A stretch of DNA of 64,000 nucleotides, taken from positions 154 to 64,153 of the forward strand of contig CAZPFY010000001.1 of NCBI GenBank assembly GCA_964586045.1, in the 5' to 3' direction. The notes below the pieces were generated by a model, which saw only the letters and a list, made by a program, of their open reading frames with translations, did not search any database and was not told the origin of the DNA. This DNA is from an uncultured Pseudomonadales bacterium (GTDB taxonomy: Bacteria > Patescibacteriota > Microgenomatia > UBA1400 > MFAQ01). Positions 1 through 64,000 of this stretch are shown here, piece by piece; positions within the stretch are counted from its first letter, which is position 1, and the number at the start of each line of letters is the position of its first letter. A program made the translations under genes and the position numbers.

Positions 1-106
1 GTGCCTCTTAATACCTGGCGCTGCGGCTAAAGCCTTACGCGTTTCACCCTTGATTGGCTCAATTTGTTTAAGAACTCAAGAACAAAACAGAGAGTGTAGA
101 AAGTGT

Positions 107-150
107 GGCGGAGATTGCTTCGGTTCAGAGTACTGAAACTCGCAATGACG
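107..150. mobile_element. MITE/RPE-like repeat, right-half copy (GGCGGAGATTGCTTCGGTTCAGAGTACTGAAACTCGCAATGACG)
   Basis: Same family as 59500..59604. It is intergenic, upstream of the rho promoter. Confidence 0.6.
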
Positions 151-161
151 TATGTGGATAG

Positions 162-189
162 TTGACATAGTATCTGCGGGATGTAGAAT
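162..189 (+). promoter_or_regulatory. putative sigma70-type promoter upstream of rho (TTGACA, 16 nt spacer, TAGAAT)
   Basis: TTGACA at 162-167 and TAGAAT at 184-189, about 80 nt upstream of the rho ATG. Sequence inspection only. Confidence 0.3.
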
Positions 190-271
190 AACAGTGTTGC
201 TTACTTTTTCCCTTTAATGACTTCATTTTTTCAGTTTTCCAAAATTTAATTAATTATTTTCCAATAAACAT

Positions 272-1918
272 ATGGCACCAAGGCCTAAAAAGATCGTAGA
301 TAGTGGTTTGTCGATTGTAGAAGACTCAAAAAAGAATCCAGAACCTGTTGTAGATACTATAGAGAATACTGTTGTGGCTAAAAAAGCTGTTAATGTCGAA
401 AAAACGGCGAAGATTGCTTCGGTCCAGACACCAGAGGGGGATGGATCCTCCCGTGGAGATACACGGGATAAACTACTCAAGTCCGGGATGACAGATGGAG
501 GAGTAAAAGAACTCAAGGACTCAAAACTTCCGCCAGAGGTGGACAGGCAAGAACTTAAAACAGAACTAGTTAGAGTTGAAGAACAAAAAAAAGAAGAGAT
601 TAAGGCACCGGAGAAGTATGTGATTCCCCCTTCTAACTTACCTAACCAAAATCAAATGAGGCCTGGATTTGCGCCTAGGTATGGAAGTTTTAACAGAAAC
701 CAAAATTTTAATAACAATAATAACAATCAGGGGTTTAACGCTCCGAGGTTTTCGCGCCCAATTATAGCCAGTGAGCCAATAGTAACCGAAGAAATAACGG
801 GAATTTTTGATCAAACAGGAACCGACGGCCGAGGCATTGTGCGAGCTGGATTTCGCCCTGGAGAAACGGACGCGGTAGTTCAGTCGATGCAAGCTAAGCA
901 AGTGCGCCTTCGCCCTGGAGATATGGTAACTGGTCAAGCCAGAAAACCAAAAGAAAATGAACCTTACTGGACAATGATGCAGATTACGAAAGTAAACGGA
1001 GAAGAACCATCAAAAATGTTTGAGAGACCAAGGTTTGAAAAGGGAACGCCAATTTATCCGTTTGAAAAATTTAAATTAGAAACAAGTAAAGAAATTTTGT
1101 CGACCCGTTTGGTAGATTTGGTCGCTCCTATTGGTAGAGGGCAACGTGGGCTGATTGTATCGCCTCCCAAAGCTGGAAAAACCACGGTGATAAAAGAAAT
1201 GGCAAGTGGAATTGCGACCAATTATCCCGATGTTCATATTATGGCAGTGCTGGTAGGTGAGCGACCTGAAGAAGTTACGGACATTAGCCGACATATAATT
1301 GCGATAACCAAAAATAGTGCCATGCCAGGAGAAACAGCGGCGAGTAACTTTGATGAAAAGGCTGAAGACCAGACAAAAGTTTCGGAACTAGCACTGGAAA
1401 GAGCAAAAAGGCTTGTGGAAATGGGGAAGGATGTAGTCATTTTGTTGGACTCAATTACGCGTTTGGCTCGGGCGTATAACTTGGCAATCCCGACGTCCGG
1501 AAGAACCTTGTCGGGTGGATTTGATCCCGCCGCTCTTTATCCACCAAAAAAATTCTTTGGTGCAGCACGAAAAATTGAAGGTGGGGGGAGTTTGACGATT
1601 ATTGGAACAGCTTTGACTGATACTGGTTCGCGCATGGATGACCTGGTTTATGAAGAATTTAAGGGAACGGGTAATATGGAACTGCATTTGGATCGCAGGT
1701 TGGCTGAACGCAGAATTTATCCATCGGTAGATGTAATGCGGTCTAGTACTCGTCGAGATGATCTTCTTTTTGAATCTATGGAATATCAAAGTGTCATCCT
1801 TATGCGTCGTATGCTCGATATGCTTAATGACGGAGAAAGAACTGAAGTTTTAACGGGTAGAATAGCGAGAACCAAGAGCAACAAAGAATTTTTGGCTTCG
1901 TTAAAAGATGGAGGATAA
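272..1918 (+). CDS. rho: transcription termination factor Rho, with an N-terminal Asn/Gln-rich low-complexity insertion
   Basis: 548-aa ORF. VDLVAPIGRGQRGLIVSPPKAGKTT (P-loop) and RFEKGTPIYPF match the Rho ATPase core. There is an N-terminal RNA-binding-region extension containing NNNNNNQGFN. Confidence 0.95.
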   Translation: MAPRPKKIVDSGLSIVEDSKKNPEPVVDTIENTVVAKKAVNVEKTAKIASVQTPEGDGSSRGDTRDKLLKSGMTDGGVKELKDSKLPPEVDRQELKTELVRVEEQKKEEIKAPEKYVIPPSNLPNQNQMRPGFAPRYGSFNRNQNFNNNNNNQGFNAPRFSRPIIASEPIVTEEITGIFDQTGTDGRGIVRAGFRPGETDAVVQSMQAKQVRLRPGDMVTGQARKPKENEPYWTMMQITKVNGEEPSKMFERPRFEKGTPIYPFEKFKLETSKEILSTRLVDLVAPIGRGQRGLIVSPPKAGKTTVIKEMASGIATNYPDVHIMAVLVGERPEEVTDISRHIIAITKNSAMPGETAASNFDEKAEDQTKVSELALERAKRLVEMGKDVVILLDSITRLARAYNLAIPTSGRTLSGGFDPAALYPPKKFFGAARKIEGGGSLTIIGTALTDTGSRMDDLVYEEFKGTGNMELHLDRRLAERRIYPSVDVMRSSTRRDDLLFESMEYQSVILMRRMLDMLNDGERTEVLTGRIARTKSNKEFLASLKDGG

Positions 1919-1963
1919 CACAAAATTCAAAAAATCAAAAAATCTAAAACGAAAAATAATGAA

Positions 1964-1992
1964 AACCCCCGCCATTCGGCGGGGTTTTTGTA
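1964..1992. terminator. bidirectional rho-independent terminator between convergent rho and the 2055..2450 gene
   Basis: Perfect hairpin CCCCGCC-ATTC-GGCGGGG flanked by an A-run on the 5' side and a T-run on the 3' side. Confidence 0.75.
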
Positions 1993-2054
1993 TTTGAAAG
2001 TAATATTACGGGCGAACAACGGGACAAGTGGTACTTGTGCCAGTTCCTGATTGA

Positions 2055-2450
2055 TTAGTAGTTGGGTTGGCAAGTGAAGTCGACGGCCATTGGCTCTTTG
2101 GTTTGGAAAGTCCAAGTAACGACAAAGGACTTTGCTTTTTCCGAATAGCTATCGCTTGGCTTTATGATTGCCGTTGCCACTGAAGGGTTTTGCTTGGGAT
2201 CGAATCGAACATCGGTACTTTTGATTTCATCTTTTAACCAAGGGGCCAGACTATTGCAGGCGTTGGTGATGTATTCAAAAATTTCATCCTTGTTTTCTTC
2301 GAAGTAGGTATTAAAACCATACGGATCTTCGGCGGGGTTAACTTCGGTTGTGGGTTGGGTGTCCAATATTTCGGGTGAATAAAAAGTGCTGGTAACGGTG
2401 GCGGCGATAACGGCTATGAGCAAAATCCAGAGAATTCTTTTGGATGGCAT
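2055..2450 (-). CDS. hypothetical secreted/membrane-anchored protein (N-terminal signal anchor)
   Basis: Start chosen at the internal Met (MPSKRILWILLIAVIAATV), preceded by a GGAGG RBS. The hydrophobic N-terminus is consistent with a signal peptide. Confidence 0.5.
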   Translation of the reverse strand: MPSKRILWILLIAVIAATVTSTFYSPEILDTQPTTEVNPAEDPYGFNTYFEENKDEIFEYITNACNSLAPWLKDEIKSTDVRFDPKQNPSVATAIIKPSDSYSEKAKSFVVTWTFQTKEPMAVDFTCQPNY

Positions 2451-2452
2451 AA

Positions 2453-2764
2453 TTATTCCTCCTTTGGCTTTGTGGTCAGCATTGTGGCTTTCGTAGCCCA
2501 CCGGCTAACAACTTCGATGAGAAGGGCTTGGTCGGGGACGGTGCCGTTGGGCATCAGCTCGACGGCGATCCATTTGCGTTTGGGGCTGGAGGTGATTTCG
2601 GCGATTACATCGGTGTCGCCCAGAAGATCTCTTTTGGGGCCGTGGACAATGAGTTTTGGCCCGGCATTGGAAATGAGCCACTTCTTTTCTTTGAGAATCG
2701 GATCGTTTTTGAATTTGTTAGTTAAAAAATTACATGTTAATATTAAAAAACCATTTTTTGCCAT
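2453..2764 (-). CDS. hypothetical protein
   Basis: Start chosen at MAKNGFLIL, preceded by an AAGGAG RBS. This trims the 133-aa track ORF to 103 aa and removes the overlap with the neighbouring gene. Confidence 0.45.
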   Translation of the reverse strand: MAKNGFLILTCNFLTNKFKNDPILKEKKWLISNAGPKLIVHGPKRDLLGDTDVIAEITSSPKRKWIAVELMPNGTVPDQALLIEVVSRWATKATMLTTKPKEE

Positions 2765-2781
2765 TGGTATCTCCTTTGAAA

Positions 2782-3054
2782 TTAAAAGTCGTTTAACATA
2801 ACCACAAGAAGGTTTTGGAGGTATTCGTATGCTTTGGGAACGGGGACAAAACAAATGACGTAGGCGCCAGAGGAGGTGTTTACCTCGAGAAGCGTGATAA
2901 ACATTTTACTTCCTTCGATTTTGCTGCAAATGACAAGAATGTCTTTTGGGTCAAGTTTTCCACCTTGAGATGATCTCCCATACATTGCGATGTCTTCATT
3001 GTGAGTTATGCGACCAGTGAGATATTGAAATAATAGTTCCACCAATTTAGTCAT
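2782..3054 (-). CDS. hypothetical protein, possibly minimal nucleotidyltransferase-fold
   Basis: 90-aa ORF with an AAGGAG RBS. YGRSSQGGKLDPKDILVI loosely resembles the G[SG]...D.D motif of minimal nucleotidyltransferases. This is a weak call. Confidence 0.35.
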   Translation of the reverse strand: MTKLVELLFQYLTGRITHNEDIAMYGRSSQGGKLDPKDILVICSKIEGSKMFITLLEVNTSSGAYVICFVPVPKAYEYLQNLLVVMLNDF

Positions 3055-3109
3055 GCCTATTTCTCCTTTTGATTTGGTAAAGACCTTAACCTATATATTT
3101 TATCACAAA

Positions 3110-4657
3110 TTATTTGGGTGTTGGGTAGGTGAAGGAGGATTCGAGGCTGGTGGAGAGGGTTTGGCCGAAGAAGTTGAGAGTTTGGGGGGAGCTTGGAAAG
3201 CCATTTTGTTTGAGGAGAGTAAGGGAGTAATCGCAGATAGTGTTGGGGAGGGGATGGATTGCCGCGGCCGACCCAAAGTCGGCCTCGCAATGACGATTTG
3301 GGAGGGAGTAGGAGAGGTTAATTTCACTCGTGTTACCGGCGAGGGTAAGATGCCAAAAATTTACGATCTTAAATTTTTGATTGGAGGTATTGGCATAGGT
3401 TGCCGCACTATCCCCCGGATCCAGGTCCGGGGCTAAAGGCTGGGACGCAATGACTGGTGTTTGGTTGATGAGGACGTCGGGGGAGAAACCGGCGGAGGTG
3501 GTGGCTACTTCGGTATGAGAGATGTTGATGTCGGTGGCGTTTTGGGGCAGATAGAGGCGTAGGAAAGCGATGTAGTGGCCACCGTATTGAAGGGGTGGGT
3601 TGGGGTTGGCCTCGGGGGAGGAGTTTTGGAACTGGATGTTTACTTGGTGCTTAACTTGTATGGATTGCCACGTCGGAGTACCTCCTCGCAATGACGGACT
3701 GGGGTTCTGCTTAGTGGCAAGGCTGTCCGGAATGACAGAAATGATGTGGGTGGTGTGGCGAGTGACGTAGGCGTTGGCCTTGTTAGCGCCAAGATTGACT
3801 TCAACTAAACCAAAATGGTCAAAAGAACTGGGTTGATATTCACCAGCGAATTTTTGAGAGATGAGAAAATTTTGAAAATTGGAATTGGTGCTATTGAGGA
3901 CGATGTTTTGATTTTTTAAATCGGTATAAATTATTTTGGTGATCTGATATTTTTTGGAAAGACTAAGGGATTTTATTTTTTTGAATGTTGCGGTGCCAAC
4001 TGCGTGCAGAGCATCGGCTTTTTGGGTGGAGCCGGGGAAAAAGTTGAGTTCGGCTTTGCCCTGGAGGAATAAATAGAGATTGTCGGGAGTGATAGTAGCG
4101 TTGTATTCGGAAACGGTAACTGTGCCAATGAGATTAAATATTTTTTTAATGGTGGAGAGATTGATTAGGCCAAGAATGTTGGGATTGACCTCCTTACCCT
4201 TTTCTAAAAACCAACGAATGGTGGTAGCGGTGGTGGGAAAGTTGGGGTCCCAGTCGGCATTGGCTAACTCCCAAGTGCCGTGGCCAAAGGCTTGCTGGAT
4301 AGGATCTGGTGGCTTAACGTAGCCGTCTAGTTGGCCATTGGGGACGTAGATGTCGTGAAATGAAATGCTAATATCGTCATTGTGAAGAACAGAGTTCTGA
4401 AGCAATCCCCGACGCGGAGATTGCTTCGTCGTTTCACTCCTCGCAATGACGGCTTTGGCGTAGGAACCGGCAAAGCCACCATTGGCGCGAGCTTCGGTAT
4501 CGTTACCTAGAAGAAAGAGATAGGTGGTGGGGGAATTTTTGCCTAATAAATAATTTATATATGGCAAAAAAGGATTCAAAAACTCAAAAACTCGAAAACT
4601 CAAAATGATGAGAATTGTAATTATTAGAAAAGTGGTGAGGAGAAGTTTTTTCTTCAC
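3110..4657 (-). CDS. DUF4012-like membrane-anchored protein carrying four in-frame repeat-element insertions
   Basis: 515-aa ORF with an N-terminal TM helix. LFLLGNDTEARANGGFAGSYA resembles the DUF4012 signature. It contains four copies of the TCGCAATGACG-type repeat and one AAAACTC tract, all in frame. Confidence 0.55.
   Translation of the reverse strand: MKKKLLLTTFLIITILIILSFRVFEFLNPFLPYINYLLGKNSPTTYLFLLGNDTEARANGGFAGSYAKAVIARSETTKQSPRRGLLQNSVLHNDDISISFHDIYVPNGQLDGYVKPPDPIQQAFGHGTWELANADWDPNFPTTATTIRWFLEKGKEVNPNILGLINLSTIKKIFNLIGTVTVSEYNATITPDNLYLFLQGKAELNFFPGSTQKADALHAVGTATFKKIKSLSLSKKYQITKIIYTDLKNQNIVLNSTNSNFQNFLISQKFAGEYQPSSFDHFGLVEVNLGANKANAYVTRHTTHIISVIPDSLATKQNPSPSLRGGTPTWQSIQVKHQVNIQFQNSSPEANPNPPLQYGGHYIAFLRLYLPQNATDINISHTEVATTSAGFSPDVLINQTPVIASQPLAPDLDPGDSAATYANTSNQKFKIVNFWHLTLAGNTSEINLSYSLPNRHCEADFGSAAAIHPLPNTICDYSLTLLKQNGFPSSPQTLNFFGQTLSTSLESSFTYPTPK
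3250..3295. mobile_element. MITE/RPE-like repeat, partial copy inside the DUF4012-like ORF (in frame)
   Basis: GGGGATGGATTGCCGCGG...CTCGCAATGACG, near-identical to the 7467..7509 copy. Translated as ...SLPNRHCEAD... on the minus strand. Confidence 0.6.
3441..3456. mobile_element. degenerate MITE/RPE-like repeat terminus (GGGACGCAATGACTGG) inside the DUF4012-like ORF
   Basis: Terminal motif only. Weak. Confidence 0.3.
3662..3697. mobile_element. MITE/RPE-like repeat, partial copy inside the DUF4012-like ORF (in frame)
   Basis: GGATTGCCACGTCGGAGTACCTCCTCGCAATGACGG, translated as SLRGGTPTW. Confidence 0.55.
4399..4452. mobile_element. MITE/RPE-like repeat, partial copy inside the DUF4012-like ORF (in frame)
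   Basis: GAAGCAATCCCCGACGCGGAGATTGCTTCGTCGTTTCACTCCTCGCAATGACGG, translated as VIARSETTKQSPRRGLLQ. Confidence 0.6.
4576..4605. repeat. AAAACTC heptamer tandem tract (about 4 units) inside the DUF4012-like ORF
   Basis: CAAAAACTCAAAAACTCGAAAACTCAAAA, translated on the minus strand as FRVFEFLNPF. Confidence 0.7.
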
Positions 4658-4672
4658 TGGTTTATTTTAGAC

Positions 4673-4704
4673 TAAAAAAACCGCTCTCGGAATGAGAGCG
4701 GTGA
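4673..4704 (-). terminator. rho-independent terminator (minus strand) after the 4718..5074 gene
   Basis: On the minus strand: CCGCTCTCATTCCGAGAGCGG hairpin followed by TTTTTTT. Confidence 0.65.
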
Positions 4705-4717
4705 GGTTGAACATGTT

Positions 4718-5074
4718 TTATTTTATATTGGGATTGATGTAAAGGCAGTAGTTGTACCCGTTGGTGTTTACCACTGGTTGGACTTTGAGATTGATTGTCA
4801 TGACGAGTGGATTGAGATGTACGCCGAAGACGGTTACGGCGAATTGAAGATAATCGTTAAGTTCCAGCTCGATGTTTTTGCTGGACAAAACAACTGTGGT
4901 CCTTAGTTCGTTTGACGAAGCCTTTTTGTAAATGATGAGGGGGAAGGCGCCGTTGTTGGTAAGAATTGGGGTTCCGTTACCGTCGACCGTTACGCTGATC
5001 ATAAAACCAGTGGGGTAGAGACCGGGGATCACTGGGGGTTGGTTATTGATTCGATCTGGCCAAGGTGGATGCAA
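4718..5074 (-). CDS. hypothetical protein (start uncertain; possible frameshift with a short upstream ORF)
   Basis: 118-aa ORF. A 42-codon ORF in another frame (MTQKGKGLPKVISFADTSGFGMYNDAICIHLGQIESITNPQ) runs into its 5' end. Confidence 0.35.
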   Translation of the reverse strand: MHPPWPDRINNQPPVIPGLYPTGFMISVTVDGNGTPILTNNGAFPLIIYKKASSNELRTTVVLSSKNIELELNDYLQFAVTVFGVHLNPLVMTINLKVQPVVNTNGYNYCLYINPNIK

Positions 5075-5190
5075 ATAGCATCGTTGTACATACCGAAGCC
5101 GCTGGTATCTGCAAAGCTTATAACTTTTGGTAATCCTTTTCCTTTTTGAGTCATTGTTTTCTTCTGTTTTTTGAATGGATGGTGAAGAAT

Positions 5191-5559
5191 TTAAAAACTT
5201 ACGGCAAAGTGGACCCAGCCTGCAGTTGTAGATAGAATCCTTAGTTTAACAACTACAACTTTGGTTTGGCCTTTGGGGACGGCCATAAAGTAGTAATCAA
5301 CGGCCTCGCTTTGTTCCTGGGTGTATTCTGATTTGGAAGTATCGATTCCCTCCTCATCAAATTGGACCAATGAAGTTTTTCCTAGAGATTTAATTATCAA
5401 GGTGTCTTTGTCAAAGCTGAGCTGGAGGCGCAGATTTGTTGGATTGAGACCTTCGATAACAAAAATTGGGAGGGAAGTTTCTTTGTCTGGTTTGCTTGTC
5501 CTGACAAAAGCAACTCTTGTAATTTGTATTTGGTTGTAGCCAGGGTTTAAATGATTCAC
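5191..5559 (-). CDS. hypothetical protein
   Basis: 122-aa ORF with a GTG start preceded by AAGGAG. It is the last gene of a three-gene minus-strand operon. Confidence 0.5.
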   Translation of the reverse strand: MNHLNPGYNQIQITRVAFVRTSKPDKETSLPIFVIEGLNPTNLRLQLSFDKDTLIIKSLGKTSLVQFDEEGIDTSKSEYTQEQSEAVDYYFMAVPKGQTKVVVVKLRILSTTAGWVHFAVSF

Positions 5560-5568
5560 AGATACTCC

Positions 5569-5787
5569 TTAGATGATTTTTTTGAGGATAAAGTATTCAG
5601 AGACAAGTGCCAAGAGAGCAGAGACGATTATGGAGCTGAGTTCACCGACAAATGGCTTTATTAGTGTGTAGATGCCAACGGCGGCTAGAGCGACTAAAAT
5701 AATGAGCCACCACAGTTGAGACAGTAAGGAGATAAAAAACAAATTTACCAGTTTTTTGTCTGGTTTGTTTGGCTGACTCGTTTTCAT
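5569..5787 (-). CDS. small membrane protein (2 predicted TM helices)
   Basis: 72-aa ORF with hydrophobic segments LWWLIILVALAAVGIY and IIVSALLALVSEYFIL. Confidence 0.45.
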   Translation of the reverse strand: MKTSQPNKPDKKLVNLFFISLLSQLWWLIILVALAAVGIYTLIKPFVGELSSIIVSALLALVSEYFILKKII

Positions 5788-5801
5788 TTTTTCCGCCTAC
5801 T

Positions 5802-6239
5802 TTAAACAATTTTGTATTCGAGGTAGAGGGTTCTGTCGTCGGTAGTGGTATTGATGCCAAGCTTGACGATTTTGAAGCCACTGTGGATGTTGGAGTACGC
5901 TATAAAGGTGAAGTAGCGGTAAGTAAAATCGACATAAGGTTGGAGATCGATACTTCCACCGGGCCGGATTTCGGTTAGAACTGGCTTGGGGATACGCGAG
6001 GTGCGACTGATTTCGACCAGTGTTACCGTGGTCTGGCTCCAGTTCATGATTTTGAGGAGGTTTGGGCCGCTGGCGTTGGTCATAGAGATGTTTAAGCGAA
6101 GTTCGGCAAGTGCGAGAAGGCCGTCCAAGATTATGTCGCCTTCCCTTGGTTCGAAAGTGGTTAGGGTGATGCATTGGCGTGGGGCGCGAGCTAATGTAAC
6201 TTTGTGATCTAGATTGGGACGAAGAAGATAGGGTTCCAT
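5802..6239 (-). CDS. hypothetical protein
   Basis: 145-aa ORF, first gene of the operon, divergent from 6340..6582. Confidence 0.45.
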   Translation of the reverse strand: MEPYLLRPNLDHKVTLARAPRQCITLTTFEPREGDIILDGLLALAELRLNISMTNASGPNLLKIMNWSQTTVTLVEISRTSRIPKPVLTEIRPGGSIDLQPYVDFTYRYFTFIAYSNIHSGFKIVKLGINTTTDDRTLYLEYKIV

Positions 6240-6339
6240 ACAGTACAGGCTCCTTTTTTAAAGTGATGGATATACCTATATTATATCAGTTAGGCTTAGA
6301 ATAGTTGACTGGTTGTATGGATAATGGTAATATTCATAC

Positions 6340-6582
6340 ATGGTTACAACAATAAACATCTCTTTACCCAAGAAACTCAAGGAGGCGGCCGATGCTCTAG
6401 TCGCTGACGGGGAGTACGCATCTTTTAGTGATTTGGCCAGATCAGCGATACGGGAGGCTGTCTTGGATCGTAAATATAAAGCAATTATTGAGGAATCGAA
6501 GAGGGAGGAGGCACTTGGAACAGCAACTGTTTTGAATGGCCCAAAAGATATTGACGAATTTATGAGTAAATTTGGAAAGTGA
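6340..6582 (+). CDS. ribbon-helix-helix (ParD/CopG-like) antitoxin
   Basis: 80 aa. INISLPKKLKEAADALVADGEYASFSDLARSAIREAV has an RHH beta-alpha-alpha pattern. It overlaps the downstream toxin-like gene by 4 nt (ATGA). Confidence 0.55.
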   Translation: MVTTINISLPKKLKEAADALVADGEYASFSDLARSAIREAVLDRKYKAIIEESKREEALGTATVLNGPKDIDEFMSKFGK

Positions 6583-6836
6583 TTATCGTTTCAACAAAAC
6601 CATTTATAAGGCAACTAGCTGATTTGATTCGGAAAAATAATAAATATAAAATTAAGGTGGCAAGGATATTGAAGTTAATGGATTTTGACCTTAGACATCC
6701 TTCTTTAAGAATTCACAAAATAAAAGGAGTAGACTACTATTCTGTGTCTGTAGACATGAAGATTAGAATACTCTATGAAAAAGATAGCAATATGATTCGT
6801 TTAATTGAGATAGGTAATCATGATGAAGTTTATTGA
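6579..6836 (+). CDS. RelE/ParE-family toxin-like protein
   Basis: 85 aa. It is translationally coupled to the upstream RHH gene. The C-terminus KIRILYEKDSNMIRLIEIGNHDEVY resembles RelE/ParE toxins. Confidence 0.5.
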   Translation: MIIVSTKPFIRQLADLIRKNNKYKIKVARILKLMDFDLRHPSLRIHKIKGVDYYSVSVDMKIRILYEKDSNMIRLIEIGNHDEVY

Positions 6837-7596
6837 AGAAATAATTAAGTGGGGGAAGCTGACACCAATATATGATTTGTTGGGGAAGCGGTCGTATGCC
6901 CAGAGCGGGGAGGATGTGGTGGTGGATGCTATTTTGAATCGACAGAAGAGAGGCTTTTATGTAGACGTGGGGGCATATCACCCCAAAGTTTTTTCGAATA
7001 CTTATTTGTTTTATAAACGGGGATGGAAAGGGGTTTGTGTTGAGCCAAACCCGGGGGCAAAAATACTTTTTGAGATTGTGAGACTGAGAGATAGGTTTGT
7101 GGGGTGCGGGGTGGGGGAAAAAACTCAAAAACTCAAAAACTCAAAAACTCAAAATAATGTGATGGAATATTATGTTTTTGGGGAGGGGGCGACAAATACA
7201 TTTTCGAAAAAACAAAGAAATGAAAATATACGATCTTCAAGGAGACTCCTTGAAGTTAAAAAGATTCCGGTGAAAACCTTGAAGGAGATTTTGGATGAGA
7301 ATGTGCCAAAAGGGCAAAAGATTGATTTGATGAGTGTGGATGTGGAAGGGATGGATTTGGAAGTATTGAAAAGTAATGATTGGAAAAAATATCGACCGAA
7401 GGTGGTGATTGCGGAAGATATGACCGGCGTCATCGCGAAGCGTGAAATGCTGTGGCGATCCAGAAAGGGGATGGATTGCCACGGTTCGAGTACGAAACTC
7501 GCAATGACGAATGATAGTGTTGTTGGTTATTTGGTTGGGAAGGGGTATAGATTGGTAGGGATGACGGGGTATTCGATGATTTTTAGAATCGGCTGA
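6820..7596 (+). CDS. FkbM-family methyltransferase carrying an in-frame heptamer tract and a repeat-element insertion
   Basis: GFYVDVGAYHP, VCVEPNP and IDLMSVDVEGMDLEVLKS match the Methyltransf_21/FkbM pattern. The AAAACTC x4 tract at 7128-7155 and the repeat at 7467-7509 are translated in frame. Confidence 0.65.
   Translation: MMKFIEEIIKWGKLTPIYDLLGKRSYAQSGEDVVVDAILNRQKRGFYVDVGAYHPKVFSNTYLFYKRGWKGVCVEPNPGAKILFEIVRLRDRFVGCGVGEKTQKLKNSKTQNNVMEYYVFGEGATNTFSKKQRNENIRSSRRLLEVKKIPVKTLKEILDENVPKGQKIDLMSVDVEGMDLEVLKSNDWKKYRPKVVIAEDMTGVIAKREMLWRSRKGMDCHGSSTKLAMTNDSVVGYLVGKGYRLVGMTGYSMIFRIG
7128..7155. repeat. AAAACTC heptamer tandem tract (4 units) inside the FkbM-like ORF
   Basis: AAAAACTCAAAAACTCAAAAACTCAAAAACTCAAAA, translated as KTQKLKNSKTQN. 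Confidence 0.75.
7467..7509. mobile_element. MITE/RPE-like repeat, partial copy inside the FkbM-like ORF (in frame)
   Basis: GGGGATGGATTGCCACGGTTCGAGTACGAAACTCGCAATGACG, translated as RKGMDCHGSSTKLAMT. Confidence 0.6.
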
Positions 7597-7673
7597 GTCA
7601 GCACGCACTACGCGCTGTCGGCAAGAGTCAGCAGAGTCGGTGTGGAGAGATGATAGAATTGGTGTTGGACTAA

Positions 7674-8822
7674 ATGAAGATAAAACATTTTTTTAATTAT
7701 TGGATTAGAGATTTTGGAGTTTTTTTGAGGTTATTTTTTTTACATATCTTGGAAGTTTATTTGAGCCCTAAGTTTGATTATTTTGAGTCGATTAAATCGA
7801 CTTTGGTAGGAAAACTTTACGCGCAAAGAGGGAAAAATTCTCAGATGATTGTAAATTTGACCATGATTACGGTGATGGTTTTGAGTGTCGTTTTTGGGCC
7901 GTCGCTGGTAGTTAATGATTTGCAGGCCCAATCGGTAATGTCCTTGGGACTTGGCGCTAAATTTGCTTTTGCCCAAGAGGGAACTGGTGGAGCGGTAGAT
8001 GAGATGGCGCTGGATGGAAGTGCGCAAGTAGATCCTTTGACTCAGGTTTCGGACAAACCAAGAGCGGAAGTTTTGGAATATACAATAGAAGATGGGGATA
8101 CCTTGGCCGCCATAGCGAAAAAATTTGGAGTAGATACGGATTCGATTAAGTGGCTGAATAAAGATGTCAACGAAAAGAAAATAAAACCGGGAACTGCTTT
8201 GAAAATTCCACCAGTAACGGGAGTGGTGCACGGAGTAAAAGCGGGAGAAACAATTTATTCGATTGCCAAAAAATATAATGTCTCGGCTCAGTCGATTGTT
8301 GATTTTCCGTTTAATGAATTTAGTAACGATGAGACTTTTGCTTTAGCTATTGGCCAGCAAATAATTGTGCCAGATGGAGAGATGCCGGATGAGCCAATTA
8401 TGTCGCCAAGAGGCAATCTCGCTGGTATTCTTACACCCAATGCAGGGAATATTTCGGCGACGGGAAAATGGCTATGGCCAGCGGCTGGTTCGATTACTCA
8501 GTACTTTAAGCCGTGGCATAAGGGTTTGGATATTGCGAACCATTCTGGCGGAGCTATTTTGGCCGCTGATTCTGGAACTATAGTTGTGGCGGGCTGGCCG
8601 GATAACACGGGCTACGGAAATAGGGTCATGATAGATCACGGAAATGGCTACAAGACGCTCTATGCCCATTTGAGCAAGATAGCAGTTACGGTAGGTCAGA
8701 CTGTTAAGCGGGGAGATATGGTGGGAATGATGGGAAGCACGGGACGCTCAACAGGAACTCACCTTCACTTTGAGATCCGCACCAGTAAAGGCAACTCTGA
8801 TCCTGCGAGCGCCCTGAGGTGA
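7674..8822 (+). CDS. LysM-domain M23 family metallopeptidase (peptidoglycan endopeptidase)
   Basis: Two LysM motifs (YTIEDGDTLAAIAKKFGV, VKAGETIYSIAKKYNV). The M23 core is GLDIANHSGG...DHGNGYKTLYAHL...GSTGRSTGTHLHFEIR. The start may be the internal Met at about 7847. Confidence 0.85.
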   Translation: MKIKHFFNYWIRDFGVFLRLFFLHILEVYLSPKFDYFESIKSTLVGKLYAQRGKNSQMIVNLTMITVMVLSVVFGPSLVVNDLQAQSVMSLGLGAKFAFAQEGTGGAVDEMALDGSAQVDPLTQVSDKPRAEVLEYTIEDGDTLAAIAKKFGVDTDSIKWLNKDVNEKKIKPGTALKIPPVTGVVHGVKAGETIYSIAKKYNVSAQSIVDFPFNEFSNDETFALAIGQQIIVPDGEMPDEPIMSPRGNLAGILTPNAGNISATGKWLWPAAGSITQYFKPWHKGLDIANHSGGAILAADSGTIVVAGWPDNTGYGNRVMIDHGNGYKTLYAHLSKIAVTVGQTVKRGDMVGMMGSTGRSTGTHLHFEIRTSKGNSDPASALR

Positions 8823-8826
8823 GTAA

Positions 8827-9249
8827 CTAAATTACAGGGTTTTCGATGAGCTTTAGTTTGCGAAGAATGGGAGCAAGGAAAACCAAAATGAGAGAACCTT
8901 CGACAAAGTTGATGGTGAAGGAAAGAAAGAGAGCAAGGAGTAGGTAGTTGTAGGCCTGTTTTTTGGTAAGAGAATAATAGTGGGAGACGGAATAAAAAAC
9001 TAAGATGTAAGCGATGGTAATGAGCGGGTCGAAGTAGGTGAGACCGTTTTGGATACTAAGGTTGGCGCTAAAGGCAGAGAGAAAGCCAGAAAGAAAAACA
9101 CAGACAAGACCGAGAATTGTGGTGGTGGCGATAATTCCTAGGACTTTACCTAAGGGTTTGAGGTTGATTTTTTTGTGTTTTGATATGGGTAGTTGGGAGT
9201 TGGTGTTGGTTGAGGGAGATGTTTGAATTGGGGCTGATGGGTTGTACAT
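8827..9249 (-). CDS. hypothetical membrane protein
   Basis: 140 aa with three or four hydrophobic helices. It is convergent with the M23 gene. Confidence 0.45.
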   Translation of the reverse strand: MYNPSAPIQTSPSTNTNSQLPISKHKKINLKPLGKVLGIIATTTILGLVCVFLSGFLSAFSANLSIQNGLTYFDPLITIAYILVFYSVSHYYSLTKKQAYNYLLLALFLSFTINFVEGSLILVFLAPILRKLKLIENPVI

Positions 9250-9270
9250 AAATTTATTGTAATTGATATT

Positions 9271-12200
9271 TTATTTTGCGTTGTTAATGGCCGTTATAGC
9301 ATTTTTGATATCTTGAGGAATTTGTGAGTCTGTTTGGGGAGCGAAGGTGTCCTGGTTTTTGTTGCGAATTAACTTGGTCCCTTCTTGCCCAACCAGAGCT
9401 TTGAAACCGTCTTCGTCAACAATATAAACATACGGATTGCCGAGTGGTTTGTTGTCGCCAGTCTCCTTGACTGAGTTGGCTTCTGTAACTACGGCATACC
9501 ACTTATTATTCAAGATATATGTTTCAACAATTGCTCCGGTGTGTTTGTCGCCGTTGTTTGTAAAGTAGTCTCCTTTTTGAAAATTGGAAGGTTTAGGATT
9601 TTCGACGATATCTACATTTCTGAGAAAGTCGGGATTGGTAAGCTGGTCTGATGGATAGACGATGGCCTGGTTGCCTTTGGAAACATTGTAGTCAGGATAC
9701 AAGGGTTTTTCGCCATTTCTGCTTGAGTAAATCCCGGTGCTGTAGGCCCACATAAGACATTGGACAATTTCTCTTTCTTTTAGGCCAAAAGTTAAGCCAA
9801 TATAGTTTTGGTAATATTTTTTGTAATCGCTGCTAGAAATAATTCCTTGTAGATTTTTTTCCATGTAATTATTGAAAGCAGTTACATGTTCAGAGTCGTT
9901 ATAAAGAATGCCATCGTATTCTCTGACTATTTTGGCGATATAGGTAATTTTTTGGAGTTGGACTATGGTGGGGTCGGTAGAGTTTGGGTCGAAACTTTGT
10001 GGATTGAGTAATACGCCGTGACCTTGAAGGTCTTTATTTAGTTCCGTGTTGTTTGGGTAAATGGAGTCGGCTTCTGAGTAGTTATATCTTGGGGTGGGGG
10101 TAGTGGTGATAATTTCGGTGGGGGTAGGTGTAATTGTCGGTTGGATTGTGGGTGTGGGGGTAGTGGTGATAATTTCGGTGGGGGTAGGTGTAATTGGGGC
10201 AGCGGTGGTATAGAGCTGGCTATCCATCCAGGGGAGGAAGAAGATAAGGCTCAGGGAGCTGACGGCGGAGATGATGGTTACTCTTACTATTTCGCCCGCG
10301 GTTTTGCCGATGTTTTTTGTTTTGGTGAGTGGGATGGTGTCTGGTGCTGATATGCTTTCTACATTTTTGCTGCGGGTGATGAGGGAGTCACGATACATTC
10401 TGATTGGTTCGAGATTGTTGAGTAGAGGAGTAATGTCGTCCAACTGAGTGCTAAAGCTGTTTTTTTCGGTGCCTTCCTTTAGATACATTGCCTGTTGTTT
10501 GAATTCAAGAGGTTTATTGGTTAGGGCACCACTATCGATGACTTCGGCTCTTGTTCCATAACTGGTTATCTTGCTATCTGGGTAGTAAATTGAATCGATC
10601 CAGACTTTTTCACCCGTGGCAGTAGAAGCCATAGCCCACTCTACAGTTCTTCCTTCGAGTACTCCTTGATGAATTTCTATTTCTATCTTGCCCAAGATAG
10701 AGTCATTGATCGCGTATCTTCGAATTGGTTGTTTGGTAAAGTCAGGAATAAAGCCATCCGGATATTTAAAATTTCTAAAAGTTGCCGTGAAGTCGGTTTT
10801 GGAGTAATCCCTGTTGTAGTATGCGTCGTACTCTGGAGAATAGGTTCCTGGTCTAAAATATTCAACATTTTCGAGCCCTGGAATATCTGTATGGCCAATG
10901 ACCTCTTTGGTGTAGGTGTTTGAAGGATGGGGTATGCCATCGGCGGGAATAAAGTCGGTGACGAAGTTGCCGGTATGGGTTTTGCCTGACTTGCTGTTTG
11001 CTACCAAAGCTTCGTTAATAAGGTGATGGGGTTTTGTTTCTTGGGTGTAGTGAATATCTCTACCTTTACTAAAGGTGTTTCCAAAAGTTCCTGGGGTGAC
11101 TTTCCAGCTACCATCAGCTCCAGACTTCCAAGCGACACGAGCGACGTAAGTACCATTTGGTAGGGTGGTGTAAATGATGACCATTTCGTAGTTACTTCCT
11201 CTGGGTGTGATGGAGTTAAAAGAGTCGGAAATGTAGAATTTTTTTCCGTCTATTTCGACAAATTTGGTTGGTAAATAGGTATCGTCAGCAACAATTTTTT
11301 TGAAGTACTCTTGTGGGTGTTCGGTTTTTAGTTTGACAAACGTTTGTTTTTCGGTGCTGGTAATTGCTTTTGGTAATTCGCTTATTGGTGAGGTTGGCGT
11401 TGGTGTTGATTCTGTTGTCTCAGTCTTGACTTTTGGAGTAAGTTTTTGCCGAGAGATGATTTTTATTTGAGATTTGATATCGTCGATGATGCTCGGGACG
11501 GTGTGAACAATGTTGTAATTTTGGAGATCCGTGTAGTACATAATCATTTTTGTGTAGTTGGTATCGGTGATTGGGGTGAATTTTCCATTGGCATCGAGAT
11601 GACCAAATTCAACAAAAGCGCCTCTGGGCAGGCTTTCAAAAGCGGGTAGATAGTTTGGTCCTTCTTCTAGTGAATAAATGACTCTTGGGGTGCGTAGCTG
11701 AAGATTGTCATTGGTTGAGGTGAGGGCAATGTAAACCTGTTGACCGTTGATTTTGCTGGGAGGGATTGTGCCTTGTTTGGTACCTCCGACTCGGTATTCA
11801 TCACCTGGGTAGATAGCGACGTTTCCTGTCGGCTTGCTTAAACTGGTGGTGGTTTTGTTTGATTTGAACAATTTTCTTGGTTGGAGAGCAGAATTTATTT
11901 GGTAGGGATTTCCGTCGGGGGAGAAGTAGAGTTTGGTGTTTTTGGAGAGAATAATATAGTCACCTGCTTGGGCGCTGGCTTGTCCGCCGGCACGGATGCG
12001 TTGACCGTTGATAGAAACGGTGGAGTTGTTGTTTGCTTTTGGAATCGAGACGAGTATTGATCCATCACTTTCTTTGGTGAGGGTGATGGGGTTACGAGAA
12101 ACCTCGATATCGTGGATGGCTTGATATGGATTGTTGCTATCGTCCGCTTTGGTGTATCTTCCTATATTAAACGATTTACCATTTTCGAGAGGAATGATAG

Positions 12201-15200
12201 AAGATGTTGATTGTCTAGTTTCGGTTCTGCCAGTAAGGATTTCTCTTGCTAAAATAATAACTCCTTTGTCGTTTGTATTTGTCGTGGTAGTGGTCGCGTC
12301 TGTCGCAGGGGCTGTGCGAGAGGAGCGGAGTGGAACTGAAGGAGTGGAAAGAGAACTAGTTTTTTTTTCTGCTAGATAATTGGTAAGTTCTTCTGCGTTT
12401 GGATTGTGACCGTATTTTTCTCGAAACGCAATCATGGCTTCGAAAGTTTTATTGTTTGTTATTTGTTCTGGAGATTGATAGGTTGCAGCGTTTTTTGGAG
12501 CGCTGGTGTTGGCGAGTCGTGCTAATTCTTCTGCACTGTTTACTCTTGTGTTGGCAGCTTTTGGATCTGGGATCGATTTTTGGAGGTAGATATTGGCTTG
12601 TTCTTTGATTATTGCAGCAAGGTCGGCTTTGTCGGTGGCGCTGGTGTTGGGGTCGTTGTATTTGTCGATAAATTTCTGAAGGTAGTCTCTGGTTGGTGAG
12701 TCGGCAGGAGGAAGGACTTTGGAGGAGAGGCCGGTGATTGATTCGAGAGATGTGGGGGTGTTGTTGGTGCTATTTGGATTTTGGGTGTAGTAGTTTTCAG
12801 CAACGATTCTTTCGGCTTCTGTTCTAGATAGATTAAATTCTTTAACTAGATTATCGATAATTAAATACTCAGTTTTTTCATTACGATTGTCGAAGATGTA
12901 TTTTGTTGCTGTTTGAGTTGATGGAGATGGTTGTGTTTGGGTGCGAACATTAAGATCGCGTAGGGGAATGGCTTTGGAAATATTTTCGTTGAGGAATTCG
13001 GCGACCTGCATGCCGATACTTCTCGTTGTGTGTGCTGGTGAATTGATTGCGTCTTTTGGTACATATATTAGTCCGCCAGCTACTGCAACAAAGTCTTTGG
13101 TAGATTCACTTCCAATTTTTACTCCGCCAGACTCGCGGATTAATTCTCCTTTCCAGATTTTGGAAAGTGTTTTTAGGAACCAGTTTTGGGATTTTGTGGT
13201 AGGATTGTTTTTGTAGTTTTTGTTTCCTGGGTATCCCGGAAAGTCGTTGATATCTGCTATGAGGTTTGACTGATTGATAATTTTTTGTAGGTCGATTAGT
13301 TTTGGATTTTTCTGGTCTATCAGATTTATGACTTCAGCTACAGATTTGTTGATTATATCTATGCCGTTATCAGAAGCGATTTTGATTATAATTGTGTCTG
13401 GTTGGTTTGCAGGGATGAGCATTTCGGTGGTGGTGAGTGGTGAGATAAGATTTGATCTGTGTTTGAGTGTATAAGTGACTTCTCCCGTATCTTGGTCTAT
13501 TTTGAGAATGGTGACATTTTTATCAGTGATTCTTTTATCTGCTCCTAAAAATGTCATTAGGCTTTTTTCTCGCATGCCTCTCACTTTTTCTAAAACTTGT
13601 TGTGAAGATAAGTCAAGTCTGTCTCTGACTGATTTGTTGTCTGTGTATAATCCGGTACTGGGGTTGGTGTCGTTGGGATCGATTTGTCCTCTCTCTCTTG
13701 CCCTAACAATTGCCCTACTAGTTAGTTCGTCGACTTTGGACTCGAAAACTGTGGTGGCTAGTTCAATGACATCGGTGTTATCGAGAGGTGAATTGGCTTT
13801 AGAGATGAAGTCTCTTTGGGCAGTGTCTAGGTCTCGATGGTATCTTGCCATTTCTGATAGATAATTTTGGTCTAAACTTAGTGCACGAATTATTTTTATT
13901 TCTTCATCATTAAAATTATTTTTTAGAGTTTCAGTAAAAAAAGACTCATTTTCTGAGGCAATCCCATTTCGCTCTTCCACAATTTTTGCTATTTCAAGAT
14001 TCCTGGGGTTGTTGGTGTTAGCAATTGTATTGCCAGAATCATTTTGATTTCTGTTTAAATATCTTTTTGTGGCGAGTGAAGTTAAACCACTTATTTGTTT
14101 ATCTGTTTGTTCTTGAATTTGTGATTTCGCAGTGGCAATATCTGCTTCGCTGTACCCGTTTTTGGGGTTACTAAAGTCGGCTTCTACCTCGTTAAAGATA
14201 TTTTGGGTTTTTGTAATTTCGGAAATATAGTTTGGATCTTTTGAAAGCATCCTAACCGTTTCAATTTCGGCAGGAGTAAAACCTTCGTCTTGTAGTAGGC
14301 GATATGTATAGAGTGGTTCGCTAGTTAATTTTTGGTGATACTTTTCTGTTGCTTGGGCGATGGTGACATTTCTTTTCGTGTTTGCTGGAGATGAATCTGC
14401 TGGTGATTTAATAAATGGCGTGTCGACTATTTTGGTTGTGTCTGTTGTGATGCTGAATTTGCTATAGATGTTTTTGAGTACAGCTTCGAGTCTTGTTGGA
14501 TTGGCTGCGGCAATTTCTGCCAGCTTTTTTTCTGTTTGTGGAATTTGATTAATGGCCTCAATGGTGAGGTTTTTAACGTCAGTATCGTTTCTCGCTTGTT
14601 TTTGTAAACTTAAAATATATTCTTGATCAAAGCTAAGTTTGAGAGCAATATCTACCTCTTGGTCATTAAAGGCTAGTTTTTTTAAGTGGCTTCTAAAAGC
14701 GTCTAGATTCTCTACTGCTTCGTAGTGATATCTTTCAGCTGCCATAGAGATACCAATAATTTGGTTTTCGCTTAATTCTGTAGCTACGGGTAATTTGGAG
14801 TTTGGGGTGGAGGCGGTCTTTAGCGATTCTGGGTCGAGACTTCTGGGACTTCTGTAGGCTGTGTCATTGAAAAAAATGCCAGGTACTTGAGTGACTGGGT
14901 CTTTTCCTTTCAAGTTTGCTTCGGTTATAAAACTAAAATTGTGATTGGGTGGATTTTCGCGTTTGATCATGTCGGGAGTTAAGCCTTCGACTTTGGCTCC
15001 ACTTTCAAGCACTTTTTTTATAAAGATCGCGTCTGGTTGGTCGCCTGCGATAATCATCGTTCCTGATATATCTTTTCCTAATATTTCGCTATATCGTTTG
15101 GTTAGATAGGTTATCTTTCCTGTTGCTTTTTCTGTTGACAAAATCACGATAGTTGGATCGGACATTCGGTTGGCTGCAGCAGACAGATTGGTCATTTCAG

Positions 15201-18200
15201 CTACGCCTAGATCTTTTATGATTTCTGCGAGCTCGGTTTTTGTAGCACCAAAAGCTAGTTCCATCTTGCGAATATTTTTGGTGCTGTAAACTGGATTTTG
15301 GATTATTCCCAAGCCTCCAAACACTTTGGTCATGGGATAATTTGGATTTATTTTGTCGCCGACGCCACCGGATTCGCCACCTATTCTTCCATACCAAATA
15401 TCGGAAAGTAGTTTTAGAAATCGGTTTTGGGGTTGGGTTGTGTTTGTTGTTTGTCCGAGGGTAACGAGGCTGTTGTATGACGATTCTGGAGTTCCGGGTG
15501 ATAAAAATACGTTTTTAATTTTAACCAAAGCAATTGTTAGATTGTTATATCCCAATGGTTTGGGATTTCCAGGTTTAGTTCCGATTGGTTTTTCAAACTT
15601 CAAAGTGTATTTTTCGTATTTACTAGTTAAGTTTTCGATGGCTATCATTCGATCTTCGTCATTGGTGTATGTCTTAACATTAATTTCGTCTAATTCACCG
15701 ACGAACATTTCAGCAAGGCGATTTTTTTGAGACTTGGTTAGAGTTGGGGGAGCGGTTGGGGTGGTGGGGATTGGGGGTGTTGCGTCTGGTTTTGGCTGGA
15801 GATTCTCTTCACTTATGGCGTTTTTGGCGCCGGCAACAATTTTTTTACTTTCAGCATTTATAAAATCTATTTCATCTGAATAACGCATCTCGTCAACTGT
15901 GGCGATTCTGTTTTCTGACTCGTCGTTTGGATCACTTAAGAGCTCTTTTGCGATGCGTTCATTTGCGATTCCTCTTTCTTCTAGTGCATTTGTTAATAAT
16001 TGGTCTGATCCAGACTCTCTTATCTTTGCAGCGATTTCTAGATCGGAGTTAGAAAAGCCTCGCTCGATGAGTTTTGCTCTAAAATTTGCATCGGATAGAT
16101 CCCTGTAAGTGATAACAGCTCGGACTATGGAGGAGTCTGCGGTAGGAGACCTTGTCAGGTTTTCAAGGTTAGATGCTGTTTCTCGAAAATTTCTACTGTT
16201 ATTTGTTGTGGTGTCGATGGTTTTTGATTTTATGAGGTTGGCGAGGGTGATGTCGTCGGTAGTTTGGGTAGGAATTTTTCGATTGAAGAGAATGTCTTCA
16301 CTGATACCGAGACTGGCGAGTTTTTCGGTGAGTCCGGGGACTTGATTGTAGAGAATTGAGTCGGTGGTGTTGTCGAGTGACTTGTGGGTTGTTCCAGTGG
16401 GGGAGTTTGTTGAATTATTTGTAGCTAAATTTGTGGCTTTGGTTATAGCAAAAGAGGTGAAGTTGATGGCTTTATCGACAGCTTGGTCGAAAACAATAGC
16501 CATGATTAAATTGCTTTTGGCAGCATCATTATTTTCTTTGGTAACTGTTTGGGCAATTTCTTTACAGGCACCAGAGCCAATACCATTTTTTCTTTCGCAA
16601 CTAGTTAGTTCTATTTCAGATTGGGTGTCGATAAAACCAACAGTGCTTTTGAATTGATAGTCGGCTTGAGTGCCGCCTATTAGTGAATTGCCGAGGCTTG
16701 ATGCTAAGTTGATACCAGTAACCCCGGCTTTTTGGAGTAAAGTTGTTGGGTTTGGTAGTTTGAGATTGGCGACGTAGGAACCAGTACCAGCAGAGATGGC
16801 GCCCATGACAGGGGCGATGGCGAGGTTGATGACGGCTTGACGCTGGTTTTCTTTTTGAAGAGCATCAAATTGTTCGTTGATGAGAGTTTGCATGGAAGCT
16901 TGGGCTGTTATTTCTGAGTTGTTTACGACGGCATTGAGATCGGCATTGTACTGTTGGTAGGTATTGGTAATCGCTTGATAATTTGCAAATTGATTATCTT
17001 TGGTGGTACAAGAAGCACCGATTTTGACACCTTCAGCGGTGTCGCAAGCGGCACCTTGGTTGCTATAGATAGCTTGAATGAGGGTGGCGGCTTTGTCGTT
17101 TCCGACAACTTTGGCAATGCCTTGTCTTTCAGCTTCTATTTCTTGGGCAGTGGCTGTCCCAAGAACTGGAACCAAGTTGGAAATTGCAGCAGCTGTTCCG
17201 CCGATGGCGCCACATGCAAGTGCGCCTGGTCCAAGCTCGGCACAAAGGGCTGTGGCAAGGATCGCGGTGCCAACAGCACCGACAACCCCTGTACCCCTGG
17301 TGTAGGTTTCGGTAACGTAGTAGCGATCTAGCATTTCGTTGGCTAAATTGGTTTTTTGTTGTTCAGTAAGCGGTTTGTTTGCTTCGAGCTGATTTCTGAC
17401 TGAAGCGGGAACGCTGATAGAAGTTCCGGACATATTACCAAAACCATATTTCGGATCAAAAAACTGAAGGCGATCATGAGCTTCGGCAGAGTTAACTGCT
17501 TTTTTTCGAGCTTCATCAGACACCGCAGCGTTATCGATGGTGGCAATGTTGCTTTGGAAAGCATCGGGGAGGGCGTCTTTTTGGATTTGATCGTTAAAAA
17601 CTTCGGCTAGATAGGTGTCTGAATTTTGACTAACGATTTTTGTTAACTCTGTTAGAGCATTTTTTCTGGCCTTAATATAATCATTGCTTGACGCGCCACC
17701 ACCGACGGTACTTAAAGCTTTTTGGCAGAGACTGTCGAGACCTTTGTTGATTTCACAAGCTTTTTTGATTGCTAGATTTTGATATTTTGTATCGGCGTTT
17801 TCCCATTTTACTGGTTTTCCGTTGTCGCTAAGACCTTTGATGGTTTGCTCTTGGGTTAGCTTGTTGGACAGAGAAAGAATAATAGGATTCATATCTTGAC
17901 CAACTTTGTAAGCCGAAGCTTTTTGGATATCGGCAAAGGCTTTGGGATTTTTGTTGTACTTGTCGGAATAGGTTTGATAAACAGTAAAATCTTTGGAAAT
18001 ATCTTCTCGGAATTTGAGAGCATACGCGTCTCTTTGTTCGATGGATTGTTTTGAGAGGAGACAGGTGGCATCACAATTTGGCATTTTGTCTTTTAGATAG
18101 GCCCAGGTGGCTTGAGTTATAGCTTGGTCCAAAAGCACGACTTCGTTTTTGACATTGTTATTGATGCCACTGACTTGTTTGCCTTCTTTAAAATTGGGAA

Positions 18201-19608
18201 TGACTTTGGGGATGAGATTTTCGAGAGCTACAAAGCGTTTGGCTTGAGCATCCTGTTTGATTTGGTCGTTAGTTATTTGTTTGAGAATATCTGTTCGTTC
18301 AAAGTTGCGAAGACAATCGGTTTCACCTTTTTTGCAGACACCGGCAGCGACGGCCATATCACTACTTGTTTTGTTTGGGTCGGCGTAGATATTGGCGAAG
18401 AAAATATTATTGATTTGGTCCTGGCGAGCCTTTACTACTTGCTTGTAATAATTTGGATCGGTATCTTTTAGGGCGATGGTGTCGAGATACATTTGAGGTT
18501 TGAAAGTATTTTCGCAAGCGATGTTGCTTTTGCAGTATTCTTTTTTTAGTTCGGCATCAGTTTTGGTGAGAAATTTGTCAGTAACCAATTTGATAGTGGC
18601 AATTTGAGTTTGTTGTTCTCGTAAAGATTTTTTGAAACTTGTGACCTCGATGTCTTCGAAACCAGCATTTTTGAGGTAATCTTCGCGTTGAAACTCTTTG
18701 AGGCAGATATCTTTTCCGGAAGATTTGCTGCAGGCTTCTTTGGCGAGAGTGGCGGTGCTAATATTTAAATCAAAAAATTTACTAAATGATCTCTGTTGGG
18801 CGTCGATTTTTTGGACAGTTTTTTCGAGACTTTCGGGAGGATAGCCAAGGGCTTGGAGCTTGCCCTTGATGTCGGCTTTGGTTTGGATTTCGGTATCGGT
18901 AATGATTGATCTGGTTAGATCGTTGATAAAAGTTTGATTGGCTTGTTCGGTGATATTTTTTTCATATTCGAGGGGGATGTTGTTGAGAGATATTAAGGCC
19001 TTGCCTGCGTCGGCGAGGGTTTTTGTTTGGCAGTCGAGGTTGGTTCCACATGCAGCATACTGTGTTGTGAGATTAGTTTGGGTAAGAATTTCGGAGGAGG
19101 TGAGATTTGCGACTCGGGTTTGAACACTGTTGACGTATTCGACGGCGGCTTTTTTGGTGTCGGGTAAATTGACTACGTATCTTTTGCCGTTTTGACAATA
19201 TGTGCCGGAAACAAAACCGCCACATTCTTTATCGGTGTCGTAACCATATTCACCTTTTTTGGGAACGTAACCAAAGCGATAGGCAGCAATAGGGGTGGGA
19301 GTTACGATAATCTTTTGTTGGGTTGGGGAAGGTGATGTTGTTGGAGAGACTGAGTTTTTTGTTGCGCTAGTGGCAGGATTGTTTTTATCAGCTTTTTTGG
19401 TGGGGGTGGCAGTAGTTTTTGGTGGTGTTGCTTTTTTAACGGGGACAGCTCTATCTTCTGGTACAGTCATGGCGTAGGGGGTGCTACCTGGAGCATTGGG
19501 GGTTATGCCTTTGGTGTCTGAAATTTTTTGGGAAACATAAAAAGATGTGCCTGCGACACCGGAGATAAAAACAACAGCTAAAATGGCTCGTAAAAAGCGA
19601 GTTTGCAC
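9271..19608 (-). CDS. giant (3445 aa) envelope protein with Cys-rich N-region, internal duplicated modules, FHA-like domain, TM segment and C-terminal Cys/His (CHAP/NlpC-like) module
   Basis: Uninterrupted 10.3-kb ORF with a GTG start and an N-terminal signal anchor. Paired-Cys motifs fill the first ~1000 aa. Gly/Ala hydrophobic segments lie at about aa 1050-1110. Duplicated modules are present (ILSTEKATGKITYL.. / ILKIDQDTGEVTYT..). An FHA-like stretch is FNIGRYTKADDSNNPYQAIHDIEVSRNP...VSINGQRI. A TM helix (IVRVTIISAVSSLSLIFFLPW) sits near aa 3170. The C-terminal domain carries QCLMWAYSTG...GDKHTGAIV. Confidence 0.85.
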   Translation of the reverse strand: MQTRFLRAILAVVFISGVAGTSFYVSQKISDTKGITPNAPGSTPYAMTVPEDRAVPVKKATPPKTTATPTKKADKNNPATSATKNSVSPTTSPSPTQQKIIVTPTPIAAYRFGYVPKKGEYGYDTDKECGGFVSGTYCQNGKRYVVNLPDTKKAAVEYVNSVQTRVANLTSSEILTQTNLTTQYAACGTNLDCQTKTLADAGKALISLNNIPLEYEKNITEQANQTFINDLTRSIITDTEIQTKADIKGKLQALGYPPESLEKTVQKIDAQQRSFSKFFDLNISTATLAKEACSKSSGKDICLKEFQREDYLKNAGFEDIEVTSFKKSLREQQTQIATIKLVTDKFLTKTDAELKKEYCKSNIACENTFKPQMYLDTIALKDTDPNYYKQVVKARQDQINNIFFANIYADPNKTSSDMAVAAGVCKKGETDCLRNFERTDILKQITNDQIKQDAQAKRFVALENLIPKVIPNFKEGKQVSGINNNVKNEVVLLDQAITQATWAYLKDKMPNCDATCLLSKQSIEQRDAYALKFREDISKDFTVYQTYSDKYNKNPKAFADIQKASAYKVGQDMNPIILSLSNKLTQEQTIKGLSDNGKPVKWENADTKYQNLAIKKACEINKGLDSLCQKALSTVGGGASSNDYIKARKNALTELTKIVSQNSDTYLAEVFNDQIQKDALPDAFQSNIATIDNAAVSDEARKKAVNSAEAHDRLQFFDPKYGFGNMSGTSISVPASVRNQLEANKPLTEQQKTNLANEMLDRYYVTETYTRGTGVVGAVGTAILATALCAELGPGALACGAIGGTAAAISNLVPVLGTATAQEIEAERQGIAKVVGNDKAATLIQAIYSNQGAACDTAEGVKIGASCTTKDNQFANYQAITNTYQQYNADLNAVVNNSEITAQASMQTLINEQFDALQKENQRQAVINLAIAPVMGAISAGTGSYVANLKLPNPTTLLQKAGVTGINLASSLGNSLIGGTQADYQFKSTVGFIDTQSEIELTSCERKNGIGSGACKEIAQTVTKENNDAAKSNLIMAIVFDQAVDKAINFTSFAITKATNLATNNSTNSPTGTTHKSLDNTTDSILYNQVPGLTEKLASLGISEDILFNRKIPTQTTDDITLANLIKSKTIDTTTNNSRNFRETASNLENLTRSPTADSSIVRAVITYRDLSDANFRAKLIERGFSNSDLEIAAKIRESGSDQLLTNALEERGIANERIAKELLSDPNDESENRIATVDEMRYSDEIDFINAESKKIVAGAKNAISEENLQPKPDATPPIPTTPTAPPTLTKSQKNRLAEMFVGELDEINVKTYTNDEDRMIAIENLTSKYEKYTLKFEKPIGTKPGNPKPLGYNNLTIALVKIKNVFLSPGTPESSYNSLVTLGQTTNTTQPQNRFLKLLSDIWYGRIGGESGGVGDKINPNYPMTKVFGGLGIIQNPVYSTKNIRKMELAFGATKTELAEIIKDLGVAEMTNLSAAANRMSDPTIVILSTEKATGKITYLTKRYSEILGKDISGTMIIAGDQPDAIFIKKVLESGAKVEGLTPDMIKRENPPNHNFSFITEANLKGKDPVTQVPGIFFNDTAYRSPRSLDPESLKTASTPNSKLPVATELSENQIIGISMAAERYHYEAVENLDAFRSHLKKLAFNDQEVDIALKLSFDQEYILSLQKQARNDTDVKNLTIEAINQIPQTEKKLAEIAAANPTRLEAVLKNIYSKFSITTDTTKIVDTPFIKSPADSSPANTKRNVTIAQATEKYHQKLTSEPLYTYRLLQDEGFTPAEIETVRMLSKDPNYISEITKTQNIFNEVEADFSNPKNGYSEADIATAKSQIQEQTDKQISGLTSLATKRYLNRNQNDSGNTIANTNNPRNLEIAKIVEERNGIASENESFFTETLKNNFNDEEIKIIRALSLDQNYLSEMARYHRDLDTAQRDFISKANSPLDNTDVIELATTVFESKVDELTSRAIVRARERGQIDPNDTNPSTGLYTDNKSVRDRLDLSSQQVLEKVRGMREKSLMTFLGADKRITDKNVTILKIDQDTGEVTYTLKHRSNLISPLTTTEMLIPANQPDTIIIKIASDNGIDIINKSVAEVINLIDQKNPKLIDLQKIINQSNLIADINDFPGYPGNKNYKNNPTTKSQNWFLKTLSKIWKGELIRESGGVKIGSESTKDFVAVAGGLIYVPKDAINSPAHTTRSIGMQVAEFLNENISKAIPLRDLNVRTQTQPSPSTQTATKYIFDNRNEKTEYLIIDNLVKEFNLSRTEAERIVAENYYTQNPNSTNNTPTSLESITGLSSKVLPPADSPTRDYLQKFIDKYNDPNTSATDKADLAAIIKEQANIYLQKSIPDPKAANTRVNSAEELARLANTSAPKNAATYQSPEQITNNKTFEAMIAFREKYGHNPNAEELTNYLAEKKTSSLSTPSVPLRSSRTAPATDATTTTTNTNDKGVIILAREILTGRTETRQSTSSIIPLENGKSFNIGRYTKADDSNNPYQAIHDIEVSRNPITLTKESDGSILVSIPKANNNSTVSINGQRIRAGGQASAQAGDYIILSKNTKLYFSPDGNPYQINSALQPRKLFKSNKTTTSLSKPTGNVAIYPGDEYRVGGTKQGTIPPSKINGQQVYIALTSTNDNLQLRTPRVIYSLEEGPNYLPAFESLPRGAFVEFGHLDANGKFTPITDTNYTKMIMYYTDLQNYNIVHTVPSIIDDIKSQIKIISRQKLTPKVKTETTESTPTPTSPISELPKAITSTEKQTFVKLKTEHPQEYFKKIVADDTYLPTKFVEIDGKKFYISDSFNSITPRGSNYEMVIIYTTLPNGTYVARVAWKSGADGSWKVTPGTFGNTFSKGRDIHYTQETKPHHLINEALVANSKSGKTHTGNFVTDFIPADGIPHPSNTYTKEVIGHTDIPGLENVEYFRPGTYSPEYDAYYNRDYSKTDFTATFRNFKYPDGFIPDFTKQPIRRYAINDSILGKIEIEIHQGVLEGRTVEWAMASTATGEKVWIDSIYYPDSKITSYGTRAEVIDSGALTNKPLEFKQQAMYLKEGTEKNSFSTQLDDITPLLNNLEPIRMYRDSLITRSKNVESISAPDTIPLTKTKNIGKTAGEIVRVTIISAVSSLSLIFFLPWMDSQLYTTAAPITPTPTEIITTTPTPTIQPTITPTPTEIITTTPTPRYNYSEADSIYPNNTELNKDLQGHGVLLNPQSFDPNSTDPTIVQLQKITYIAKIVREYDGILYNDSEHVTAFNNYMEKNLQGIISSSDYKKYYQNYIGLTFGLKEREIVQCLMWAYSTGIYSSRNGEKPLYPDYNVSKGNQAIVYPSDQLTNPDFLRNVDIVENPKPSNFQKGDYFTNNGDKHTGAIVETYILNNKWYAVVTEANSVKETGDNKPLGNPYVYIVDEDGFKALVGQEGTKLIRNKNQDTFAPQTDSQIPQDIKNAITAINNAK
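10090..10195. repeat. direct 46-bp repeat (two copies, 60-bp period) inside the giant gene, encoding ITPTPTEIITTTPTP twice
   Basis: GGTGTGGGGGTAGTGGTGATAATTTCGGTGGGGGTAGGTGTAATTG occurs at 10090-10135 and 10150-10195. Confidence 0.8.
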
Positions 19609-19663
19609 AATTTCATTTAAGCATTTTGTTGACTATATTAGAAGAGGTATTTATGATGAATAT

Positions 19664-20332
19664 ATGGAAAACACAAAGAAGTATGTTTATGGATTTTTGG
19701 GAGTAGTGATTTTATTTTTTGTTTGGAGACATATTACAAATCCTTTGGTAGTTACTGTTTCGGGTAGTGGAAAAGTTGCGGTGCCGGCTACTGAGGCTTT
19801 GGTGGCGGCGACGGTGGTAGAAACGGCTGATTCGGTGGACTTGGTGGAGAAAAATTTGAAAACAAAAATCGGAGCTGTCCGCCTAGCGATGGTAAACGGG
19901 GGAGTGGATGAAAAAAGTTTGAGTCAATCCCAGGTTACGATAACGCCTTTGGCGGCGGTTGTTAGCGGAGCAAAAGGATACTCGGCCACAGTACAGGTTT
20001 CGGGACAATCGAAAGATGTAGCCAACCTTAATATTTTAATTGTTAAGGTTTACCAAGCTGGAGCCTCTATTGTTTCTCAACCTGTGGTGCAAGTAAGCAA
20101 TCAACAAGAACTCGAAAATTCTGCTTTAAAAATGGCTCTGGTGGAAGCAGATAAAAATGCCAAGTACTTGGCCAAGTTAAAATGGAAAATGTTTAAAAAG
20201 GTTGTTTCGGTGCAACAGGCTTCTTCGGGGAACACCTCGACTTCGACAAAGATTTCGTCGGATAACAATGGAGTTGTTGGTTCTAGCTTTGAAGTGGCTA
20301 AGGCGGTGTCGGTGGTCTATTATCTTTGGTAA
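19664..20332 (+). CDS. SIMPL-domain (DUF541, BP26/YggE-like) protein
   Basis: Start set at MENTKKYVYGFLGVVILFF to avoid overlap with the giant gene. An N-terminal TM is followed by a body with the SIMPL pattern (VVTVSGSGKV..., YSATVQVSG..., ALKMALVEADKNAKYLAKL). Confidence 0.55.
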   Translation: MENTKKYVYGFLGVVILFFVWRHITNPLVVTVSGSGKVAVPATEALVAATVVETADSVDLVEKNLKTKIGAVRLAMVNGGVDEKSLSQSQVTITPLAAVVSGAKGYSATVQVSGQSKDVANLNILIVKVYQAGASIVSQPVVQVSNQQELENSALKMALVEADKNAKYLAKLKWKMFKKVVSVQQASSGNTSTSTKISSDNNGVVGSSFEVAKAVSVVYYLW

Positions 20333-20368
20333 AACCCGGGGATCTGCCTTTGATGTTAAAATACTCCC

Positions 20369-21397
20369 ATGATAGATTTTGTAAAAGTATCGATAAGATC
20401 GGGAAAAGGGGGTAATGGCTCGGTGAGTTTTCGTCGGGAAAGATTTATTCCTAAAGGTGGACCAGACGGTGGAGATGGGAGTAAGGGCGGAGATGTTTAT
20501 GTAGAGACAGATGCCAATTTAAATACCCTAGATGTCTTTAATCACAACCAAAAACTGTGGGCGGATAATGGTCAGAACGGAAGAGGAAAAAAGATGTTTG
20601 GATTGAAGGGAAAGGACCTTGTTATCAAGGTTCCTGTTGGTACGGTTTTGAGAATGAAACCACAGATATCAGTTGACAGATCTCAGATCATAGATGGGGA
20701 AACCCTTGCATTGGAAGAGAAAATTTTGGATTTTGATAAGCTGGGGATGAAGGTTTTGGTAGCAAAAGGTGGTAAGGGGGGGAGAGGTAATGTTCACTTT
20801 AAAAGTGCTAGAAATACGACCCCGGTAACGGCTGAGGATGGTGGGCCAAGTGAGAGCTTTGAGGTAGAGATGGAACTAAAGCTGTTGGCAGATGTGGGTT
20901 TGGTGGGCTTGCCTAACGTGGGGAAGTCGACCTTGCTTTCGGCTTTGTCTAACGCTAGACCAAAAGTGGCAGATTATGAATTTACGACTTTGGAGCCAAA
21001 TTTGGGGGTGATGAAAGTTGGAGAAAAATCTTTGGTGATAGCTGACATTCCAGGAATAATTGAAGGGGCAAGTGAAGGAAAGGGTTTGGGGATTCAATTT
21101 TTGAAACACATAGAAAGAACAAAATTGCTTGTTCATTTGGTTTCTGTTTTTGAAAAAAGCCCCGAAGAGGCCTATGGAGATTATGTGGCAATAAGAAGGG
21201 AATTGGAAAGTTTTGGAGAAATATTGATAGACAAGCAAGAAATAGTGGTTTTGAGTAAAATTGATTTGGTCGAGGAAATAAAACTAAAAGAAATGATTGG
21301 TTACTTTAAGAAAAAGAAGGTGTCTGTTTCTGCTTTATCGGTGGCGAATGGAAAAGGTGTTGCAGAGCTAAAAACTAGAATGCTCGACATTCGTTGA
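20369..21397 (+). CDS. obg: GTPase Obg (ObgE/CgtA)
   Basis: The Obg fold N-terminus is MIDFVKVSIRSGKGGNGSVSFRRERFIPKGGPDGGDGSKGGDV. The G domain is ADVGLVGLPNVGKSTLLSALS...DIPGIIEGA. Confidence 0.95.
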   Translation: MIDFVKVSIRSGKGGNGSVSFRRERFIPKGGPDGGDGSKGGDVYVETDANLNTLDVFNHNQKLWADNGQNGRGKKMFGLKGKDLVIKVPVGTVLRMKPQISVDRSQIIDGETLALEEKILDFDKLGMKVLVAKGGKGGRGNVHFKSARNTTPVTAEDGGPSESFEVEMELKLLADVGLVGLPNVGKSTLLSALSNARPKVADYEFTTLEPNLGVMKVGEKSLVIADIPGIIEGASEGKGLGIQFLKHIERTKLLVHLVSVFEKSPEEAYGDYVAIRRELESFGEILIDKQEIVVLSKIDLVEEIKLKEMIGYFKKKKVSVSALSVANGKGVAELKTRMLDIR

Positions 21398-22016
21398 GAT
21401 AAACACCTCTTCGGTTTTTGAGGGTGCAGTCCGGGCAGGTGCTAGGAGGACAAAAACTTGGTCCACAGGTAGGAATGCTGTCCTGGGCAACAATAACACA
21501 AGCTCCGTTTTTGCAACCATAAGATACTTCGCAAAGCTGTTTACCACTACAACCTTTAACTAGGTCGATATAACTCATGTCGGTAGAAGAGACTGCAATG
21601 GTGTTTGGGCAGTAGTAGATATTGTTAGATTTTGGGTCGTTGGTCATTGATAGCGTTGTATATATGGCGTATTTTTGGGGACAACTGGAATCGATGGGGG
21701 TTGTGTAAACAGTATACGGTTCCTTTGTAGCAGGGTCGCATAAAACTTTGTCGAGATAAGGTTGTAGAGCGTTTGATCCGCATTGAGTAAGTACGCTTTT
21801 TTCGGGGTAGCAGCTATGATCGTTGTAGTAATTTTCAAGGGCGGTTTTTAGTTTTGCCAAATTGTCTCTTCGAACTGTATCGTGGCCGCGTAAAAATTGA
21901 GCATGAGGATTGAGACCTATTAATGAGGCAAGTCCCAAAATAACAATTAAGGTAACCACAACCAAAATTTCACCAAGAGTGAAGCCGTTGGGTGTTTTTG
22001 GTTTTGAGTTTTTCAT
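21375..22016 (-). CDS. type IV pilin-like protein (prepilin N-terminal cleavage/methylation domain)
   Basis: The N-terminus KPKTPNGFTLGEILVVVTLIVILGLASL matches the class III signal with G-F-T-L-x-E. The C-terminal half is Cys-rich. It overlaps the obg 3' end convergently by about 22 nt. Confidence 0.7.
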   Translation of the reverse strand: MKNSKPKTPNGFTLGEILVVVTLIVILGLASLIGLNPHAQFLRGHDTVRRDNLAKLKTALENYYNDHSCYPEKSVLTQCGSNALQPYLDKVLCDPATKEPYTVYTTPIDSSCPQKYAIYTTLSMTNDPKSNNIYYCPNTIAVSSTDMSYIDLVKGCSGKQLCEVSYGCKNGACVIVAQDSIPTCGPSFCPPSTCPDCTLKNRRGVYLNECRAF

Positions 22017-22045
22017 TTTATATTTTTATTGTATACATATTTAGT

Positions 22046-25000
22046 TTATTTGGTTTGGACCAGCCAGAAATTGAATGAGATTTCGTCTTCTATTGGTTGC
22101 GGAATGGCGATGGTGAAGCCAACATGGCTTTGTTTGGATTTTACGAATAAGACTTGATTGTTGGTGTCGGAAATTGGGGTGATGTAAACCAAAGTATCAT
22201 CGTTTATTTTGGAACTATTTATAAAAATTTCGGAAGAACCTGTTGCAATAGAGGCGGTGCCAATGGTGGAGTTGGAGGATGTTTGACCGGAGATAGTGGA
22301 GTCTAAATTATTTCCGGAAGCGATGACTAATCCGTAAGTGGTAAGCTTGTCAAAGTTAGCTGAACCAGAAGCGTCGACAGAGCCGACAACGTTACCATCC
22401 TGATTGAAAAGTGCTAGGATTTTTGCTGAATCGGTAGCGAGTTCACCTTTACCGACAGCGAGGGTGCCAGAGACAGTAGCGGTACGAGTGTCGAGGTTGT
22501 TGGCAAAAATATTTCCCGTAACGATTAAGTCTCCATCTACTACAATTTGACCATTGGGGTAGAGGGTCATGAGATTTGCAAGTAAGTGGACTGGTTTGTC
22601 CCCGCTTGGTTGGATAAAAAGATCGGTGCCGAAGGAGCTAATAGATTGGCTGAAGATGGAGCCGTTAGCCAGGATGTCGTTTGTGGTCAAAACTTCGATG
22701 TTTAAATTTTTAAATGCCATGTCGGTTGGCAAAGAAGCTGATTCGGTTGCCAGAGATGAAAGCTGAAGGGGATCGTTGGTTGGATTTGTTTCACTATCCA
22801 GGGCGCTAAAAAGACTGTCGTATTGGGAATATTTTTCTTGAATAGAGGCAAAAATTGATGAGGCGGTGGAATATTTTTCGTTTAAAACGTCAAGTTGAGC
22901 TTTTAGTTTGTCGATGGTTTCACTCTTTATATTGTTAGCGTACAAAGTTCCTGAGACGGTGGCGATATTAACCTTTAGCTGATCGATGTCGGCGATTGGA
23001 GTTATTAGTTTTTGTTGAACAGTAAGATTGTCGATTAACAAATTCATAACAATGTTGGAGCCGAGCTTGAGATTGTTAATAATTTCGCTAGCAATTGATG
23101 ATGAGCTAGTTGCATGGTTCTGATTTAATTTTAAAGATATTTGATTGGTAAGAATCGTAATCTCTTCGTTATTGAAGCTTGAAGAAAGAGAAGCGATTTT
23201 GGCATCTAAGCCTTCTATTTGGTTGGCGTAAATTTTGTCTGCGGTGATTGTGTTGGTGACAATACTGTTTGTATTTAATTCGTCAAAATTACCTTGCTTG
23301 GCAAAAACGGTAGAGGCCTTGATTTGTCCTTCTACTATGAGTAGGGGTTGGGTGTTGTCGGAAAGTAAGTTGGGAGAAATGGTTATAGAAGCAGTAGAGG
23401 CCATGGGAGTAAGGAAACTGGTTTCGATGGTGGGAGAAACTAGCTGATTGGTAGAGATTGAACCGGTGATGACTTTGGCAAAAGAGCCAACGGTGTTTAC
23501 AAATCTGCCTGCAGTTTCGTCGAATAGTTCGTTGGTGTTGGAAATTAGGCGATAAACCCGACTGCTAAAAGTGGTTGGGTTGGGGGCGATACCATTGTTA
23601 ATGTGAATGAGAACAACGCCTTTGCCAATGTTGGGAATCCAGTCTTCAAAGGCGGTACCAATTACTTTGTCGTTTGGCATAGCTTTGGTGGCAAAACCAG
23701 GAAGAGGTGAAGAAGTGAGGCTGTCGCCAGCTTTGATATCTTGTGAGGAAGGATCAATTTTTACAGGTATTCTTCCTGCCAAACCAAGAAGTCGGCGGTT
23801 TTCGGCGGTGATTCCTAGCTCTTGTCCTGCTTTAGTGGAAATTGCACCGACTAAATATTGATCATTCGGAGAGCTTGTTTTGCGAAGAATTGGCACTCCA
23901 AACGGATCAGTTTTTCCCGTAATAGCGACTAAATCGCCGGCTTCAATACTTGGATCTTCGACGGTGTACCACTCAGCGAGATCAGCTCCGTAGACAACGG
24001 CGTCTAATCTGATTTGAATTGTTTCTCCGGTTTTGTTGTAAAGGCGGACGGTGTTCATGTCGGTCTGAACAATTTTGAAACCATTGCTCCAATCGAGCTG
24101 AACACTGCGGAGAGTGGGATGGTAGGCCGGATTGGTAGTAGTGAGGATGGCACGATATTGGAAGTATTCGTTGGGGGTAGAGCTTACTGTGGAGCCATCG
24201 GCATTTGTTAAGTATCTGTCGGCGGTAATATTGTCGACGTATAAAGTAGTGTTTGTTGAAGGAAGGGAGATGCGAAGTTTGGTAACCGCGTTGCGATTGG
24301 TCGTATTGATGTCGGTGAGATCCCAGTAGATTTTTTGCCAAGTGTTGGCGGCTTGGATGTAGAAAGTTTTTTCTTGTTCGGTGCCGGTGGATTCGCCAAA
24401 ACCAAATTTGACAAGATTGCCGGAGCTAGTGGCGTAGACCCAAGCAGTGAGGTAGTCGTAGTTGGTAAGGTCTTTGGCGGTAACTGTAGTTTCGGAATAA
24501 CCATTGGGGCTGCCGACTGAAGAAAACTTGGTCATGTTGCCAACGGTTGCCTCATCTTCATCTTCGAAATAGTCTACGTTGCGAGCTACGCCACCATCTG
24601 CTCTGGTTAAGTCAACCATACCCCAGAGAGTGTCGGTGTTCATATCTATGACGTCGAGTTTGTTGGTATTTGCCACGACTGGTTTCCAAGCTTCCCAGGT
24701 GCCATCTATAGAATTGGCAGATTTTCCAGAGCGAGTTTGGAGCTCTATCATGCCGTAAGTGTCGAGGTCGGCAAGCCACTTGATTTTGTTGTAGCCCGTC
24801 GAGTTTGGAGTTGGCATTTCTTCGGAGATGTACATGGAGTAGTTGTAGGATGGGGTTTGGGCGACGGCTGCGGCCGGGCTGGTCGTTCCCGTTAGGGTAG
24901 AGGCGTAGTAAATGGCTACCCTGCCATCTCCACCACTACCCCCTTCGAAATTGGAAAGACCCGCTATTTGTGCACCGCCATTGCTACTGACAAGGCTGGA

Positions 25001-28000
25001 ACCTAAACTTAGTGTATTTCCGAGAATTTTGATAGAGCCACCCGCACCTGCACCGCCTCCACCCTGGGTACTAGCAGCAGTGCCAGTAAGGCTATCGTCA
25101 CCTTTACTGAGAATTGAGCCCGAAACAGAAATAGTATCGCTATTGATAATGACTATGCCACCACCGCCTCCGCCCGCTAGTCCTGAGTAGTATGTACCGG
25201 TAGTGGCTTGACCAGCTCCACCACCGCCTCCGCCCGAACCCAGGTAGAGCTTGCCTAAGCTGGATTCCCCGTAATTACCAGCTCCACCACCACCACCACC
25301 ACCACCGAAACCACTACCCACACTTCCACCACTCGTACCGCTGCCACTTTGGTTGGTATCACCATTGCTAGCGATAGTTGGACCGGTTCCGCCACTTCCC
25401 CCAGCAGCGTAGCCACCCCCACCCCCACCTCCACCATAACCATTGTAGGAAGAGCCGTTGCTGCTCGCGCTTCCTGCACCACCACCACCTCCCGCCCCAG
25501 TAGTTGATGTTCCTACTCCACCAGTGCCGATACCATCCGTCAAATGTCTCCCTCCACCACCACCACCACTATAAACACCGTTTTGGCCTAGATTGTTGGG
25601 TGTTAATGGTGTGCCACCATCTCCGTCGACTCCAGATGTATAGAAAAGACTATGACCAGGGATGGATCTGGTGGTTGTACTTATTGCGCCGGTGCCACCG
25701 GGATATCCTTTGCCTGTAGCATTGATAGAGCCGGCGACAGAGACGGCGCTAATAGCCCGAAAAAAGAGGACACCACCTAAACCAGTTGTGTAGTCATAAG
25801 CGCTTGGGGAGAGGGTGGCACTAGAATCTACAGTGACGCTTGTGTAGTTGGGGACTCTTTGGAGCATAACTTTTTGATTGTTGACGCCGATGCCGAGATT
25901 GGTGTCGTCGCCTGCGCCGTCTCCATAGTACTTACCCTTACTAGTGGTAAAAGTGATTACGTTGCCGGCAAGACTACTAATTCTGAGGGTTTCGTAGTTG
26001 CCAACATTGACGATCGACCCTTGGGTTCCTTGTAGATTTATAAGTAGTATTTCGTCGCCTGTTTTAAGACAACTGGGTGTAGAGGGAATGGTGGAAAGCG
26101 TTGCCGTGGTTGAGGTGAGAGTGTTAACTGAGTAGTTGATAGCATCAGCACAGGTGCGGCCAACAATTGAGTCTGTGCTCAAGACTTTGGTGCCACTAGT
26201 AACCGTACCCGCACCATCGGCACCATTGCCTGGGTCATAGTCGCCAGCTTGGGTAACACCGGTGGCATTACTGGTAATACCGCTATTTGATAAAGCAGAC
26301 AAAGCGGTTTCGGAAACAGTGAGGTGAGAAGAAGAATAATAGTCGGTGGAATTAGCAAGGCGAATACTGCTGGCGTCGATGGTATGGGAAGCACCGTCGG
26401 AGTAGGTGAGTGAGATATTTGAAATACTGGGGGTGGCTTGGCCATTGGAGCTTGTGAGGATGAAGCGGTATTGGAAATAATTTTTGGGAGTAGAGGTGGG
26501 GGCGGTGCCAGAGGCGACAATGAGCTCTTCGGACTGTAAGCTGTCGACATAGACAGTTTGGTTTGGAGACAAGAGAGTGATTCTTAGCTTTGTAATTGCG
26601 TTTTTTGAAGCACTGGCAACATCACTGATGTCCCAATAAACTTTTTGCCAAGTACCAGTAGCGTCGATTTGAATTATTTCTTCTTGTTCGGTAGCAGCGG
26701 ATTCGCCGATGCCAAGTTTGATTTGTCCGGAAGCAGTAGCGTACACCCAAGCGGAGATAAGGTCGAAATTGGTAAGATCTGTACTAGTAATAGTGTCTTC
26801 GGCGTAACCATTTTCAGCTCCGACGGATCCAAGTTTAATACTTTTGTTTGCAGCATTGGTGATATCTTCGTCTTCGAAGTAATTGACGTTGCGAGCTAAG
26901 GTGCCATCGGCAACGGCATTTAAATTTGTAGCTGTCCAGTCGGCCGTTGCATCCATCGCATTTAGATTTTTGATATTCGTAGTGGTGACAACTGGTTTCC
27001 AAGCTTCCCAGCTACCATCAGTAGAGTCGGGGGTGTTGCCTGTTCTGGTTTGGGCTTCGACTTGGCCATAAGTATTTAGGGTTTCGGTGTAAGCAAAACT
27101 ATTTAAGTTAACGGCGCCGGTGGTGTTGATCTCCTTAGAGACGTAGATGCCATAGTAGCCAGACTGGTGAAGATATGGCGAGGTGGGGAAGTCTGGTTCC
27201 GAAGAGTTTGCAGTTAAAGTGTTTTTGTAAGAGACAGCGATACGGCCGACGCCACCAGTACCACCATCAACAGCTGTAGTGTCGCCAGCACCGCCTGCTG
27301 CAGTAATTAAGTCGGTGGTACTGGTGGTTACTGTGTCTGCCACAATTTTTACGGATCCTCCGGCACCACCACCACCCGATCCTGGATAGGTTGCTGTGGC
27401 GGCGGCGCTACCAGCGCCTCCATTACTTTGGATTCCGCCTGTGCTGGTAACCGAAAGAGTGGCGGCTGAGATCATGAGAATTCCACCACCTTTACCACCA
27501 GCACCTCCGTTGCTTGCAACGTATGTAGTAGTTCCCGTATCTCCGGCACCACCACCAGAGCCACCAGAGCCAAAATATGCTTTGTCTAAGTAGGTGTCAC
27601 CGTAGGTTCCACCACCACCACCACCACCAGCGTAAGCAGGGCCAGTGGTGGTGGTCCAGGCAGAAGTACCACCGTTTCCACTGGTTACCCCGCTTCCATT
27701 GACACCATCGCTAGTTGGAGTGTTGCCAGATTTTCCTCCATTTCCAATTGTTCCGTAACCACCACCAGCACCACCACCACCATACCCATAACCCGAAGCT
27801 CCGGTTGCGGCTCCGGCACTACCACCACCACCACCAGCGCCACCAATGGAAGAGCCGGCAATATTGGCATTGTAAAGAGTTGCGGCATTTACACCTCCAC
27901 CACCACCGCCACCACAGATACCGACTGAACCAACTGGATTATTGTCGTAATCTGCACCGCCACCGCCACCATTTGCGTTGCAGTATGACTCACCTCCATC

Positions 28001-31000
28001 GCTAGGATTGTTGCTTATTCCGCCCGTGCCACCGTTGTAGCCGGCAGAGTTTGTGTTGACAGTAGTTCCGGTGGGAACAGTTACGGTGCCGCTAGCGCGG
28101 AAGAACATAACACCACCTTTGGGAGCGGTCCAGACTGAGGCGGTAAAGTCAGTTCCGGCATTGGAGAGAGTAACGTCGGTGTAATTGGGAACACGTTGGA
28201 GCATGACACGTTGATTGGTGGTGGCGGTACCAAGATTGGTGTCGTTGCCTGGATCATCGCCGTAGGTTTTATTTTTGGCTGTTGTAAAAGTAATGGTTGA
28301 GGTAGAGACAGAAGCAATTCTTAAAGTTTCGTAGTTGCCAACATTTAAATATTTTGTAGAAGTACCCTGAAGATTGATAAGAAGGACTTCATCGCCGGCG
28401 GATAAACAGCCGGTGGATGGGGTAGTGGAAAGGGTAGCAGTCGTGGGAGTGAGAGCGGTTACTGAATAATTGACAGCGTCTCCACCATCGGCGCAAGAGC
28501 GACCAGTAATCGAATTGGCGGTATTGATGTTGGTGTCAGTAGTGATAGCGATGGCACCATCAGAACCGGTACCATAAACATAAGTGCTACTGAGGGCAAT
28601 ATTGGTAGTTTTGAGTTTGTTGGTTGATGACGAAGTGGTATTTACCATAGCCAGATCCTGGTTGGTGGTTGTAGTCCAGTCAGAGATTTTTTTCCAAAGT
28701 GAAGTCACTGTATCGTAGAACCAACCGGTAAGAGAAAGGTCATTTGTGTTTTGATTGTGAGCAATTTCAACGTAACCACCACTTAAAGTTGCCGATTGAG
28801 TGGAGTAAGCGGTCATATCCATGGCAAGGCGGTGCCAGACAGAGTCTTGGCCATACATGAAGAGACTGCCGGTGTTGCCAATGGTGTGAACGTTGTTTAG
28901 ATTTCCAGAAATGGTGGCGCTGTTGTAGTAAATAGATCCAGCAACGCCGGTGGGGATAGCGGTTAAACTTTGGAGGGTAATAGTGCCGGAGTCATTGATG
29001 CGGAATTCGTCGCCACCAGTTGAATTCGTATTAAATGAGAGATACGTAGTTCCAGCGTCACTGATTGTTGATGAGCCAATTAAAGCTGTACCGGTAGTAC
29101 CATTACCAATTGTCAAGGCTGGGTTGGCGGTACCATCTATGGTTAGGGTACTAGAAATTTTAGCGTCTCCATTGACATAAAATTCCATATTGGATGGCAT
29201 CGAATTGGTTGAATCTCCAACTCTTAGATTACTAGTTACATTCCATTGGGTCCCTGCGGTTCCTGTAAGTTGGCGATTGGCAATACTAATTTGTTCGACA
29301 CCCAAGTGGTTGTTGATACCTTGGCTTAGAAATAGATTTTTCCAAGCTGTGCCACTAATGCCCAAAGTTGTTTCATCGTTTGCTCCTGGAACCAGATCGC
29401 CACTGTTTAGGATTTTAAGAAAAGTTAATAAGCCAGCATCACCACCCTGAGAAGTGGCAAAAGATAAATCAGCTCCGTTGAGAACGTTAATGGTTGGACT
29501 TGCTCCTCGGAAAGTAAGAGATCCTGAAGTGGAAGCATCTCCGGCTACATCAAGTTTTGAGGTTGGGGTGGTTGTACCTATTCCAATGTTGCCGGTGCCA
29601 TTGGGGTTGAGGAGAATGTTACCGGTGGTATTGTAGGTGCTGGAATTTCCGAGAGTTAAAGTTTGGCGGCGGGTTGTTCCCAAAGTTCCATTGCCGGTGA
29701 GGTAGGTTGTTCCGGCGATACTGGCAACTGGGGTGCCAAGATTGTTGTTTAGAAAAGAAAAGTTGGCACTGAGTGTTGACTGGCCACCGACGAGTAAATC
29801 AAGGGTAGAGTTTTTGGGGTAGATGGCCCCGTTGCTTGAAAGCCAATTTTCGGCAATGTTTTGGTTAGTTATTTCAGTGTCGAGATCTTTGAGGACGCCT
29901 TGAACAGTGAGAGAGTTGCTGTTTGAAAATTCATCGAAAACACCGATTAAGTAAGCACCACTGTCGTTGTTGGCAGTAGATTCGGCAAGGGTGGTGGTGC
30001 CACCAAAGATTAAATTGGCGGCGGAATTGATTTGAAGGCTGCTGGTATTGGATATGTATACGTTGCCTCCTGCGGACTGAAGGCTGAGGTTGCCAGCCAC
30101 ATCGCTAATGGAGTGGGCAACGCCATTGATCATGTTAATGGCGCCAAGATTACTAATATTAAATTTGGTGATACCAGAGGCTGAAGCACTGAAGAGTGAT
30201 CCTGTGCCGTTTTGATTTACAGTGAGTGCTGAAGTAACAGCAGAACCGGTTGCGGTATTGATGCTAGTACGGCCATCTGCTAAAACCCAAAACTTTGCAG
30301 ATTCAGTTGCCCCGGAAGAAAGTAGAATGAGTTTGCCGCTACCGGTGGCGATATCATTACCAATATATCCTGACAATAGAGAACCAGTTGTCAAATTTGC
30401 ATTTGTAGTTCTAAAAGTGTCTTCGGTAGTAGTGCCGCCAATTGCTAAAATTTGGCCGGACCCAATAGCGTCTGGTTGAATAACAATGTCTCCACCAGAA
30501 TTGGTGGCTGTTGTTAAAGAAATACTTTGGCCCTTGAGATTAAAATTTCCTGATGTTGAAACGATGGATGGTGAACTGGCGGCGATATTAAGATTGCCGG
30601 AGTTGTCAATTACGGGGACAGTGTTGATAGTTGCAGATGCTGACGCAGGATACCCCTGGAGGGTTTCGGAATTGAGGGCGTAGCCGACGGTGGCAATCTG
30701 TTGTCTGGGGGTAAGGGTTTCGGCGCCGACAGTAACTGCTAGGTAAACATCGCGATTATCACTAAAGACAGATTGGGGAATTTCACTGCCACAAACGCTG
30801 TCGCCTATGAGACTGTTAAAAACACCGTCGGAGTCCGGGGTAACAGAACAAGTACCGGTGGTATATAGTTGGCTGCCGGCGGTAAGATGATTCCAAAGTT
30901 TGAAATTGACATTGACGGCAGTGTTAATTGGAGTTCCAGATGAATCGGAGAGTCTGCCCTGGAAAGAAAGTTGTCTGCGGGGGGCGGTTAGAGAGGTGGC

Positions 31001-31891
31001 GGCTGAGCTGGGTTTGGCTTGTTTGATGATTTGGTTGTAGCCCAAAATGCCCATGGTGGTGGTAGCGATTACAAGCAAGGCGAGATGGAAGTAGGGAGTA
31101 AAAGGAAGGGCATTGTACTTGTGGTAAAAAACTGCCAAACGGCTTTTGGAGGGATTCTGAGGGTTTTTGGGTTTGGGAATAAGGCGATTGAGCCAGGCTA
31201 AGGGAGTAATTTTGGCTTCGGTTACGGTAATTTCAAAAGGATCCTTGGGAATTAGACTGCGGTTAAAACAAAAGTGAGTAAGCTTTTTAATAGATGATTG
31301 TCGTCTGCTGATAACAGAAGAGCTGGCGCGGGTTAGTTTTAGATAAGCAATGTAACTAGCTAATTGTTCGGTACTTAAAACTTGTTCGAGGTGGCTAGCG
31401 TTAAAAGGAGTTTGATTGGCAATCCAAGAAAAATAGTGATAAAGATCTGAAAGATAGTTTTTGACGGTAGAATGAGTTTTCTTTTCGTTTATTAATTGTT
31501 GTTTGAATTGTTCAAGAATTTTTTTGCTTGAAAGGTCCTTATTGTTGTTTGCATTGTTTGATGTATTTGGAGTTGGTTCGGATAAAGTTTCTATTTTGGT
31601 GATTTGATACTTGATGTTTAAGAAATTGGATAGTCTTCTGATGGAAGCAAGTCTGCGATTGGTGGTTGCGGGTGGTGTGAGAGTAGAGGATTGTTCCTGA
31701 CTGTATTTGCTGATGTATATTGATAGGTTTTGAAATACTTCGGTAAGATTAAACTGCTTTTGAGATTCCAAAAAGCGAAGAAAGTGCCTAACATCACTAA
31801 GGTAGTTTTTTATGGAAACAGCTGAAAGCCCAGACTCAATAAGAAATGAAGTGAAGAGCTTTAGGATTTCGGTATTGTTGGGCAGGTTCAT
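22046..31891 (-). CDS. giant (3281 aa) surface protein: two tandem integrase core-binding-like N-terminal domains, TM anchor, Gly-rich beta-helix-like regions, internal ~750-aa tandem duplication, C-terminal fibre-like region
   Basis: Uninterrupted 9.8-kb ORF. The two core-binding-like motifs are SIKNYLSDVRHFLRFL and TVKNYLSDLYHYFSWI. The TM is FHLALLVIATTTMGILGY. There are long GGGGG/GGAGG tracts and duplicated modules (ETLRIASVSTSTITFTT... / ETLRISSLAGNVITFTT..., and YFEDEDITN... / YFEDEDEATV...). Confidence 0.85.
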   Translation of the reverse strand: MNLPNNTEILKLFTSFLIESGLSAVSIKNYLSDVRHFLRFLESQKQFNLTEVFQNLSIYISKYSQEQSSTLTPPATTNRRLASIRRLSNFLNIKYQITKIETLSEPTPNTSNNANNNKDLSSKKILEQFKQQLINEKKTHSTVKNYLSDLYHYFSWIANQTPFNASHLEQVLSTEQLASYIAYLKLTRASSSVISRRQSSIKKLTHFCFNRSLIPKDPFEITVTEAKITPLAWLNRLIPKPKNPQNPSKSRLAVFYHKYNALPFTPYFHLALLVIATTTMGILGYNQIIKQAKPSSAATSLTAPRRQLSFQGRLSDSSGTPINTAVNVNFKLWNHLTAGSQLYTTGTCSVTPDSDGVFNSLIGDSVCGSEIPQSVFSDNRDVYLAVTVGAETLTPRQQIATVGYALNSETLQGYPASASATINTVPVIDNSGNLNIAASSPSIVSTSGNFNLKGQSISLTTATNSGGDIVIQPDAIGSGQILAIGGTTTEDTFRTTNANLTTGSLLSGYIGNDIATGSGKLILLSSGATESAKFWVLADGRTSINTATGSAVTSALTVNQNGTGSLFSASASGITKFNISNLGAINMINGVAHSISDVAGNLSLQSAGGNVYISNTSSLQINSAANLIFGGTTTLAESTANNDSGAYLIGVFDEFSNSNSLTVQGVLKDLDTEITNQNIAENWLSSNGAIYPKNSTLDLLVGGQSTLSANFSFLNNNLGTPVASIAGTTYLTGNGTLGTTRRQTLTLGNSSTYNTTGNILLNPNGTGNIGIGTTTPTSKLDVAGDASTSGSLTFRGASPTINVLNGADLSFATSQGGDAGLLTFLKILNSGDLVPGANDETTLGISGTAWKNLFLSQGINNHLGVEQISIANRQLTGTAGTQWNVTSNLRVGDSTNSMPSNMEFYVNGDAKISSTLTIDGTANPALTIGNGTTGTALIGSSTISDAGTTYLSFNTNSTGGDEFRINDSGTITLQSLTAIPTGVAGSIYYNSATISGNLNNVHTIGNTGSLFMYGQDSVWHRLAMDMTAYSTQSATLSGGYVEIAHNQNTNDLSLTGWFYDTVTSLWKKISDWTTTTNQDLAMVNTTSSSTNKLKTTNIALSSTYVYGTGSDGAIAITTDTNINTANSITGRSCADGGDAVNYSVTALTPTTATLSTTPSTGCLSAGDEVLLINLQGTSTKYLNVGNYETLRIASVSTSTITFTTAKNKTYGDDPGNDTNLGTATTNQRVMLQRVPNYTDVTLSNAGTDFTASVWTAPKGGVMFFRASGTVTVPTGTTVNTNSAGYNGGTGGISNNPSDGGESYCNANGGGGGADYDNNPVGSVGICGGGGGGGVNAATLYNANIAGSSIGGAGGGGGSAGAATGASGYGYGGGGAGGGYGTIGNGGKSGNTPTSDGVNGSGVTSGNGGTSAWTTTTGPAYAGGGGGGGTYGDTYLDKAYFGSGGSGGGAGDTGTTTYVASNGGAGGKGGGILMISAATLSVTSTGGIQSNGGAGSAAATATYPGSGGGGAGGSVKIVADTVTTSTTDLITAAGGAGDTTAVDGGTGGVGRIAVSYKNTLTANSSEPDFPTSPYLHQSGYYGIYVSKEINTTGAVNLNSFAYTETLNTYGQVEAQTRTGNTPDSTDGSWEAWKPVVTTTNIKNLNAMDATADWTATNLNAVADGTLARNVNYFEDEDITNAANKSIKLGSVGAENGYAEDTITSTDLTNFDLISAWVYATASGQIKLGIGESAATEQEEIIQIDATGTWQKVYWDISDVASASKNAITKLRITLLSPNQTVYVDSLQSEELIVASGTAPTSTPKNYFQYRFILTSSNGQATPSISNISLTYSDGASHTIDASSIRLANSTDYYSSSHLTVSETALSALSNSGITSNATGVTQAGDYDPGNGADGAGTVTSGTKVLSTDSIVGRTCADAINYSVNTLTSTTATLSTIPSTPSCLKTGDEILLINLQGTQGSIVNVGNYETLRISSLAGNVITFTTSKGKYYGDGAGDDTNLGIGVNNQKVMLQRVPNYTSVTVDSSATLSPSAYDYTTGLGGVLFFRAISAVSVAGSINATGKGYPGGTGAISTTTRSIPGHSLFYTSGVDGDGGTPLTPNNLGQNGVYSGGGGGGRHLTDGIGTGGVGTSTTGAGGGGGAGSASSNGSSYNGYGGGGGGGGYAAGGSGGTGPTIASNGDTNQSGSGTSGGSVGSGFGGGGGGGGAGNYGESSLGKLYLGSGGGGGGAGQATTGTYYSGLAGGGGGGIVIINSDTISVSGSILSKGDDSLTGTAASTQGGGGAGAGGSIKILGNTLSLGSSLVSSNGGAQIAGLSNFEGGSGGDGRVAIYYASTLTGTTSPAAAVAQTPSYNYSMYISEEMPTPNSTGYNKIKWLADLDTYGMIELQTRSGKSANSIDGTWEAWKPVVANTNKLDVIDMNTDTLWGMVDLTRADGGVARNVDYFEDEDEATVGNMTKFSSVGSPNGYSETTVTAKDLTNYDYLTAWVYATSSGNLVKFGFGESTGTEQEKTFYIQAANTWQKIYWDLTDINTTNRNAVTKLRISLPSTNTTLYVDNITADRYLTNADGSTVSSTPNEYFQYRAILTTTNPAYHPTLRSVQLDWSNGFKIVQTDMNTVRLYNKTGETIQIRLDAVVYGADLAEWYTVEDPSIEAGDLVAITGKTDPFGVPILRKTSSPNDQYLVGAISTKAGQELGITAENRRLLGLAGRIPVKIDPSSQDIKAGDSLTSSPLPGFATKAMPNDKVIGTAFEDWIPNIGKGVVLIHINNGIAPNPTTFSSRVYRLISNTNELFDETAGRFVNTVGSFAKVITGSISTNQLVSPTIETSFLTPMASTASITISPNLLSDNTQPLLIVEGQIKASTVFAKQGNFDELNTNSIVTNTITADKIYANQIEGLDAKIASLSSSFNNEEITILTNQISLKLNQNHATSSSSIASEIINNLKLGSNIVMNLLIDNLTVQQKLITPIADIDQLKVNIATVSGTLYANNIKSETIDKLKAQLDVLNEKYSTASSIFASIQEKYSQYDSLFSALDSETNPTNDPLQLSSLATESASLPTDMAFKNLNIEVLTTNDILANGSIFSQSISSFGTDLFIQPSGDKPVHLLANLMTLYPNGQIVVDGDLIVTGNIFANNLDTRTATVSGTLAVGKGELATDSAKILALFNQDGNVVGSVDASGSANFDKLTTYGLVIASGNNLDSTISGQTSSNSTIGTASIATGSSEIFINSSKINDDTLVYITPISDTNNQVLFVKSKQSHVGFTIAIPQPIEDEISFNFWLVQTK
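24000..28550. repeat. approximately 2.3-kb tandem duplication (two copies) within the second giant gene, including Gly-codon (GGN) rich tracts
   Basis: Two homologous ~750-aa protein modules with matching order of motifs. The plus strand shows CCACCACC runs at about 25.0-25.7 kb and 27.3-28.0 kb. The boundaries are approximate. Confidence 0.55.
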
Positions 31892-32471
31892 GAACAGACT
31901 ACGCTTTTAAGAGGCTATTAAAATTAAAAATAAAATAGGAATGACAAAAATTGTTCCTGCGGTAATTAATTCGAGATAGAGAGCCTTGTTGGAAGTACTA
32001 CTGCTTAAAAAGTCTTGTTGGGAGTAGTCGTTTATTAACATGATTTTTTGATTGTTGATAACTTGTCTTTAGGTTCAGATTAGACGATATTAGACGGTTA
32101 TATATTAACTATAAAATAGATTATTTCTGATGTCAATGGCTAGACCAAATATTGTTCTTTAGTTGATTGTTAAGTTTGTGCGTAAATTATTTTTAAAAGG
32201 AGAGGTAAGAGGAATTTGTTTATTTTATCGACGCATTAGATTGCGTTAATAAATATTTTCATGCGTTTAATGAAGCTAAAATAGACTAAATATACGCGGA
32301 AATACTGTTTATGCTTATGACTGCTGTGAAAATATTCAATGATATCTTTTGATTCGTATAGATATCAATTGATAGACAATGATTTCCTTAGGCATTACAG
32401 CTTACAAAATACACTCTGATTTTTTTGGATATTGACTGGTCCTTGTTGGTTCGGGAAGATTAATCTTTTGC

Positions 32472-34145
32472 TTAGGATTTGCTACCTAGTTTAGGGTAAA
32501 TGTATTCGGAAAAGGTGTATTGAAGCGAGAGGTAGAAGTAGACAAGGAGATAGCTGTTTGGAAAGAAGTATAGGCCAATAGAGGAACTGACTATCGCAGT
32601 AATGAGAGGAATTAGTTTGATGGAGTAGAAGTAACCTTGAAGCTCTTCTTTTGCCCCTAAAAACCTTTTGGGAGATGGTGATAGACAGACATCATTTAAG
32701 ATATTGCTGGGTAGAATTTGATTTTTCCAGGTATATCCTGTTTTCTTTAAAGTGATAAAAGATTTGTTTGGTAGACGGGAAGGAAAGAAAATATTTCCCT
32801 TAATGTCACTTACAGTGCGATATACTTTTTTATTTAATTTGTCTGGGTTATACAGTTCGATAAAAGTAAATGGTGTTGTTGAGACGCTTTTTCTTTTTAA
32901 GAAAGGAAACCCGAGCGTAAAGATAAAGCTAAGAAAATTACTCAAGTTTGCGTTAACTGCGATGCTTGTAATAACGAGATGTATAGGTAGGCCGAGACAG
33001 AGGAAGAAGAGAAGGATGTAAATACCACCATTGAGACCTTTCTTTTGAGAAATTATTTTTTGTGGTGGTAGGGAAGGGGCTGGTGGGGTTTTGGCTAGAT
33101 AAGGAGTGGGGGTTATGAGAGTAGAGAGCTCTGAGGGTGGTTTAAGGGTTTCGGTTACGGGCAATAACTCTCCTGAGTCCGTAGCAGTGTTTTCAAGATA
33201 TGGATTGTAGCCCTCTGGGAGTGTTTCTGGTTCTACGAGAATATAATCACTCTGTGATTCTTGGGCGGGTGCTTCGGGAATATATGTTGGAGTAATGGTC
33301 AGTAAACTTGTTGGTTCTAGAGATGGTCCTGGTTCACCTGGTGTTGAGGTGTACAGCAGGTAAAATGGGGGGAATATTGTGGAGTTGCTTGTGGCATCAG
33401 TTGCCGAGAGTTGAATGGTGTATGTAACCCCTGGAATTAGGTTCATAAACTGCTTTTCCCAGTTTCCGTCTGTGGAGTTTGTAATCCATGATTGAGTAAC
33501 GCATTCCGAAGGAGCATTTGTGGGACAAATAAGACTTACCTGAAGATTGGAGTTAGCTTCTACTTTGCCACCAATTAAAGCATTTTCGGTATCAACAAAG
33601 AGATATCTGTTTGGTTCATCTGGTATTGTGGTGGGATTGGTAGTGTCCCAGTTGTATTCAGTTTGGTTGACCTTAGTAAGAGAGATAAAGGGGGAAATGG
33701 TGTCGATATAAAAGTTCCAATTCCCTGTGGTTGCGTTTTGTCCGACGTTGTCGTATACAGCAACTTTCCAGGTATGATAACCCTCCGATGGACTTTGCTT
33801 TAGGGTTACGTAGAAGTAATTTCCTGATGAACTAGCGGTATAAAAATAATAGTCTTGAAAAACAATAGAGTCGGATATTGAGGCCGCAAAAACTACGTTG
33901 TCTATATATAAATCATAGTGGTGTAAATTTAGAGGGTTGGGGGTTGGTCTGAGCCAGATGAATTTAATTAGGCCACTGTTTGTAGCGAAGTTGTTTGGTG
34001 GGGCTACAAGGCTGGGGGGGTAGAAATTGGTGGAGGCGACGCTGGCAGAGACCTTAGAATTGCTACTTGTAGGGTTGGCGGCGTTGGCAAAGTTAACCTT
34101 TAGAAAAATTATGACTAATAGGGCGGCGATAATTTTTCGACCCAT
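32472..34145 (-). CDS. secreted/membrane-anchored surface protein (signal peptide, Ig/fn3-like N-region, Pro/Thr-rich linker, C-terminal TM segments)
   Basis: 557 aa. Signal MGRKIIAALLVIIFLKVNFANA, a beta-rich region, a PTP-rich linker, and hydrophobic helices at about aa 370-400 and 510-545. Confidence 0.55.
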   Translation of the reverse strand: MGRKIIAALLVIIFLKVNFANAANPTSSNSKVSASVASTNFYPPSLVAPPNNFATNSGLIKFIWLRPTPNPLNLHHYDLYIDNVVFAASISDSIVFQDYYFYTASSSGNYFYVTLKQSPSEGYHTWKVAVYDNVGQNATTGNWNFYIDTISPFISLTKVNQTEYNWDTTNPTTIPDEPNRYLFVDTENALIGGKVEANSNLQVSLICPTNAPSECVTQSWITNSTDGNWEKQFMNLIPGVTYTIQLSATDATSNSTIFPPFYLLYTSTPGEPGPSLEPTSLLTITPTYIPEAPAQESQSDYILVEPETLPEGYNPYLENTATDSGELLPVTETLKPPSELSTLITPTPYLAKTPPAPSLPPQKIISQKKGLNGGIYILLFFLCLGLPIHLVITSIAVNANLSNFLSFIFTLGFPFLKRKSVSTTPFTFIELYNPDKLNKKVYRTVSDIKGNIFFPSRLPNKSFITLKKTGYTWKNQILPSNILNDVCLSPSPKRFLGAKEELQGYFYSIKLIPLITAIVSSSIGLYFFPNSYLLVYFYLSLQYTFSEYIYPKLGSKS

Positions 34146-34150
34146 GAGTG

Positions 34151-35110
34151 TTATTTCCTTTCCAAGATATGGATTTCCTTTTGAAGTTCTCGAACTTCTT
34201 TTTCGAGTTCGTCTTGGTGCCTTTTGCTGCGTTTGTTAAGCAAGATGATGACTGTTAGAGCTGAGATTAGGGCTACAAGTGAGTAAATGACTAGACGGAT
34301 TGGAAAAAGCCAAAAGAAAATTGTTGCGCTCAAGACACTGTCTTGACTGCCGTAGATAAGATTGAGTTCTGCTTTGTATTTTCCATAACCCCATTTTTGA
34401 TTCCAGGCGGCGGAAATGAGCTTGGTATTGTCCGGGAAAATGTTTCCGAGGTCCAAAGGAATTCTGGATACTTCTTTGTTAAATAAATCGGTAATGGTTA
34501 TTGATCCTTTTGGTTGAATATGAATATCAGAAGTATTTTCGATGGTTCCTGTAAACTCGATTGGTCCTTTTTCGGTGAATTTTGGAGAAGTAAAAGAGGT
34601 GATTGTTGCTTTTTCGTTTATTTTTCCTTTTATGGTGAGATAAATTAGACTACCAACTCGTTGACCGATGATGGTAGCTGTTTTTTTTAGTTCCCCTGGT
34701 TTTATTTCGGCGTTGGGCATGTAAGTTACCATGGCATAATGACCACCTGGCAATGCAGAGTGTGGTACTCGAATAATGATTTCGATGTTTTGAGTGGCTT
34801 TTGAGTCGACAGGAATGAGCTTGGGAGCACTGATCCATTTGCGAAGCGACCATTTACTGGTGATGTTTTCGGAAATTGGAATTGGGGTGCCACTAAGATC
34901 ATCTACGATAAAATCATTTACAAAAACAGTATAGTTTTGTGAGATTTCGGAGTCGTTTCTGACTTTTAGGGTAGCTCTTATAGTTTCGCCCGGCTTGGCT
35001 TCGATTTGAAGTCGGGGTGGAATGGCGGTGATGGTTGATTCGGCAAAAGTTGGAGTGGAAAATAAAAATAAAAAGAGAGAAAAAATTAAGATGAGATTTA
35101 TTTTTTTCAT
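34151..35110 (-). CDS. DUF916/DUF3324-like cell-surface protein (signal peptide, beta-sandwich, C-terminal TM and charged tail)
   Basis: 319 aa. Signal peptide, then PPRLQIEAKPGETIRATLKVRNDSEISQNYTVFV, as in the DUF916 N-region. C-terminal TM FFWLFPIRLVIYSLVALISALTVIILL followed by a KRSKRHQDELEKE tail. Paralogous to 36567..37559. Confidence 0.5.
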   Translation of the reverse strand: MKKINLILIFSLFLFLFSTPTFAESTITAIPPRLQIEAKPGETIRATLKVRNDSEISQNYTVFVNDFIVDDLSGTPIPISENITSKWSLRKWISAPKLIPVDSKATQNIEIIIRVPHSALPGGHYAMVTYMPNAEIKPGELKKTATIIGQRVGSLIYLTIKGKINEKATITSFTSPKFTEKGPIEFTGTIENTSDIHIQPKGSITITDLFNKEVSRIPLDLGNIFPDNTKLISAAWNQKWGYGKYKAELNLIYGSQDSVLSATIFFWLFPIRLVIYSLVALISALTVIILLNKRSKRHQDELEKEVRELQKEIHILERK

Positions 35111-36538
35111 TTAGAAAGAGGCTGTGGCAGTATAAGTAATTTGGTTTTCGTAGTCTCCAGCGGCTTGAGTAGCGTCGACGGTAACACGGTAACAAACGTT
35201 GGCGGTGTTGCTATTGGCTACTGTGGTGTTTGACATAATGGTGGCAACTAGAGGAGCATCTGGATCTGCGACGGAGGGGAATTTGCGTGCGTTGAAAGCT
35301 GCACCAGAAGAGGTAAAGGGAACCGTAGCTCCAGAAACGGATTTGAGGGTGTAGCCAAAGCCAGGATGGGCAGTAGCGGTGTCCCAAGTGTCGGAAACTG
35401 TTTCGCTGGCTGTTCCAGCGTCTCCTGTAGTGTCGGGAATAAATGGAGTGGTACCGCCATTTTTACCAAGTTGATCGTTTTCTTGGGCGGTTACAATGTA
35501 GCCGTTAGAGGCGTTGGTGGAAACAGTGAGGAGGTGGGCTGCATCCTTGAAGGTATTTAAAGCTAAGGTGCCAAAAGGGACGGCCAGGGGAGCATTTGTG
35601 CCAGTTGTAGTGTCGACGTCTGTTTGGTTTGTAACGCCTGTGCCACACGGGTTGGCACCTGAAGCTACTCCTGCAATAGTAAAGGTGATAGTTGGATCGA
35701 CTGTAGCGGTGACTCTGACTGATTCGATAACAGCGACTTTGCCACTACTGCTGTCAATTTCGGTATCAACATCGTCGTAGTTTTTTACTTGAAAAGTATA
35801 AGTATCAGCTGTTGCTTGAGTGTGTCCAGTGGCAGGAGCTGGGGCTATTGGGGTGTTGGCTCCACTGCCAATAGTGATAGTGATAGGGGTGGAGACGCCA
35901 CCAGCGCCAGAATAATGGACTTCAAAACAGTGGTAGTTGGCTGGGGAAGTACAACCTGTCCCACCTGATGTGGTTGCAACGCCAGCAACAAAGGTGTATC
36001 CGGTTGTATCGGTGCCTGATACGGTAACCGTTCCGCCACCAAAATCAAAACCGTCGTCGTCTGGGCTTCCGTCGTTTGGGGTCGTAGCGTCAGCGGGTAA
36101 AAGAACGCGAAAATAACCATTGGCGACCGCCGAGGCGGTGTTGAAAGTTACGACATGTTGAGGTTTTGATTTTAAATATACCGGGTCGTTATCGTCTGTA
36201 TCTCCGGCGGCTAAAACTGGAGAAACGGAAAATTCACTGGAGTTTAATATACCGACAACAGTGTAGGAGCCTGTGCCGATGGTAAGGCTGTCGCCGATTC
36301 GAAGATTGGCGGTTGAAATGGTATTTGCCGGGGCAGAAGCAACGGTTTTGATCATAACGTTCGAGCTTCCGGTAAAAGTACCTGAAGAATCGACGCGGGC
36401 ATTAATGGAAATTCTGGAGGATTGAAGGGTATCTTTGACGACGGTAAGGTTGGATGAGTCTGTTTCGATAGGGTTTGATACAAAAAAGATTATTGAAAGA
36501 CCAAGGAAAAATGGCAAAAACTTCTTTTTTGTGGACAC
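35111..36538 (-). CDS. secreted beta-rich surface protein (WxL-like candidate), paralog of 37561..38430
   Basis: 475 aa. Signal peptide, Thr/Gly/Ala-rich beta-strand composition, and a C-terminal tail TQAAGDYENQITYTATASF that aligns with SQTAGTYQNGIQYLAIPAF of the paralog. The W..D..GFGY motif is shared. Confidence 0.5.
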   Translation of the reverse strand: MSTKKKFLPFFLGLSIIFFVSNPIETDSSNLTVVKDTLQSSRISINARVDSSGTFTGSSNVMIKTVASAPANTISTANLRIGDSLTIGTGSYTVVGILNSSEFSVSPVLAAGDTDDNDPVYLKSKPQHVVTFNTASAVANGYFRVLLPADATTPNDGSPDDDGFDFGGGTVTVSGTDTTGYTFVAGVATTSGGTGCTSPANYHCFEVHYSGAGGVSTPITITIGSGANTPIAPAPATGHTQATADTYTFQVKNYDDVDTEIDSSSGKVAVIESVRVTATVDPTITFTIAGVASGANPCGTGVTNQTDVDTTTGTNAPLAVPFGTLALNTFKDAAHLLTVSTNASNGYIVTAQENDQLGKNGGTTPFIPDTTGDAGTASETVSDTWDTATAHPGFGYTLKSVSGATVPFTSSGAAFNARKFPSVADPDAPLVATIMSNTTVANSNTANVCYRVTVDATQAAGDYENQITYTATASF

Positions 36539-36566
36539 TATATATTTAGATTACTACACTATCGCT

Positions 36567-37559
36567 TTAATTATCAACTACCTGATTTTTGTTTGTAACT
36601 TTAGATATAATTTTCAGTAGGACGAAAGATATAAAAATGGTGGCACCAGATTTGAATGGGAAGAAAAAGATATCAATAGAATTGCTGGTATTTGTGTTTT
36701 CTGATTTGACGTTAAAGCTAAGTGTATGCAAGCCAACTATTCTTAGCGTTGGAGAAAAGAAAAAGGGTTTTTCGTTGGAAGAGATAAGTGTTCGAGAAGA
36801 CTTGGAAATGACATATTGAGGAAGTATACCTTGAAGAAAAAGAACCTCGGAGTTTTTTTTGTTAGTTAATTTAAAGGTACCTTTGGTTTCGGTTAGGGAT
36901 GGTCCCTCGTTGGTAGCGATTGCGGTTACAGTAATGGGGGTAAGGTTGTCAGCATAATAGCGACGACCAATTTTGACAAAACTACCCGAAGTGATGGTTA
37001 TTTTTTCAATTTTTAAAATGGTGTTGGGATTTATTTCTGGAGTTATAGAAATAAGAAGATTGGCGCCAATTGAGGAACCAATACTAATATTTTTTTGATC
37101 TCCGCTTATTGAGTTATCGTAGGTTGAGAATAGTAAGGTGGTGTAAAGATCTTCGGCATTAGCGGTTTCGGGTACAGAAAGGCTGACCACTATTTGTTGC
37201 TTATTTTTGGCTTTTAGTAAAAATGGTTCGTCAAACTTTATTTCTGAGTTGGAGAGGTTGAAGTATTTTAACCAGGAAGCACTTGCTTTGATGTCAATGG
37301 TGGGATTGCCATTGTTGTCAGCTTTGTTGAAGGGGATGACTCTAACAACAAGATATTTGTCAGTGTTTTCGATGTTTTCAATAGTAAAACTTTTGGTAAT
37401 TGATTTACCAGGTTTTATTTGAACTCGAACAAGGGGTGGATCGAGAGAGAGGCCGACTGGCGAGGCTTGTGTGGGAGTAGCAACTGCGAATAAACAAAAT
37501 ATTATTACGATGCCTGACTTGACTAGTAATTTAGCAAATAAAATATTTTTCGTCTTCAT
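36567..37559 (-). CDS. DUF916/DUF3324-like cell-surface protein (second copy)
   Basis: 330 aa. Signal peptide, then PPLVRVQIKPGKSITKSFTIENIENTDKYLVVRVIPF, similar to the 34151..35110 N-region. C-terminal TM ATIFISFVLLKIISKV. Confidence 0.5.
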   Translation of the reverse strand: MKTKNILFAKLLVKSGIVIIFCLFAVATPTQASPVGLSLDPPLVRVQIKPGKSITKSFTIENIENTDKYLVVRVIPFNKADNNGNPTIDIKASASWLKYFNLSNSEIKFDEPFLLKAKNKQQIVVSLSVPETANAEDLYTTLLFSTYDNSISGDQKNISIGSSIGANLLISITPEINPNTILKIEKITITSGSFVKIGRRYYADNLTPITVTAIATNEGPSLTETKGTFKLTNKKNSEVLFLQGILPQYVISKSSRTLISSNEKPFFFSPTLRIVGLHTLSFNVKSENTNTSNSIDIFFFPFKSGATIFISFVLLKIISKVTNKNQVVDN

Positions 37560-37560
37560 A

Positions 37561-38430
37561 TTAAAAGGCTGGGATGGCTAAATACTGAATTCCGTTTTGG
37601 TAAGTTCCTGCTGTTTGCGATCCGGAAATGTTTAGTTTGTAAGTGACAATAGCACTGGAGTCTGTGGCTGTGGCTGAAGCTCTGGTCATTACTGTACTGG
37701 GTTGGTCAGTTCCTTGAATGGGGAAGGGGCGGAAATAAGTTGTGTTGACAAAATCTGTATCTGCGTTGGTGCCGGTTGCATTATAGCCAAAGCCGTAACG
37801 AGTATCGTCTGTCCAGGGCGTAGCGTCGGTGATAGTGCAAGGGGTGGCAAGATTGCAGCTGGTGTCGGGAATTGTAGTTGAGCCGTTGGTTAGTCTTAGG
37901 GGGTGATCTTGAATTACTTTGACGTTGAAACCGTATGAGCTGCCGGTGGATACAGTAAGAACATTTGTAAGGGTGCTTGGGGTCCCGGGGACTAAAGTGC
38001 CGTAGCTCAGGTCAATGTCAGAGATGGTAAAGGTGAAGGGAATGGAGTTGGCGAGATATTGAAAGCCGGCTTTTATGGTATAGCCACTTGAGTTAAATTC
38101 GCCTTGAGCTGTTTGCCCCACAGTGTCATTTAGTTTGTACGACGTGGAACTTTTTGATCCTCCCGTAATATTAATAGTTCCCATTTTTATTTCAAAACCT
38201 GGGGAAGAGAGGTTGTCAGCGAAAGTTGATGATGGAAAAAAAACGATAAAAACAAACACTGCAATAGTAATTACTACAAGACTATTTTTATTAAAAAAAG
38301 TCTTAAATAAGGCTAAATGGTGGCTATTTGGAGTGCCATCAGCCGTGGAGTGTGTCTTTCTGATGTATTTTGATAAGCTAATCATTTTTACTTTGATATA
38401 TTTCGTGTTTGTGCCTGGTGGGGTATACAT
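37561..38430 (-). CDS. secreted beta-rich surface protein (WxL-like candidate), paralog of 35111..36538
   Basis: 289-aa ORF. The real start may be the internal Met (MISLSKY, about 38385). Signal anchor LVVITIAVFVFIVFFPSSTFA. LTVSTGSSYGFNVKV aligns with LTVSTNASNGYIVTA of the paralog. The C-terminus is YLAIPAF. Confidence 0.5.
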   Translation of the reverse strand: MYTPPGTNTKYIKVKMISLSKYIRKTHSTADGTPNSHHLALFKTFFNKNSLVVITIAVFVFIVFFPSSTFADNLSSPGFEIKMGTINITGGSKSSTSYKLNDTVGQTAQGEFNSSGYTIKAGFQYLANSIPFTFTISDIDLSYGTLVPGTPSTLTNVLTVSTGSSYGFNVKVIQDHPLRLTNGSTTIPDTSCNLATPCTITDATPWTDDTRYGFGYNATGTNADTDFVNTTYFRPFPIQGTDQPSTVMTRASATATDSSAIVTYKLNISGSQTAGTYQNGIQYLAIPAF

Positions 38431-38458
38431 AACCCGAAGAGATTAACAATTATTTTAT

Positions 38459-39199
38459 TTATATGTTTTTATTATCAGATGATTCTTTTATAGTATCTTC
38501 TAGGTCCTCGCTAGAAGAATAAAGGGTTAAAAGGTCAATTTGGATCGATTTTATTTTGTCCAAAAAGCTTTTGGGAAACTGAATGTTGTTGCGGCTGGAG
38601 TTGAGAAAAATAATTAAATCGGTAACCGAATTGATAACGGTGTTGATTGTGGGCTTGGCTTCGGTGGCGAGCCAGAGTAAACTGTCGGTTTCTTCTTTCT
38701 TGATGTTATCTTTTAACAAAGAAATTTTTCCCTCGGCCTCAAGATTTTTAATCATAATTTTGGCAAAAGATTGGGCGAGGGGGGAAATTAAAAGCAGGGA
38801 AAATAAATTGGCGAGAGTGAGGATATCAAACTCAAAATTGGTTTTTACTAAATAGATGGTAGCGGTACAGATAGCAATAGTGAAACTTTGGTAGCTTTCG
38901 TATATGAGGGCAAAAGCAAAAATCAAAAAATAGTATAAGAAAAAAAGTGGAGAAGACGCACCGCCAGTTGAAAGTATCAAGAGTTGGGTAATAGCGTTTG
39001 TTGCAAGGATGGTAAGAATGTTTGGGTCAAAATTGTGATATGTTGCAAGCAAAACTTTTTTGGAGACGGTGTAGAGGATTATAAGAGCTCCGCAAAGCTG
39101 GAGAGTGTAGTTTGAGGTTAAGATATTCTCACTCCACAGAAAGGGTAGTAGGCAGGAAGCGGCAATAAGGCTAGTGTGGAGAAGAAAACCTTGTTTCAT
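38459..39199 (-). CDS. polytopic membrane protein with a C-terminal soluble domain (first gene of the surface-locus operon)
   Basis: 246 aa. About five hydrophobic helices in the first 150 aa, then a charged C-terminal region. Confidence 0.45.
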   Translation of the reverse strand: MKQGFLLHTSLIAASCLLPFLWSENILTSNYTLQLCGALIILYTVSKKVLLATYHNFDPNILTILATNAITQLLILSTGGASSPLFFLYYFLIFAFALIYESYQSFTIAICTATIYLVKTNFEFDILTLANLFSLLLISPLAQSFAKIMIKNLEAEGKISLLKDNIKKEETDSLLWLATEAKPTINTVINSVTDLIIFLNSSRNNIQFPKSFLDKIKSIQIDLLTLYSSSEDLEDTIKESSDNKNI

Positions 39200-39458
39200 T
39201 AATTAAATATAGCAAATATATTAAATTAAAAATTTAAATTTATAGATTCTTTGGTGATATATTTTGTTATTAAATTGGCAATATATATATTTGAGTGATT
39301 ATTGTTTTGGGCATAAATAAGATATTGGATAACAGATGTCAGGTATCAGATGTCTGATGTGTTTCTTAGAGATGGATCAGCCTTTGGATGAAGAAGTCAG
39401 GTGATTGATAAGACCTCACTTCTAATATTGACATGGATTTTTGCTAAAATAAATTAAA

Positions 39459-40058
39459 GTGTTAGATAAATTTAAAGATGTTTATCGAAAAACTGGAGAT
39501 TTGGAAAAATGGATGGGTGTTTTTGCGCTGTTGGGTGTGCTTGTTGCCTTTGTTGGCCTTTTTAGAGGTATTCTAGTGTCTCGTCAGGTTCAAATTGAGT
39601 ACCTAAACACAGATAAGAAGACTACAGAGGAAATTAAAATAGTGGTAGACATAGAGGGGGCAGTAAATAAACCGGGGGTGTACGAACTTTTAAATAATTC
39701 TAGGATAAAAGATATTTTGGTCTTGGCTGGAGGATATAGTGAAAAAGCAGATAGAACATACTGCGAAAAAATGATTAATTTGGCTTCAACCTTAAAAGAC
39801 GCTCAAAAAATTTACATCCCTTTTGTTAATGATACCCCGAAGGTGCTAGGGTATACTGAGGCTAATTCAGCTACAAAACTGATCAATATGAACACCGCTT
39901 CTGATAGTGAACTTGATACCCTTTGGGGTATAGGTGAGTCCAGAATAGAGAATATTGTGAAAAATAGACCATACCAAAGTGTCGAAGAGCTCGTTACAAA
40001 AAAAGTTTTTACGAAACAAATTTTGGAAAAAAATAAGGAGATGATAGTGGTTTATTAA
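39459..40058 (+). CDS. comEA: competence protein ComEA (SLBB plus helix-hairpin-helix DNA-binding domains)
   Basis: GTG start. N-terminal TM, SLBB-like VVDIEGAVNKPGVYEL, and a C-terminal HhH MNTASDSELDTLWGIGESRIENIV. Confidence 0.85.
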   Translation: MLDKFKDVYRKTGDLEKWMGVFALLGVLVAFVGLFRGILVSRQVQIEYLNTDKKTTEEIKIVVDIEGAVNKPGVYELLNNSRIKDILVLAGGYSEKADRTYCEKMINLASTLKDAQKIYIPFVNDTPKVLGYTEANSATKLINMNTASDSELDTLWGIGESRIENIVKNRPYQSVEELVTKKVFTKQILEKNKEMIVVY

Positions 40059-40059
40059 C

Positions 40060-41178
40060 ATGCAAAAAAGGGTTTTTGCATTAGTCTTGTTACTTGTTTT
40101 GAGAATTATTATCGGTTTTGTTATTAATGCCAGATACTATCAATTTGAACAAATTAGAGTTACGGGAAAAGTGATCAGAGTGATTCAGATAGATAATAAC
40201 TGCATCATAGATTTGGGAGTATTTAGAGCAAAGATGGAGAACCGATGCGCCTTTAAAAAAGGCGAGTTTGTGAGGGTTGTTGGCAGACCTACAGCTGGTT
40301 TGATAGAGCTTCTTGGGGGTAAAATACTCTTGAACACGGCGATATTTGATTATTCTGAAAATAAGGATTTACTTGTTATGAGATTTGATTTTTGGCAGTC
40401 CACTTTTGGGCGACTGAGAGATTATTGCAGAGAAGTTTACCAAAGATTGTTGCCTAGGAACGAGTCGGCTTTGCTTGCGGGAATAGTTTTGGGGGATAAA
40501 GAAAGTATAGGCTATGATTTTTATCAGAATATGGTGAGAAGCGGAACAATCCATGTGGCTGTGGCCTCTGGATATAACTTGATGCTGGTGGGGGGAGTTA
40601 TTTTGAATTTGTTGTTTTGGATTTTTGAAAGGAAAAAAGCTACGATCTTTGCAGTTTTGGCCATGGCTTGTTATGCGGTTCTGGCGGGGTTTGAGCCACC
40701 TGTGGTGAGAGCTTTGATAATGTCGAGTTTGTTGCTTGTTGGCGCAGTGTTGGGGAGGAAGACAGCCCCTGTTTGGTTTTTAATAATTAGTGCTTGGGTA
40801 ATGCTGGTTTGGGACATGGATTTGCTTTGGAATGTTAGCTTTCAGCTTTCGGTTATGGCAAGTGTAGGGTTAATGGTGTTTGCGCCTTGGGTACAGGAAA
40901 TATTTAGGATAAAGGGGTTGGAGAAGGAAGGAATTGGTTTGGAAAAATTCGGCTTAATAACAACGGTGTGCACTATGTTGGCAACGGCACCAGTTATTTG
41001 GTGGCATTTTGGTAGAATAAGTATAATAGGCGTATTTAGCAATGTTTTTATATTGCCACTTGTCCCTCCAGTAATGATTCTTGGAGTTTTCACACTACTT
41101 ATGCCCGGACTGTTTTTTGTGCCTACTTATGCTCTGGTCCATCTTATGGTTTTGATAATTAACTTTTTTGGAACTTGA
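40060..41178 (+). CDS. comEC: ComEC/Rec2 membrane competence domain (N-terminal DUF4131-like plus Competence domain), a separate ORF from the MBL domain
   Basis: LLAGIVLGDKESIGYDFYQNMVRSGTIHVAVASGYNLMLVGG matches the ComEC competence-domain motif. It is polytopic. Confidence 0.8.
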   Translation: MQKRVFALVLLLVLRIIIGFVINARYYQFEQIRVTGKVIRVIQIDNNCIIDLGVFRAKMENRCAFKKGEFVRVVGRPTAGLIELLGGKILLNTAIFDYSENKDLLVMRFDFWQSTFGRLRDYCREVYQRLLPRNESALLAGIVLGDKESIGYDFYQNMVRSGTIHVAVASGYNLMLVGGVILNLLFWIFERKKATIFAVLAMACYAVLAGFEPPVVRALIMSSLLLVGAVLGRKTAPVWFLIISAWVMLVWDMDLLWNVSFQLSVMASVGLMVFAPWVQEIFRIKGLEKEGIGLEKFGLITTVCTMLATAPVIWWHFGRISIIGVFSNVFILPLVPPVMILGVFTLLMPGLFFVPTYALVHLMVLIINFFGT

Positions 41179-41242
41179 CATAGATATTTTAAACCTATAA
41201 AATACTAGACAATTGAACGTAAATTGAAATTGGGAGGTACAA

Positions 41243-41431
41243 ATGCTGAGAGATTTGGCGGAGTCGCTGTTTTTTTTGGGAATGGTGGTTGTTATTATTA
41301 AGTTCGGTTGGCAGCTGGTAGACTGGATTATGAGCATGCTGTACGTTCTATCTTTTGGATGCTGCCTGGGTATTGTGGCTTTGATTGGGGGAGCCATATA
41401 TTTCTTTGGAAATAGAGAAAACTTTTTTTAA
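41243..41431 (+). CDS. small hydrophobic ORF between the two comEC parts
   Basis: 62 aa, two hydrophobic helices. It may be a remnant of the ComEC membrane region in a different frame. Confidence 0.3.
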   Translation: MLRDLAESLFFLGMVVVIIKFGWQLVDWIMSMLYVLSFGCCLGIVALIGGAIYFFGNRENFF

Positions 41432-41473
41432 TCTCACCTGATTTAGGTGGGATTTTTTGTGGCAAAATAAACT

Positions 41474-42253
41474 GTGGATTGGAAAAAGTGGGGGGTGGTA
41501 ATTGTTCTTCTTTTATCTATTTGGATATATTTTGAGTGGCCAGATAATAAACTGCATGCGGTTTTTTGTGATGTAGGGCAGGGAGACGCAGCCTTAATTG
41601 TTTTGGGTAGATTTCAAGCTTTGGTAGATACTGGGGCGTATGAAGATAAAGTTTTGCAGTGCCTAGCTGATCACGTTCCTTTTTGGGACAGACAAATTGA
41701 GCTGGTTTTTTTGAGCCATGCGGATAAAGATCACGTCGGAGCTCTGGAGGGGATAAAAAAGCATTACAAGATTGGTAATGTAATTAGTAAGGCAAAGGAA
41801 AATGATTTAATAAGATATGGAACGTTATATTTTGAGATATTAAAAGGGAGTCAAAATAATGTGTTGGTACCCATGAGCGGATCGAGTGAATCGAATGAAT
41901 CGTCGATTGTGATGAGAATGGCTTTTGGTAAGCTGTCGGTGCTTTTTACGGGAGATATTGATATGGAGAATGAATTGGCACTGATTGCTAGTGGAGTGCT
42001 AAGGCAAACAGAGGTGTTAAAAGTGTCGCATCACGGCTCTAAGTTTGCAAGTGGCTCTGAGTTTTTGGAAAAGGTTATGCCTAAGTACGCAATTGTCTCG
42101 GTAGGAAAGAAAAATAGTTATGGCCACCCAAGTAGTGATACTTTGATGCGTTTAGACACTGTTAAAACAAAAGTTTTGCGAACGGATTTAATAGGGGAAA
42201 TTGAGTTTGTGAGCGATGGGAGTCGGTTGGTCGGTGTGTCGGCAGATCGGTAA
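41474..42253 (+). CDS. comEC: ComEC C-terminal metallo-beta-lactamase domain protein
   Basis: HAVFCDVGQGDAALIV, FLSHADKDHVGAL and VSHHGSKFASGSEFLEKV form the ComEC-type MBL fold. Confidence 0.8.
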   Translation: MDWKKWGVVIVLLLSIWIYFEWPDNKLHAVFCDVGQGDAALIVLGRFQALVDTGAYEDKVLQCLADHVPFWDRQIELVFLSHADKDHVGALEGIKKHYKIGNVISKAKENDLIRYGTLYFEILKGSQNNVLVPMSGSSESNESSIVMRMAFGKLSVLFTGDIDMENELALIASGVLRQTEVLKVSHHGSKFASGSEFLEKVMPKYAIVSVGKKNSYGHPSSDTLMRLDTVKTKVLRTDLIGEIEFVSDGSRLVGVSADR

Positions 42254-42308
42254 TCGGTGGCACAGCGACACGGAGTCACAAAAAGACACCCTTGCGGGTG
42301 TCGGATTT

Positions 42309-42902
42309 TTATTTCATGCGTTTTGAAAGGAGTAAGGCTTGGGCTTGGACGAGTTCTGTGGAGATGTAACTCATTTGCGCAAGCAGTTTTACAGAATATC
42401 CTCGATCACGAGGTTCTATATCTTTGTCGGTGAGGAACTTGGCCCAGTGTTCTGATAGGATTACGTTTTCGAGAAGAGAGCGAAACTTGGGATCGTTACC
42501 AATGTAGCCGGTGTTAGCCATAATTTCAATCATGGCTCGCAGAGTGACGATGGGGTCGCAGGCGAGTAGCCAATCAAATATCTTGTCAAAATGATTTTCC
42601 CAAATGTCTTGAATTGAGGTGATTTCGGAAGGCCCGAAACGACCAGTAGCCATGATCCATTTGAGAGGGCTCCCGGGAGCATATTCTTCTATGCCTATCC
42701 AAAGATGGCCGGGTAAAATAGATGGATAGGGGCGAATGACAATATTGTCGATTGTAGTTGGTTCATTGATCATACTTGGGTGGACAAGGCAGAGATTTGG
42801 TTTCGAACCGTGCTTTTTGGCGTAGTAATCGACCGCATTCTGGATCTTCTGTCCAAGAGTGGTCTTTGGGTCATTGTCGAACCATAACATTCCAGTGTGC
42901 AT
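42309..42902 (-). CDS. hypothetical protein
   Basis: 197-aa ORF with no recognizable motif. Confidence 0.45.
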   Translation of the reverse strand: MHTGMLWFDNDPKTTLGQKIQNAVDYYAKKHGSKPNLCLVHPSMINEPTTIDNIVIRPYPSILPGHLWIGIEEYAPGSPLKWIMATGRFGPSEITSIQDIWENHFDKIFDWLLACDPIVTLRAMIEIMANTGYIGNDPKFRSLLENVILSEHWAKFLTDKDIEPRDRGYSVKLLAQMSYISTELVQAQALLLSKRMK

Positions 42903-43014
42903 AAGAGCTCCTTTTGTGAAAGAATTTTGGCTATTTTAGCATGGTTTGGGGAAATATGATACAATATAGGATGACTTAAGCAGTCGTATCTTTGAATAAA
43001 TTAGGAGGTGTAAC

Positions 43015-43359
43015 TTGAGGAGAACAAAGTCGTGGTTGCTTTTAGTGTTTCTGTTGATTGTATTGGTTTCGATTTCGCCCCTTTTTAGTTTTTTGAAGGA
43101 TTTGGCTAAGACCTACCCCTTGTTGTATGTCTCATTGTTTTTGACCTTTGTGGTTGTGCTCCGAATGTTTCCGAGAGGTCAAAATTACCGAACTTTTTCG
43201 GGAGACTTCTGGAAAATGATTTCGACCGTTCTGTTGATTGGTGTTGTTGTTGGCACATTTTTTTCCAGTTTTCTTTATGGATTAATATCTTGGTCTTTAA
43301 TCTGCAGCTTTTTGTATTGGTGGCATGTTTATAGCTTACCTACGAAAAAGACAGGGTGA
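43015..43359 (+). CDS. hypothetical membrane protein (3-4 TM helices)
   Basis: 114 aa, strongly hydrophobic, followed by a terminator. Confidence 0.45.
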   Translation: MRRTKSWLLLVFLLIVLVSISPLFSFLKDLAKTYPLLYVSLFLTFVVVLRMFPRGQNYRTFSGDFWKMISTVLLIGVVVGTFFSSFLYGLISWSLICSFLYWWHVYSLPTKKTG

Positions 43360-43366
43360 GTTGGTT

Positions 43367-43400
43367 ATATCCCGCTTGCGATTTTGCAGGCGGGATTTTT
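43367..43400 (+). terminator. rho-independent terminator
   Basis: ATCCCGC...GCGGGAT hairpin followed by TTTTTG. Confidence 0.6.
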
Positions 43401-43575
43401 GTATCAAAAAAGTAATTTTATTTTGATTTGCTCACACAAAAACCGAACGCTATTTCGCCAGCGCGAAATCCGTTCTTGTTTGCAGCCAAAAATCCCGCCT
43501 GAGCGGGAACCAGCTTTTTGGCTTTGCGCAATATTTTTGTTTTGAGTAAATCGAAATGTTATTTTTTGATATCTG

Positions 43576-44865
43576 TTGGGTTACAATTATCAAATGAGAT
43601 TTGCGCCAAAAATTCACAAGATAGGAAACCTAAAAGTCGTTCTGGTTCCAGAAGATAGAGAGTCGGTTACGGTTCGGGTGATGATTGGGACGGGAAGCCG
43701 AGAGGAGACGGATAAAGAGGCTGGTTCGGCGCATTTTTTGGAACACTTTGTATTTAAGGGGACCAAAAAGTTTCCAGGAATGTATGACATCAACGAGGCG
43801 GTGGAAAAAGTAGGCGGTGCCTTTAATGCTTACACTGGCCAAAACGAAATGGGCTTTTGGGTGAAGATGGCCAAGAATCATTTGGAGACAGCTATGAGTA
43901 TTGTGGCTCAGGTAGTAACCGAGCCACTTTTGCCTGAAGAACACTTCGATAAAGAGAGGGGGACGATATTGGAAGAACTACACATGTATGAAGATCGACC
44001 AAGTAGTAAGGCGGCAGAGGAATGTGGCAAATTGCTTTTTGGGAAAACAAATATGGGAAGACCAATAATTGGGACGGTGGAAAGTTTGAATGCCATGTCA
44101 GTTACTGATTTGCGAAATTATTTTGACAAATGGTTTGTGGCCGAAAATATTACGGTGGGGGTGGTGGGAAGTTTTGGTGATGAGAATAGGGTAATAGAGT
44201 TGATCAAAAAAGAATTTGTTAAATTGGTTGAAGACAAGAGAAAATTACCGATGAAAAATAAATTTATTTGGGAAAAGAGTGAATCAATAAAGACAAAGTT
44301 GGTTAGTCGTAAAGTAGAGCAAGCGGCGGTAGTAATGGCTTTTAGGGGAATTGATATGAATGATGAACGACGATATTCGCTAGAACTTCTTAATATTATT
44401 TTGGGGGATGGGTGGACATCTCGATTGATGCGAGAAGTGCGAGAGGAAAGGGGTTGGGCTTATGCTTTGGGGTCGGATGTGGATCAGTTTACGGATGCCG
44501 GGGAAATATTTATCGGAGCTGGTTTGCCAAAGAATAAATTAAAAGAGGCGGTTAACTTGATTACGGAAATTTGTTACGGATTGGGAGAGCCAAAAAGTAA
44601 ATGGGTGATAAAAGAAGAGGAGCTAAAGGTAGCAAAAGAGTGTTTTAGGGGGAGGATGGCTTTGGCGATGGATAAGCCGGAAAATGTACTAGGTGAAGCA
44701 CTGGATGATGTTACTTTTCGGGGTCATATAATGAGTCCAGAAGAGACGTTGGAGAAGATTGAGAGTGTGAACCTATCGGAGACATTAGAATTGGCCAGAG
44801 AGCTTTTAAAGGAGAAGTATTTAAGCATTGCCGTGGTGGGAGATTATACGAAGTTACCGTTTTAG
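43576..44865 (+). CDS. M16-family zinc peptidase (insulinase/pitrilysin-like)
   Basis: 429 aa. The inverted zinc motif HxxEH is present as GSAHFLEHFVFKGT, with the downstream Glu-rich region expected of M16. Confidence 0.9.
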   Translation: MGYNYQMRFAPKIHKIGNLKVVLVPEDRESVTVRVMIGTGSREETDKEAGSAHFLEHFVFKGTKKFPGMYDINEAVEKVGGAFNAYTGQNEMGFWVKMAKNHLETAMSIVAQVVTEPLLPEEHFDKERGTILEELHMYEDRPSSKAAEECGKLLFGKTNMGRPIIGTVESLNAMSVTDLRNYFDKWFVAENITVGVVGSFGDENRVIELIKKEFVKLVEDKRKLPMKNKFIWEKSESIKTKLVSRKVEQAAVVMAFRGIDMNDERRYSLELLNIILGDGWTSRLMREVREERGWAYALGSDVDQFTDAGEIFIGAGLPKNKLKEAVNLITEICYGLGEPKSKWVIKEEELKVAKECFRGRMALAMDKPENVLGEALDDVTFRGHIMSPEETLEKIESVNLSETLELARELLKEKYLSIAVVGDYTKLPF

Positions 44866-44875
44866 GCAAAAAATT

Positions 44876-44898
44876 GCCTCCCATAAGGGAGGTCTTTT
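44876..44898 (+). terminator. rho-independent terminator after the M16 peptidase gene
   Basis: GCCTCCCATAAGGGAGGT hairpin followed by CTTTTCG. Confidence 0.6.
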
Positions 44899-45052
44899 CG
44901 ATTGGGAATCTGCAAGGGTTAGGGTATTCAATACTTCATGAGTAAGCTCCGTTGCACGGCCTTATCGGCAATTAGTCCGGTTACGCTGGAAAGCGGCCAC
45001 CTGGTTTTTTGAATCAGTTAGGAGCAAATGGCTCCATACCAGGGTGCTAATA

Positions 45053-45110
45053 GGTAGTATTATAACCTATAGTTGCTAATTTGTCAAGTTGGGGAATTTT
45101 TGGCAAAAAA
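45053..45110 (+). repeat. conserved intergenic motif copy A (GGTAGTATTATAACCTATAGTTGCTAATTTGTCAAG, then TTTTTGGCAAAAAAA)
   Basis: Near-identical ~35-bp motif found four times in the window. It may be a promoter or operator. It is immediately followed by a bidirectional terminator-like hairpin at 45112-45165. Confidence 0.6.
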
Positions 45111-45615
45111 ATAACCTGTGTCCATCAGCTTTCGCTATTGATGACTACAGGTTTTTTTGGTTTCGGCTTAAGTATCCGTAACGTTGGCGGCCGCGCTCCC
45201 CACTTTCTGGCGTCCCAACGTGTTAGGTCCTTTATCGCTTCTATGTGTCCTGGGAAGAGGATACTCTGATGAATGTGGAATCTCAACAGATGTCAATTTC
45301 TCCCGATCACCACTGAAAAGCGGTGTTTTAACTTGTCCAAACTACTCTACGCTCCGAGGTTAATCGGGCACTAAGATTCCTTTTTAAGGCCGCTTAATAG
45401 AGATTTACGCTTGGTGATAAGTTTGCTGGACTACGGTGCATAGCCCCACAGGCCTCGTCAATGGACGTCTTACCTTACCTGTGGGGCCACAATATCATTT
45501 TGATTTTTAATGCTCCTTTTTTACACCGGCTCGGCCGGGCTATTGAGGCGCGACTTTGTGCACCAAGGCTTTTTTTGAACCTGGGTTGTAAGAGGGGCGG
45601 GTTGCCCTTCTTGAT

Positions 45616-45674
45616 GAGGTTATTATATCTCATAATGTATCTGTGTCAATAACTAGTTTTTTTGGCAAAAAAAA
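45616..45674 (+). repeat. conserved intergenic motif copy D (divergent; TATTATATCTCATAATGTATCTGTGTCAAT, then TTTTTTGGCAAAAAAAA)
   Basis: Shares TATTATA, CTATA/TCATA, TGTCAA and the TTTTTGGCAAAAAAA extension with copy A. Confidence 0.45.
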
Positions 45675-46131
45675 TGCCAGGTAAGCGATGCAAGCGCGAT
45701 AGTGTCTCGACTAATCTGAGCCACTATGGTTGATATCGTCAGTACCTGGCAGGCCGGTTTTCGGCTGATGGCGACTCTCGTGAGTATCCCCCGAGAGAGT
45801 GCGAACCCATACGAATGGGTTATTCACCGTTATTAGCGGTGCAGCTTTTAAACTCATTGATTGACTCAGCGGGGGATTCCCGTGAAGTGCTTCAGATGAA
45901 GTTTCGCAATTGGGATAAGAATCTATATCACAATTTTGAGCTGCACGAGGGCTTTTCTCCTTTCTTTTCCGCTCAGGGGCGGGTTATTGCCGGCGATCGT
46001 GCCGGACTGTTTTTTTGTGTCCATCGACGCAGGTTCCTGCCTGGAGGGCGAGGATATCGGTGGACGGTGCAGTTTGGCGGATTTTCCGTTCGGGATAGTC
46101 GTTCAAGAGCATCCCTTATCAAACCAAATAT

Positions 46132-46167
46132 GGGAGTATTCTAGCCTATAGTTGCTAATTTGTCAAG
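46132..46167 (+). promoter_or_regulatory. conserved intergenic motif copy B, probably overlapping the promoter of the 46208 gene (TTGCTA, 17 nt spacer, TAGAAT)
   Basis: GGGAGTATTCTAGCCTATAGTTGCTAATTTGTCAAG, with TAGAAT 17 nt after TTGCTA. About 40 nt upstream of the ATG. Confidence 0.5.
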
Positions 46168-46207
46168 ACGATGGTAGAATTGGCCATCCTAATAGTTTGG
46201 AGGAACA

Positions 46208-46450
46208 ATGAAAATTAAGCTTGGTATTACTGGTTTGTATCTGTTTGTTTTGGCGGCCGTTCTGTTTCTTGCCAAAACAATTGATTTGCCTTACGGGTAT
46301 ATCCCGCAGTGGGCCGGATACATTGGTTTGGGGTTGATGTTCCTTGGTATCGTGTTCATGGCCATTGATTCTGGTCCGTGGAACAGAATCAAGAAATCAG
46401 GCGATCACGATGCACCGTTTCGGATAAGGAAGCCAAAAAAAGAAGAGTAA
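46208..46450 (+). CDS. small membrane protein (2 TM helices)
   Basis: 80 aa with a GGAGG RBS, followed by a strong terminator. Confidence 0.5.
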   Translation: MKIKLGITGLYLFVLAAVLFLAKTIDLPYGYIPQWAGYIGLGLMFLGIVFMAIDSGPWNRIKKSGDHDAPFRIRKPKKEE

Positions 46451-46474
46451 AAATAAGTTTATCTGTTTGAAACT

Positions 46475-46503
46475 GAGACGCCGTAAGGCGTCTCTTTTAT
46501 TTG
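46475..46503 (+). terminator. rho-independent terminator
   Basis: GAGACGCC-GTAA-GGCGTCTC hairpin followed by TTTTATTT. Confidence 0.75.
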
Positions 46504-46561
46504 GGGGAATCGTAAGAATGGAGTTGCAAATTTTGGAAAATGAAGGTATAGATTAGAGCTA

Positions 46562-47152
46562 ATGAGTGATACAAAAACTGGACCGAGGGAGTATCGTCCC
46601 TTGAGTATTCCTGGAGCAACAATAATAAGGCCAAAATTAAACGTGGGTAAGTATGATGGTTGGTTGATTGAGCCGGTGGATTTTTCGGAAGCTAGTTACT
46701 ATTTGGGATATAAATTTGATCCGAGAAGTATGTATGCTACGTGGGCGCCTGAGGGAATTGTCCGCGGTGGTCATATGGAGAGTAGGTCCAAGTTGGTAAC
46801 GATATTGTCTGGTTTGGTTTATTATGTTTTGGTAGATATGCGACCAGGAGAAAATCAGGGTAAGGTGGAGCAGTTTTATTTGGGTGATGGGATAGAAGAG
46901 GCATGGGGAAGATCTGTTTTGGTTCCAGAGGGGGTAATTGATGCTTATGTGGTGGTCAGTGAAAATGCATTGCATTTGGGAGTTGGAGATCAGCCCTATA
47001 ACGCTTTTTATTCTTTGAAGACACTTGACTTGTTTGATAAGAACCTTGGAATTAATTGGCCGGTTATTGGTGATAGAGCAACATACAACGATTCGCATAG
47101 AGATAACCAAGTGGTTTTGCCAAAAGAGGAATTTATAAAAAGTTTGTATTGA
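46562..47152 (+). CDS. RmlC-like cupin (dTDP-4-dehydrorhamnose 3,5-epimerase-like) protein
   Basis: 196 aa. The RmlC-type pattern is RGGHME, then KLVTILSGLVYYVLVDMR, then GRSVLVPEGVIDAYVV, then INWP. Confidence 0.6.
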   Translation: MSDTKTGPREYRPLSIPGATIIRPKLNVGKYDGWLIEPVDFSEASYYLGYKFDPRSMYATWAPEGIVRGGHMESRSKLVTILSGLVYYVLVDMRPGENQGKVEQFYLGDGIEEAWGRSVLVPEGVIDAYVVVSENALHLGVGDQPYNAFYSLKTLDLFDKNLGINWPVIGDRATYNDSHRDNQVVLPKEEFIKSLY

Positions 47153-47155
47153 GAT

Positions 47156-48208
47156 ATGGATAAAAATAATTTACAAAACGATGCAGCTTATGAGGTAGCT
47201 TCAATGAAGAGTAGTGCCAGGTATTGGTTTAAGCGAGATTTTTGCGACATTCGACATGGTAAGGACAGATCGATTTTGATTGCTTTGGAAAAGGCTGGTT
47301 GGAGTGGTGATAATGGGTTGGGTCAATTGCCTTGGAACATCCGAGTTGAGGACAAAAGGTCTTTTCAGGCTTGGAAGTTGGGAATTTTGAGTATTAACGG
47401 TGAAGATAAATTGGTTTTTGAGAGATTTTTGAGAGGTATAAGCGGAGTTAAAACAGATACATTTAATTTATCTTACTTGCCCAATTGGATAATTGAGGAG
47501 TTGGAGCAAGTGGCTTTGGAAATAACTCAGAGGGATTTCGAAAAAGAAGCAGGTGAGTTTGTGGAGAAAATAGCGCGACAAGCAAAAGAGGAAAAACAAA
47601 GTCAAAAAGCAACTTTGTCGGCTAAAGTAGAAGAACTATCGATTGGTGGTTTATTTCATATCATGTCGCAGACGCGAGGCGACGAGAGGGGAAGTTTTCG
47701 GGAGGTAGCCAGAATGCCGGAAATAGAACTTTTGACGGGTTATGATTTTGTGGGGAAGCAAGTAAATCACTCAATGTCCACCTATGGAATTTTGCGAGGG
47801 ATGCACGTAGAACCTTGGGCAAAACTGGTAACGGTGATTCATGGTTTTGCGGTTTCTGTTTTGCTTGATTGCCGTTTGCATTCCAGAACCTATGGCAAGA
47901 TGGAGACTATCTTTTTGGGTTATGGAAAAGCACCGGACGGAGAAGAAGTAAAAGGAGGAGCCCTGTTTATAGAGCCAGGAATTGCGAACTCTGTTTTGGT
48001 TTTATCTGAGAAGATGGATTATCAATATGTAGTTGATGATTTGTGGAGGCCTGAGACAGCACTTTACTCGGTTAATCCCATGGATTCTGAACTAGCAATT
48101 GATTGGGGCAAATATGTGTCTTTGGACAAAATAACCAGGTCGGAAAGAGATACCAAGTCGCCAACATTCGCTGAGTTTACTAAATTAATGAAAGAAAATG
48201 GAAAATAA
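47156..48208 (+). CDS. two-domain protein: unknown N-terminal domain plus C-terminal RmlC-like cupin (sugar-nucleotide epimerase/isomerase-like)
   Basis: 350 aa. The C-terminal half has DERGSF, then LRGMHVEPWAKLVTVIHGFAVSVLLDCR, then ALFIEPGIANSV, then AIDWG, matching the RmlC-like order. Confidence 0.55.
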   Translation: MDKNNLQNDAAYEVASMKSSARYWFKRDFCDIRHGKDRSILIALEKAGWSGDNGLGQLPWNIRVEDKRSFQAWKLGILSINGEDKLVFERFLRGISGVKTDTFNLSYLPNWIIEELEQVALEITQRDFEKEAGEFVEKIARQAKEEKQSQKATLSAKVEELSIGGLFHIMSQTRGDERGSFREVARMPEIELLTGYDFVGKQVNHSMSTYGILRGMHVEPWAKLVTVIHGFAVSVLLDCRLHSRTYGKMETIFLGYGKAPDGEEVKGGALFIEPGIANSVLVLSEKMDYQYVVDDLWRPETALYSVNPMDSELAIDWGKYVSLDKITRSERDTKSPTFAEFTKLMKENGK

Positions 48209-48569
48209 AAATATGAAAGTAGTTGCGGTTGATTTTGATGGGGTAATTCACAAATATTCTAAGGGTTGGGGCGATGGCAGTATTTACGATGTTGCGGTTG
48301 AGGGGGCAAGCGAGAGTTTGGAAAAATTGGTTGCTGACGGATGGAAGGTAATTATTTTTACTACCAGACTTAATCCAGAAGTTAATGAAGATATTTTGCT
48401 GGAGAGAAATAAAATGATGAAGTGGTTACATGATAATGGTATTATTTTGAATCGACATTTTCACGAAATAACGGCGGTGAAGCCATCGGCGAAATATTAT
48501 ATTGATGACAAAGGGATTCGGTTTACTGACTGGGAGGCAACTATCAAATTTGTAAGCGAAAATGCCTGA
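48198..48569 (+). CDS. small HAD-superfamily hydrolase (nucleotidase/phosphatase-like)
   Basis: 123 aa. HAD motif I is VVAVDFDGVIH. A Lys/Asp-containing C-terminal motif (YIDDKG) is consistent with motif III/IV. Confidence 0.55.
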   Translation: MENKNMKVVAVDFDGVIHKYSKGWGDGSIYDVAVEGASESLEKLVADGWKVIIFTTRLNPEVNEDILLERNKMMKWLHDNGIILNRHFHEITAVKPSAKYYIDDKGIRFTDWEATIKFVSENA

Positions 48570-49173
48570 AGTACAAGAAATGTTTGTTAGTGAAGAGAGT
48601 GAGAAAACAGATGAGCTGTTGCGAATAGTGAAAGAGACGAAAAATATGCGTGGTGAGCCGATATATGAAAATTCTGAAATTAGTTTGCGCGAGTTTGACC
48701 CCAAAGATTTACATCCTTCGGCGGTTTATATGTTGGAAGCTAACTTAGAGTTTCTTGAGGCAATGTACTATGACTTGTTTAAAGAAGGAATCGATATTTT
48801 TAATTTGGATCAAATTGTCGAAACAGAGAAATATGGCAAAATTGCTCCGCCAATTGTAGAGATGGCAGTAGATGAAAAAGGTAATCGGGTCCCGACAATA
48901 GTGGATGGAATTCATAGGTCAAAACTAGCGATGTATTTGGGAAAGAGAATAAAAGTGGTTTTGATTGATGGGGTTAACCCTGATTATCCCTTGATTGGTT
49001 TGCCGGCTGATTGGGATGAGGTCAAAATTTACAGAGGGAAGCCTCAGGCTGAGCCAGAACTGAGAAAGTTACGACCAGGCATGGTGGGATTGGAAGACAA
49101 AAGCCATCTCTTTAGAAATCTGGAGCCAGTGGGGGCGAACAAGAGACAGTTGATGGCTTGGCAGAAGGGGTAG
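48562..49173 (+). CDS. ParB/sulfiredoxin-fold (ParB-like nuclease domain) protein
   Basis: 203 aa. PPIVEMAVDEKGNRVPTIVDGIHRSKLAMYLGKRIKVVLIDG contains the DG.HR signature of the ParB N-terminal domain. Confidence 0.45.
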   Translation: MPEVQEMFVSEESEKTDELLRIVKETKNMRGEPIYENSEISLREFDPKDLHPSAVYMLEANLEFLEAMYYDLFKEGIDIFNLDQIVETEKYGKIAPPIVEMAVDEKGNRVPTIVDGIHRSKLAMYLGKRIKVVLIDGVNPDYPLIGLPADWDEVKIYRGKPQAEPELRKLRPGMVGLEDKSHLFRNLEPVGANKRQLMAWQKG

Positions 49174-49321
49174 GTGAGTTGACTTTTGACCCATAGTGTG
49201 ATAGAATACCCAATCGAGGAAGTTCATTGATTTAATATGTTTTAGTTGTCATTTTCTCTTGTTTACGCTCTTCTAAAAGAATGCGTGTGATAAGAAAAGA
49301 TGGCTAATTTGCGGAGGCAAA

Positions 49322-50140
49322 ATGGCAGATTGGAAGGAGTTGCTTGCCCAGTGGCAGCAAAATATTGAACGTAAATACCCAAAGTTGGTTGGAACGAAGG
49401 CGCTGCTTGGTGTAGCTGCCTGGTATAACCGTGTTCTTAACGAATTGGGTGACTACACCATTGAAGAGGCACCGATGGAAGATGCTCTCTGGAAAGTGGT
49501 TCACGATGACGACGGCAAACATTTGCGCATTGAGAGATACGATGGTACTTTTTTTAGAGTTATCAGCGTACTTTGTCGCAAGGGTAAGTCTACTTGGCTA
49601 CAGCCGGTACTGGAAAGCATCCATTCGCTCATGAAAGTGGTGTTGTGGGGTGAAGAGGTAGAGGTGCCGGTTTATGGACTGTTGATGGTCATTCGTGACA
49701 GTGAAGGCAAGATTTTGCTATCAATAGGCCAAGAAACCATGGCTGATACACCCAAGAAAGCGGTGGTTAGATTGCCCCTGCAAGCATCTTGGGGAAAGAT
49801 TTTGTTGATGCTGGCCGGGAAGGCGAGTGATGTAAGTATCGAAGCCTTGATGGCGATTTATGACTGCCAAACCGTGCAAGAGCTGTTAGCCCTTGCTGTC
49901 GAAAGAGGGCGAGAGCCTTTTGAGGATTTAGATCGTGGTTGGAAAAACAATGTCGTTTGGATTATGCCGACCGTACAGGTTGGTACCGAACTTCACGAAA
50001 AACTGACCTCGAACGGATCCATGATGTGGGTTGATCCTTTGCAGTGGAAGATTATCAAGATGTCGGGACTGACGGGTTTGCATACAGTTGGTCCTATTGA
50101 CATGATGTACACGTTGGATGCTCTGAAGGAATACGAGTAA
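49322..50140 (+). CDS. hypothetical protein (noticeably higher GC and Trp content than neighbours)
   Basis: 272-aa ORF with no recognizable motif. Local GC is visibly higher than the window average. Confidence 0.45.
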   Translation: MADWKELLAQWQQNIERKYPKLVGTKALLGVAAWYNRVLNELGDYTIEEAPMEDALWKVVHDDDGKHLRIERYDGTFFRVISVLCRKGKSTWLQPVLESIHSLMKVVLWGEEVEVPVYGLLMVIRDSEGKILLSIGQETMADTPKKAVVRLPLQASWGKILLMLAGKASDVSIEALMAIYDCQTVQELLALAVERGREPFEDLDRGWKNNVVWIMPTVQVGTELHEKLTSNGSMMWVDPLQWKIIKMSGLTGLHTVGPIDMMYTLDALKEYE

Positions 50141-50149
50141 TTTTGTTGA

Positions 50150-50180
50150 GACTGTCTTTGATTAGGCAGTCTTTTTTTTG
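50150..50180 (+). terminator. rho-independent terminator
   Basis: GACTGTCTTTGATTAGGCAGTC hairpin followed by TTTTTTTT. Confidence 0.75.
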
Positions 50181-50386
50181 TGCCAAAATTTAGTTTAAAA
50201 AAAAGAATCCCCGCTCTGGAGCGGGGTTCGGTTGGGGTGAAGTAGGTTGCTTGGCCTAAGTGTCTGTTGTCGCACCGTCGAAACGCAACAGTGGGGCTTA
50301 GCGGGCTCTAATCACACCCTTTTGGGTATGGAAGGAGGGGGAACCTCCTTTTTCGGGGCTGGATTTCCAGCAAAAGTTAAGTTGTA

Positions 50387-50421
50387 GGAGTATTTTATCC
50401 TATAATTGTTTATTTGTCAAC
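50387..50421 (+). promoter_or_regulatory. conserved intergenic motif copy C upstream of the 50525 gene
   Basis: GGAGTATTTTATCCTATAATTGTTTATTTGTCAAC is the same motif as copies A and B. Confidence 0.45.
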
Positions 50422-50524
50422 TTGGGTGGCTTGGGGCGATATTTATGATATCTTGTGCCTAAAATATGACAACTGATATGACAACTGACGAAATGTACTT
50501 GACAACTATATTTAAACTGTTAAA

Positions 50525-51565
50525 ATGTATTGTATAAGTATGACCATACAAGATCAGATAATAAAAATCGCAACAAAAGAGGGAACTGTTAGGACCGCTG
50601 ATGTTTTAAAGAGTTTAAAGCCTGCGGTAACTAGGGGATACTTGAGTTTAATAATGTCTCGAATGACAAGAGATGGTTTGCTAGTGAAAACAGGATCAAC
50701 TTCAAAGTCTGTATATGCTTTGTATAAAAATGGAGATTTGCTGGGAAATGTCTTTAAAAAGCATTTGGCTAGAAGCACCACAAAAGAACATGAAGTACTG
50801 GATGTGCTTAACAGAAAAGTGCCTTTTTTGTTTAAATTGGATGAAAACTTGAGAAGCATTTTGGATTTTTCTTTTTCTGAAATGTTAAATAACGCCTTAG
50901 AACATTCTGAATCAAAGTATATTGACATTAAGGTATTTGTTGATTCTAAATACCTGAATTTTACTGTGTCTGACCTTGGTATTGGTGTTTTTAAAAATGT
51001 AATGAAGAAGAGGGGTTTGGGGTCGGAATTCGAGGCCATGCAGGATATTTTGAAAGGAAAAACTACCACTCAACCCCATGCACATTCTGGCGAAGGAATC
51101 TTTTTTACTTCAAAAATGGCTGACATATTTGTTTTGGAAAGTTATGGATACTCGATGAGAGTGGATAATATAATTCCTGATATATTTTTTGAGCAAGTTA
51201 AACCGATTAAAAAAGGAACGAGAGTGCATTTTTGCATTAGAAGAGAGACTGATAAACACTTGAAAGATACTTTTATGAACTACGAAACTGATCACGAAGA
51301 TCCCGATTTTGACAAAACAGAGATTCACGTAAAACTATATAAAATAGGCACGGTTTACGTATCTCGATCACAAGCTAGGAGAATTTCATATGGTCTTGAG
51401 AAGTTTAATCACGTTGTTTTGAACTTTGAAAAAGTACCAACTATCGGACAAGCTTTTGCAGACGAGATATTTAGAGTTTTTAAAAATAAATATCCAAATA
51501 TTTTGATTACCTCTATTAATATGAATGAGGCGGTTAAGTATATGGTTAATAGAGCGAGTAAATAG
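50525..51565 (+). CDS. HATPase_c (GHKL, anti-sigma-factor/RsbW-like) ATP-binding protein with N-terminal wHTH-like region and C-terminal STAS-like (DUF4325-like) domain
   Basis: EMLNNALEHS (N-box), VSDLGIGV (G1) and SGEGIFFTS (G2). The C-terminus VVLNFEKVPTIGQAFADEIFRVF is STAS-like. Confidence 0.5.
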   Translation: MYCISMTIQDQIIKIATKEGTVRTADVLKSLKPAVTRGYLSLIMSRMTRDGLLVKTGSTSKSVYALYKNGDLLGNVFKKHLARSTTKEHEVLDVLNRKVPFLFKLDENLRSILDFSFSEMLNNALEHSESKYIDIKVFVDSKYLNFTVSDLGIGVFKNVMKKRGLGSEFEAMQDILKGKTTTQPHAHSGEGIFFTSKMADIFVLESYGYSMRVDNIIPDIFFEQVKPIKKGTRVHFCIRRETDKHLKDTFMNYETDHEDPDFDKTEIHVKLYKIGTVYVSRSQARRISYGLEKFNHVVLNFEKVPTIGQAFADEIFRVFKNKYPNILITSINMNEAVKYMVNRASK

Positions 51566-51568
51566 AAT

Positions 51569-51808
51569 TTATTTTTTTGGCTTGGGGGGGTGTTTGGCCT
51601 CGGATTGTTTGATGCTGGTGCAGATGGGGCAGAGGGTTGGTTTGTCGGTTGACCAGTTTGTCGGTTGACCAGTTTGTCGGTTGATCGGTTTGTCGGTGTT
51701 TCGGAGTTGCTCGTAGACGGAGTAGACAAAAGGATTGCCACAGTTTTCGCATTTTAGAAGTTGGTCTTGCATGAGAGTATTATATCCGCTAAGGGTGGAA
51801 GAGTACAA
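51569..51808 (-). CDS. small zinc-ribbon protein with an in-frame 17-bp tandem repeat expansion
   Basis: CENCGN...CPIC forms the Cys4 pair. The central repeat encodes NRQTGQPTNWSTDKLVNRQT variants. Confidence 0.45.
   Translation of the reverse strand: MYSSTLSGYNTLMQDQLLKCENCGNPFVYSVYEQLRNTDKPINRQTGQPTNWSTDKPTLCPICTSIKQSEAKHPPKPKK
51640..51700. repeat. 17-bp tandem repeat (GTTTGTCGGTTGACCAG, about 3.5 copies)
   Basis: Direct inspection. Copies are at 51640, 51657 and 51674, plus a partial fourth. Confidence 0.85.
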
Positions 51809-51844
51809 AAAACTCCGGCCAAAGAGGTCGGAGTGATTATAAAA

Positions 51845-52570
51845 TTAAATGCGATTGGCAAGCATTTTTTTGTAGTCTGATTCGGAGAGGTAGATGGATA
51901 GACGTTCGTAGTTTTCATCACCGAAAACCGCGCCGTCCCAATCGATACCTAAGAGGTTTTCTTTGAGATATAGACTGTCATCGGTTTCAAAATCTGCCGC
52001 CAAATAGTCCTCGGTAAAAACAACTTCCAAAATGGGATTTTGAAGAGTGTCGTCTTTGAAGAAATCAACGTCCTTTACTCGGAGGCGGAAGGAAACCATT
52101 TCGCCGGTGCAGAGTGTTGTGGAGATCTCGACCAGATCGTTCTCTGAGTCGTAACCATTGATGCTGATTTCTTTTCTGTCGCCGAACTGGAAGAACTTTG
52201 CGATGATCGACATGTTGGTGTAGTCTTCGAGGCCGTTTGCCTTTAACCAGATTTCAAATTCTTCCTCCAGGTTGATGGCAAACTCTTCTTCGTCGCTGGT
52301 GAGTACATCTTCTTCCAAAACTTCTTCTTCGAGAACCTCTTCTAAATCTTCTGTTTCCACAATGGTGCCATTTTCAGCTACATTAACGACAGGTGAAGGA
52401 ATGTTGTACCCCTGAACGTAGCTGGACATATCGCGAGGTTGATTGTACCTTTTTATGGCTAAATAGCCTTGCCAGACGGCGACCCCTACAAGAGCCAATA
52501 CGAAAACGAGGATTAAGAACTGACCAAATCCGGTGCACCAAAATGAGATTGATTCAAGACCACATGACAT
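51845..52570 (-). CDS. membrane-anchored acidic hypothetical protein
   Basis: 241 aa. N-terminal TM (FLILVFVLALVGVAVW), then a Glu/Asp-rich region EEVLEEEVLEEDVL. Confidence 0.5.
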   Translation of the reverse strand: MSCGLESISFWCTGFGQFLILVFVLALVGVAVWQGYLAIKRYNQPRDMSSYVQGYNIPSPVVNVAENGTIVETEDLEEVLEEEVLEEDVLTSDEEEFAINLEEEFEIWLKANGLEDYTNMSIIAKFFQFGDRKEISINGYDSENDLVEISTTLCTGEMVSFRLRVKDVDFFKDDTLQNPILEVVFTEDYLAADFETDDSLYLKENLLGIDWDGAVFGDENYERLSIYLSESDYKKMLANRI

Positions 52571-52736
52571 GAGATTTTCTCCTGGTTATAAATTTGCGTA
52601 CTTACCGCATTATTATACCATTTTGGTGGACTTAGCCGGAATCGGACCGGCGACTCTGCAATGCGAATGCAGCGGTATACCACTTACCTATAAGCCCTAA
52701 TAACTTTGATTTTACTGGATTATGCTATAAATAGTT

Positions 52737-54440
52737 ATGGAATTTGACGATGTTAATAAGGACAGTGAGGTTTTGCGCCAACTTGGGGTAGAAATAAGTT
52801 TTGTGGAGGGGAAAAAGAATGTTTTGGTGGAGAATGAAGGATGGAGATACTATCGTAGTGAGGTTCAAGTAAAAATTGATGAGAAAAATTTGAGTATCCA
52901 GGAGTATCAGAGAGCTGGTGAGGTTTTGGCAAAGTTTAAAAACTACACCTTTAGTATTTGGAGTATTGAAAAAGTATCTAGTATGGAAGAAGTCGTTGCA
53001 ACTTTGAAAGAAGATGGGGCTTTTTTTGGTGAGTGTGGTTTGGCGTCGAACCCTGATCAGTTTGATAACGAGACCTGTTCAACTGTAGTAAGTCTTAATA
53101 ACGAAGCTAATGAAAGAAGAATAAAGAAAAAAATGTTTTTGGGTTTTTCTTGTCCTGGGTTTGGCGGATCTAGTTTGAAAGATGATGAGGTTTCGGAGGA
53201 AAATGTGGGGATTGAGTCGTATTTGCAAATAAATAATTTTATGTTGGATACCTTGGGTGTAAACGTTAGCAAAAGTGTTCTTTTGGGGCATTCTGCTGGC
53301 GGAGAGAAAGCTTTGGGGATGTCGAGTAGATTGAGAGTCGTAGCTCTAAACCCGGCGGTGCACGAAGAGGAAGATAAGGTTTTTGGAGGACTAGAGTTTC
53401 CTAATTCGATTGCTAAACTCTTTCGTACTGAGATAACTAGTAGCACGGTAGATTATTTTGTTGATAAAGTGGTCAAATACAATGTTGGTGCTACAGAGGC
53501 GATGTTGGTGGCGTCAAATAATTTGGCGATGAATGCTCAAGTGGCTAATCACCGTGAGGAGATAAAAAATAACTTTAAAGCATATATTGCTAAATCAAAA
53601 GAATTAATTAGACCAGATGTTTTGAGAAATTATGGAGGGAATCCGATGGTGGTGGTAGGTGGTAGAGCAGATAGGCTGACGCCGTGGGATAAGGCGTTGG
53701 AATCTATCAAAAAAATGATTGGGGAAAAGGGTGGAGTAAAAGTAGTTTCGGAGGAGGAACTGGGTGTTGATAAACTCCATCACGATACGGTGTTTATGAA
53801 TAAGGAGGCAAATGCGAAAGTGGCTAAGATGGCCTGGGATCTTTTGGATTTGCCGATGGTGGAGGAAAGAGTGGTGGTTGAAAAAGTTCCTGTTGCTAAA
53901 TTGGTTGTGGCTGAATTACCACAAGCAAGAGAATATGACGGTCATAAAGAAAAATTGGATATTTTGTTTCGTTGGGAAATGTTTGCTTTGGAGGCAAAAG
54001 GTTGGGTGGACTTGATTAAAAGTGGTTCTGACCAGAAGCCAACAACGAGAGATTTTGTAGAGGCATATGATAAGTGGATTTTGAGTTATGAACCAATAGC
54101 TGAAATAATCGAAAGAAAAAAACTGGACGGAAGTGGTATTGCTACTATGGTGGGAGATTTGTTTACCAGTGTCGATAAAGTGTATGACGGGGTTAAATAT
54201 CCAATGTTTTCCTTTTTTGGTCAGGCGGATACTATTTCGGAGATGCAAACCTTGAGGATTGGGTTGGGGGTACTTGCTATATATTATGGTTCTTGGAGTA
54301 AAAAAGGAGATGTTGGATCGATAGATTTTTTGGTTAGTGCTCTTGAGGAACAGATTGTGCCATTTGTGGAACGAAAAAATAATGGTGGAAAAATTGGATT
54401 AAGCCCGATTGAGTTAGCGATTAAGAGTTTGGAGAAATAA
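52737..54440 (+). CDS. alpha/beta-hydrolase-fold protein (esterase/lipase-like) with a long C-terminal extension
   Basis: 567 aa. The nucleophile elbow LLGHSAGG (GxSxG) sits about 100 aa after an N-terminal unknown domain. Confidence 0.55.
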   Translation: MEFDDVNKDSEVLRQLGVEISFVEGKKNVLVENEGWRYYRSEVQVKIDEKNLSIQEYQRAGEVLAKFKNYTFSIWSIEKVSSMEEVVATLKEDGAFFGECGLASNPDQFDNETCSTVVSLNNEANERRIKKKMFLGFSCPGFGGSSLKDDEVSEENVGIESYLQINNFMLDTLGVNVSKSVLLGHSAGGEKALGMSSRLRVVALNPAVHEEEDKVFGGLEFPNSIAKLFRTEITSSTVDYFVDKVVKYNVGATEAMLVASNNLAMNAQVANHREEIKNNFKAYIAKSKELIRPDVLRNYGGNPMVVVGGRADRLTPWDKALESIKKMIGEKGGVKVVSEEELGVDKLHHDTVFMNKEANAKVAKMAWDLLDLPMVEERVVVEKVPVAKLVVAELPQAREYDGHKEKLDILFRWEMFALEAKGWVDLIKSGSDQKPTTRDFVEAYDKWILSYEPIAEIIERKKLDGSGIATMVGDLFTSVDKVYDGVKYPMFSFFGQADTISEMQTLRIGLGVLAIYYGSWSKKGDVGSIDFLVSALEEQIVPFVERKNNGGKIGLSPIELAIKSLEK

Positions 54441-54465
54441 AAAAACCTCTCGACGGATCGGGAGG
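54438..54465 (-). terminator. rho-independent terminator (minus strand) after the 54473..54958 gene
   Basis: On the minus strand: CCTCCCGATCCGTCGAGAGG hairpin followed by TTTTTTT. Confidence 0.65.
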
Positions 54466-54472
54466 CGATTGG

Positions 54473-54958
54473 TTATTGAAACTTAAGGCCGGCGTTGTAT
54501 TTTTCGAACTGAGTTTTTGTACAGTGGATGTTGAGATGTTTAATGCCGCTATAGACTAGGTCGTCCCAGTCCATAGGGCCATAAGCTTTTTCGTCCAAGT
54601 AATTATCACAAAACTCGATGTTGCAATCGGGGACGGTTGGAAGGAGGGCACTGTGCTCGGGATCGATAAAAAATTTGATTTTGTCGCGGTATATTCTAAA
54701 GGGAACCGCCTGTCCATCCTTTGGGTTTCTCAAGTAAACACTAAATTGATATTCACTTTCTCTTATAATGCTTACGACTTCAATTCCCTTTTGAAAGAGG
54801 AATTGAAGGTTGGTTAATAGCACTTCTCGACGAGTGGGGAGTTTGTCTTCTTTGGCAATGAGGTGGTTGACAAATCGGACCAAGGCAAAGATGAAGATGG
54901 CGGCCAAAATAAGGCAGGGCCAGGTGGTACAGATGAATGCATATTTTTCGCAGAACAT
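54473..54958 (-). CDS. membrane-anchored hypothetical protein
   Basis: 161 aa with an N-terminal TM (ILAAIFIFALVRFV). Confidence 0.45.
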   Translation of the reverse strand: MFCEKYAFICTTWPCLILAAIFIFALVRFVNHLIAKEDKLPTRREVLLTNLQFLFQKGIEVVSIIRESEYQFSVYLRNPKDGQAVPFRIYRDKIKFFIDPEHSALLPTVPDCNIEFCDNYLDEKAYGPMDWDDLVYSGIKHLNIHCTKTQFEKYNAGLKFQ

Positions 54959-54974
54959 GAATGATCTCCTCGAT

Positions 54975-55529
54975 TTATGCGTGGTTGGGATTTGTGAGGC
55001 TTTCGAAAACAGCGTCGTACTGTGCTTGAGTTACGCTAACTTCGATATTTGACGCCATCTTGAATATTTTTTCGATGGTGACGTTTTTCATTGCTGCTTC
55101 GAGATCGCCGTCGGAGTAATAGCCGCAACTGAAATCGTTTTGGAGTAAAGATTCGTCGTAAATGAAATGCGCGTTGGGCTTGTCTGCGTATGGATTAATA
55201 ATCCAATTAACGGTATTGAGATCAACTTTGATGCCTACAATAGTGCGACCCACTTGTACAGACAGAGTAATGTCTCTATCCTCCCAGTCGACTTTGGGAA
55301 TGCCAATAACATACCAGCTTCGAACACCAAACAAGATTTCAATTATTGATCTGTTGCTGCGATTGGGGAGATTTTTTTTCCTTAACCATTCCTGGTTGGC
55401 TGTTTCGATTTGGTCCTTTGCTTTTTGAGCCTTACGATTCTCGATGGTGGTGAATAGCCAAATGATTAGTCCAACTGCAACCAAAATGGCTGCCACGATA
55501 AGTGCTGCAATCAGTTTTGAATTTTCCAT
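54975..55529 (-). CDS. membrane-anchored hypothetical protein
   Basis: 184 aa with an N-terminal TM (LIAALIVAAILVAVGLIIWLF). Confidence 0.45.
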   Translation of the reverse strand: MENSKLIAALIVAAILVAVGLIIWLFTTIENRKAQKAKDQIETANQEWLRKKNLPNRSNRSIIEILFGVRSWYVIGIPKVDWEDRDITLSVQVGRTIVGIKVDLNTVNWIINPYADKPNAHFIYDESLLQNDFSCGYYSDGDLEAAMKNVTIEKIFKMASNIEVSVTQAQYDAVFESLTNPNHA

Positions 55530-55629
55530 TTTTACCTTCCTTCTTTTTCAAAGTGGGATAGATTTCAACCTATATTATACCACTTGATAGTGTTGTCAAG
55601 AGAGATTAGTTGGTATAATTACCTTTGTT

Positions 55630-55702
55630 GGGCCCTTAGCTCACCTGGTAGAGCGTCTCTATGGCATAGAGAAGGTAGTCGGTTCGAGTCCGATAGGGTC
55701 CA
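55630..55702 (+). tRNA. tRNA-Ala (anticodon GGC)
   Basis: Cloverleaf by hand-folding. The 7-bp acceptor stem contains the G3:U70 Ala identity pair. D arm is GCTC/GAGC. Anticodon stem is TCTCT/AGAGA with loop ATGGCAT. T arm is GTCGG-TTCGAGT-CCGAT. CCA is not encoded. Confidence 0.9.
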
Positions 55703-55736
55703 CAACTTCGTTATGATGCTCAGAATAAGGGTCCAC

Positions 55737-57668
55737 TTATTTTGTGGGTGTGGGTGTGGGGGTTGGGGTTACAACCGATTTGAGATTTTCCGTAAGATCA
55801 GTGAGCTCTTTTTGGAGTTTGTCGTAGTTTGGAGTTTGGGGAGAGATAAGAGTGAGAGCTTGCTTGAGATTGGCTTGAGCTTTGGCGTAATCCTGGTTTT
55901 GAAGATAAATTTGGTAAAGGTTGAGATAGGGAATTTCCCAGTTTGATTTAAGGTCAAGACTTTGGTTGATGAGTTTTATAGCTTGGTCTTTGTCTTGGAG
56001 GTTGTAGTACAAAATACCTAACTGAAGCCTTAGTTTGGGGTTTGTGGGGTCCAGGGAAATGGCTTGAGCCAAGTGAGAGATGGCCAGGTCTGGAGCGCCT
56101 TCGGCGACGCCAATAAAGGCTTGGTAAATTCCGGAGAGATTTTCCCAAACAAGAACGTTGACGGGGTCAATTTTGGCGGCGATACGGCCAGAGTCGATGG
56201 CGCGTTGCATGGTCTGAATGGTATTTTTTTTGTCTTCTTCGGTGGGGTCTTGTTTTTGAAGATAGTAGGTAGCGACTTGTTGGTAAGTTTGAGAAAGAAC
56301 CATGGGGTAAGTAGAGTAATAGGGGTTTAGTTTTTGGGCCTCAACTTGTTTGAGGAAAGAGCCGGTGATGTCTGTATTTATTTTTTGGCTAGCTTGATAG
56401 AGTGATTGTGAAGCTCTGTAAAAAGGAAGACCAAATGACCAGTAAGTGTAAACAGCGATCGTGGAAATAATGAGAGAAACAATGGGTAAAAAGTGGGTAA
56501 GAACTTTGTTTTGTTGGCCTTCGCTACTAATGTTAAAGTGAAGATCTTTGATTTGGGAATCGTCATTTTTTTTGTAAATTTGGGTTAGAGTTCCCAAAAG
56601 GGTGGTGGCGATCACAATACTGGTAATGCCGGTAGGAGTAATAACGAAGGAGATTAAAAAGCCAATAAGGGAAACAATGATAAAGCCAAGAATTGGTTTG
56701 GATTCGGAGTTTTTAAAACTCTTGATAGCCTTAGAAATATTTTTTGTAAATAGAACCAAAAAGCTGAGGCCACCGATAAGGCCGGAAGTAGTAAGAATAG
56801 TGAGAAGAAAGGATCCAGATTCACTAAACCGAATGTTCCAGATTTTGGTGTTGTTTAAATAGGCAGGACGAAGTTGAGTAAAAGTGGAAAAATAGTTTTC
56901 TGGTCCGGTGCCCAAAAAAGCAGTTTTGGGATTTTTGAAGATATCGAGAGCTATAGACCAGCTGGCTTTAAGTGGTAAAAGAGTGATGGGGGAAACATTA
57001 TTTTTTGGAAGAAGCAAACTGATGTCGATAATGGCGGCGGAGATGGCAAAAACGGAAATGAAGAATAAAAAGATTTTGGTTTTGGAGTTTGATTCGAGAA
57101 AAGTGTAGTAGATGGTGCCAAGAAGCAAGGGGATGGTAAGAGATAGCGCGGGGATAACGCCGCCTGTTAAGTTAAAAAAGTTGCCTTGGGTGATTTCGGC
57201 GCCAAAAAGATATTTGGTAAGGCCGAAAAAGTGAAGGATGGTGATAAGACTTATGATGAGCAGGGAAAGTAGGAGGGTAAAAAGATGTCTTTTGACTTGG
57301 CGCAGACTGGGCTTGGTGGAGGTATAGGCCAAAGTGATGAAAAAGAGAGAGGTAAAAAGAGTGGTAAGACCTGTGAGGCTTAAAATTTTGGTAGGGCTGA
57401 TAAAAAAGGCAGACGCGATGTGGGCGAGGACTAAAACAAAAATGATTTTTAAGCTAGGAGAAAGAGTAATGTTTATTTTGTTGCTAAGAATATTTTGAAG
57501 ACACCACAAAATTAAGGAGGCGCTGCCAATGGCGTTTAGAAGATAAAATTTGTTAAAAGCGAAGTAGTCGACGGTGTTAGTTAAGAAAAAAAGAGGGATT
57601 AAAAAAAAGACGAGAGTGGGGATGTTTTGGAGGGCGAAGTAAACGGTTTTTTCTAAGGAATTGCGCAT
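55737..57668 (-). CDS. polytopic membrane protein (O-antigen ligase/Wzy-like) with C-terminal TPR repeats
   Basis: 643 aa. At least 10 hydrophobic helices in the first ~430 aa. The C-terminus has TPR-like repeats (AISLDPTNPKLRLQLGILYYNLQDKDQAIKLINQSLDL...). The end is Pro/Thr-rich. Confidence 0.55.
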   Translation of the reverse strand: MRNSLEKTVYFALQNIPTLVFFLIPLFFLTNTVDYFAFNKFYLLNAIGSASLILWCLQNILSNKINITLSPSLKIIFVLVLAHIASAFFISPTKILSLTGLTTLFTSLFFITLAYTSTKPSLRQVKRHLFTLLLSLLIISLITILHFFGLTKYLFGAEITQGNFFNLTGGVIPALSLTIPLLLGTIYYTFLESNSKTKIFLFFISVFAISAAIIDISLLLPKNNVSPITLLPLKASWSIALDIFKNPKTAFLGTGPENYFSTFTQLRPAYLNNTKIWNIRFSESGSFLLTILTTSGLIGGLSFLVLFTKNISKAIKSFKNSESKPILGFIIVSLIGFLISFVITPTGITSIVIATTLLGTLTQIYKKNDDSQIKDLHFNISSEGQQNKVLTHFLPIVSLIISTIAVYTYWSFGLPFYRASQSLYQASQKINTDITGSFLKQVEAQKLNPYYSTYPMVLSQTYQQVATYYLQKQDPTEEDKKNTIQTMQRAIDSGRIAAKIDPVNVLVWENLSGIYQAFIGVAEGAPDLAISHLAQAISLDPTNPKLRLQLGILYYNLQDKDQAIKLINQSLDLKSNWEIPYLNLYQIYLQNQDYAKAQANLKQALTLISPQTPNYDKLQKELTDLTENLKSVVTPTPTPTPTK

Positions 57669-57677
57669 TAAACCATT

Positions 57678-58184
57678 CTATGGATTTACGGTTTGATAGT
57701 CAATGGGGCGGTCGGTGTCGGTGGCGGCGTTGGCACTTACGATAAATTGGCCAATGGTTTTACTTTTGACGGTGTAGAGAGATTTATCGCCTTCTTTGCT
57801 GATTAAATATATTTGACTGTTTTCTAAAACGGCGGGATCTGAAATGGATATTTCTTGTTGGCCAGCAGGGAGAATAAATGATTTTTGGGTAGCGTTGCTT
57901 TGGGTGTTAGCGGATGAACTGGCATCGTTTGTGGTGTCTGGGGCGGCGATGATGGGTTTGGTGAATGATTCGGCTACGTCAGCGCGCCCTTCGGGCTTGT
58001 CGGAATTTGAGATTATGCCTTGGGGAAGAGGAGAGATAAGAGATCCTGTGGGCAGGCTGGAGTAGTAGCCTAAGACAATTAAGGTGGCGGGGACAAAGAA
58101 GAAGAGACAGGAGGCGACCAAAAGAGCCACGGAAAGGGTGGATTGGGACTTGGCTGGGGTGGCGTTGGTAAATTCGATAGTCAC
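57678..58184 (-). CDS. membrane-anchored hypothetical protein
   Basis: 168 aa with TM LSVALLVASCLFFFVPATLIVLGYY. Confidence 0.45.
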   Translation of the reverse strand: MTIEFTNATPAKSQSTLSVALLVASCLFFFVPATLIVLGYYSSLPTGSLISPLPQGIISNSDKPEGRADVAESFTKPIIAAPDTTNDASSSANTQSNATQKSFILPAGQQEISISDPAVLENSQIYLISKEGDKSLYTVKSKTIGQFIVSANAATDTDRPIDYQTVNP

Positions 58185-58267
58185 GATTTTATTTTAGCAG
58201 ATTTTGGCAAATGAAAATATTAATTTGAAATGTACTTTAGTAATTTATTAACGTAAAGGTCCTGAAA

Positions 58268-58546
58268 TTGGTGTATAATAGTCGTATGGAAATTATACAA
58301 TCTCAACTAAAGTTGAATTTGCCTTTGCCCATGAAGGTTCATGTGGATACGAGGGCGAGTAAGTTTGGTATGACGACTGGCGCATACATTAAGCATTTGA
58401 TTGCAAAAGATATTGAAGACAAAGAATACCCTATTTATCAGGCCAGTGAGAAAGTGGAAAAGGCATACAAAAAAGCTATGAAGAACAAAAAAAATTCTGA
58501 GCTAGTTGAGGGAAGTTTGGAAGAATATTTTGCTAATGAAAAATGA
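58268..58546 (+). CDS. putative RHH/CopG-like antitoxin-like protein
   Basis: 92-aa ORF. The probable start is the internal MEIIQ. KVHVDTRASKFGMTTGAYIKHLIAKDI fits a ribbon-helix-helix. A truncated toxin-like ORF follows. Confidence 0.35.
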   Translation: MVYNSRMEIIQSQLKLNLPLPMKVHVDTRASKFGMTTGAYIKHLIAKDIEDKEYPIYQASEKVEKAYKKAMKNKKNSELVEGSLEEYFANEK

Positions 58547-58614
58547 AAATAAGATTCGATACGGATCTGATTAAAGAGCTGGGAAAATTAAGAAAAACAA
58601 ATAATCGAAAGTAA
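58543..58614 (+). pseudogene. truncated RelE/ParE-like toxin remnant (23 codons)
   Basis: MKIRFDTDLIKELGKLRKTNNRK then stop. The N-terminus matches the typical toxin start (M.I.F...a.kdL.kL) and overlaps the stop of the upstream RHH-like gene (ATGA). Confidence 0.35.
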
Positions 58615-58646
58615 GTTTGGCTTGTCATTAATGTTTAATATGTTTT

Positions 58647-59495
58647 ATGTATGAGACTTTGGAAAGGGATAAGTATAAAAAAGAATGGGAGAGGGTAAAG
58701 CCGGCAATAAAAAATATTTTTTATAAGGGGGATGTAAAGCTGTTGATGGACGAGAAACCAAGGTTGGCAATTGTGGGATCGAGAAGGATGACGGAGTATG
58801 GCGCAAAAATAATTGAAAAATGGATGTCAAAATTTGTTGACAGAGGAATAATAATTGTTTCTGGTTTTATGTATGGAGTAGACCAAAAAGCTCATACGGA
58901 ATGTATAAATAATGGAGGGAAAACGGTTGCGGTTTTGGGGTGGGGAATAGATTGGCAGGTGATGGATGATGATGTAGAAATGTATGAAAAAATATTAGAA
59001 AAAGGTGGATTGATATTGTCAGAATATGAAGGGAGGGCGATACCAGAGTTGTGGAAATTCCCTCAAAGAAATAGAATAGTGGCAGGAATTTGCGACGCTG
59101 TTTTGGTAATAGAGGGAGCAGAAAAAAGTGGCAGTATGATAACTGCAAGGTTGGCAAAACAGTTTGACAAAGTCCTTTTATCCTTACCTGGCCCGGTAAC
59201 GAGTAAGGTAGCCGAGGGAACAAATAATTTAATCAAAAGAGGAGAGGCAAAAATGGTAACGAGTGCGGAGGACGTTTTGAGGGGGATGGGGTTGGAGGAG
59301 GGGCAGATGAGTTTGTTGGGAGAAGTAAAAATTTTGGATCCTATTTTGGAAATTTTGGAAAATGAAAGTAAAAGTGTGGACGAGCTAGCGCGAATTTTGC
59401 GACAGCCGGTGAACGAGGTGCTTATTAAACTTAGCTATTTGAGTTTGAGGGGGTTGGTGAGTGAATCCAACGGAAAATATTTTATTGTGAGTTAG
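58647..59495 (+). CDS. dprA: DNA processing protein DprA (Smf)
   Basis: LAIVGSRRMTEYGAKIIEKW...IIVSGFMYGVDQKAHTECI...VLVIEGAEKSGSMITARLA forms the DprA Rossmann-like domain, with a C-terminal wH-like domain. Confidence 0.85.
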   Translation: MYETLERDKYKKEWERVKPAIKNIFYKGDVKLLMDEKPRLAIVGSRRMTEYGAKIIEKWMSKFVDRGIIIVSGFMYGVDQKAHTECINNGGKTVAVLGWGIDWQVMDDDVEMYEKILEKGGLILSEYEGRAIPELWKFPQRNRIVAGICDAVLVIEGAEKSGSMITARLAKQFDKVLLSLPGPVTSKVAEGTNNLIKRGEAKMVTSAEDVLRGMGLEEGQMSLLGEVKILDPILEILENESKSVDELARILRQPVNEVLIKLSYLSLRGLVSESNGKYFIVS

Positions 59496-59499
59496 CCTT

Positions 59500-59604
59500 G
59501 TCATCGCGAATCTCGTACTCGAGCTGTGGCGATCCCCGCTACACAAGATATCACTCAAAGCTCGGAGATTGCTTCGGTTCGGAATACCGAAACTCGCAAT
59601 GACG
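59500..59604. mobile_element. MITE/RPE-like palindromic repeat element, complete copy (TIR GTCATCGCGA ... TCGCAATGACG)
   Basis: About 105 bp, bounded by imperfect inverted repeats. The internal hairpin TTCGG-AATA-CCGAA is shared with other copies. It is intergenic between dprA and a terminator. Confidence 0.7.
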
Positions 59605-59623
59605 CTTTTTTTTGCATAAAAAA

Positions 59624-59650
59624 ATCCCGCTCTTGGTTATAGCGGGATTA
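59624..59650. terminator. bidirectional rho-independent terminator
   Basis: ATCCCGCTCTTGGTTATAGCGGGAT hairpin with a flanking A-run (5') and T-run (on the minus strand). Confidence 0.7.
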
Positions 59651-60313
59651 CTTGAGGTGATCGGTGTAGTTGGACTCGAGAATTGTCCACATACCAGTTT
59701 CAGAATCGAACTGAACAGTTGTGATGGAGCCAAAGGGGGGGAAATTTTCTTTGTCCCTAAAGGGGTCCATTAGTTGGTGCGGGGTTGGGTTTGGTCCACG
59801 CTCGATAAAAGTTTTTAGTGTTACCTTTACTTGGCTATGGGTATAAACTGCAATTTTTTTGTTAGCGAACTGAGAGTGGCTAAAAGCCTGAAGTATTTGA
59901 CCACCTCGCTGATGAAATTGCCAGTAGGATTCACCCCGATTCATGAAGCGAGAACGGATGTTATCTTCATTTGGATAGTAGACGACATTTCTACGCCACT
60001 GAAAATATTTTTGCAAAGTATCGTCAGTGTAGGGTCTGCCATCCGCTAATGGTCGGCTAATTTCATTTAGTAGGGAATCGGTAATAACACAATACCTTTT
60101 TTTGTGTAGCGTGTTTTTTAGCTCTTTGGCCATTTCTTCTGCGCGTCTGTAGGTACCAGAAAATACCAAGTCGGGTGGGTCATTTTTGAAGTACATAGCG
60201 ACTTTTGAAGCTTGCCGAAAACCTTCTTTACTGAGACTTTCATCCCAGTCGTGCTTTTCATCTTTTTCTGGAGTTCGGCCATGCCGAACGAGATATAGCG
60301 TGGTAACGGACAT
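59648..60313 (-). CDS. histidine phosphatase family protein (phosphoglycerate mutase-like)
   Basis: The N-terminus LYLVRHGRTPEKDE carries the RHG catalytic motif. Confidence 0.8.
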   Translation of the reverse strand: MSVTTLYLVRHGRTPEKDEKHDWDESLSKEGFRQASKVAMYFKNDPPDLVFSGTYRRAEEMAKELKNTLHKKRYCVITDSLLNEISRPLADGRPYTDDTLQKYFQWRRNVVYYPNEDNIRSRFMNRGESYWQFHQRGGQILQAFSHSQFANKKIAVYTHSQVKVTLKTFIERGPNPTPHQLMDPFRDKENFPPFGSITTVQFDSETGMWTILESNYTDHLK

Positions 60314-60512
60314 GGTACCTCCTTATAGATTTGGTTTTTATGGTGCAAAGCTAGTTGGGCGAGTATAGCACATTTGAGGTCAAAATGCAAGTATATAGGG
60401 TATGCGTAGAGGATGTGTACGGGTTAGTTGACTTGAGAAGCTAGGTGTGATATTATAGGGCAATTAGGTTATACATTTCAATATAAATCAAAAAGTTGGT
60501 CTGGAGGCTGAC

Positions 60513-61058
60513 ATGAAGTTAAAAAATAATTTAATTGTATTTTTCGTAGTGCTTTTTCTTGGAGCGTGCGCTCCCACAAAAGCCGATTTGGAGCCTGTTT
60601 CAGAAAAACCCACCTCCTTCGTTTGTTTTTTGCACGGTGAGAAGGTGATTGATACAAATACCTTGCATGGTGCCAGTTACGATCGTGAAACGATCGGCGG
60701 TCTTCGAGACCTGTACTGGATGTGGGAAGATGAAGGCGGTTTTAAGTCTCGGCCGGTGGACAATGGAGAGCTTTCTTGCGCGCAGGAAGGCTTGAGCTAT
60801 TCTGATGTGATAGCACCGTCTGAACCCCTTCAACCCTCAGAAATGGTTTGTACTCAAGATGGGGTTGAAATACTACGCACGACTACCATCGACGGAATGA
60901 CCACACAGAGGGTGTGGATTAATCCAACGGGGGATGATCAGCCTTATGCCTATACTTGGTATGAGGCGGATGGACCGCATTATCTGACCACAGATCAGTT
61001 TAGTGATAATGCAACCTTTGGTAACACTTTGAGGTGTGTGGATATTTCAGTTAAGTAA
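60513..61058 (+). CDS. putative lipoprotein
   Basis: Signal peptide with lipobox LFLGAC. 181 aa. Confidence 0.55.
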   Translation: MKLKNNLIVFFVVLFLGACAPTKADLEPVSEKPTSFVCFLHGEKVIDTNTLHGASYDRETIGGLRDLYWMWEDEGGFKSRPVDNGELSCAQEGLSYSDVIAPSEPLQPSEMVCTQDGVEILRTTTIDGMTTQRVWINPTGDDQPYAYTWYEADGPHYLTTDQFSDNATFGNTLRCVDISVK

Positions 61059-61070
61059 GCTTTGCAAAAT

Positions 61071-61100
61071 GGCTTCGAGATTCTCGAGGTCATTTTTTTT
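61071..61100 (+). terminator. rho-independent terminator
   Basis: GGCTTCGAGATTCTCGAGGTC hairpin followed by ATTTTTTTTT. Confidence 0.65.
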
Positions 61101-61203
61101 GGCATATAATATGGGTTATAGTATCCAAAGTACCCAGCCAACAGCTACCCGACAACAGCTAAAGCAGTTTGACGGGCGGGCGCAGTTTGGCGGGTGATAT
61201 TTA

Positions 61204-62838
61204 TTGAGATACAATAAAATCATGTTGGCACGAATTGAGAGCGTGGCTTGTGTGGGACTAGAGAGTTTTTTGGTGGAGGTAGAAGTGGATGTGGCGGAGA
61301 AGGGCTTCCCCGGGTTTAGTATTGTGGGGCTGGCTGACAAAGCGGTGGGTGAGGCAAAAGAGAGAGTAAAAACAGCCTTGATTAATAGTGGTTTTGAGTT
61401 TCCACAGAAGAAAATAATCGTCAATTTGGCACCGGCCGATCTGCCTAAGGAGGGATCGGCGTTTGATTTGGCGATTGCTATGGGGATTTTGGTGGCTAAT
61501 GGGGATATCGAGATAAAAACTCAAAAAATCGAAAACTCAAAAACTCAAAATATCGCTCAAAACTCGGAGATTGCTTCGGTTCGGAATACCGAAACTCGCA
61601 ATGACGACGTGGAAAGTAGCGATATATTTTTTGGGGAGTTGTCGCTCGATGGGAGTTTGCGACACACCAAAGGGGCACTTTTGGTAGCTCTTTTTGCCAA
61701 AAAAGAGAAGAGGAGGAGAGTGTTTGTGCCGGTATTGTCGGCGAATGAGGCGGCGGTAGTGCCTGGAGTAGAGGTAATGCCGGTGAGGAACTTAAAAGAA
61801 CTAATAGTTCACTTTTTGGGAGATAAGAAGATAAAACCTCTGAGAACAATTGAAATAAAAAGCTTGGTGGAAACGGCGATGCCAGACTTTGACATGGCGG
61901 ATATTGTAGGCCAGGAATCGGCGAAGCGAGCCTTGATGGTAGCGGCGGCTGGGGGACACAATATGCTCATGTCTGGGCCACCAGGATCGGGTAAAACCAT
62001 GCTCTCCAGGGCTTTACCTGGAATAATGCCCCCGATGACCGAGGAGGAGAGTATGGAGGTTACTAGGGTTTACTCGGCTTCGGGATTGATGGAAGCGGGA
62101 GAAGCGATTGTGCGCAGAAGGCCATTTCGGTCGCCTCATCACTCGACGAGCCTTGCTGGCTTAATAGGAGGTGGCAGTAGGCCTATGCCTGGGGAAGTGA
62201 GCCTCGCTCACTTGGGGGTATTGTTTTTGGATGAGATGGCGGAGTTTCCCCGGAGCGTGTTGGAGGCCATGAGGCAACCAATGGAGGATGGGAAGGTGGA
62301 GATATCAAGAGTAGCCGGGAGAATTAGCTATCCTGCGTATTTTCAGCTCATTGCTGCGGTGAACCCGTGCCCTTGTGGCTATTTGGGGCACCCAACTAAA
62401 GAATGTAAGTGTACGAGTAGAGAGGTTGAGAAGTATAAAAGAAGGATAAGTGGGCCTATTTTGGATAGAATAGATTTGCATATCAATGTCCCGGCGGTGG
62501 AGACAGAAAAGATCGTGGGGAATGTAGAAAAGGGAGAAAGCTCTCTGGTGATTAGACAAAAAATTGTCAAAGCGCGACAAATTCAAAGCACAAGGTTTGG
62601 TAAAGGGAAAATTTATTGCAATGCCCAGATGAAAAACAAGCAAGTGAAGGAGTTTTGCGATCTGGATGAGGAGGGGTTAAAAATCCTGAAATTAGCCATG
62701 GAAAAGTACGATCTGTCGGCCAGGGGCTACTTTCGGATTTTAAAGGTGGCCAGGACGATAGCGGATTTGGAGAATAGTGAGAAGATTTTGAGCTCGCATT
62801 TGGGGGAGGCGCTGCAGTACCGGGAGAGGGTGTTTTAG
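61204..62838 (+). CDS. comM: YifB/ComM-family Mg-chelatase-like AAA+ ATPase with an in-frame heptamer-tract plus repeat-element insertion
   Basis: N-terminal Lon-like ChlI domain. Walker A is MLMSGPPGSGKTM. The insertion IEIKTQKIENSKTQNIAQNSEIASVRNTETRNDDVESS lies between the ILVANGDI and FFGELSLDG motifs, which are normally about 10 aa apart. Confidence 0.9.
   Translation: MRYNKIMLARIESVACVGLESFLVEVEVDVAEKGFPGFSIVGLADKAVGEAKERVKTALINSGFEFPQKKIIVNLAPADLPKEGSAFDLAIAMGILVANGDIEIKTQKIENSKTQNIAQNSEIASVRNTETRNDDVESSDIFFGELSLDGSLRHTKGALLVALFAKKEKRRRVFVPVLSANEAAVVPGVEVMPVRNLKELIVHFLGDKKIKPLRTIEIKSLVETAMPDFDMADIVGQESAKRALMVAAAGGHNMLMSGPPGSGKTMLSRALPGIMPPMTEEESMEVTRVYSASGLMEAGEAIVRRRPFRSPHHSTSLAGLIGGGSRPMPGEVSLAHLGVLFLDEMAEFPRSVLEAMRQPMEDGKVEISRVAGRISYPAYFQLIAAVNPCPCGYLGHPTKECKCTSREVEKYKRRISGPILDRIDLHINVPAVETEKIVGNVEKGESSLVIRQKIVKARQIQSTRFGKGKIYCNAQMKNKQVKEFCDLDEEGLKILKLAMEKYDLSARGYFRILKVARTIADLENSEKILSSHLGEALQYRERVF
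61515..61553. repeat. AAAACTC-type heptamer tract inside comM, immediately upstream of the repeat-element copy
   Basis: AAAAACTCAAAAAATCGAAAACTCAAAAACTCAAAAT, translated as KTQKIENSKTQN. Confidence 0.75.
61563..61605. mobile_element. MITE/RPE-like repeat, right-half copy inside comM (in frame)
   Basis: CTCGGAGATTGCTTCGGTTCGGAATACCGAAACTCGCAATGACG, identical over 43 nt to the 59562..59604 part of the intergenic copy. Translated as SEIASVRNTETRND. Confidence 0.7.
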
Positions 62839-62840
62839 TT

Positions 62841-62967
62841 CGTCATTGCGAATCTCGTACTCGAGCTGTGGCAATCTCCGAGGTTGAGTGAAATTTAGCA
62901 GGCGGGGATTGCTTCGTCGTTTTGCTCTCCCGAGTAGATACTCGGGATCCTAGACTCGCAATGACGG
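62841..62967. mobile_element. MITE/RPE-like palindromic repeat element, complete copy (CGTCATTGCGA ... TCGCAATGACGG)
   Basis: About 127 bp with terminal inverted repeats. The internal GGGGATTGCTTCGTCGTTT segment is shared with the 4399..4452 copy. It is intergenic, downstream of comM. Confidence 0.7.
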
Positions 62968-64000
62968 GTATTGTGATAAAATACAGCCTATATTGTGCTT
63001 TTTGACAATTTAATCTTTTTTGGAGGCGAAATGGAAGATTGGTCTGGTTTGTTGTTTTACAAAACGGTCTTGAATGAGTGGCTGGCCATTGATTTTAGGG
63101 AACCCGAGTACGAGGTTTACTATAGCCCCGATGGTGTCAGGTTTTTGCAGCTTTATGTTGGTGGTTACAGTAGCAACAATGGGGTGATGACTAGTTACAG
63201 CGTTACCAATCCACACCCTGGTTGTGAATGGGAAGGTAAAATTGTTAGACAGGATGGTGGCTTTGTTTTGAGTATTCCACAATCTTGCAGTTTGCCTTAT
63301 TTCCTGTTGAGTGAGCCGCCGGAGTTGGGGTACGAGTTTTTTTCCAAGCCGGTAGTTATGCAATTGATGGAAGTTTTTACTTTGCCAAATGGTTTGTGTG
63401 TACTTTGGACTCAGTCCAAATATGATCGTCCGTATACTGATGTTCACTTGTACTTTGGGAAAGCTGAGAGTCTAAATGAATTCAAGGTAGAAAAGGTAAG
63501 CGCAGGTGGTATTCATACGGCGATTGGCGTTTTGGAGTTTGGCTTGCGCCGATTTGGTGGCTACACCTTGACAAAGCTAAACGAAAAAAGGTTTGAGCTC
63601 AAAATTGATGGTTTAAAAATCAGTTTGGTGAGTAAAGAGTAAAGGAGAAGAGGAAATGGGAGATAAACCCGAGAATTTGTTGTACTACAAATCATATTTG
63701 GGTCAGTGGATTGTTTTGAATTCTGACAAGTTGACGAGTGAGGCCTGGTGGAGTCCCGACGGAATTACTTTTTATCAACTGGAATCGACTGGTTGGGGAA
63801 ATGGTATTATGTCAGTTAAACATCCACTAGATATGTGGAAAGGCGAGATTGGGGTTGAGAAATGGGATAAGGGTGAGTTGACTTTTGGAATAAACCATTC
63901 TGTACATGGTAGACCAATTTATCGGTCTCAGCCAGTTCCTAACCAGCCAACTATTTTTATTCCGTTACCAAAAACGCGTAAGGTTTATGCAATGTACCAG

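Follow-up and report, generated by a model that had tools for sequence, protein, structure and literature searches.

Two ancient, strongly diverged tandem supermodules in a giant, putatively membrane-anchored surface protein of a Patescibacteria bacterium

The giant gene examined here lies in a stretch of 64,000 nucleotides (the window) and carries a supermodule of about 750-780 aa twice in tandem, the two units being ancient, strongly diverged copies that stem neither from a recent event nor from an assembly error (Table 1). On the whole we think it probable that they form part of a glycan-recognising fibre, a giant surface protein anchored at its N-terminus in the membrane of an uncultured, ultra-small Patescibacteria (CPR; Microgenomatia-like) bacterium. 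The fibre would extend outwards from the cell and bear along its length two non-identical heads, each made of an NG and a CBM-like domain, which would recognise glycans on the surface of a host cell or substrate, and the divergence of the two copies may broaden or strengthen binding. The likely role of the protein is recognition of host-surface glycans; host attachment has been proposed as a task of the giant surface proteins found in CPR bacteria (PMC8080830).

Table 1. Features of the giant gene and its surroundings (window positions; aa, residues of the giant protein)
Feature	Position	Strand	Residues	Basis or remark
Giant gene 2, membrane-anchored surface fibre-like protein (putative)	22046..31891	-	3281 aa	ORF listing, translation
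Two tandem integrase-type SAM-like (core-binding) domains	31307..31861	-	aa 11-195	Pfam Phage_int_SAM_1, NCBIfam
Single moderately hydrophobic segment, presumed membrane anchor	31037..31108	-	aa ~262-285, FHLALLVIATTTMGILGY	Kyte-Doolittle
Bdellovibrio MAT fibre N-terminal-like segment	30800..31000	-	aa 298-364	NCBIfam NF053851 Bdello_MAT_N
Unit 1 of tandem supermodule	26240..28582	-	aa 1104-1884	Motif positions, global alignment with unit 2, family HMMs
Unit 1 N-subdomain, small, beta-barrel-like	28106..28582	-	aa 1104-1262	Conserved Cys pair C1133/C1162
Unit 1 Gly-rich region, continuous with N-subdomain	27212..28105	-	aa 1263-1560	34% Gly; predicted folded, beta-solenoid-like
Unit 1 C1, beta-strand-rich	26912..27211	-	aa 1561-1660	HMM E 2e-32; AF2
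Unit 1 C2, CBM4-like jelly-roll (predicted)	26492..26911	-	aa 1661-1800	Foldseek, C2 profile
Unit 1 C3 (YFQYR...)	26327..26491	-	aa 1801-1855	HMM E 7e-19
Unit 2 of tandem supermodule	24002..26239	-	aa 1885-2630	Motif positions, global alignment, family HMMs
Unit 2 N	25766-26239	-		Family HMM
Unit 2 Gly	24902-25765	-		Family HMM
Unit 2 C1	24602-24901	-		Family HMM
Unit 2 C2	24182-24601	-		Family HMM
Unit 2 C3	24002-24181	-		Family HMM
(GGT)7 run, unit 1 ((CCA)7 on + strand)	27609..27629			TRF; unit 2 counterpart 25284-25306
His-rich antisense ORF	27715..28005	+	96 aa	Inside unit 1 Gly tract; ORF listing
Pro-rich antisense ORF	27396..27593	+		Inside Gly tract; ORF listing
His-rich antisense ORF	25504..25719	+		Inside Gly tract; ORF listing
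Pro-rich antisense ORF	24912..25190	+		Inside Gly tract; ORF listing
Six-gene Pam-like pilus operon	32472..39199	-		Directly upstream of giant gene, same strand; NCBIfam, synteny
ORF with prepilin/pseudopilin-type N-terminus	21375..22016	-	213 aa	Just downstream of giant gene; NCBIfam GspG E 7e-6

The tandem internal repeat is confirmed. A preliminary description of this DNA had reported two consecutive modules of about 750 aa with identical motif order, and all the motifs that it quoted are present in the translation of the gene: the first pair (TALTPTT...LINLQGT in unit 1, NTLTSTT...LINLQGT in unit 2) at aa 1145 and 1923, ETLRI at aa 1188 and 1967, VMLQRVPNYT at aa 1229 and 2008, YFEDED at aa 1671 and 2441, AWVYAT at aa 1714 and 2483, and TKLRI at aa 1767 and 2537. 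The tandem period of about 2.3 kb was also borne out (offsets of 770-779 aa, in-register DNA repeats 2310-2337 nt apart), and the limits given, 28550..24000, were right as to location but somewhat too narrow (about 28582..24002). Similarity between the first 190 aa of the units is far above chance (BLASTP E 1e-45), and the family HMMs match both units at E 1e-19 to 1e-74 per sub-domain, with no match elsewhere in the window.

The same description had taken the duplication to be recent, with an assembly expansion as the other possibility, and the unit to be a likely present-day recombination hotspot. The tandem arrangement and motif order on which this was based are real, short (GGT)7 runs do occur at homologous sites of both units, and near-identical inter-unit tracts are seen in some relatives. 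However, unit 1 and unit 2 share only 47% of their amino acids and 55% of their nucleotides in a global alignment, with a third-position identity of 40%, and at conserved non-Gly residues the fourfold-degenerate sites match in 35.3% of cases, vs 35.1% expected from codon usage, which means that they are saturated. By sub-domain, the identity of unit 2 to unit 1 is 58% for N, 42% for Gly, 34% for C1, 51% for C2 and 41% for C3, and the best inter-unit blastn segment reaches only 67% over 308 nt. Identity of each unit to those from Collierbacteria, Woesebacteria and further genomes is 57-59%, vs 49% between the siblings, and in the NJ tree the two never pair as sisters. A recent origin is refuted by these values, and the whole reading appears hardly credible to us.

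Since the longest exact inter-unit match is 22 nt, at the homologous poly-Gly sites aa 1421/2196 and derived from (GGT)7 runs, assembly collapse or expansion is no concern, and the two-unit layout recurs in the independently assembled relatives L002, L004 and L012. A hotspot in the giant gene is likewise unlikely, identity of about 21-22 nt being found only at the (GGT)7 sites. The expected size variation by recombination stands in part: unit copy number does differ among relatives, but a hotspot in this gene is not indicated. In some relatives the units share near-identical tracts (99.8% over 1587 nt in L008, 90% over 1920 nt in L004, 88% over 1977 nt in L052), and therefore unit duplication, inter-unit recombination or gene conversion is a family property, yet without a recent event in the giant gene. 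A comparison of copy number among relatives found the N-Gly-C1-C2-C3 order, in 1, 2 or 3 units, within giant ORFs from many Patescibacteria and from one genome recorded as TM6. The N-subdomain matches 841 clusters in a library of 1.84 billion proteins, a single protein of the wider family carrying as many as 5 copies, and homologues of NG include Myxococcales proteins. Collierbacteria (L002) and Woesebacteria (L017) have full-length relatives of the giant protein, 53-57% identical over the segment that matches best, and an identical protein is carried by ENA contig ERZ5996431 NODE_234.

The unit is a conserved supermodule in which an NG domain is followed by a predicted CBM4-like jelly-roll, flanked by two short segments rich in beta strands (AF2 model of unit 1 in full, pLDDT 82.5). 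NG, for which Pfam holds no model, is modelled as a small beta-barrel-like subdomain joined to a Gly-rich beta-solenoid (pLDDT 92, pTM 0.93). The N-subdomain (pLDDT 92-99), with 55-68% identity in more than 100 proteins, gives Foldseek matches to beta-barrels of ~95 aa, e.g. in chains of F1/V1-ATPase and in the tail tube of a phage. In C1, beta strands are predicted at unit residues 476-541 of the whole-unit model. C2, recognised by the motif series YFEDED...AWVYAT...WQKVYWD...TKLRI, was assigned the Foldseek matches in the PDB to the CBM16/11/30/4/29 families (probability 1.0, target TM 0.4-0.6) from the aligned length and a weak profile match to Rhodothermus CBM4-2 (1k42), which is marginal at E 0.07. 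A low-confidence linker of ~30 aa (pLDDT < 50 at unit residues 741-777) joins C3 of unit 1 to unit 2.

These folds also allow an enzymatic reading, in which each NG would be a glycan-degrading, depolymerase- or lyase-like beta-helix and the CBM-like domain its targeting module, the protein being an array of enzymes tethered to the surface and directed against host envelope polysaccharide, and not a pure adhesin. The top Foldseek matches of NG are tailspike depolymerases (phi297 gp61, LKA1 gp49, AP22 gp54, KP34p57 and P560; E 4e-5 to 8e-3, probability up to 1.0), the acidic/polar residues D8, D35, D64, E85, Q124, Q129 and R130 of the N-subdomain are nearly invariant, and a catalytic beta-helix combined with a CBM is a classical layout of carbohydrate-active enzymes. 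We regard such an array as a serious but clearly less probable alternative to a glycan-recognising fibre.

Gly-rich regions had been noted within each module and are found at aa 1275-1560 (34% Gly) and aa 2060-2330 (37% Gly), about half of the Gly codons being GGT, with runs of (GGT)7-8. The His-/Pro-rich antisense ORFs had been ascribed to these tracts, correctly so, since they sit inside them, opposite GGT/GGC/GGA Gly codons; they are presumably low-complexity, non-coding by-products. The tracts could be taken for disordered, elastic spacers whose length is free to drift by slippage, given their Gly content, poly-G runs of 5-8, trinucleotide (GGT)n runs, the little regular secondary structure assigned by DSSP and a length of 237 to 319 aa among 47 units of the genome collection. 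Against this, tract pLDDT is 76-98 and N and Gly are modelled as one body, many Gly positions are conserved at >= 90% in 113 sequences, the tract HMM gives a specific match behind each N-subdomain tested, and mean pairwise identity (49%) is like that of the adjoining folded domains. Spacers are accordingly improbable, and for the tracts the models predict a folded, beta-solenoid-like structure in place of a disordered linker, whose architecture may consist of beta-solenoid turns or of polyglycine-II helices.

In regard to location, the SAM-like pair at the N-terminus (Phage_int_SAM_1, E 1e-10, two stretches; NCBIfam XerD/XerC N-terminal regions also match there) is presumed to be cytoplasmic, and no recombinase catalytic domain follows it in the giant protein. 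The hydrophobic segment that may serve as anchor has a Kyte-Doolittle maximum over 18 residues of 1.63, under the threshold of 1.8 first tried. Of the nine Cys, eight come after it, grouped as four close pairs inside sub-domains, and the MAT_N-like segment scores 31.6 bits (E 1.2e-7), under the cut-off of 60. The lone hydrophobic segment after an N-terminal region of 260 aa, the Cys pairs and the MAT_N-like segment together suggest, from sequence features, that the giant protein is extracellular.

The genomic context is cellular and not phage. Around the giant gene lie Obg, a SIMPL-family protein, ComEA/ComEC and the Pam-like pilus operon; two tRNA-Ala genes are found farther off in the window, and the arrangement from the giant gene to Obg is syntenic across CPR genomes. 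In the Pam-like operon there are matches to PamT (E 9e-13) and to the C domain of the Pam pilin (E 3e-4), both under the NCBIfam cut-offs, and two proteins resemble PamC/PamD in having a signal peptide and a C-terminal TM helix; L002 and L017 show the cluster in synteny with the giant gene. The pseudopilin-like ORF, with a hydrophobic segment at its aa 9-39, is kept downstream in L002, L017, L004 and L055. A fibre in the phage sense is not supported by these surroundings. A phage or prophage tail fibre could find support in the weak fold matches to tailspikes and in the MAT_N-like segment, MAT fibres being phage-like; but beside the cellular neighbours and synteny, the PHROG search gave nothing better than E 1.6e-3, to a family of unknown function, NG was found in no more than 4 contigs among 2.9 million viral ones, and tail fibres are not built with a SAM-like pair ahead of a membrane segment. 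We therefore consider a tail fibre very improbable.

Among known folds, C2 matches CBMs of families 4/16/11/30 at a sequence identity of no more than 10-17%, and none of the Pfam CBM models gives a match. The Gly tract, like the ALK/LTK polyglycine-II domain, Pfam Gly_rich_2 (PF21722) and the Obg fold, has long poly-Gly runs that are predicted to be folded without DSSP secondary structure, and its profile weakly matches the Obg fold (MTG2, E 0.03). With tapirins, the TPS domains of HMW1/EtpA/FHA and autotransporter passengers, the NG domain (472 aa) aligns over only about a quarter of its length. These beta-helical adhesins have no sequence similarity to NG, which differs from them in a Gly-rich stretch of ~190 aa with almost no DSSP structure and in its beta-barrel cap; the secretion route differs too, because an outer membrane, a TPS system and an autotransporter barrel are all lacking. 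Both N-subdomains match part of the N-terminal region of Myxococcus AgmC (NCBIfam NF047640, AgmC_N; E 3e-9 and 4e-7), and at 29-36 bits, far under the 275-bit cut-off, this indicates a shared domain only and not orthology.

The MAT fibres of Bdellovibrio (Caulton et al. 2024, PMC10769870) are likewise surface fibres of small bacteria living on other bacteria, built from beta-helix segments and from modular binding domains that can be swapped, and their N-terminal model is the one matched, below cut-off, just after the anchor of the giant protein. The latter differs in its far larger size and its presumed N-terminal cytoplasmic region with a TM anchor, and its variable units are internal tandem supermodules, vs the C-terminal tip in MAT; a Pfam search found no S74 domain in it. 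Finally, a "tail fibre-like protein" is reported to be consistently co-localised with the operons of Pam, a donor-strand-exchange pilus of CPR bacteria (Troman et al. 2026, bioRxiv 10.64898/2026.03.03.709456). That study only names the neighbour, without the domains, the NG+CBM supermodule or the copy-number variation described here. The giant gene, which is directly 3' of a six-gene cluster for PamT-like, Pam-pilin-like and chaperone-like proteins with C-terminal TM helices and is syntenic in Microgenomatia relatives, probably corresponds to this "tail fibre-like protein".

The preliminary description of the second giant gene (giant gene 2) reported two consecutive modules with the same motif order, and the tandem repeat is real, since each of the quoted motifs occurs twice in the translation of this 9,846-nt minus-strand ORF, at an offset of 770-779 aa. 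BLASTP of the whole giant protein against itself returned the identity match alone, so the units had to be aligned with each other explicitly. A global alignment of aa 1100-1880 with aa 1881-2660 gave 351 identical residues in 750 aligned positions (47%), and the first ~190 aa of unit 1 (U1, aa 1104-1884) were 56% identical to those of unit 2 (U2, aa 1885-2630) by BLASTP (E 1e-45). Sub-domain HMMs built from 47 related units matched every one of the five sub-regions in either copy (E 1e-19 to 1e-74), with the order unchanged, namely the N-subdomain, the glycine-rich region (Gly), C1, C2 and C3; both copies are thereby full instances of one supermodule, NG-C1-C2-C3, where NG denotes N-subdomain plus Gly. 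These HMMs found no further match elsewhere in the window, giant gene 1 included, and a third N-subdomain stretch at aa 2832-2889 was rejected as not significant (E 0.21). At the DNA level the in-register segments are short (96, 48 and 30 nt, with 71, 79 and 90% identity, respectively) and are spaced by 2310-2337 nt.

Features of the window that bear on giant gene 2 and its surroundings
Feature	Coordinates	Strand	Remark
Giant gene 1	9271-19608	-	3445 aa
Pseudopilin-like ORF	21375-22016	-	follows giant gene 2
Giant gene 2	22046..31891	-	3281 aa
Outer limits of the unit pair	about 28582..24002	-	U1 and U2, junction at about 26240
His-rich antisense ORFs	27715..28005, 25504..25719	opposite to giant gene 2	inside the glycine tracts
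Pro-rich antisense ORFs	24912..25190, 27396..27593	opposite to giant gene 2	inside the glycine tracts
Two tandem integrase-type core-binding (SAM-like) domains	31307-31861	-	N-terminus of the giant protein
Pam-like six-gene cluster	32472-39199	-	weak NCBIfam Pam matches
PamC/PamD-like genes	34151-35110, 36567-37559	-	signal peptide and C-terminal TM helix
Pam pilin C domain gene	35111-36538	-	NCBIfam E 3e-4, below cut-off
PamT-like gene	37561-38430	-	NCBIfam PamT E 9e-13, below cut-off
ComEA-like and ComEC-like genes	39459-40058, 40060-41178	+	DNA-uptake genes, divergent beside the Pam-like operon

The duplication had been described as recent, a view that the comparison of the two copies refutes. 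Over their aligned codons, U1 and U2 share 55% of nucleotides and 40% of third positions, and at the Ala, Thr, Val and Pro residues conserved between them the fourfold-degenerate third base agrees at 30 of 85 sites (35.3%). Codon usage by itself would give 35.1%, which means that synonymous sites are saturated. The copies are not each other's closest relatives either. When 47 units from the window and related loci (L-numbers) were aligned with the glycine tract omitted, U1 and U2 were 49% identical, and each was 57-59% identical to units of L002 (Collierbacteria), L004, L005 (Gottesmanbacteria) and L017 (Woesebacteria). Between U1 and U2, N is 58% identical, Gly 42%, C1 34%, C2 51% and C3 41%, and none of these values exceeds its family-wide mean (N 62, Gly 49, C1 47, C2 51 and C3 49%). 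In the NJ tree U1 clustered with the final units of L004, L005 and L002 (63% bootstrap) and U2, with weak support, with the last units of other proteins; since the deep nodes were weakly supported (6-63%), we used the tree solely for the observation that U1 and U2 were never sisters. An assembly artefact is not supported, since collapse or expansion by the assembler is not plausible for units that are merely 55% identical; the longest exact DNA match between them is 22 nt, a (GGT)7 run at homologous poly-Gly positions (27609-27629 and 25284-25306), and the same tandem layout occurs in independently assembled relatives, among them L012, whose record lists it as a complete genome. This is a real but ancient duplication, and it needs no rescue by long reads.

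Scans with the whole protein recovered 48 loci in GTDB species genomes and 63 in JGI metagenomes, and some loci are present in both collections. The best relatives reached 57% (Woesebacteria) and 53% (Collierbacteria) identity in the best segment, and none in either collection exceeded 57%. The N-Gly-C1-C2-C3 order was seen in 69 ORFs of the related loci, and the supermodule is also present in Saccharibacteria-labelled loci (L011, L028, L035 and L042). Among giant ORFs complete within their locus, the full unit was found once in 15, twice in 15 and three times in 12. The DNA similarity between units differs widely among relatives, from 99.8% over 1587 nt in L008 through 90% over 1920 nt in L004, 88% over 1977 nt in L052 and 73% over 1162 nt in L002 to 67% over 308 nt, the best blastn segment between U1 and U2, and this spread indicates that unit duplication or gene conversion happens in the family, provided that the MAG assemblies are correct. 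The proposal that the repeat is a hotspot for recombinational size variation is thus partly borne out, by copy-number change and inter-unit conversion at the level of the family, but not in this gene, whose two copies have diverged further than those of every other example examined. The near-identical stretches of L008 (13514-15100 and 15800-17386) and the 90% identical stretches of L004 (14636-16534 and 16964-18865) lie in adjacent units and cover N+Gly+C1, the remainder of each unit being diverged, a pattern that stems either from mosaic gene conversion across the two units or from an artefact of MAG assembly. Conversion tracts of this kind suggest one route by which specificity in host-glycan recognition could diversify. 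As a separate matter, the GTDB representative MAGs of L003, L004, L006, L013, L015, L019, L022, L040 and L041 carry clear giant-protein homologues under record titles reading "uncultured Gammaproteobacteria" or "Pseudomonadales", which look like mislabels; among those checked, L004 has Pam-like genes and L006 has Obg and ComEA-like neighbours.

A search with U1 found 252 proteins, and one with C1-C3 alone found 3, a figure that reflects the sensitivity limit of the word-indexed search. The N-subdomain, the first ~155 aa of the unit (consensus GRSCADGGDAVNYSV...GDEVLLINLQGT...NVGNYET...NQRVMLQRVPNYT), is 55-68% identical across more than 100 proteins of Patescibacteria, Chloroflexota, Planctomycetes and Myxococcales, whose architectures vary (pilin N-termini, LamG, DUF2341, Stig1, MerR HTH). 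When 1.84 billion cluster representatives were searched exhaustively with phmmer, 841 clusters had this subdomain; many of the proteins are giant, a single one carrying as many as 5 copies, and the same glycine-rich region always comes next. For the units, neither PHROGs nor Pfam with a threshold as loose as E <= 1 was informative, and neither the N-subdomain nor the Gly region is modelled in Pfam; phmmer of U1 against PDB sequences gave a spurious PsaF match alone, and literature searches on AgmC and on CPR glycine-rich giant proteins yielded nothing relevant. The only NCBIfam match is to the N-terminal model of AgmC (NF047640), which scored the N-subdomains at 36.4 and 29.3 bits where the cut-off is 275, and this indicates a shared domain and nothing more.

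AlphaFold2, run on a 113-sequence alignment, modelled N+Gly (472 aa, aa 1104-1575) as one compact body (pLDDT 92.3, pTM 0.93) in which the Gly-rich stretch has high confidence and almost no DSSP secondary structure, and is followed by three ~11-residue strands ~40 residues apart. At many positions of the stretch, 90% or more of the sequences share the glycine. Foldseek matched N+Gly to tailspike depolymerases at E 4e-5, yet with a TM of about 0.14, and also to ~95-residue beta-barrels that presumably correspond to the N-subdomain of the model. A depolymerase-like role of NG is the main rival to the proposed glycan-recognising fibre. Considered together, the model confidence, the Gly conservation and the Foldseek results point to a glycine tract that is predicted to be a folded, beta-solenoid-like part of a domain without a close solved relative, with polyglycine-II helices as the alternative architecture. 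A more speculative reading is that NG may be a fold class of its own, whose conserved poly-Gly runs would build a structural lattice.

The glycine tracts themselves (aa 1275-1560 and 2060-2330) are real; they contain 34-37% Gly, with GGT making up about half of the Gly codons, and hold (GGT)7-8 runs. The His- and Pro-rich ORFs on the other strand sit opposite the tracts and are by-products of the glycine codons, as the preliminary description had correctly explained. An RTX-like or collagen-like identity was rejected because the repeat arrays are absent (GGxGxD occurs just twice, in isolation, and Gly-X-Y is nowhere repeated 4 or more times in a row). Pfam Gly_rich_2 (PF21722; hhalign probability 0.2%) and the ALK-type Gly_rich (PF12810) were rejected for want of a profile match, and the tract gave no match to ALK or LTK. 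On the + strand of the window (1-64000) the GC skew lies between about +0.16 and +0.41 in almost all 2-kb windows, whichever way the genes point, an unusually strong and uniform asymmetry that falls to about 0.01-0.04 at 24-28 kb alone, where GGN codons of the minus strand contribute C to the + strand.

For the C-terminal half of the unit, modelled within an AlphaFold2 prediction of the whole unit (pLDDT 82.5), Foldseek gave matches to many carbohydrate-binding modules (CBMs), with probability 1.0 to CBM16, 11, 30, 4 and 29. Its C2 segment (YFEDED...AWVYAT...WQKVYWD...TKLRI), with the short beta-strand segments C1 and C3 on either side, showed a marginal profile match to Rhodothermus CBM4-2 (1k42), which is in the Foldseek list too, and it is the probable seat of the predicted CBM4-like beta-jelly-roll.

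The SAM-like domains at the start of the giant protein do not make it a tyrosine recombinase of the XerC/D type, a candidate that was rejected since these N-terminal domains alone match (aa 8-222), without a catalytic domain. They are followed by the one moderately hydrophobic segment of the protein (aa ~262-285), the presumed membrane anchor, and then by ~3000 aa of non-recombinase sequence, which is beta-rich and has all its Cys in four close pairs within sub-domains, a pairing that, judged from the sequence, is consistent with an extracellular location. A segment of it next to the presumed anchor weakly resembles the N-terminal domain of Bdellovibrio MAT fibres (NF053851; PMC10769870) at 31.6 bits and E 1.2e-7, below the NCBIfam cut-off of 60. 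N-terminal DNA-binding-type modules are recurrent on large surface proteins of Patescibacteria, the NG-bearing P0055, P0015, P0062 and P0085 having at their start either SAM-like domains or a MerR-type HTH domain, single or doubled. In many relatives a second giant ORF lies directly after the supermodule-bearing one. The giant gene 1 protein has no Pfam match and no NG or C1-C3 modules, and is hydrophobic at its N-terminus (aa 5-26) and near its C-terminus (aa 3107-3128).

The window is cellular, with genes for Obg GTPase, two tRNA-Ala, an M23/LysM peptidase and ComEA/ComEC. The six same-strand genes directly upstream of giant gene 2 had no Pfam match, and from their sequences the cluster looks like a divergent operon of the Pam pilus, which is CPR-specific and assembled by donor-strand exchange. 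PamC and PamD are the chaperones of that system, its Microgenomatia homologues are only about 21% similar, and pam operons consistently co-localise with a "tail fibre-like protein" (bioRxiv 10.64898/2026.03.03.709456), a class of which giant gene 2 is a plausible candidate member. The synteny of the Pam-like cluster and giant gene with the pseudopilin-like ORF and Obg is shared by Collierbacteria (L002) and Woesebacteria (L017). The adjacency of ComEA/ComEC to the operon is likewise conserved in L002 and L017, and several more of the related loci have homologues of both genes, though placed elsewhere. The word "fibre" is not supported in the phage sense: the cellular, syntenic neighbourhood, the lack of a meaningful PHROG match and the presence of NG in just 4 viral contigs speak against a tail fibre or tailspike, and a phage origin of giant gene 2 is unlikely. 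Those contigs (L113-L116, from the IMG/VR viral collection, one of them 170 kb) carry an NG-domain relative at 34-50% identity, and may be either genuine phages of CPR-like hosts or cellular fragments that were misclassified.

CPR bacteria rely on attachment to host cells, and to our knowledge the molecules with which they recognise their hosts are largely unknown. From the domain architecture, the Pam-linked context and the precedent of CPR giant membrane proteins, which are thought to mediate host recognition (PMC8080830), we infer that the giant protein is a surface fibre carrying two non-identical NG+CBM heads, and that these would recognise host or substrate glycans. It is improbable, in our estimation, that the protein is instead a membrane-spanning one-component device coupling host contact to a DNA-related event in the cytoplasm, in which the extracellular NG+CBM heads would act through the single TM segment on two tandem cytoplasmic domains of DNA-binding type (integrase core-binding, SAM-like). 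Related to this idea, other NG-carrying Patescibacteria proteins begin with two MerR-type HTH domains, and the locus adjoins ComEA/ComEC and the Pam-like pilus operon. If it were true, contact with the host surface would be signalled to gene regulation or to the handling of incoming DNA, as in a ToxR-like tethered regulator.

Our result is mostly corrective for the duplication as it was first described. More useful is the definition of a conserved ~750-aa supermodule that combines the NG domain with a CBM4-like domain and offers a concrete, expressible candidate for host-glycan recognition. It is the core, variable in copy number, of giant surface proteins whose genes lie next to the recently described Pam pilus operon of CPR bacteria. 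The giant protein takes its place among the modular giant proteins of the surface or adhesin type, which are already known, and is built from a conserved domain without a Pfam model or a close solved-structure match.

Follow-up and report, generated by a model that had tools for sequence, protein, structure and literature searches.

Microgenomates and other CPR bacteria are uncultured, have tiny genomes and are thought to live on the surface of other cells. It is still debated how a host is sensed and held by them, and most of their giant genes lack annotation. The window analyzed here is a stretch of 64,000 nucleotides from one such genome. It carries a giant gene whose product opens with domains of a DNA-binding type and continues as a surface protein. 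What is this protein, and what might a recombinase-type domain do at the cytoplasmic end of a fibre?

Two core-binding domains head a giant surface protein

The giant gene starts at an ATG, and positions 31000-31891 encode aa 1-297. Its parts are as follows.

22046..31891, minus strand: giant gene (3,281 aa), two core-binding (CB) domains, then a transmembrane (TM) helix, then a MAT-like fibre (ORF list and translation)
31607..31876, minus strand: CB1, the first core-binding (SAM-like) domain, aa 6-95
31262..31528, minus strand: CB2, the second core-binding domain, aa 122-210 (PF02899 and AF2 helices)
31091..31261, minus strand: conserved basic juxtamembrane segment, aa 211-267 (charge and alignment)
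31037..31090, minus strand: single TM helix (signal anchor), aa 268-285 (hydrophobic stretch, AF2, relatives)
30797..31000, minus strand: membrane-proximal ectodomain part, homologous to the N-domain of Bdellovibrio MAT fibres, aa 298-365 (NCBIfam NF053851)
22055..22267, minus strand: C-terminal beta-sandwich tip, aa ~3209-3279 (BLASTP, AF2, Foldseek)

The original prediction had placed two core-binding-like domains, a TM helix and about 3000 aa of Gly-rich sequence in this order, and each part was found. The two peptides that it quoted lie at aa 11-42 and aa 126-157, and both are supported by Phage_int_SAM_1 (PF02899). When aa 1-123 were scanned alone, CB1 matched at aa 11-91 (E=8.6e-09, 36.0 bits); when aa 118-264 were scanned alone, CB2 matched at aa 126-208 (E=1.6e-07, 32.0 bits). 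Both are above the gathering score of 22.3, and the observation as a whole is far beyond chance. The HMM search supports the core-binding fold in both repeats, and structure prediction agrees with a helical bundle for each. AF2 places the helices of CB2 at 122-135, 140-157, 165-186 and 191-210. By gathering threshold and helical-bundle fold, each repeat independently belongs to Phage_int_SAM_1.

The integron integrase IntI4, which binds folded single strands, is among the best Foldseek superpositions of the module (2.3 A rmsd). Against PDB chains, the single module sequence gave no meaningful match, and the module profile gave one, a recombinase-like chain deposited as RaiA. CB1 and CB2 have the motif KNYxSD in common. 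Among 141 representatives, from clusters at most 50% identical, conservation of the polar residues on helices B and D is 82-97%; in the CB domains of recombinases such as Cre and XerD, it is these two helices that contact DNA.

No PF00589 catalytic domain (R-K-H-R-H/W-Y active site) was found in the 3,281 aa at E<=0.01, and the SAM-like domains are the sole Pfam matches over that length. Because the CB module lacks the catalytic domain, DNA recombination is impossible for the giant protein. The NCBIfam models for XerD and XerC match it only at positions 2-92 of 290-295, with 57.7 bits against a cut-off of 330 and 49 bits against 335, respectively. JGI labels its relatives 'site-specific recombinase XerD'. 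With no PF00589 match and both models far below their cut-offs, this label is wrong, which corrects a systematic misannotation of proteins of 4,600-6,000 aa as XerD. A protein identical to the product of the giant gene is present in public collections without a name (P0019).

The fibre and its membrane anchor

The cytoplasmic module consists of 267 aa, the two tyrosine-recombinase CB domains and the conserved juxtamembrane segment, and it replaces a cleavable signal peptide; no signal peptide is present in the giant protein. Aa 1-266 have a pI of 9.9 and a net charge of +17, and aa 213-266 within them a pI of 10.0 and a net charge of +5. The TM stretch, FHLALLVIATTTMGILGY, contains no charged residues, and AF2 predicts a helix at 265-292. 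The following 2,995 aa are Gly/Ser/Thr-rich and acidic, with a pI of 4.5. The same difference is seen family-wide (median pI of 9.4-9.6 for the module versus 4.5 for the ectodomain). The domain that stands after the signal peptide in MAT fibres stands after the TM helix here. The protein is a membrane-anchored surface fibre of a Collierbacteria-like Microgenomates bacterium. We infer a type-II topology (N-in, C-out) from the charge, from the lack of a signal peptide and from where the MAT_N-like domain lies.

The ectodomain is similar to the tail fibres of phages or the MAT fibres of Bdellovibrio. In its predicted layout, a conserved MAT_N-like domain near the cell is followed by a Gly-rich middle that is hypervariable and by a beta-sandwich tip of the tailspike type. 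NF053851 (Bdello_MAT_N) matches the giant protein over profile positions 7-75 of 162 with 38 bits (E=1.4e-09), and it matches 42 of the 45 family members at E<0.01. Judged by its profile match, the domain is homologous to NF053851, yet it is no member by the NCBI criterion, a cut-off of 60. In the AF2 model of the C-terminal 201 aa, the mean pLDDT is 55 and that of the tip alone ~76-83. Since pLDDT is mostly low in this model, we limit interpretation to the last ~70 aa. The top Foldseek matches of the predicted tip are C-terminal domains of phage tailspikes and tail fibres. The tip is also kept in a mini-homologue of 492 aa (P0015; BLASTP E=7e-16).

The second giant ORF of the window (9271-19608) was considered as a relative and rejected, as it shows no SAM module, no Pfam match and no similarity to the first.

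Conservation of the module

The module heads 340 clusters (50% identity) at E<=1e-30 and 1,339 at E<=1e-10, in proteins of up to 6,048 aa. Relatives are encoded in 201 GTDB stretches from about 200 species, essentially all of them Microgenomates. Homologous giant genes, to which the original prediction had pointed as a check, retain the module: a TM helix lies downstream of it in 55 of 58 long representatives, at a median residue of 278. All the checks named in that prediction turned out favourable. The module is maintained by selection and is no accident. The combination of a CB pair, a TM helix and a giant fibre, conserved across the whole group, is a new architecture with a putative function for its module. 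Literature searches found no prior description of it.

Naturally split genes

In ~18 loci, the giant gene is divided in two. Gene 1 ends just past helix B of CB2, and gene 2 opens at helix C and continues with the TM helix and the fibre. The split site is the helix B/C loop of CB2, aa 158-165 in the numbering of the giant protein. The product of gene 1 is soluble, ~165 aa long, and contains CB1 and half of CB2 without a TM helix or signal peptide; in one split lineage, CP066686.1, it has 170 aa. As the halves of CB2 are encoded on two polypeptides, the gene structure implies that the domain would be assembled in trans.

Read-through or frameshifting was rejected as the cause of the split. The frame is shared in only about 8 of the 18 loci, all three stop codons are used, the distance between the ORFs varies from -59 to +310 nt, and an ATG of its own starts gene 2; such mixed frames, stop codons and gaps argue against read-through. 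An intron at the split site was also rejected, since both ORFs already cover every domain residue and several gaps are only 0-15 nt. An RNA element that was found between split genes matched no Rfam family; its MAFFT alignment was not structurally consistent, and a strict pattern scan recovered only 4 of its 12 copies. A Collierbacteria relative with separate SAM and giant ORFs (L001/L002) is not a real split: a ~50-bp tandem duplication within the gene introduces the stop.

Promoter, leader and tandem repeat

Three features precede the giant gene.

32108..32136, minus strand: sigma-70-type promoter, TTGACA, 17 nt, TATAGT (11/12 consensus matches)
32079..32096, minus strand: tandem direct repeat CGTCTAAT-AT-CGTCTAAT in the leader, about +6 to +23 (unique in the window)
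31907..32041, minus strand: conserved ORF of 44 aa, TM helix at its C-terminus, its end 15 nt ahead of the ATG of the giant gene

The leader sequence is CGTCTAATATCGTCTAAT. TTGAC of the promoter is invariant in 21 aligned loci. For the tandem repeat, only 0.01 matches would be expected in the window even at 3 mismatches. Its exact 18-mer is present in 18 loci. Elsewhere, two or three GTMTAAT units (GTCTAAT or GTATAAT) are seen, and the repeat count over the members is 1-3. Of 58 occurrences of the generalized motif in 1.07 Mb of loci, 56 are on the same strand and <=420 nt upstream of the CB gene, and the remaining 2 adjoin it. In a metagenome-wide scan, all motif matches that were accompanied by a CB-module match (39/39) had the module 190-290 nt downstream. 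In both data sets the motif is exclusive to this place.

The repeat units are also -10-like (TCTAAT, or TGTATAAT in other lineages) and fit 5-6 of the 6 consensus positions. They carry a TG extension in many lineages and are placed in the initially transcribed region. We considered the number of repeat units against that of CB domains as a test of an operator model and rejected it: there are 1-3 repeats and almost always 2 CB domains, and because the latter count is essentially constant, the numbers do not discriminate. As motif and module occur together in nearly all members, presence or absence cannot test the link either. The 44-aa ORF has tblastn matches in 18 loci, and analogous small ORFs are found in distant loci.

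Neighboring genes

The giant gene is the last of a conserved surface-protein operon that adjoins comEA-comEC.

32472..39199, minus strand: upstream surface-protein genes (translations; synteny in 27-52 loci), comprising the next four lines
in 32472..39199, minus strand: 557 aa, Big_13 and C-terminal TM helices
in 32472..39199, minus strand: 319 aa and 330 aa, WxLIP/DUF916-like, each with a C-terminal TM helix
in 32472..39199, minus strand: 475 aa and 289 aa, secreted beta-rich paralogues
in 32472..39199, minus strand: 246 aa, polytopic membrane protein
39459-40058, plus strand: comEA, divergent from the operon (Pfam SLBB and HHH_3)
40060-41178 and 41474-42253, plus strand: comEC, divergent from the operon (Pfam Competence and Lactamase_B)
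21375..22016, minus strand: gene for a pilin/pseudopilin-like protein of 213 aa, downstream of the giant gene (TIGR01710, Pfam N_methyl)

Every other product of the conserved operon has a signal peptide or TM segments. WxLIP_PGBD (PF06030) matches 32 of 47 family members, with a best E of 2.4e-07; the protein of the window alone gives E=0.082. In the 289/475-aa family, 47 members were scanned at E<=1 and none showed a WxL domain. The remark in the original prediction that competence genes lie nearby holds beyond this genome, as the linkage is conserved: comEA is beside the operon in 34 related loci, and comEC in 27 (40060-41178 part) and 24 (41474-42253 part). DprA, ComM and Rho are also encoded in the window. 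The pilin-like protein matches the GspG N-terminus of TIGR01710 (E=6.6e-06) and Pfam N_methyl (E=0.023), and it is kept in 10 close relatives.

Possible roles of the module

Our leading interpretation, which we hold tentatively, is that the CB module binds nucleic acid in the cytoplasm and acts as a tether or an autoregulator on a fibre for host contact. The CB pair would keep the ancestral nucleic-acid binding of its fold and would tie nucleic acid to the membrane anchor of the fibre. The most plausible target would be the tandem GTMTAAT repeat on the gene's own transcript (about +6 to +23): a nearly identical pair of recognition helices (KNYxSD) would face a nearly identical pair of direct repeats spaced by one helical turn. 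The fibre could then be a membrane-tethered, ToxR-like autoregulator, or a transertion anchor that keeps the 10-kb gene at the membrane during export of the chain. In split lineages, the soluble protein of CB1 and half of CB2 would dock on the giant protein and complete CB2, making the link reversible.

Several points weigh against nucleic-acid binding. On its own, a CB domain normally depends on the catalytic domain for clamping DNA, and the second domain, which MrpR and SroF keep, is absent here. The -10-like repeats could instead act through sigma-70-dependent pausing, another regulator or an RNA leader, without the CB module taking part. A basic pI is common among the cytoplasmic proteins of small AT-rich genomes. 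If the module does bind the element, recombinase core-binding domains would for the first time be seen serving alone as a membrane-tethered regulator, and a surface fibre would be directly linked to gene expression.

The main alternative to this tether, though a somewhat unlikely one, is a protein-docking adaptor. The CB pair would then have lost nucleic-acid binding and now be a cytoplasmic protein-protein module that joins the three N-termini of the fibre, recruits a chaperone or export factor for the 3,000-aa passenger, or links a cytoplasmic partner. The natural split shows CB2 working as a two-piece protein interface, and without a catalytic domain there is no C-clamp, to which recombinases owe their affinity for DNA. 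High conservation of the juxtamembrane and TM residues in the alignment suggests specific packing. However, the module is strongly basic across the family, its best-conserved polar residues are on helices B and D, and the conserved operon encodes no candidate cytoplasmic partner. An adaptor would also leave the dedicated tandem-repeat element unexplained.

Less probable still is a fibre that is a signaling device and more than an adhesin, in which the CB pair or, in split lineages, the small CB protein would bind the tandem GTMTAAT operator of its own promoter, and contact with a host or tension on the fibre would alter binding or free the small protein. It would be a bacterial, Notch/ToxR-like relay from contact to transcription, built from a domesticated recombinase domain, and it may be coordinated with the DNA-uptake genes.

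We also doubt that the module is a general DNA tether tied to DNA uptake, one that would bind the nucleoid or ComEC-imported DNA non-specifically and couple the fibre to the competence machinery. Such a role would fit comEA and comEC, divergent beside the operon in 34 and 27 loci with distant lineages included, as well as DprA and ComM in the window, the pilin-like gene after the giant gene, the basic module and the resemblance to IntI4. Gene order in streamlined genomes, however, need not signal joint function; the competence genes are on the opposite strand with their own promoter region, and the module has no evident tie to single-stranded DNA. Specific recognition is the better match for polar residues that do not vary and for a dedicated cis-element.

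It is improbable that leader repeats and CB module are unrelated, the repeats causing sigma-70 pausing or loading an antiterminator for the 10-kb gene and the CB domains being a domesticated cytoplasmic plug of the signal-anchor. The -10-like units with their frequent TG extension and their place in the initially transcribed region are consistent with pausing, and with Rho encoded in the window, long genes may need protection from termination. A plug alone, though, would not hold 82-97% polar identity over 141 clusters, nor would it persist as two complementing halves in the split lineages.

Not credible, and refuted by the comparative sequence data, is an artefact in which a truncated integrase gene was mis-assembled or mis-called onto a surface-protein gene with its true start after the TM helix. 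The separate ORFs of L001/L002 would fit it, but their break is the tandem duplication within the gene, and dozens of assemblies, independent of one another, contain the fused ORF. A start downstream of the TM helix is excluded: the start codon is conserved together with the N-terminal sequence, the promoter and leader lie upstream of the unit of small ORF and giant gene, and the split giant genes still begin with half of the second CB domain.

Comparison with known systems

The giant protein shares an N-terminal core-binding (SAM-like) domain with the tyrosine recombinases (XerC/XerD, lambda Int, Cre, IntI). Unlike them, it has two tandem copies, no catalytic domain or active-site residues and a family-specific invariant KNYxSD; its module leads into a TM helix and an extracellular fibre, and in many genomes the second copy is split over two polypeptides. 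Two master repressors with the integrase fold, MrpR (YopR) of SPbeta and SroF of phi3T, are also close. These are soluble phage proteins that act on prophage promoters and keep an inactive catalytic-type domain, whereas the giant protein has CB domains only, membrane-tethered to a fibre, with putative DNA binding.

ToxR, TcpP and CadC also combine an N-terminal cytoplasmic DNA-binding-type domain, a single TM helix and an extracytoplasmic part, an arrangement that the giant protein would match by its predicted topology. Regulators of this type bind direct repeats near promoters, and the tandem repeats at the promoter of the giant gene are a putative site of this kind. In ToxR, TcpP and CadC, the DNA-binding part is a winged helix of the OmpR type and the sensor is small and periplasmic; the giant protein has a CB pair and a giant fibre, and its regulatory role is putative.

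Much as in Bdellovibrio MAT fibres and phage tail fibres or tailspikes, the export signal is immediately followed by a conserved N-domain, predicted to be beta-rich and homologous to that of MAT fibres. Another likeness is a distal part of great length and variability, with contact with another cell as the presumed role. MAT proteins have a cleaved signal peptide and about 1,000 aa, in contrast to the 3,281 aa, the N-terminal TM helix and the 267-aa cytoplasmic CB module found here. Unlike MAT fibres, the giant-fibre family has a conserved C-terminal tip and a variable middle. A beta-sandwich tip, as predicted for the giant protein, is found in non-S74 MATs and tailspikes (PMC10769870).

The upstream operon resembles the WxL/Csc clusters of Firmicutes in its two putative DUF916/WxLIP-like proteins with signal peptide and C-terminal TM helix, and its small and large secreted paralogues recall the layout of small WxL, large WxL and DUF916 proteins (PMC10599100). 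Unlike those clusters, it has no detected WxL domain (47 members) and no LPXTG protein was seen in it; the Firmicute clusters, in turn, are without a giant CB-anchored fibre.

The comparison defines a clade-wide family of giant fibres with a MAT-like domain, a variable shaft, a recombinase-derived cytoplasmic module, a split version and a promoter cis-element. The 18-nt leader sequence and the KNYxSD motif are usable as markers for such loci.

Tandem core-binding domains at the N-terminus

The original prediction placed two tandem domains resembling the core-binding (CB) domain of tyrosine recombinases at the start of a giant surface protein, followed by a transmembrane (TM) helix. The range 31000-31891 on which it was based corresponds to aa 1-297 of this protein, and the peptides quoted are located at aa 11-42 and aa 126-157.

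22046-31891, minus strand: giant gene, ORF with ATG start, 3,281 aa
aa 6-19, 24-42, 49-69, 74-95: AlphaFold2 helices of the first bundle (CB1)
aa 122-135, 140-157, 165-186, 191-210: AlphaFold2 helices of the second bundle (CB2)
aa 268-285: hydrophobic stretch FHLALLVIATTTMGILGY

Both domains and the TM were borne out. When the halves of the CB module were scanned separately, Pfam Phage_int_SAM_1 (gathering score 22.3) matched CB1 at aa 11-91 (36.0 bits, E=8.6e-09) and CB2 at aa 126-208 (32.0 bits, E=1.6e-07). The AlphaFold2 model of aa 1-300 (mean pLDDT 83.1) contains two helical bundles joined by a disordered linker (aa 103-118), and the TM lies within a long helix (aa 265-292). Structural matches of the CB module were recombinase and integrase core-binding domains: XerD (12.4), integrase N-domain 3nrw (12.3; 2.1 A, 97 residues), XerA (11.2), IntI4 (11.1) and the Lambda Int core-binding domain 2oxo (10.9; 2.3 A, 93 residues). 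Foldseek agreed with these matches. The only PDB sequence match to the family profile was 9i5v chain 14 (401 aa), deposited as "Ribosome-associated translation inhibitor RaiA". This name looks doubtful, since over its first 120 residues the chain aligns as recombinase core-binding domains do.

The giant protein is not a recombinase. No Pfam family other than the SAM-like domains was matched over all 3,281 residues. The NCBIfam equivalog models of XerD and XerC aligned through their first ~90 positions only, scoring 58 and 49 bits where the cut-offs are ~330. Relatives of 4,633 and 6,041 aa are labeled "site-specific recombinase XerD" in JGI/IMG, an annotation error caused by the CB module. The protein of the window is already in public collections with no name attached (P0019). 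Pfam and NCBIfam hold no dedicated family for the CB-fibre architecture, and pipelines return XerD or no name.

Conservation of the CB module

Searching 1.84 billion representative proteins with a profile built from the first 300 aa recovered 340 clusters at E<=1e-30, rising to 1,339 at E<=1e-10. Lengths ranged from 140 to 6,048 aa, and the match nearly always began at residue 1. Homologous giant genes keep the module, a point raised with the original prediction: 58 of the top 141 representatives were long (at least 600 aa), and in 55 of the 58 a TM follows the module, at median residue 278. Relatives are encoded in 201 stretches of GTDB species genomes; named carriers are Collier-, Woese-, Levy-, Shapiro-, Roizman- and Gottesmanbacteria and "Patescibacteria group". 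Many TPA assemblies with this Microgenomates-specific locus (L003, L004, L008, L012 and others) bear the title "uncultured Pseudomonadales" or "uncultured Gammaproteobacteria". These proteobacterial titles are almost certainly wrong labels.

Topology and the fibre

The 267 residues N-terminal to the TM are basic (pI 9.9; net charge +17, computed for aa 1-266), whereas the 2,995 residues C-terminal to it are acidic (pI 4.5). This contrast is family-wide. Directly behind the TM, aa 298-365 matched NF053851, the NCBIfam model of the N-domain of the Bdellovibrio mosaic adhesive trimer (MAT) fibre (E=1.4e-09, 38 bits, below the cut-off of 60), as did the equivalent place in 42 of 45 relatives. In MAT fibres the beta-rich N-domain comes after a signal peptide and is thought to adjoin the cell surface (PMC10769870). 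The final ~70 aa were modeled as a beta-sandwich (pLDDT ~80), whose top structural matches were phage tailspike and tail-fibre C-terminal domains (Pam1, Sf6, R2 pyocin). The charge contrast and the MAT_N-like domain behind the TM therefore indicate an N-in, C-out topology. In this predicted topology an N-terminal signal-anchor holds a phage-tail-fibre-like fibre, with the CB pair cytoplasmic.

The middle of the protein (aa ~1000-2650), where some segments are ~30% glycine, is hypervariable, since no more than 3-5 related loci share it. Conservation returns in the last ~170 aa, which 26 loci retain, as does P0015, a 492-aa mini-homologue made up only of two CB domains, TM and the conserved C-terminus.

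The giant genes of L001 and L002 (Collierbacteria LCKO01000010; JGI Ga0209518_1000514) have intein/Hint matches (PF14890, PF01079, PF07591), which are absent from the window's giant protein. A second giant ORF in the window (9271-19608, minus strand, 3,445 aa, GTG start) has a signal-anchor-like N-terminal helix and a Pro/Thr-rich linker. It showed no SAM module, no Pfam match and no similarity to the 3,281-aa protein, and has weak relatives in 2 close loci only.

Gene neighbourhood

A conserved cluster of same-strand genes (27-52 related loci) ends with the fibre gene.

38459-39199, minus strand: 246 aa, polytopic membrane protein, first gene of the operon
289 aa and 475 aa: secreted beta-rich paralogues
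330 aa and 319 aa: paralogues with signal peptide and C-terminal TM
557 aa: Big_13 domain protein
31907-32041, minus strand: 44 aa, small ORF with C-terminal TM helix, ending 15 nt 5' of the giant gene ATG
3,281 aa: the fibre

The WxL-interacting-protein domain PF06030 was found in 32 of 47 members of the 330/319-aa family (best E=2.4e-07). The 289/475-aa family showed no WxL domain, so the likeness to Firmicute WxL clusters (PMC10599100) is only partial. The 246-aa protein, which matched no family, has a charged coiled C-terminal part and is conserved in 38 loci, always beside divergent comEA.

Competence genes had been noted nearby, and the association extends beyond the window: comEA and comEC adjoin the cluster, divergently transcribed, in 34 and 27 loci respectively, distant ones included. 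DprA and ComM are also encoded within the window. ComEC consists of two plus-strand ORFs, the Competence domain (40060-41178) and, 295 nt on, the metallo-beta-lactamase domain (41474-42253). A 100-aa opposite-strand ORF lies between them, and related loci retain both parts of ComEC. The fibre gene is followed directly by a 213-aa gene (21375-22016, minus strand), which has a type IV pilin/GspG-like N-terminus (TIGR01710 E=6.6e-06, N_methyl E=0.023) and is syntenic in 10 close relatives. In L002, toxin-antitoxin-like NTase genes and an AAA gene are inserted in the upstream operon.

A tandem repeat in the leader

32136-32108: promoter TTGACA, 17 nt, TATAGT, upstream of the 44-aa ORF, near-consensus (11/12 positions)
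32096-32079, ~+6 to +23: leader element CGTCTAATATCGTCTAAT, two direct repeats in 10-bp register

The repeats are followed by conserved boxes TGAACCTAAA and AGTTATCAACA. The exact 18-mer occurs in 18 loci whose flanking proteins are just 40-60% identical. The window contains a single copy, against an expectation of 0.01 matches even with three mismatches allowed. At the equivalent position, distant lineages carry GTATAAT or GTCTAAT units, 2-3 in tandem. On both strands of 1.07 Mb of loci, the generalised motif occurred 58 times: 56 were same-strand and at most 420 nt upstream of a CB ORF, and the other 2 also adjoin one. A scan of the whole metagenome collection gave 60 matches to the 18-mer, with a CB module 190-290 nt downstream in 39. 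One more has the same promoter context on a contig that ends there; the other 20 (microsatellites, unrelated GC content) have no promoter context and were taken as chance. This distribution is evidence that the tandem-repeat element belongs to the CB-fibre gene.

The 44-aa ORF (MLINDYSQQ...) between leader and giant gene is conserved, and similar small ORFs occur in distant lineages (MKIIDFS..., MIKYSQNY...). Its product might partner the fibre's TM in the membrane, or serve as a leader peptide.

Possible role of the CB pair

The data demonstrate the anatomy, topology, module conservation, split, cis-element and synteny of the CB fibre; the role of the CB pair is proposed more tentatively. Over 141 representatives with pairwise identity of at most 50%, polar positions were strongly conserved in CB1 (K28 82%, N29 94%, Y30 97%, D33 97%, R79 96%, R85 87%) and CB2 (T142 93%, K144 88%, N145 93%, Y146 96%, D149 96%). 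They lie on helices B and D. In Cre and XerD structures, helices B and D of the CB domains enter the DNA major groove. The likeliest reading, at somewhat below even chance, is that the CB pair has kept its nucleic-acid binding and so links nucleic acid to the fibre base. The most plausible target would be the tandem repeat in its own gene's leader, two domains sharing a KNYxSD helix pairing with two like repeats one helical turn apart. Binding there could give ToxR-like autoregulation, or could anchor the gene at the membrane while the 3,000-aa chain is exported.

The main rival, a purely protein-docking role, is somewhat less likely; in its favour, the protein has no catalytic domain, the part that normally completes the DNA clamp. 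Non-specific tethering of DNA, related to competence, is improbable. That the -10-like repeats serve an unrelated sigma-pause or antitermination role is more doubtful still. Comparing the number of repeat units with that of CB domains did not separate these models, as the latter number does not vary.

Natural splitting of the CB module

About 29 of the 80 related loci retrieved have a short CB ORF (150-190 aa) without TM. A clear split is seen in the complete Woesebacteria chromosome CP066686.1 (L058). Its first gene (170 aa) encodes CB1 and helices A and B of CB2, ending in ...TVKNYVSDVRQFLSWLEANQKNLNA. The second (2,271 aa), 15 nt on, opens with CB2 helices C and D (...ATAKRKIVSLRKFLDWAKGKGLI) and continues through the TM, a MAT_N-like domain and the fibre to the C-terminus also seen in the window's protein. 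The start of the second gene maps to residue ~165 of the window's protein, within the CB2 loop that joins helix B (140-157) to helix C (165 onward). This arrangement occurs in ~18 loci. The ORFs share a frame in only ~8, all three stop codons are used and gaps range from -59 to +310 nt, which rules out read-through and therefore indicates true gene fission. In the Collierbacteria relative L001/L002, an apparent split is merely a ~50-bp tandem duplication creating a stop.

Because both halves are kept across many lineages, they must reassemble. This implies that function would need CB1 physically joined to the giant protein's cytoplasmic tail, and the split independently confirms the predicted cytoplasmic location of the module. 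In split lineages the proposed nucleic-acid-to-fibre link could be reversible.

Full-text literature searches found no description of the CB-fibre architecture. Both building blocks, CB domains and a tail-fibre-like protein, are of known kinds. A giant tail-fibre-like surface protein whose cytoplasmic tail consists of tandem CB domains alone, which also shows a natural split and has a cis-element to itself, is without described counterpart.

A structured RNA-like element of ~75-110 nt lies directly 3' of the small CB gene's stop, before the giant gene, in L041, L045-L047, L049, L051-L053, L059, L062, L069 and L072 (e.g. L053:10476-10544; L046:10498-10582). Its outer stem covaries (GCGGGCC/GGCCCGC, GCAGGCC/GGCCTGC, GGTGGACC/GGTCCACC), and it has an inner hairpin with a conserved GGGGGGA loop and a 3' tail UUGAUUAUA. 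No Rfam family matched it. Neither the window, whose gene is fused, nor split loci with 0-15 nt gaps contain the element. In L053, L061 and L068, and in L059 and L062, an additional ORF lies between the CB gene halves, right behind the RNA element. It encodes a four-helix bundle (S23/IVS-like) protein in some; in others its sequence, by eye, looks like that of an NYN-type nuclease. This suggests that small mobile or regulatory cassettes land at the split site.

Follow-up and report, generated by a model that had tools for sequence, protein, structure and literature searches.

Six closely packed minus-strand genes, two pairs of which looked paralogous, raise the question of whether their products form a WxL-type cell-surface complex, as a first-pass annotation had proposed, or a structure of another kind. 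They lie in a stretch of 64,000 nucleotides (the window), and all features located below by window coordinates are on its minus strand. The bacterium carrying this cassette is an ultrasmall groundwater member of the CPR. All six genes were confirmed as open reading frames at exactly the positions first assigned to them; they are spaced by 0-28 bp, and no terminator-like site was found among them on their strand. The survey of related genomes that had been suggested found that about 30 independent genomes of Microgenomatia (Collierbacteria, Woesebacteria and Beckwithbacteria) share this gene order, and since it recurs there at protein identities of 25-84% the arrangement is not due to chance. 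With the exception of a few records that are evidently mislabelled, the named homologues belong to Collierbacteria, Woesebacteria or other Microgenomates. The six genes are thus real, but the conserved unit is larger than the annotation had it and also includes a 44-aa micro-ORF and a gene for a 3281-aa protein.

The two secreted proteins, of 289 aa (37561..38430) and 475 aa (35111..36538), both carry an N-terminal signal peptide according to hydropathy. Their proposed paralogy is significant, with 32% identity across the C-terminal 157 residues (E 5e-10) and a profile-level match of Prob 99.6% (E 3e-24), and the shared motifs quoted for them were all found (LTVSTGSSYGFNVKV / LTVSTNASNGYIVTA, PWTDDTRYGFGY / TWDTATAHPGFGY and AGTYQNGIQYLAIPAF / AGDYENQITYTATASF). 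Profile matches further establish both proteins as homologues of the C-terminal domain of Pam pilins and the smaller one as a homologue of PamT. The NCBIfam model NF058579 (PamT) matches the 289-aa protein at E 8.8e-13 and all members of its family (46/46, best E 4.5e-15), and the same 46 members are matched by NF058581 (Pam_pilin_C; best E 6e-8). The latter model matches the 475-aa protein at E 3e-4 and 57 of the 58 members of its family (best E 3e-9), and it is covered over its whole length in both secreted proteins. The scores, 48 against a curated cut-off of 240 bits for PamT and about 21 against 55 for the pilin domain, are far below the cut-offs and make these proteins distant relatives, not orthologues by NCBI's standard.

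The domain layouts of the pair differ. In the PamT-like small pilin the signal peptide is followed by a conserved stretch of about 55 N-terminal residues and then by the Pam pilin C-terminal domain, with Cys192 and Cys198 conserved. Alignment shows no large N-terminal domain, and in a motif scan the V[ST]A[ST]V motif of the linker was absent from the small pilin. Its true start is probably downstream of the first ATG at 38430, since most orthologues are about 250 aa long and the region ahead of the signal peptide is unconserved. In the PamA-like 475-aa protein, the candidate major pilin, the signal peptide precedes a beta-sandwich domain of about 240 aa at the N-terminus, which a linker joins to the Pam pilin C-terminal domain; four of the protein's cysteines (C196, C204, C298 and C449) are conserved. 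Its AlphaFold model (pLDDT 90.7), searched at full length against a PDB set without the PamA/PamB entries 25PZ and 25QA, gave only weak and generic beta-sandwich matches, among them the CFA/I pilins CfaB/CfaE and TasA.

The WxL-like identity that the first-pass annotation had suggested for the secreted pair was not supported. Pfam WxL matched none of 58 family members, hhalign against 11 WxL proteins gave probabilities below 2%, as in shuffled controls, and the WxL HMM had no match anywhere in the window; the NCBIfam Pam pilus models match instead. The recommended check for sortase/LPXTG partners likewise yielded neither an LPXTG protein nor a sortase motif.

The WxL comparison fared better with the two membrane-anchored chaperone-like proteins, of 330 aa (36567..37559) and 319 aa (34151..35110), which had been described as a DUF916/DUF3324-like pair. 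They share 25% identity across 203 residues (E 4e-7), and one family HMM matches both (E 1.3e-39 and E 2e-109, respectively), corroborating that they are paralogs. Their quoted starts (PPLVRVQIKPG / PPRLQIEAKPG) were found, and hydropathy gives each a signal peptide and, at the C-terminus, a single TM helix with a charged tail. The 330-aa protein has two beta-sandwich domains and its TM helix at 297-315; in the 319-aa protein the beta-sandwich domains span about 27-160 and 168-268 and are followed by a long C-terminal TM helix and the tail. Both proteins are homologous to WxLIP/DUF916 and similar in fold to the chaperones of chaperone-usher pili, and for DUF916 the original call holds by several methods. 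Pfam WxLIP_PGBD (DUF916) matches 54/59 close and 75/119 distant family members (best E 3.5e-10). Aligned with eight Firmicute proteins that are annotated as 'DUF916 and DUF3324', the family profile gives Prob 99% (E 4.5e-18) over the full length and Prob 97% (E 2e-11) when only the chaperone ectodomain is used, while HMMER matched seven of these eight (E 4e-15 to 4e-7). The structural comparison gave the same answer, as the best PDB matches by Foldseek of the 319-aa AlphaFold model (pLDDT 86) are the solved E. faecium WxLIP structures 9i1y_A and 9i25_C (E 1e-12), followed by CfaA, YadV, CsuC, Caf1M and other chaperone-usher chaperones (E 1e-9 to 1e-7). The homology of the cassette chaperones with WxLIP appears to be new. 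The paper describing the Pam pilus never mentions WxL or DUF916 (bioRxiv 10.64898/2026.03.03.709456), so the WxL analogy of the first-pass annotation adds something real.

How the subunits may be joined is suggested by the distribution of one short motif. The two domains of the 475-aa pilin are connected by the almost invariant linker RVTATVDP, contained in a candidate donor strand (IESVRVTATVDPT, residues 271-283; 35690..35728). This linker is the second most conserved 12-mer in the family (entropy 0.27 bits, compared with a mean of about 1.05 for the domain) and is near-invariant even where overall identity falls to 41%. In the monomer model it is unpaired and pLDDT dips to 74. Along with the C-terminal strand it is the most conserved part of the protein; the same two segments are the most conserved in PamA/B, where the interdomain linker is the donated strand (bioRxiv 10.64898/2026.03.03.709456). 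The motif recurs as KVSASVA in the 557-aa anchored protein (32472..34145), directly after the predicted signal-peptide cleavage site (residues 31-37; 34035..34055), and V(S/T)A(T/S/E)(V/I) is present there in 16/16 aligned orthologues. Among the seven large cassette proteins scanned, the 3281-aa protein included, V[ST]A[ST]V is confined to these two places. Behind its N-terminal strand the 557-aa protein has Ig-like domains, with weak matches to Big_13 and, in the PDB, to an Ig-like domain of SiiE, then a Pro-rich stalk and a polytopic membrane region whose TM segments come later than the signal peptide by hydropathy. Its position in the cassette is conserved across related loci, and alignment, TM segments and position make it a candidate PamR-like terminator/anchor. 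This motif distribution fits a filament held together by donor-strand exchange, with a tip, a shaft and a membrane terminator.

We consider it probable that the locus represents the CPR Pam pilus operon in a Microgenomatia form that is divergent and streamlined, a tie which rests on HMMs, architecture and gene content. In Candidatus Mycosynbacter amalyticus (Saccharimonadia) that operon encodes the pilins PamA/B/E, PamT, PamC/D and PamR (bioRxiv 10.64898/2026.03.03.709456). The arrangement had been thought undescribed in organisms of this kind, but the Pam pilus of CPR bacteria, Microgenomatia homologues included, was already reported in that 2026 preprint; of the proposed divergent or new surface-complex family the divergence therefore stands, whereas the novelty gives way to probable membership of the known Pam system. 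The likeness extends to the CPR host, Sec export of all parts and lack of an usher. As in PamA/B, a linker in the pilin connects an N-terminal beta-sandwich with a truncated-Ig domain at the C-terminus; as in PamT, the small pilin has the C-terminal domain only; the two helpers, like PamC/D, each have two Ig-like domains and a C-terminal TM helix; the 557-aa protein, like PamR, is TM-anchored with an extra N-terminal strand; and the conservation of linker and C-terminal strand and the paired cysteines of the pilins are also common to both. Besides their remote sequence similarity, the systems differ in that the cassette has one shaft pilin and Pam three (PamA, PamB and PamE), and in that the published PamR carries two FnIII domains and a single TM helix at the C-terminus in place of the Ig-like domains, Pro-rich stalk and several TM segments of the 557-aa anchor. 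The conserved 246-aa membrane protein, 44-aa peptide and 3281-aa protein are extras of the cassette, which adjoins ComEA/ComEC instead of ATP synthase, CorB and MFS genes; none of the latter was found among the window ORFs scanned, which were those outside its right-hand third.

The cluster most likely builds a thin Pam-type surface filament. Pam filaments have been seen in cryo-EM, and for the cassette we infer filament formation. From the motifs we also infer strand insertion, the order of subunits and that the 557-aa protein acts as terminator. All parts would be exported by Sec, and the tethered 330-aa and 319-aa proteins would act by donor-strand complementation, inserting a beta-strand into the incomplete Ig-like C-terminal domain of subunits that have just been exported and so capping it, the same logic that AlphaFold work gives for the WxLIP family (PMC10599100). 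Since it has no donor linker, the 289-aa PamT-like subunit is proposed to nucleate the distal tip. Copies of the 475-aa pilin would then join by donor-strand exchange, the RVTATVDP linker entering the groove of the preceding subunit, until the N-terminal VSASV strand of the 557-aa protein enters the last pilin and ends growth; its stalk and TM segments would tie the filament to the membrane. Assembly would need neither usher nor ATPase. By analogy with Ca. Mycosynbacter amalyticus, whose Pam pili are linked to host contact (bioRxiv 10.64898/2026.03.03.709456), the filament would probably serve for contact over long range with a host cell or a surface.

Alternatively, the WxLIP-like proteins could permanently hold the secreted pair by strand complementation in a static WxL-type surface complex that forms no filament, an arrangement that has been proposed for the WxL clusters of Firmicutes, with the N-terminal domain of the 475-aa protein acting as a binding module. 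We regard this as unlikely, although there are parallels. WxL/Csc clusters of Lactobacillales comprise WxLIP (DUF916, DUF3324 and a TM helix), a short and a long WxL protein and an LPXTG protein (PMC1534035, PMC10599100). Their helper is homologous to those of the cassette (DUF916 domain E 1e-11), has the same architecture and a solved structure that is the best PDB match, and is predicted, as here, to complete the client's beta-sandwich with a strand; 9i25 is a stable complex of WxLIP with a long WxL. The order small client, helper, large client, with the conserved client domain at the C-terminus, mirrors short WxL, WxLIP, long WxL. The tail AGxYxxxIxY of the cassette clients, where the signature Trp is replaced by Tyr, is similar to the tail of WxL proteins, AxxYxTTLxW, and a protein from one of the WxL clusters (L047:4219-4800) itself ends in AGTYSGTIDYNIS. 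Yet the clients lack a detectable WxL domain, the cassette lacks LPXTG protein and sortase, it has two helpers where WxL clusters have one, and its host is a CPR bacterium and not a Firmicute. The secreted proteins match models whose founders form cryo-EM filaments, and, in a further difference from the WxL clusters, their conserved donor linker implies polymerisation. A static complex leaves unexplained why this linker is near-invariant, recurs at the 557-aa N-terminus and is absent from the small subunit.

The window also has comEA, comEC and the metallo-beta-lactamase part of ComEC, transcribed divergently from the cassette and head-to-head with it, which could instead point to a Pam-type pilus that works with ComEA/ComEC in DNA uptake and not in host attachment. 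The comEA/comEC adjacency recurs in about 20 related loci, where ComEC/ComEA identity falls to as little as 28-45%, but is lost in more distant ones such as Beckwithbacteria L040 and L034-L035 and so may be inherited synteny. With neither a retraction ATPase nor a DNA-binding feature present, and the Pam pili of M. amalyticus tied to host contact, a role in DNA uptake is very improbable. Least probable, and already disfavoured, are unrelated Ig-like surface proteins (S-layer, matrix scaffold or adhesins) with RbmA-like matrix proteins as helpers, since, although RbmA and other tandem Ig/FnIII proteins match the 319-aa model strongly (E 2e-10) and the 475-aa fold matches are generic beta-sandwiches, the sequence-profile links go beyond folds and are specific to the Pam pilin and WxLIP families, the pairing of subunits with helpers is conserved and the donor-strand motif has a specific distribution.

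The proposed Pam-type pilus also resembles chaperone-usher pili (class 5 CFA/I with CfaA/CfaB/CfaE, and archaic Csu) in its donor-strand complementation/exchange logic, its tip-shaft-terminator order, the PapD-like fold of the helpers and the weak match of the 475-aa pilin to CfaB/CfaE. No cassette protein belongs to PapD_N or fimbrial families at the sequence level. Unlike those Gram-negative systems, the cassette has no usher and no outer membrane, its chaperones are membrane-tethered, its donor strand is an internal linker instead of an N-terminal extension, and its pilins have an extra N-terminal domain. The donor-strand fibres of TasA and TasA-like proteins (TLP) of Bacillus and archaea have no dedicated two-domain chaperone, differ in subunit fold and operon content, and match no better than generic beta-sandwiches.

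The additional genes have conserved positions. The 246-aa protein (38459..39199), correctly annotated as polytopic, has 4-5 TM segments by hydropathy, and its C-terminal domain of about 100 aa is helical; Pfam, PHROG and the PDB gave no match, and its gene opens the cassette in 22 loci. Beyond the 557-aa gene, a 580-bp gap contains a promoter-like site (32108..32136; 11/12 matches in a consensus scan) upstream of the tail-anchored micro-ORF of 44 aa (31907..32041). With the pattern MLINDYSQQ...TAGxIFxxPxxFLLxxS, this micro-ORF lies immediately ahead of the giant gene, and tblastn located it at that position in 19 distinct related loci too (34-73% identity). The 3281-aa surface protein (22046..31891) had no match in PHROG or the PDB; Pfam Phage_int_SAM_1 matches at E 1e-10, and the layout is two integrase-SAM-like domains on the cytoplasmic side, a single TM helix and a huge ectodomain that is rich in Gly and Thr and contains an internal duplication. 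Its gene follows the cassette in about 25 loci as a conserved downstream neighbour.

The six open reading frames of the cassette were confirmed on the minus strand where the first-pass annotation had placed them. In order of transcription they encode a polytopic membrane protein of 246 aa (38459..39199), a secreted protein of 289 aa (37561..38430), a membrane-anchored protein of 330 aa (36567..37559), a second secreted protein of 475 aa (35111..36538), a second membrane-anchored protein of 319 aa (34151..35110) and a large anchor protein of 557 aa (32472..34145). The genes are separated by 0-28 bp, and no terminator-like site was seen among them on the cassette strand in a sequence scan. Hydropathy agrees with the topology originally claimed across the cassette: signal peptides on both secreted proteins; a signal peptide, a single C-terminal TM helix and a charged tail on the 330-aa and 319-aa proteins; a signal peptide with later TM segments in the 557-aa protein. 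The motifs quoted in the annotation are all found in the proteins, and both proposed paralogies hold. The C-terminal ~155 residues relate the two secreted proteins to each other (by sequence at 32% identity and E 5e-10, by profile-profile comparison at Prob 99.6% and E 3e-24), and the two membrane-anchored proteins share 25% identity (E 4e-7) and are matched by one family HMM.

The window corresponds to a contig of ~64 kb from a groundwater metagenome. Word-index searches returned ~390-450 homologues each for the 475-aa, 319-aa and 289-aa proteins (E ≤ 0.001), all unannotated, those with a named source belonging to Collierbacteria, Woesebacteria or "Microgenomates", and the profile of the chaperone-like family reached 8286 cluster representatives at the same threshold. 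For locus searches the closer chaperone alignment served as query, the diverse one being too divergent for use. The order 246-289-330-475-319-557 aa, followed by a giant protein of ~3000 aa, is the same in about 30 genomes and is kept even where identity drops to 25-45%, in a complete Beckwithbacteria genome. One Collierbacteria locus (L022:3815-6796) carries a tandem pair of 475-aa pilin genes whose products are 46% and 48% identical to that of the window, so that the number of shaft pilins varies within the group. Many cassette-bearing contigs from public third-party MAGs are titled 'uncultured Pseudomonadales bacterium' (fetched loci L006, L011, L017, L019, L020, L024, L026-L032, L036 and L038) and one (L018) 'Spirochaetia bacterium', titles that look wrong for Microgenomatia.

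Pfam gave no match for the secreted proteins. NCBIfam release 20 includes "CPR-type pilus" models derived from the study of the Pam pilus (bioRxiv 10.64898/2026.03.03.709456), and these match both. The 148 positions of NF058581, the C-terminal domain of Pam pilins, are spanned whole by each of the two (E 3e-4 and 9e-3), and at family level the model is matched by 57 of 58 members of the 475-aa family (best E 3e-9) and by all 46 of the 289-aa family (best E 6e-8), every score being below the curated cut-off of 55 bits. The PamT model NF058579 matches the 289-aa protein at E 8.8e-13 and again all 46 family members (best E 4.5e-15); the score of 48 bits is far under the 240-bit equivalog cut-off, which supports homology to PamT and leaves orthologue status unsupported. 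Since all NCBIfam scores lie under the curated cut-offs, the secreted proteins are to be seen as distant relatives of the Pam proteins. As modelled by AlphaFold (pLDDT 90.7), the 475-aa protein has an N-terminal domain with strands at 32-271, an unpaired linker of lower confidence at residues 272-283 and a C-terminal beta domain running to residue 475, which is the layout expected for Pam pilins. The 289-aa protein is devoid of the large N-terminal domain. PDB sequence searches with the single proteins and with the pilin and small-pilin family profiles yielded nothing relevant, in copies of the database without PamA and PamB (25PZ/25QA).

In Ca. Mycosynbacter amalyticus, cryo-EM of filaments led to the identification of PamA and PamB, and the subunits polymerise by donation of a linker strand (bioRxiv 10.64898/2026.03.03.709456). 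The same preprint describes PamT as a C-terminal domain only and proposes it as the tip, PamC and PamD as PapD/FimC-like chaperones retaining a C-terminal TM helix, and PamR as a terminator anchored by TM, with tandem Ig/FnIII domains and an additional strand at the N terminus; the operon contains neither an usher nor transenvelope machinery, and a neighbouring gene is spoken of as "tail fibre-like". Compared by description, the 330-aa and 319-aa paralogues fit PamC and PamD (WP_260763277.1, WP_260763284.1), each of them combining a signal peptide and a C-terminal TM helix with two beta-sandwich domains. The 557-aa protein, a candidate counterpart of PamR, has a conserved donor-like strand right after the signal peptide, Ig-like domains and TM segments; its domain make-up differs from that published for PamR. 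The locus probably belongs to the Pam pilus family, in a divergent and streamlined form. The first-pass annotation had considered such an arrangement undescribed in this kind of organism; this does not stand, as the preprint covers a CPR system and already reports Microgenomatia homologues found by language-model searches (bioRxiv 10.64898/2026.03.03.709456). What is added here is the homology between the chaperones and WxLIP, the logic of the donor-strand motif and the extended conserved cassette.

In the 475-aa family conservation is highest in two 12-mers, one being the C-terminal strand GDYENQITYTAT and the other the interdomain linker IESVRVTATVDP, which is nearly invariant even at 41% overall identity; in PamA/B the linker and C-terminal strand are likewise best conserved (bioRxiv 10.64898/2026.03.03.709456). 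A motif scan located V[ST]A[ST]V once in the 475-aa pilin, within the linker, and once in the 557-aa protein, directly after the signal peptide, where 16/16 aligned orthologues conserve it; the other cassette proteins, the 289-aa small pilin and the 3281-aa giant protein included, are without it. This distribution, in pilin linker and anchor N-terminus and not in the small pilin, is as a tip, shaft and terminator-anchor arrangement predicts, and the motif is too invariant for covariation between the pilin linker and the N-terminal strand of the anchor to show. From motif and conservation we infer assembly by donor-strand exchange. The PamT-like 289-aa protein would be a strand acceptor only, a tip without a donor strand; the 475-aa pilin would be both acceptor and donor, forming the shaft through RVTATVDP; and the 557-aa protein, donor only through VSASV and with a Pro-rich stalk ahead of its membrane anchor, would act as terminator. 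The two tethered chaperones would cap subunits before exchange, with, in the 319-aa protein, a probable donor segment around residues 143-160 (KTATIIGQRVGSLIYLTI), overlapping a low-confidence loop (residues ~131-150) in the AlphaFold model.

The chaperone-like pair had been called DUF916/DUF3324-like, these being the domains of the WxL-interacting protein (WxLIP) of Firmicutes. The DUF916 part of this call is borne out by Pfam, hhalign, HMMER and fold. The DUF3324 part stays a candidate: the C-terminal TM helix is present and the fold alignment to WxLIP takes in both domains, the second domain alone giving no significant hhalign match to DUF3324 (Prob 2%) and the Pfam families listed for 119 members of the chaperone family including no WxLIP_HBD. 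Pfam WxLIP_PGBD (DUF916) matches the 319-aa protein weakly (E 0.08), and the window proteins themselves score under the gathering cut-off; among relatives it is matched by 54 of the 59 close ones and by 75/119 distant representatives (best E 3.5e-10). The family profile also found E. faecium EfmWxLIP1 among PDB sequences (E 0.003). A comparison set was composed of eight proteins annotated "DUF916 and DUF3324" and eleven small WxL-cluster proteins, nine of the latter annotated as WxL-domain, from Enterococcus, Lactococcus and Lactiplantibacillus plasmids. Against the eight WxLIPs, hhalign aligned the CPR family over 291 columns (Prob 99%, E 4.5e-18), and the match persisted when signal peptide and TM helix were left out (Prob 97.3%, E 2.2e-11) and with the DUF916 domain alone (Prob 97.4%, E 1.2e-11). 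The CPR profile recovered seven of the eight Firmicute WxLIPs by HMMER, with E-values from 4e-15 to 4e-7 when a database of one million sequences is assumed.

The predicted structure corroborates the profile comparisons. The AlphaFold model of the 319-aa protein (pLDDT 86) consists of two beta-sandwiches and a long C-terminal helix, and its best PDB match by Foldseek is the solved WxLIP (9i1y_A and 9i25_C, E 1e-12), the alignment to 9i1y_A covering about 245 columns and spanning both domains. Next in the ranking are the chaperone-usher chaperones CfaA, YadV, CsuC, CupB2, Caf1M and DraB (E 1e-9 to 1e-7), and also RbmA. On profiles and predicted fold, homology of the chaperone-like pair to the Firmicute WxLIP is solid, and the mode of action predicted for WxLIP amounts to donor-strand complementation under another name; the literature library searched contained no paper on the 9i25 complex, and the Pam preprint makes no mention of WxL or DUF916 (bioRxiv 10.64898/2026.03.03.709456). 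The chaperones are also alike in fold to those of classical chaperone-usher pili, from which the system differs in that an usher-like protein is absent from the conserved cassette genes; the Pfam listing for the 119 chaperone-family members does not include PapD_N, and a single one of these matches an NCBIfam fimbrial chaperone model, weakly (E 0.009).

The secreted proteins had been likened to WxL proteins, an identity for which Pfam, HMMER and hhalign detected no WxL domain. Pfam WxL matched neither the window proteins nor the 58 members of the 475-aa pilin family, and a WxL HMM found neither secreted protein. In hhalign runs with several settings and with reversed and column-shuffled controls, the C-terminal-domain families, each or merged, aligned to the eleven WxL proteins at Prob below 2%; the scores (18.9 and 16.1) are inside the range of the column-shuffled controls or barely exceed it (maxima 21.4 and 14.8), and the last two strands are the only piece recurrently aligned. 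The long-WxL chain of 9i25 is not in the best 50 Foldseek matches of the 475-aa pilin model. The suggested check for sortase partners revealed neither LPxTG with a C-terminal hydrophobic tail nor a TLxTC sortase motif in any window ORF.

By eye, WxL proteins and the pilins resemble each other in a G(Y/W)x(V/L) strand, a C-terminal AGxYxxx(I/L)x(Y/W) tail and the spacing of blocks, a resemblance of sequence that we treat as a lead and not a result. A 'hypothetical protein' in the WxL position on a Lactiplantibacillus plantarum plasmid (L047:4219-4800) ends …AGTYSGTIDYNIS / AGTYSGTIDYNISTNLD; it has Tyr at the place of the WxL Trp and a C-terminal tail closely like those of the CPR pilins. One may speculate, tentatively and with the balance rather against it, that Pam pili and the WxL/Csc clusters of Lactobacillales branched from one ancient donor-strand system of monoderm envelopes, which had no usher and was centred on a membrane-tethered chaperone of the DUF916 type. 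For this reading the homology of the chaperones is shown, and that of the client domains, WxL and Pam pilin, is a candidate seen by eye. If true, the WxL domain would correspond to the C-terminal domain of Pam pilins, as the shared tail, strand and block spacing hint, and WxL proteins would be chaperone-delivered, perhaps polymerising, subunits, or else Pam pilins would have their origin in static complexes of the WxL-like kind.

A large fraction of bacterial diversity is CPR. These bacteria have a host-attached way of life, and very few of their surface machines are understood. If the locus belongs to the Pam family, as we consider probable, the pilus is seen here in a compact and strongly conserved form across Microgenomatia, in which current NCBI models would leave every cassette gene "hypothetical". 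The motif analysis offers a concrete and testable order of assembly: tip, RVTATVDP shaft and VSASV membrane terminator. The homology between chaperones and WxLIP joins two literatures, provides in 9i1y/9i25 a solved template for Pam chaperones and suggests chaperone-type strand complementation as the working principle of the WxL clusters for virulence and adhesion in enterococci, listeriae and lactobacilli.

Between the cassette and the giant gene, immediately before the latter, is a conserved tail-anchored micro-ORF of 44 aa (31907..32041, minus strand; MLINDYSQQ…TAGxIFxxPxxFLLxxS). By tblastn, 19 distinct related loci have it in this place, with 34-73% identity; it is usually missed by gene callers. 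The giant surface protein of 3281 aa (22046..31891, minus strand) combines two SAM-like domains of the phage-integrase type at its N terminus, apparently in the cytoplasm, with a single TM helix and a very large ectodomain rich in Gly and Thr, inside which a segment of roughly 750-800 aa is duplicated. About 25 genomes conserve this protein after the cassette. The fusion of a DNA-binding-type domain to a giant surface protein is an odd combination. The conserved linkage of the 246-aa, 44-aa and giant proteins suggests a functional tie to the cassette. No informative matches to these three were obtained beyond the integrase-SAM domain of the giant, and searches of the 246-aa, 557-aa and giant proteins against Pfam, PHROGs, NCBIfam and PDB profiles gave only weak Ig-like matches and that domain. 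The cytoplasmic tail of the 246-aa protein (residues about 165-200) holds a conserved segment, EETxSLLWISTxAKPSL, that looks by eye like a HisKA H-box without the histidine; no profile match accompanies this likeness. A second giant ORF of 3445 aa (9271..19608, minus strand) has no Pfam or PHROG match, and comparison ruled out that the two giants are paralogues.

Divergent from the cassette, on the plus strand at 39459..42253, are comEA, comEC (Competence domain) and a separate metallo-beta-lactamase ORF, ComEC being split into two ORFs in the window and in Collierbacteria. The comEA/comEC genes stand head-to-head with the cassette in about 20 fetched loci and are absent in more distant ones; the adjacency may be inherited synteny. 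Rfam identified two tRNAs only in the window. Over 1..64000 the plus strand has a strongly positive GC skew. Of 32 intervals of 2 kb, 30 have values of +0.16 to +0.41; the others, at 24001-28000 with about 0.01-0.04, fall where the giant gene encodes its Gly-rich part. The skew is independent of gene orientation, its cumulative value rises monotonically, and it is far above the usual replication-strand bias.
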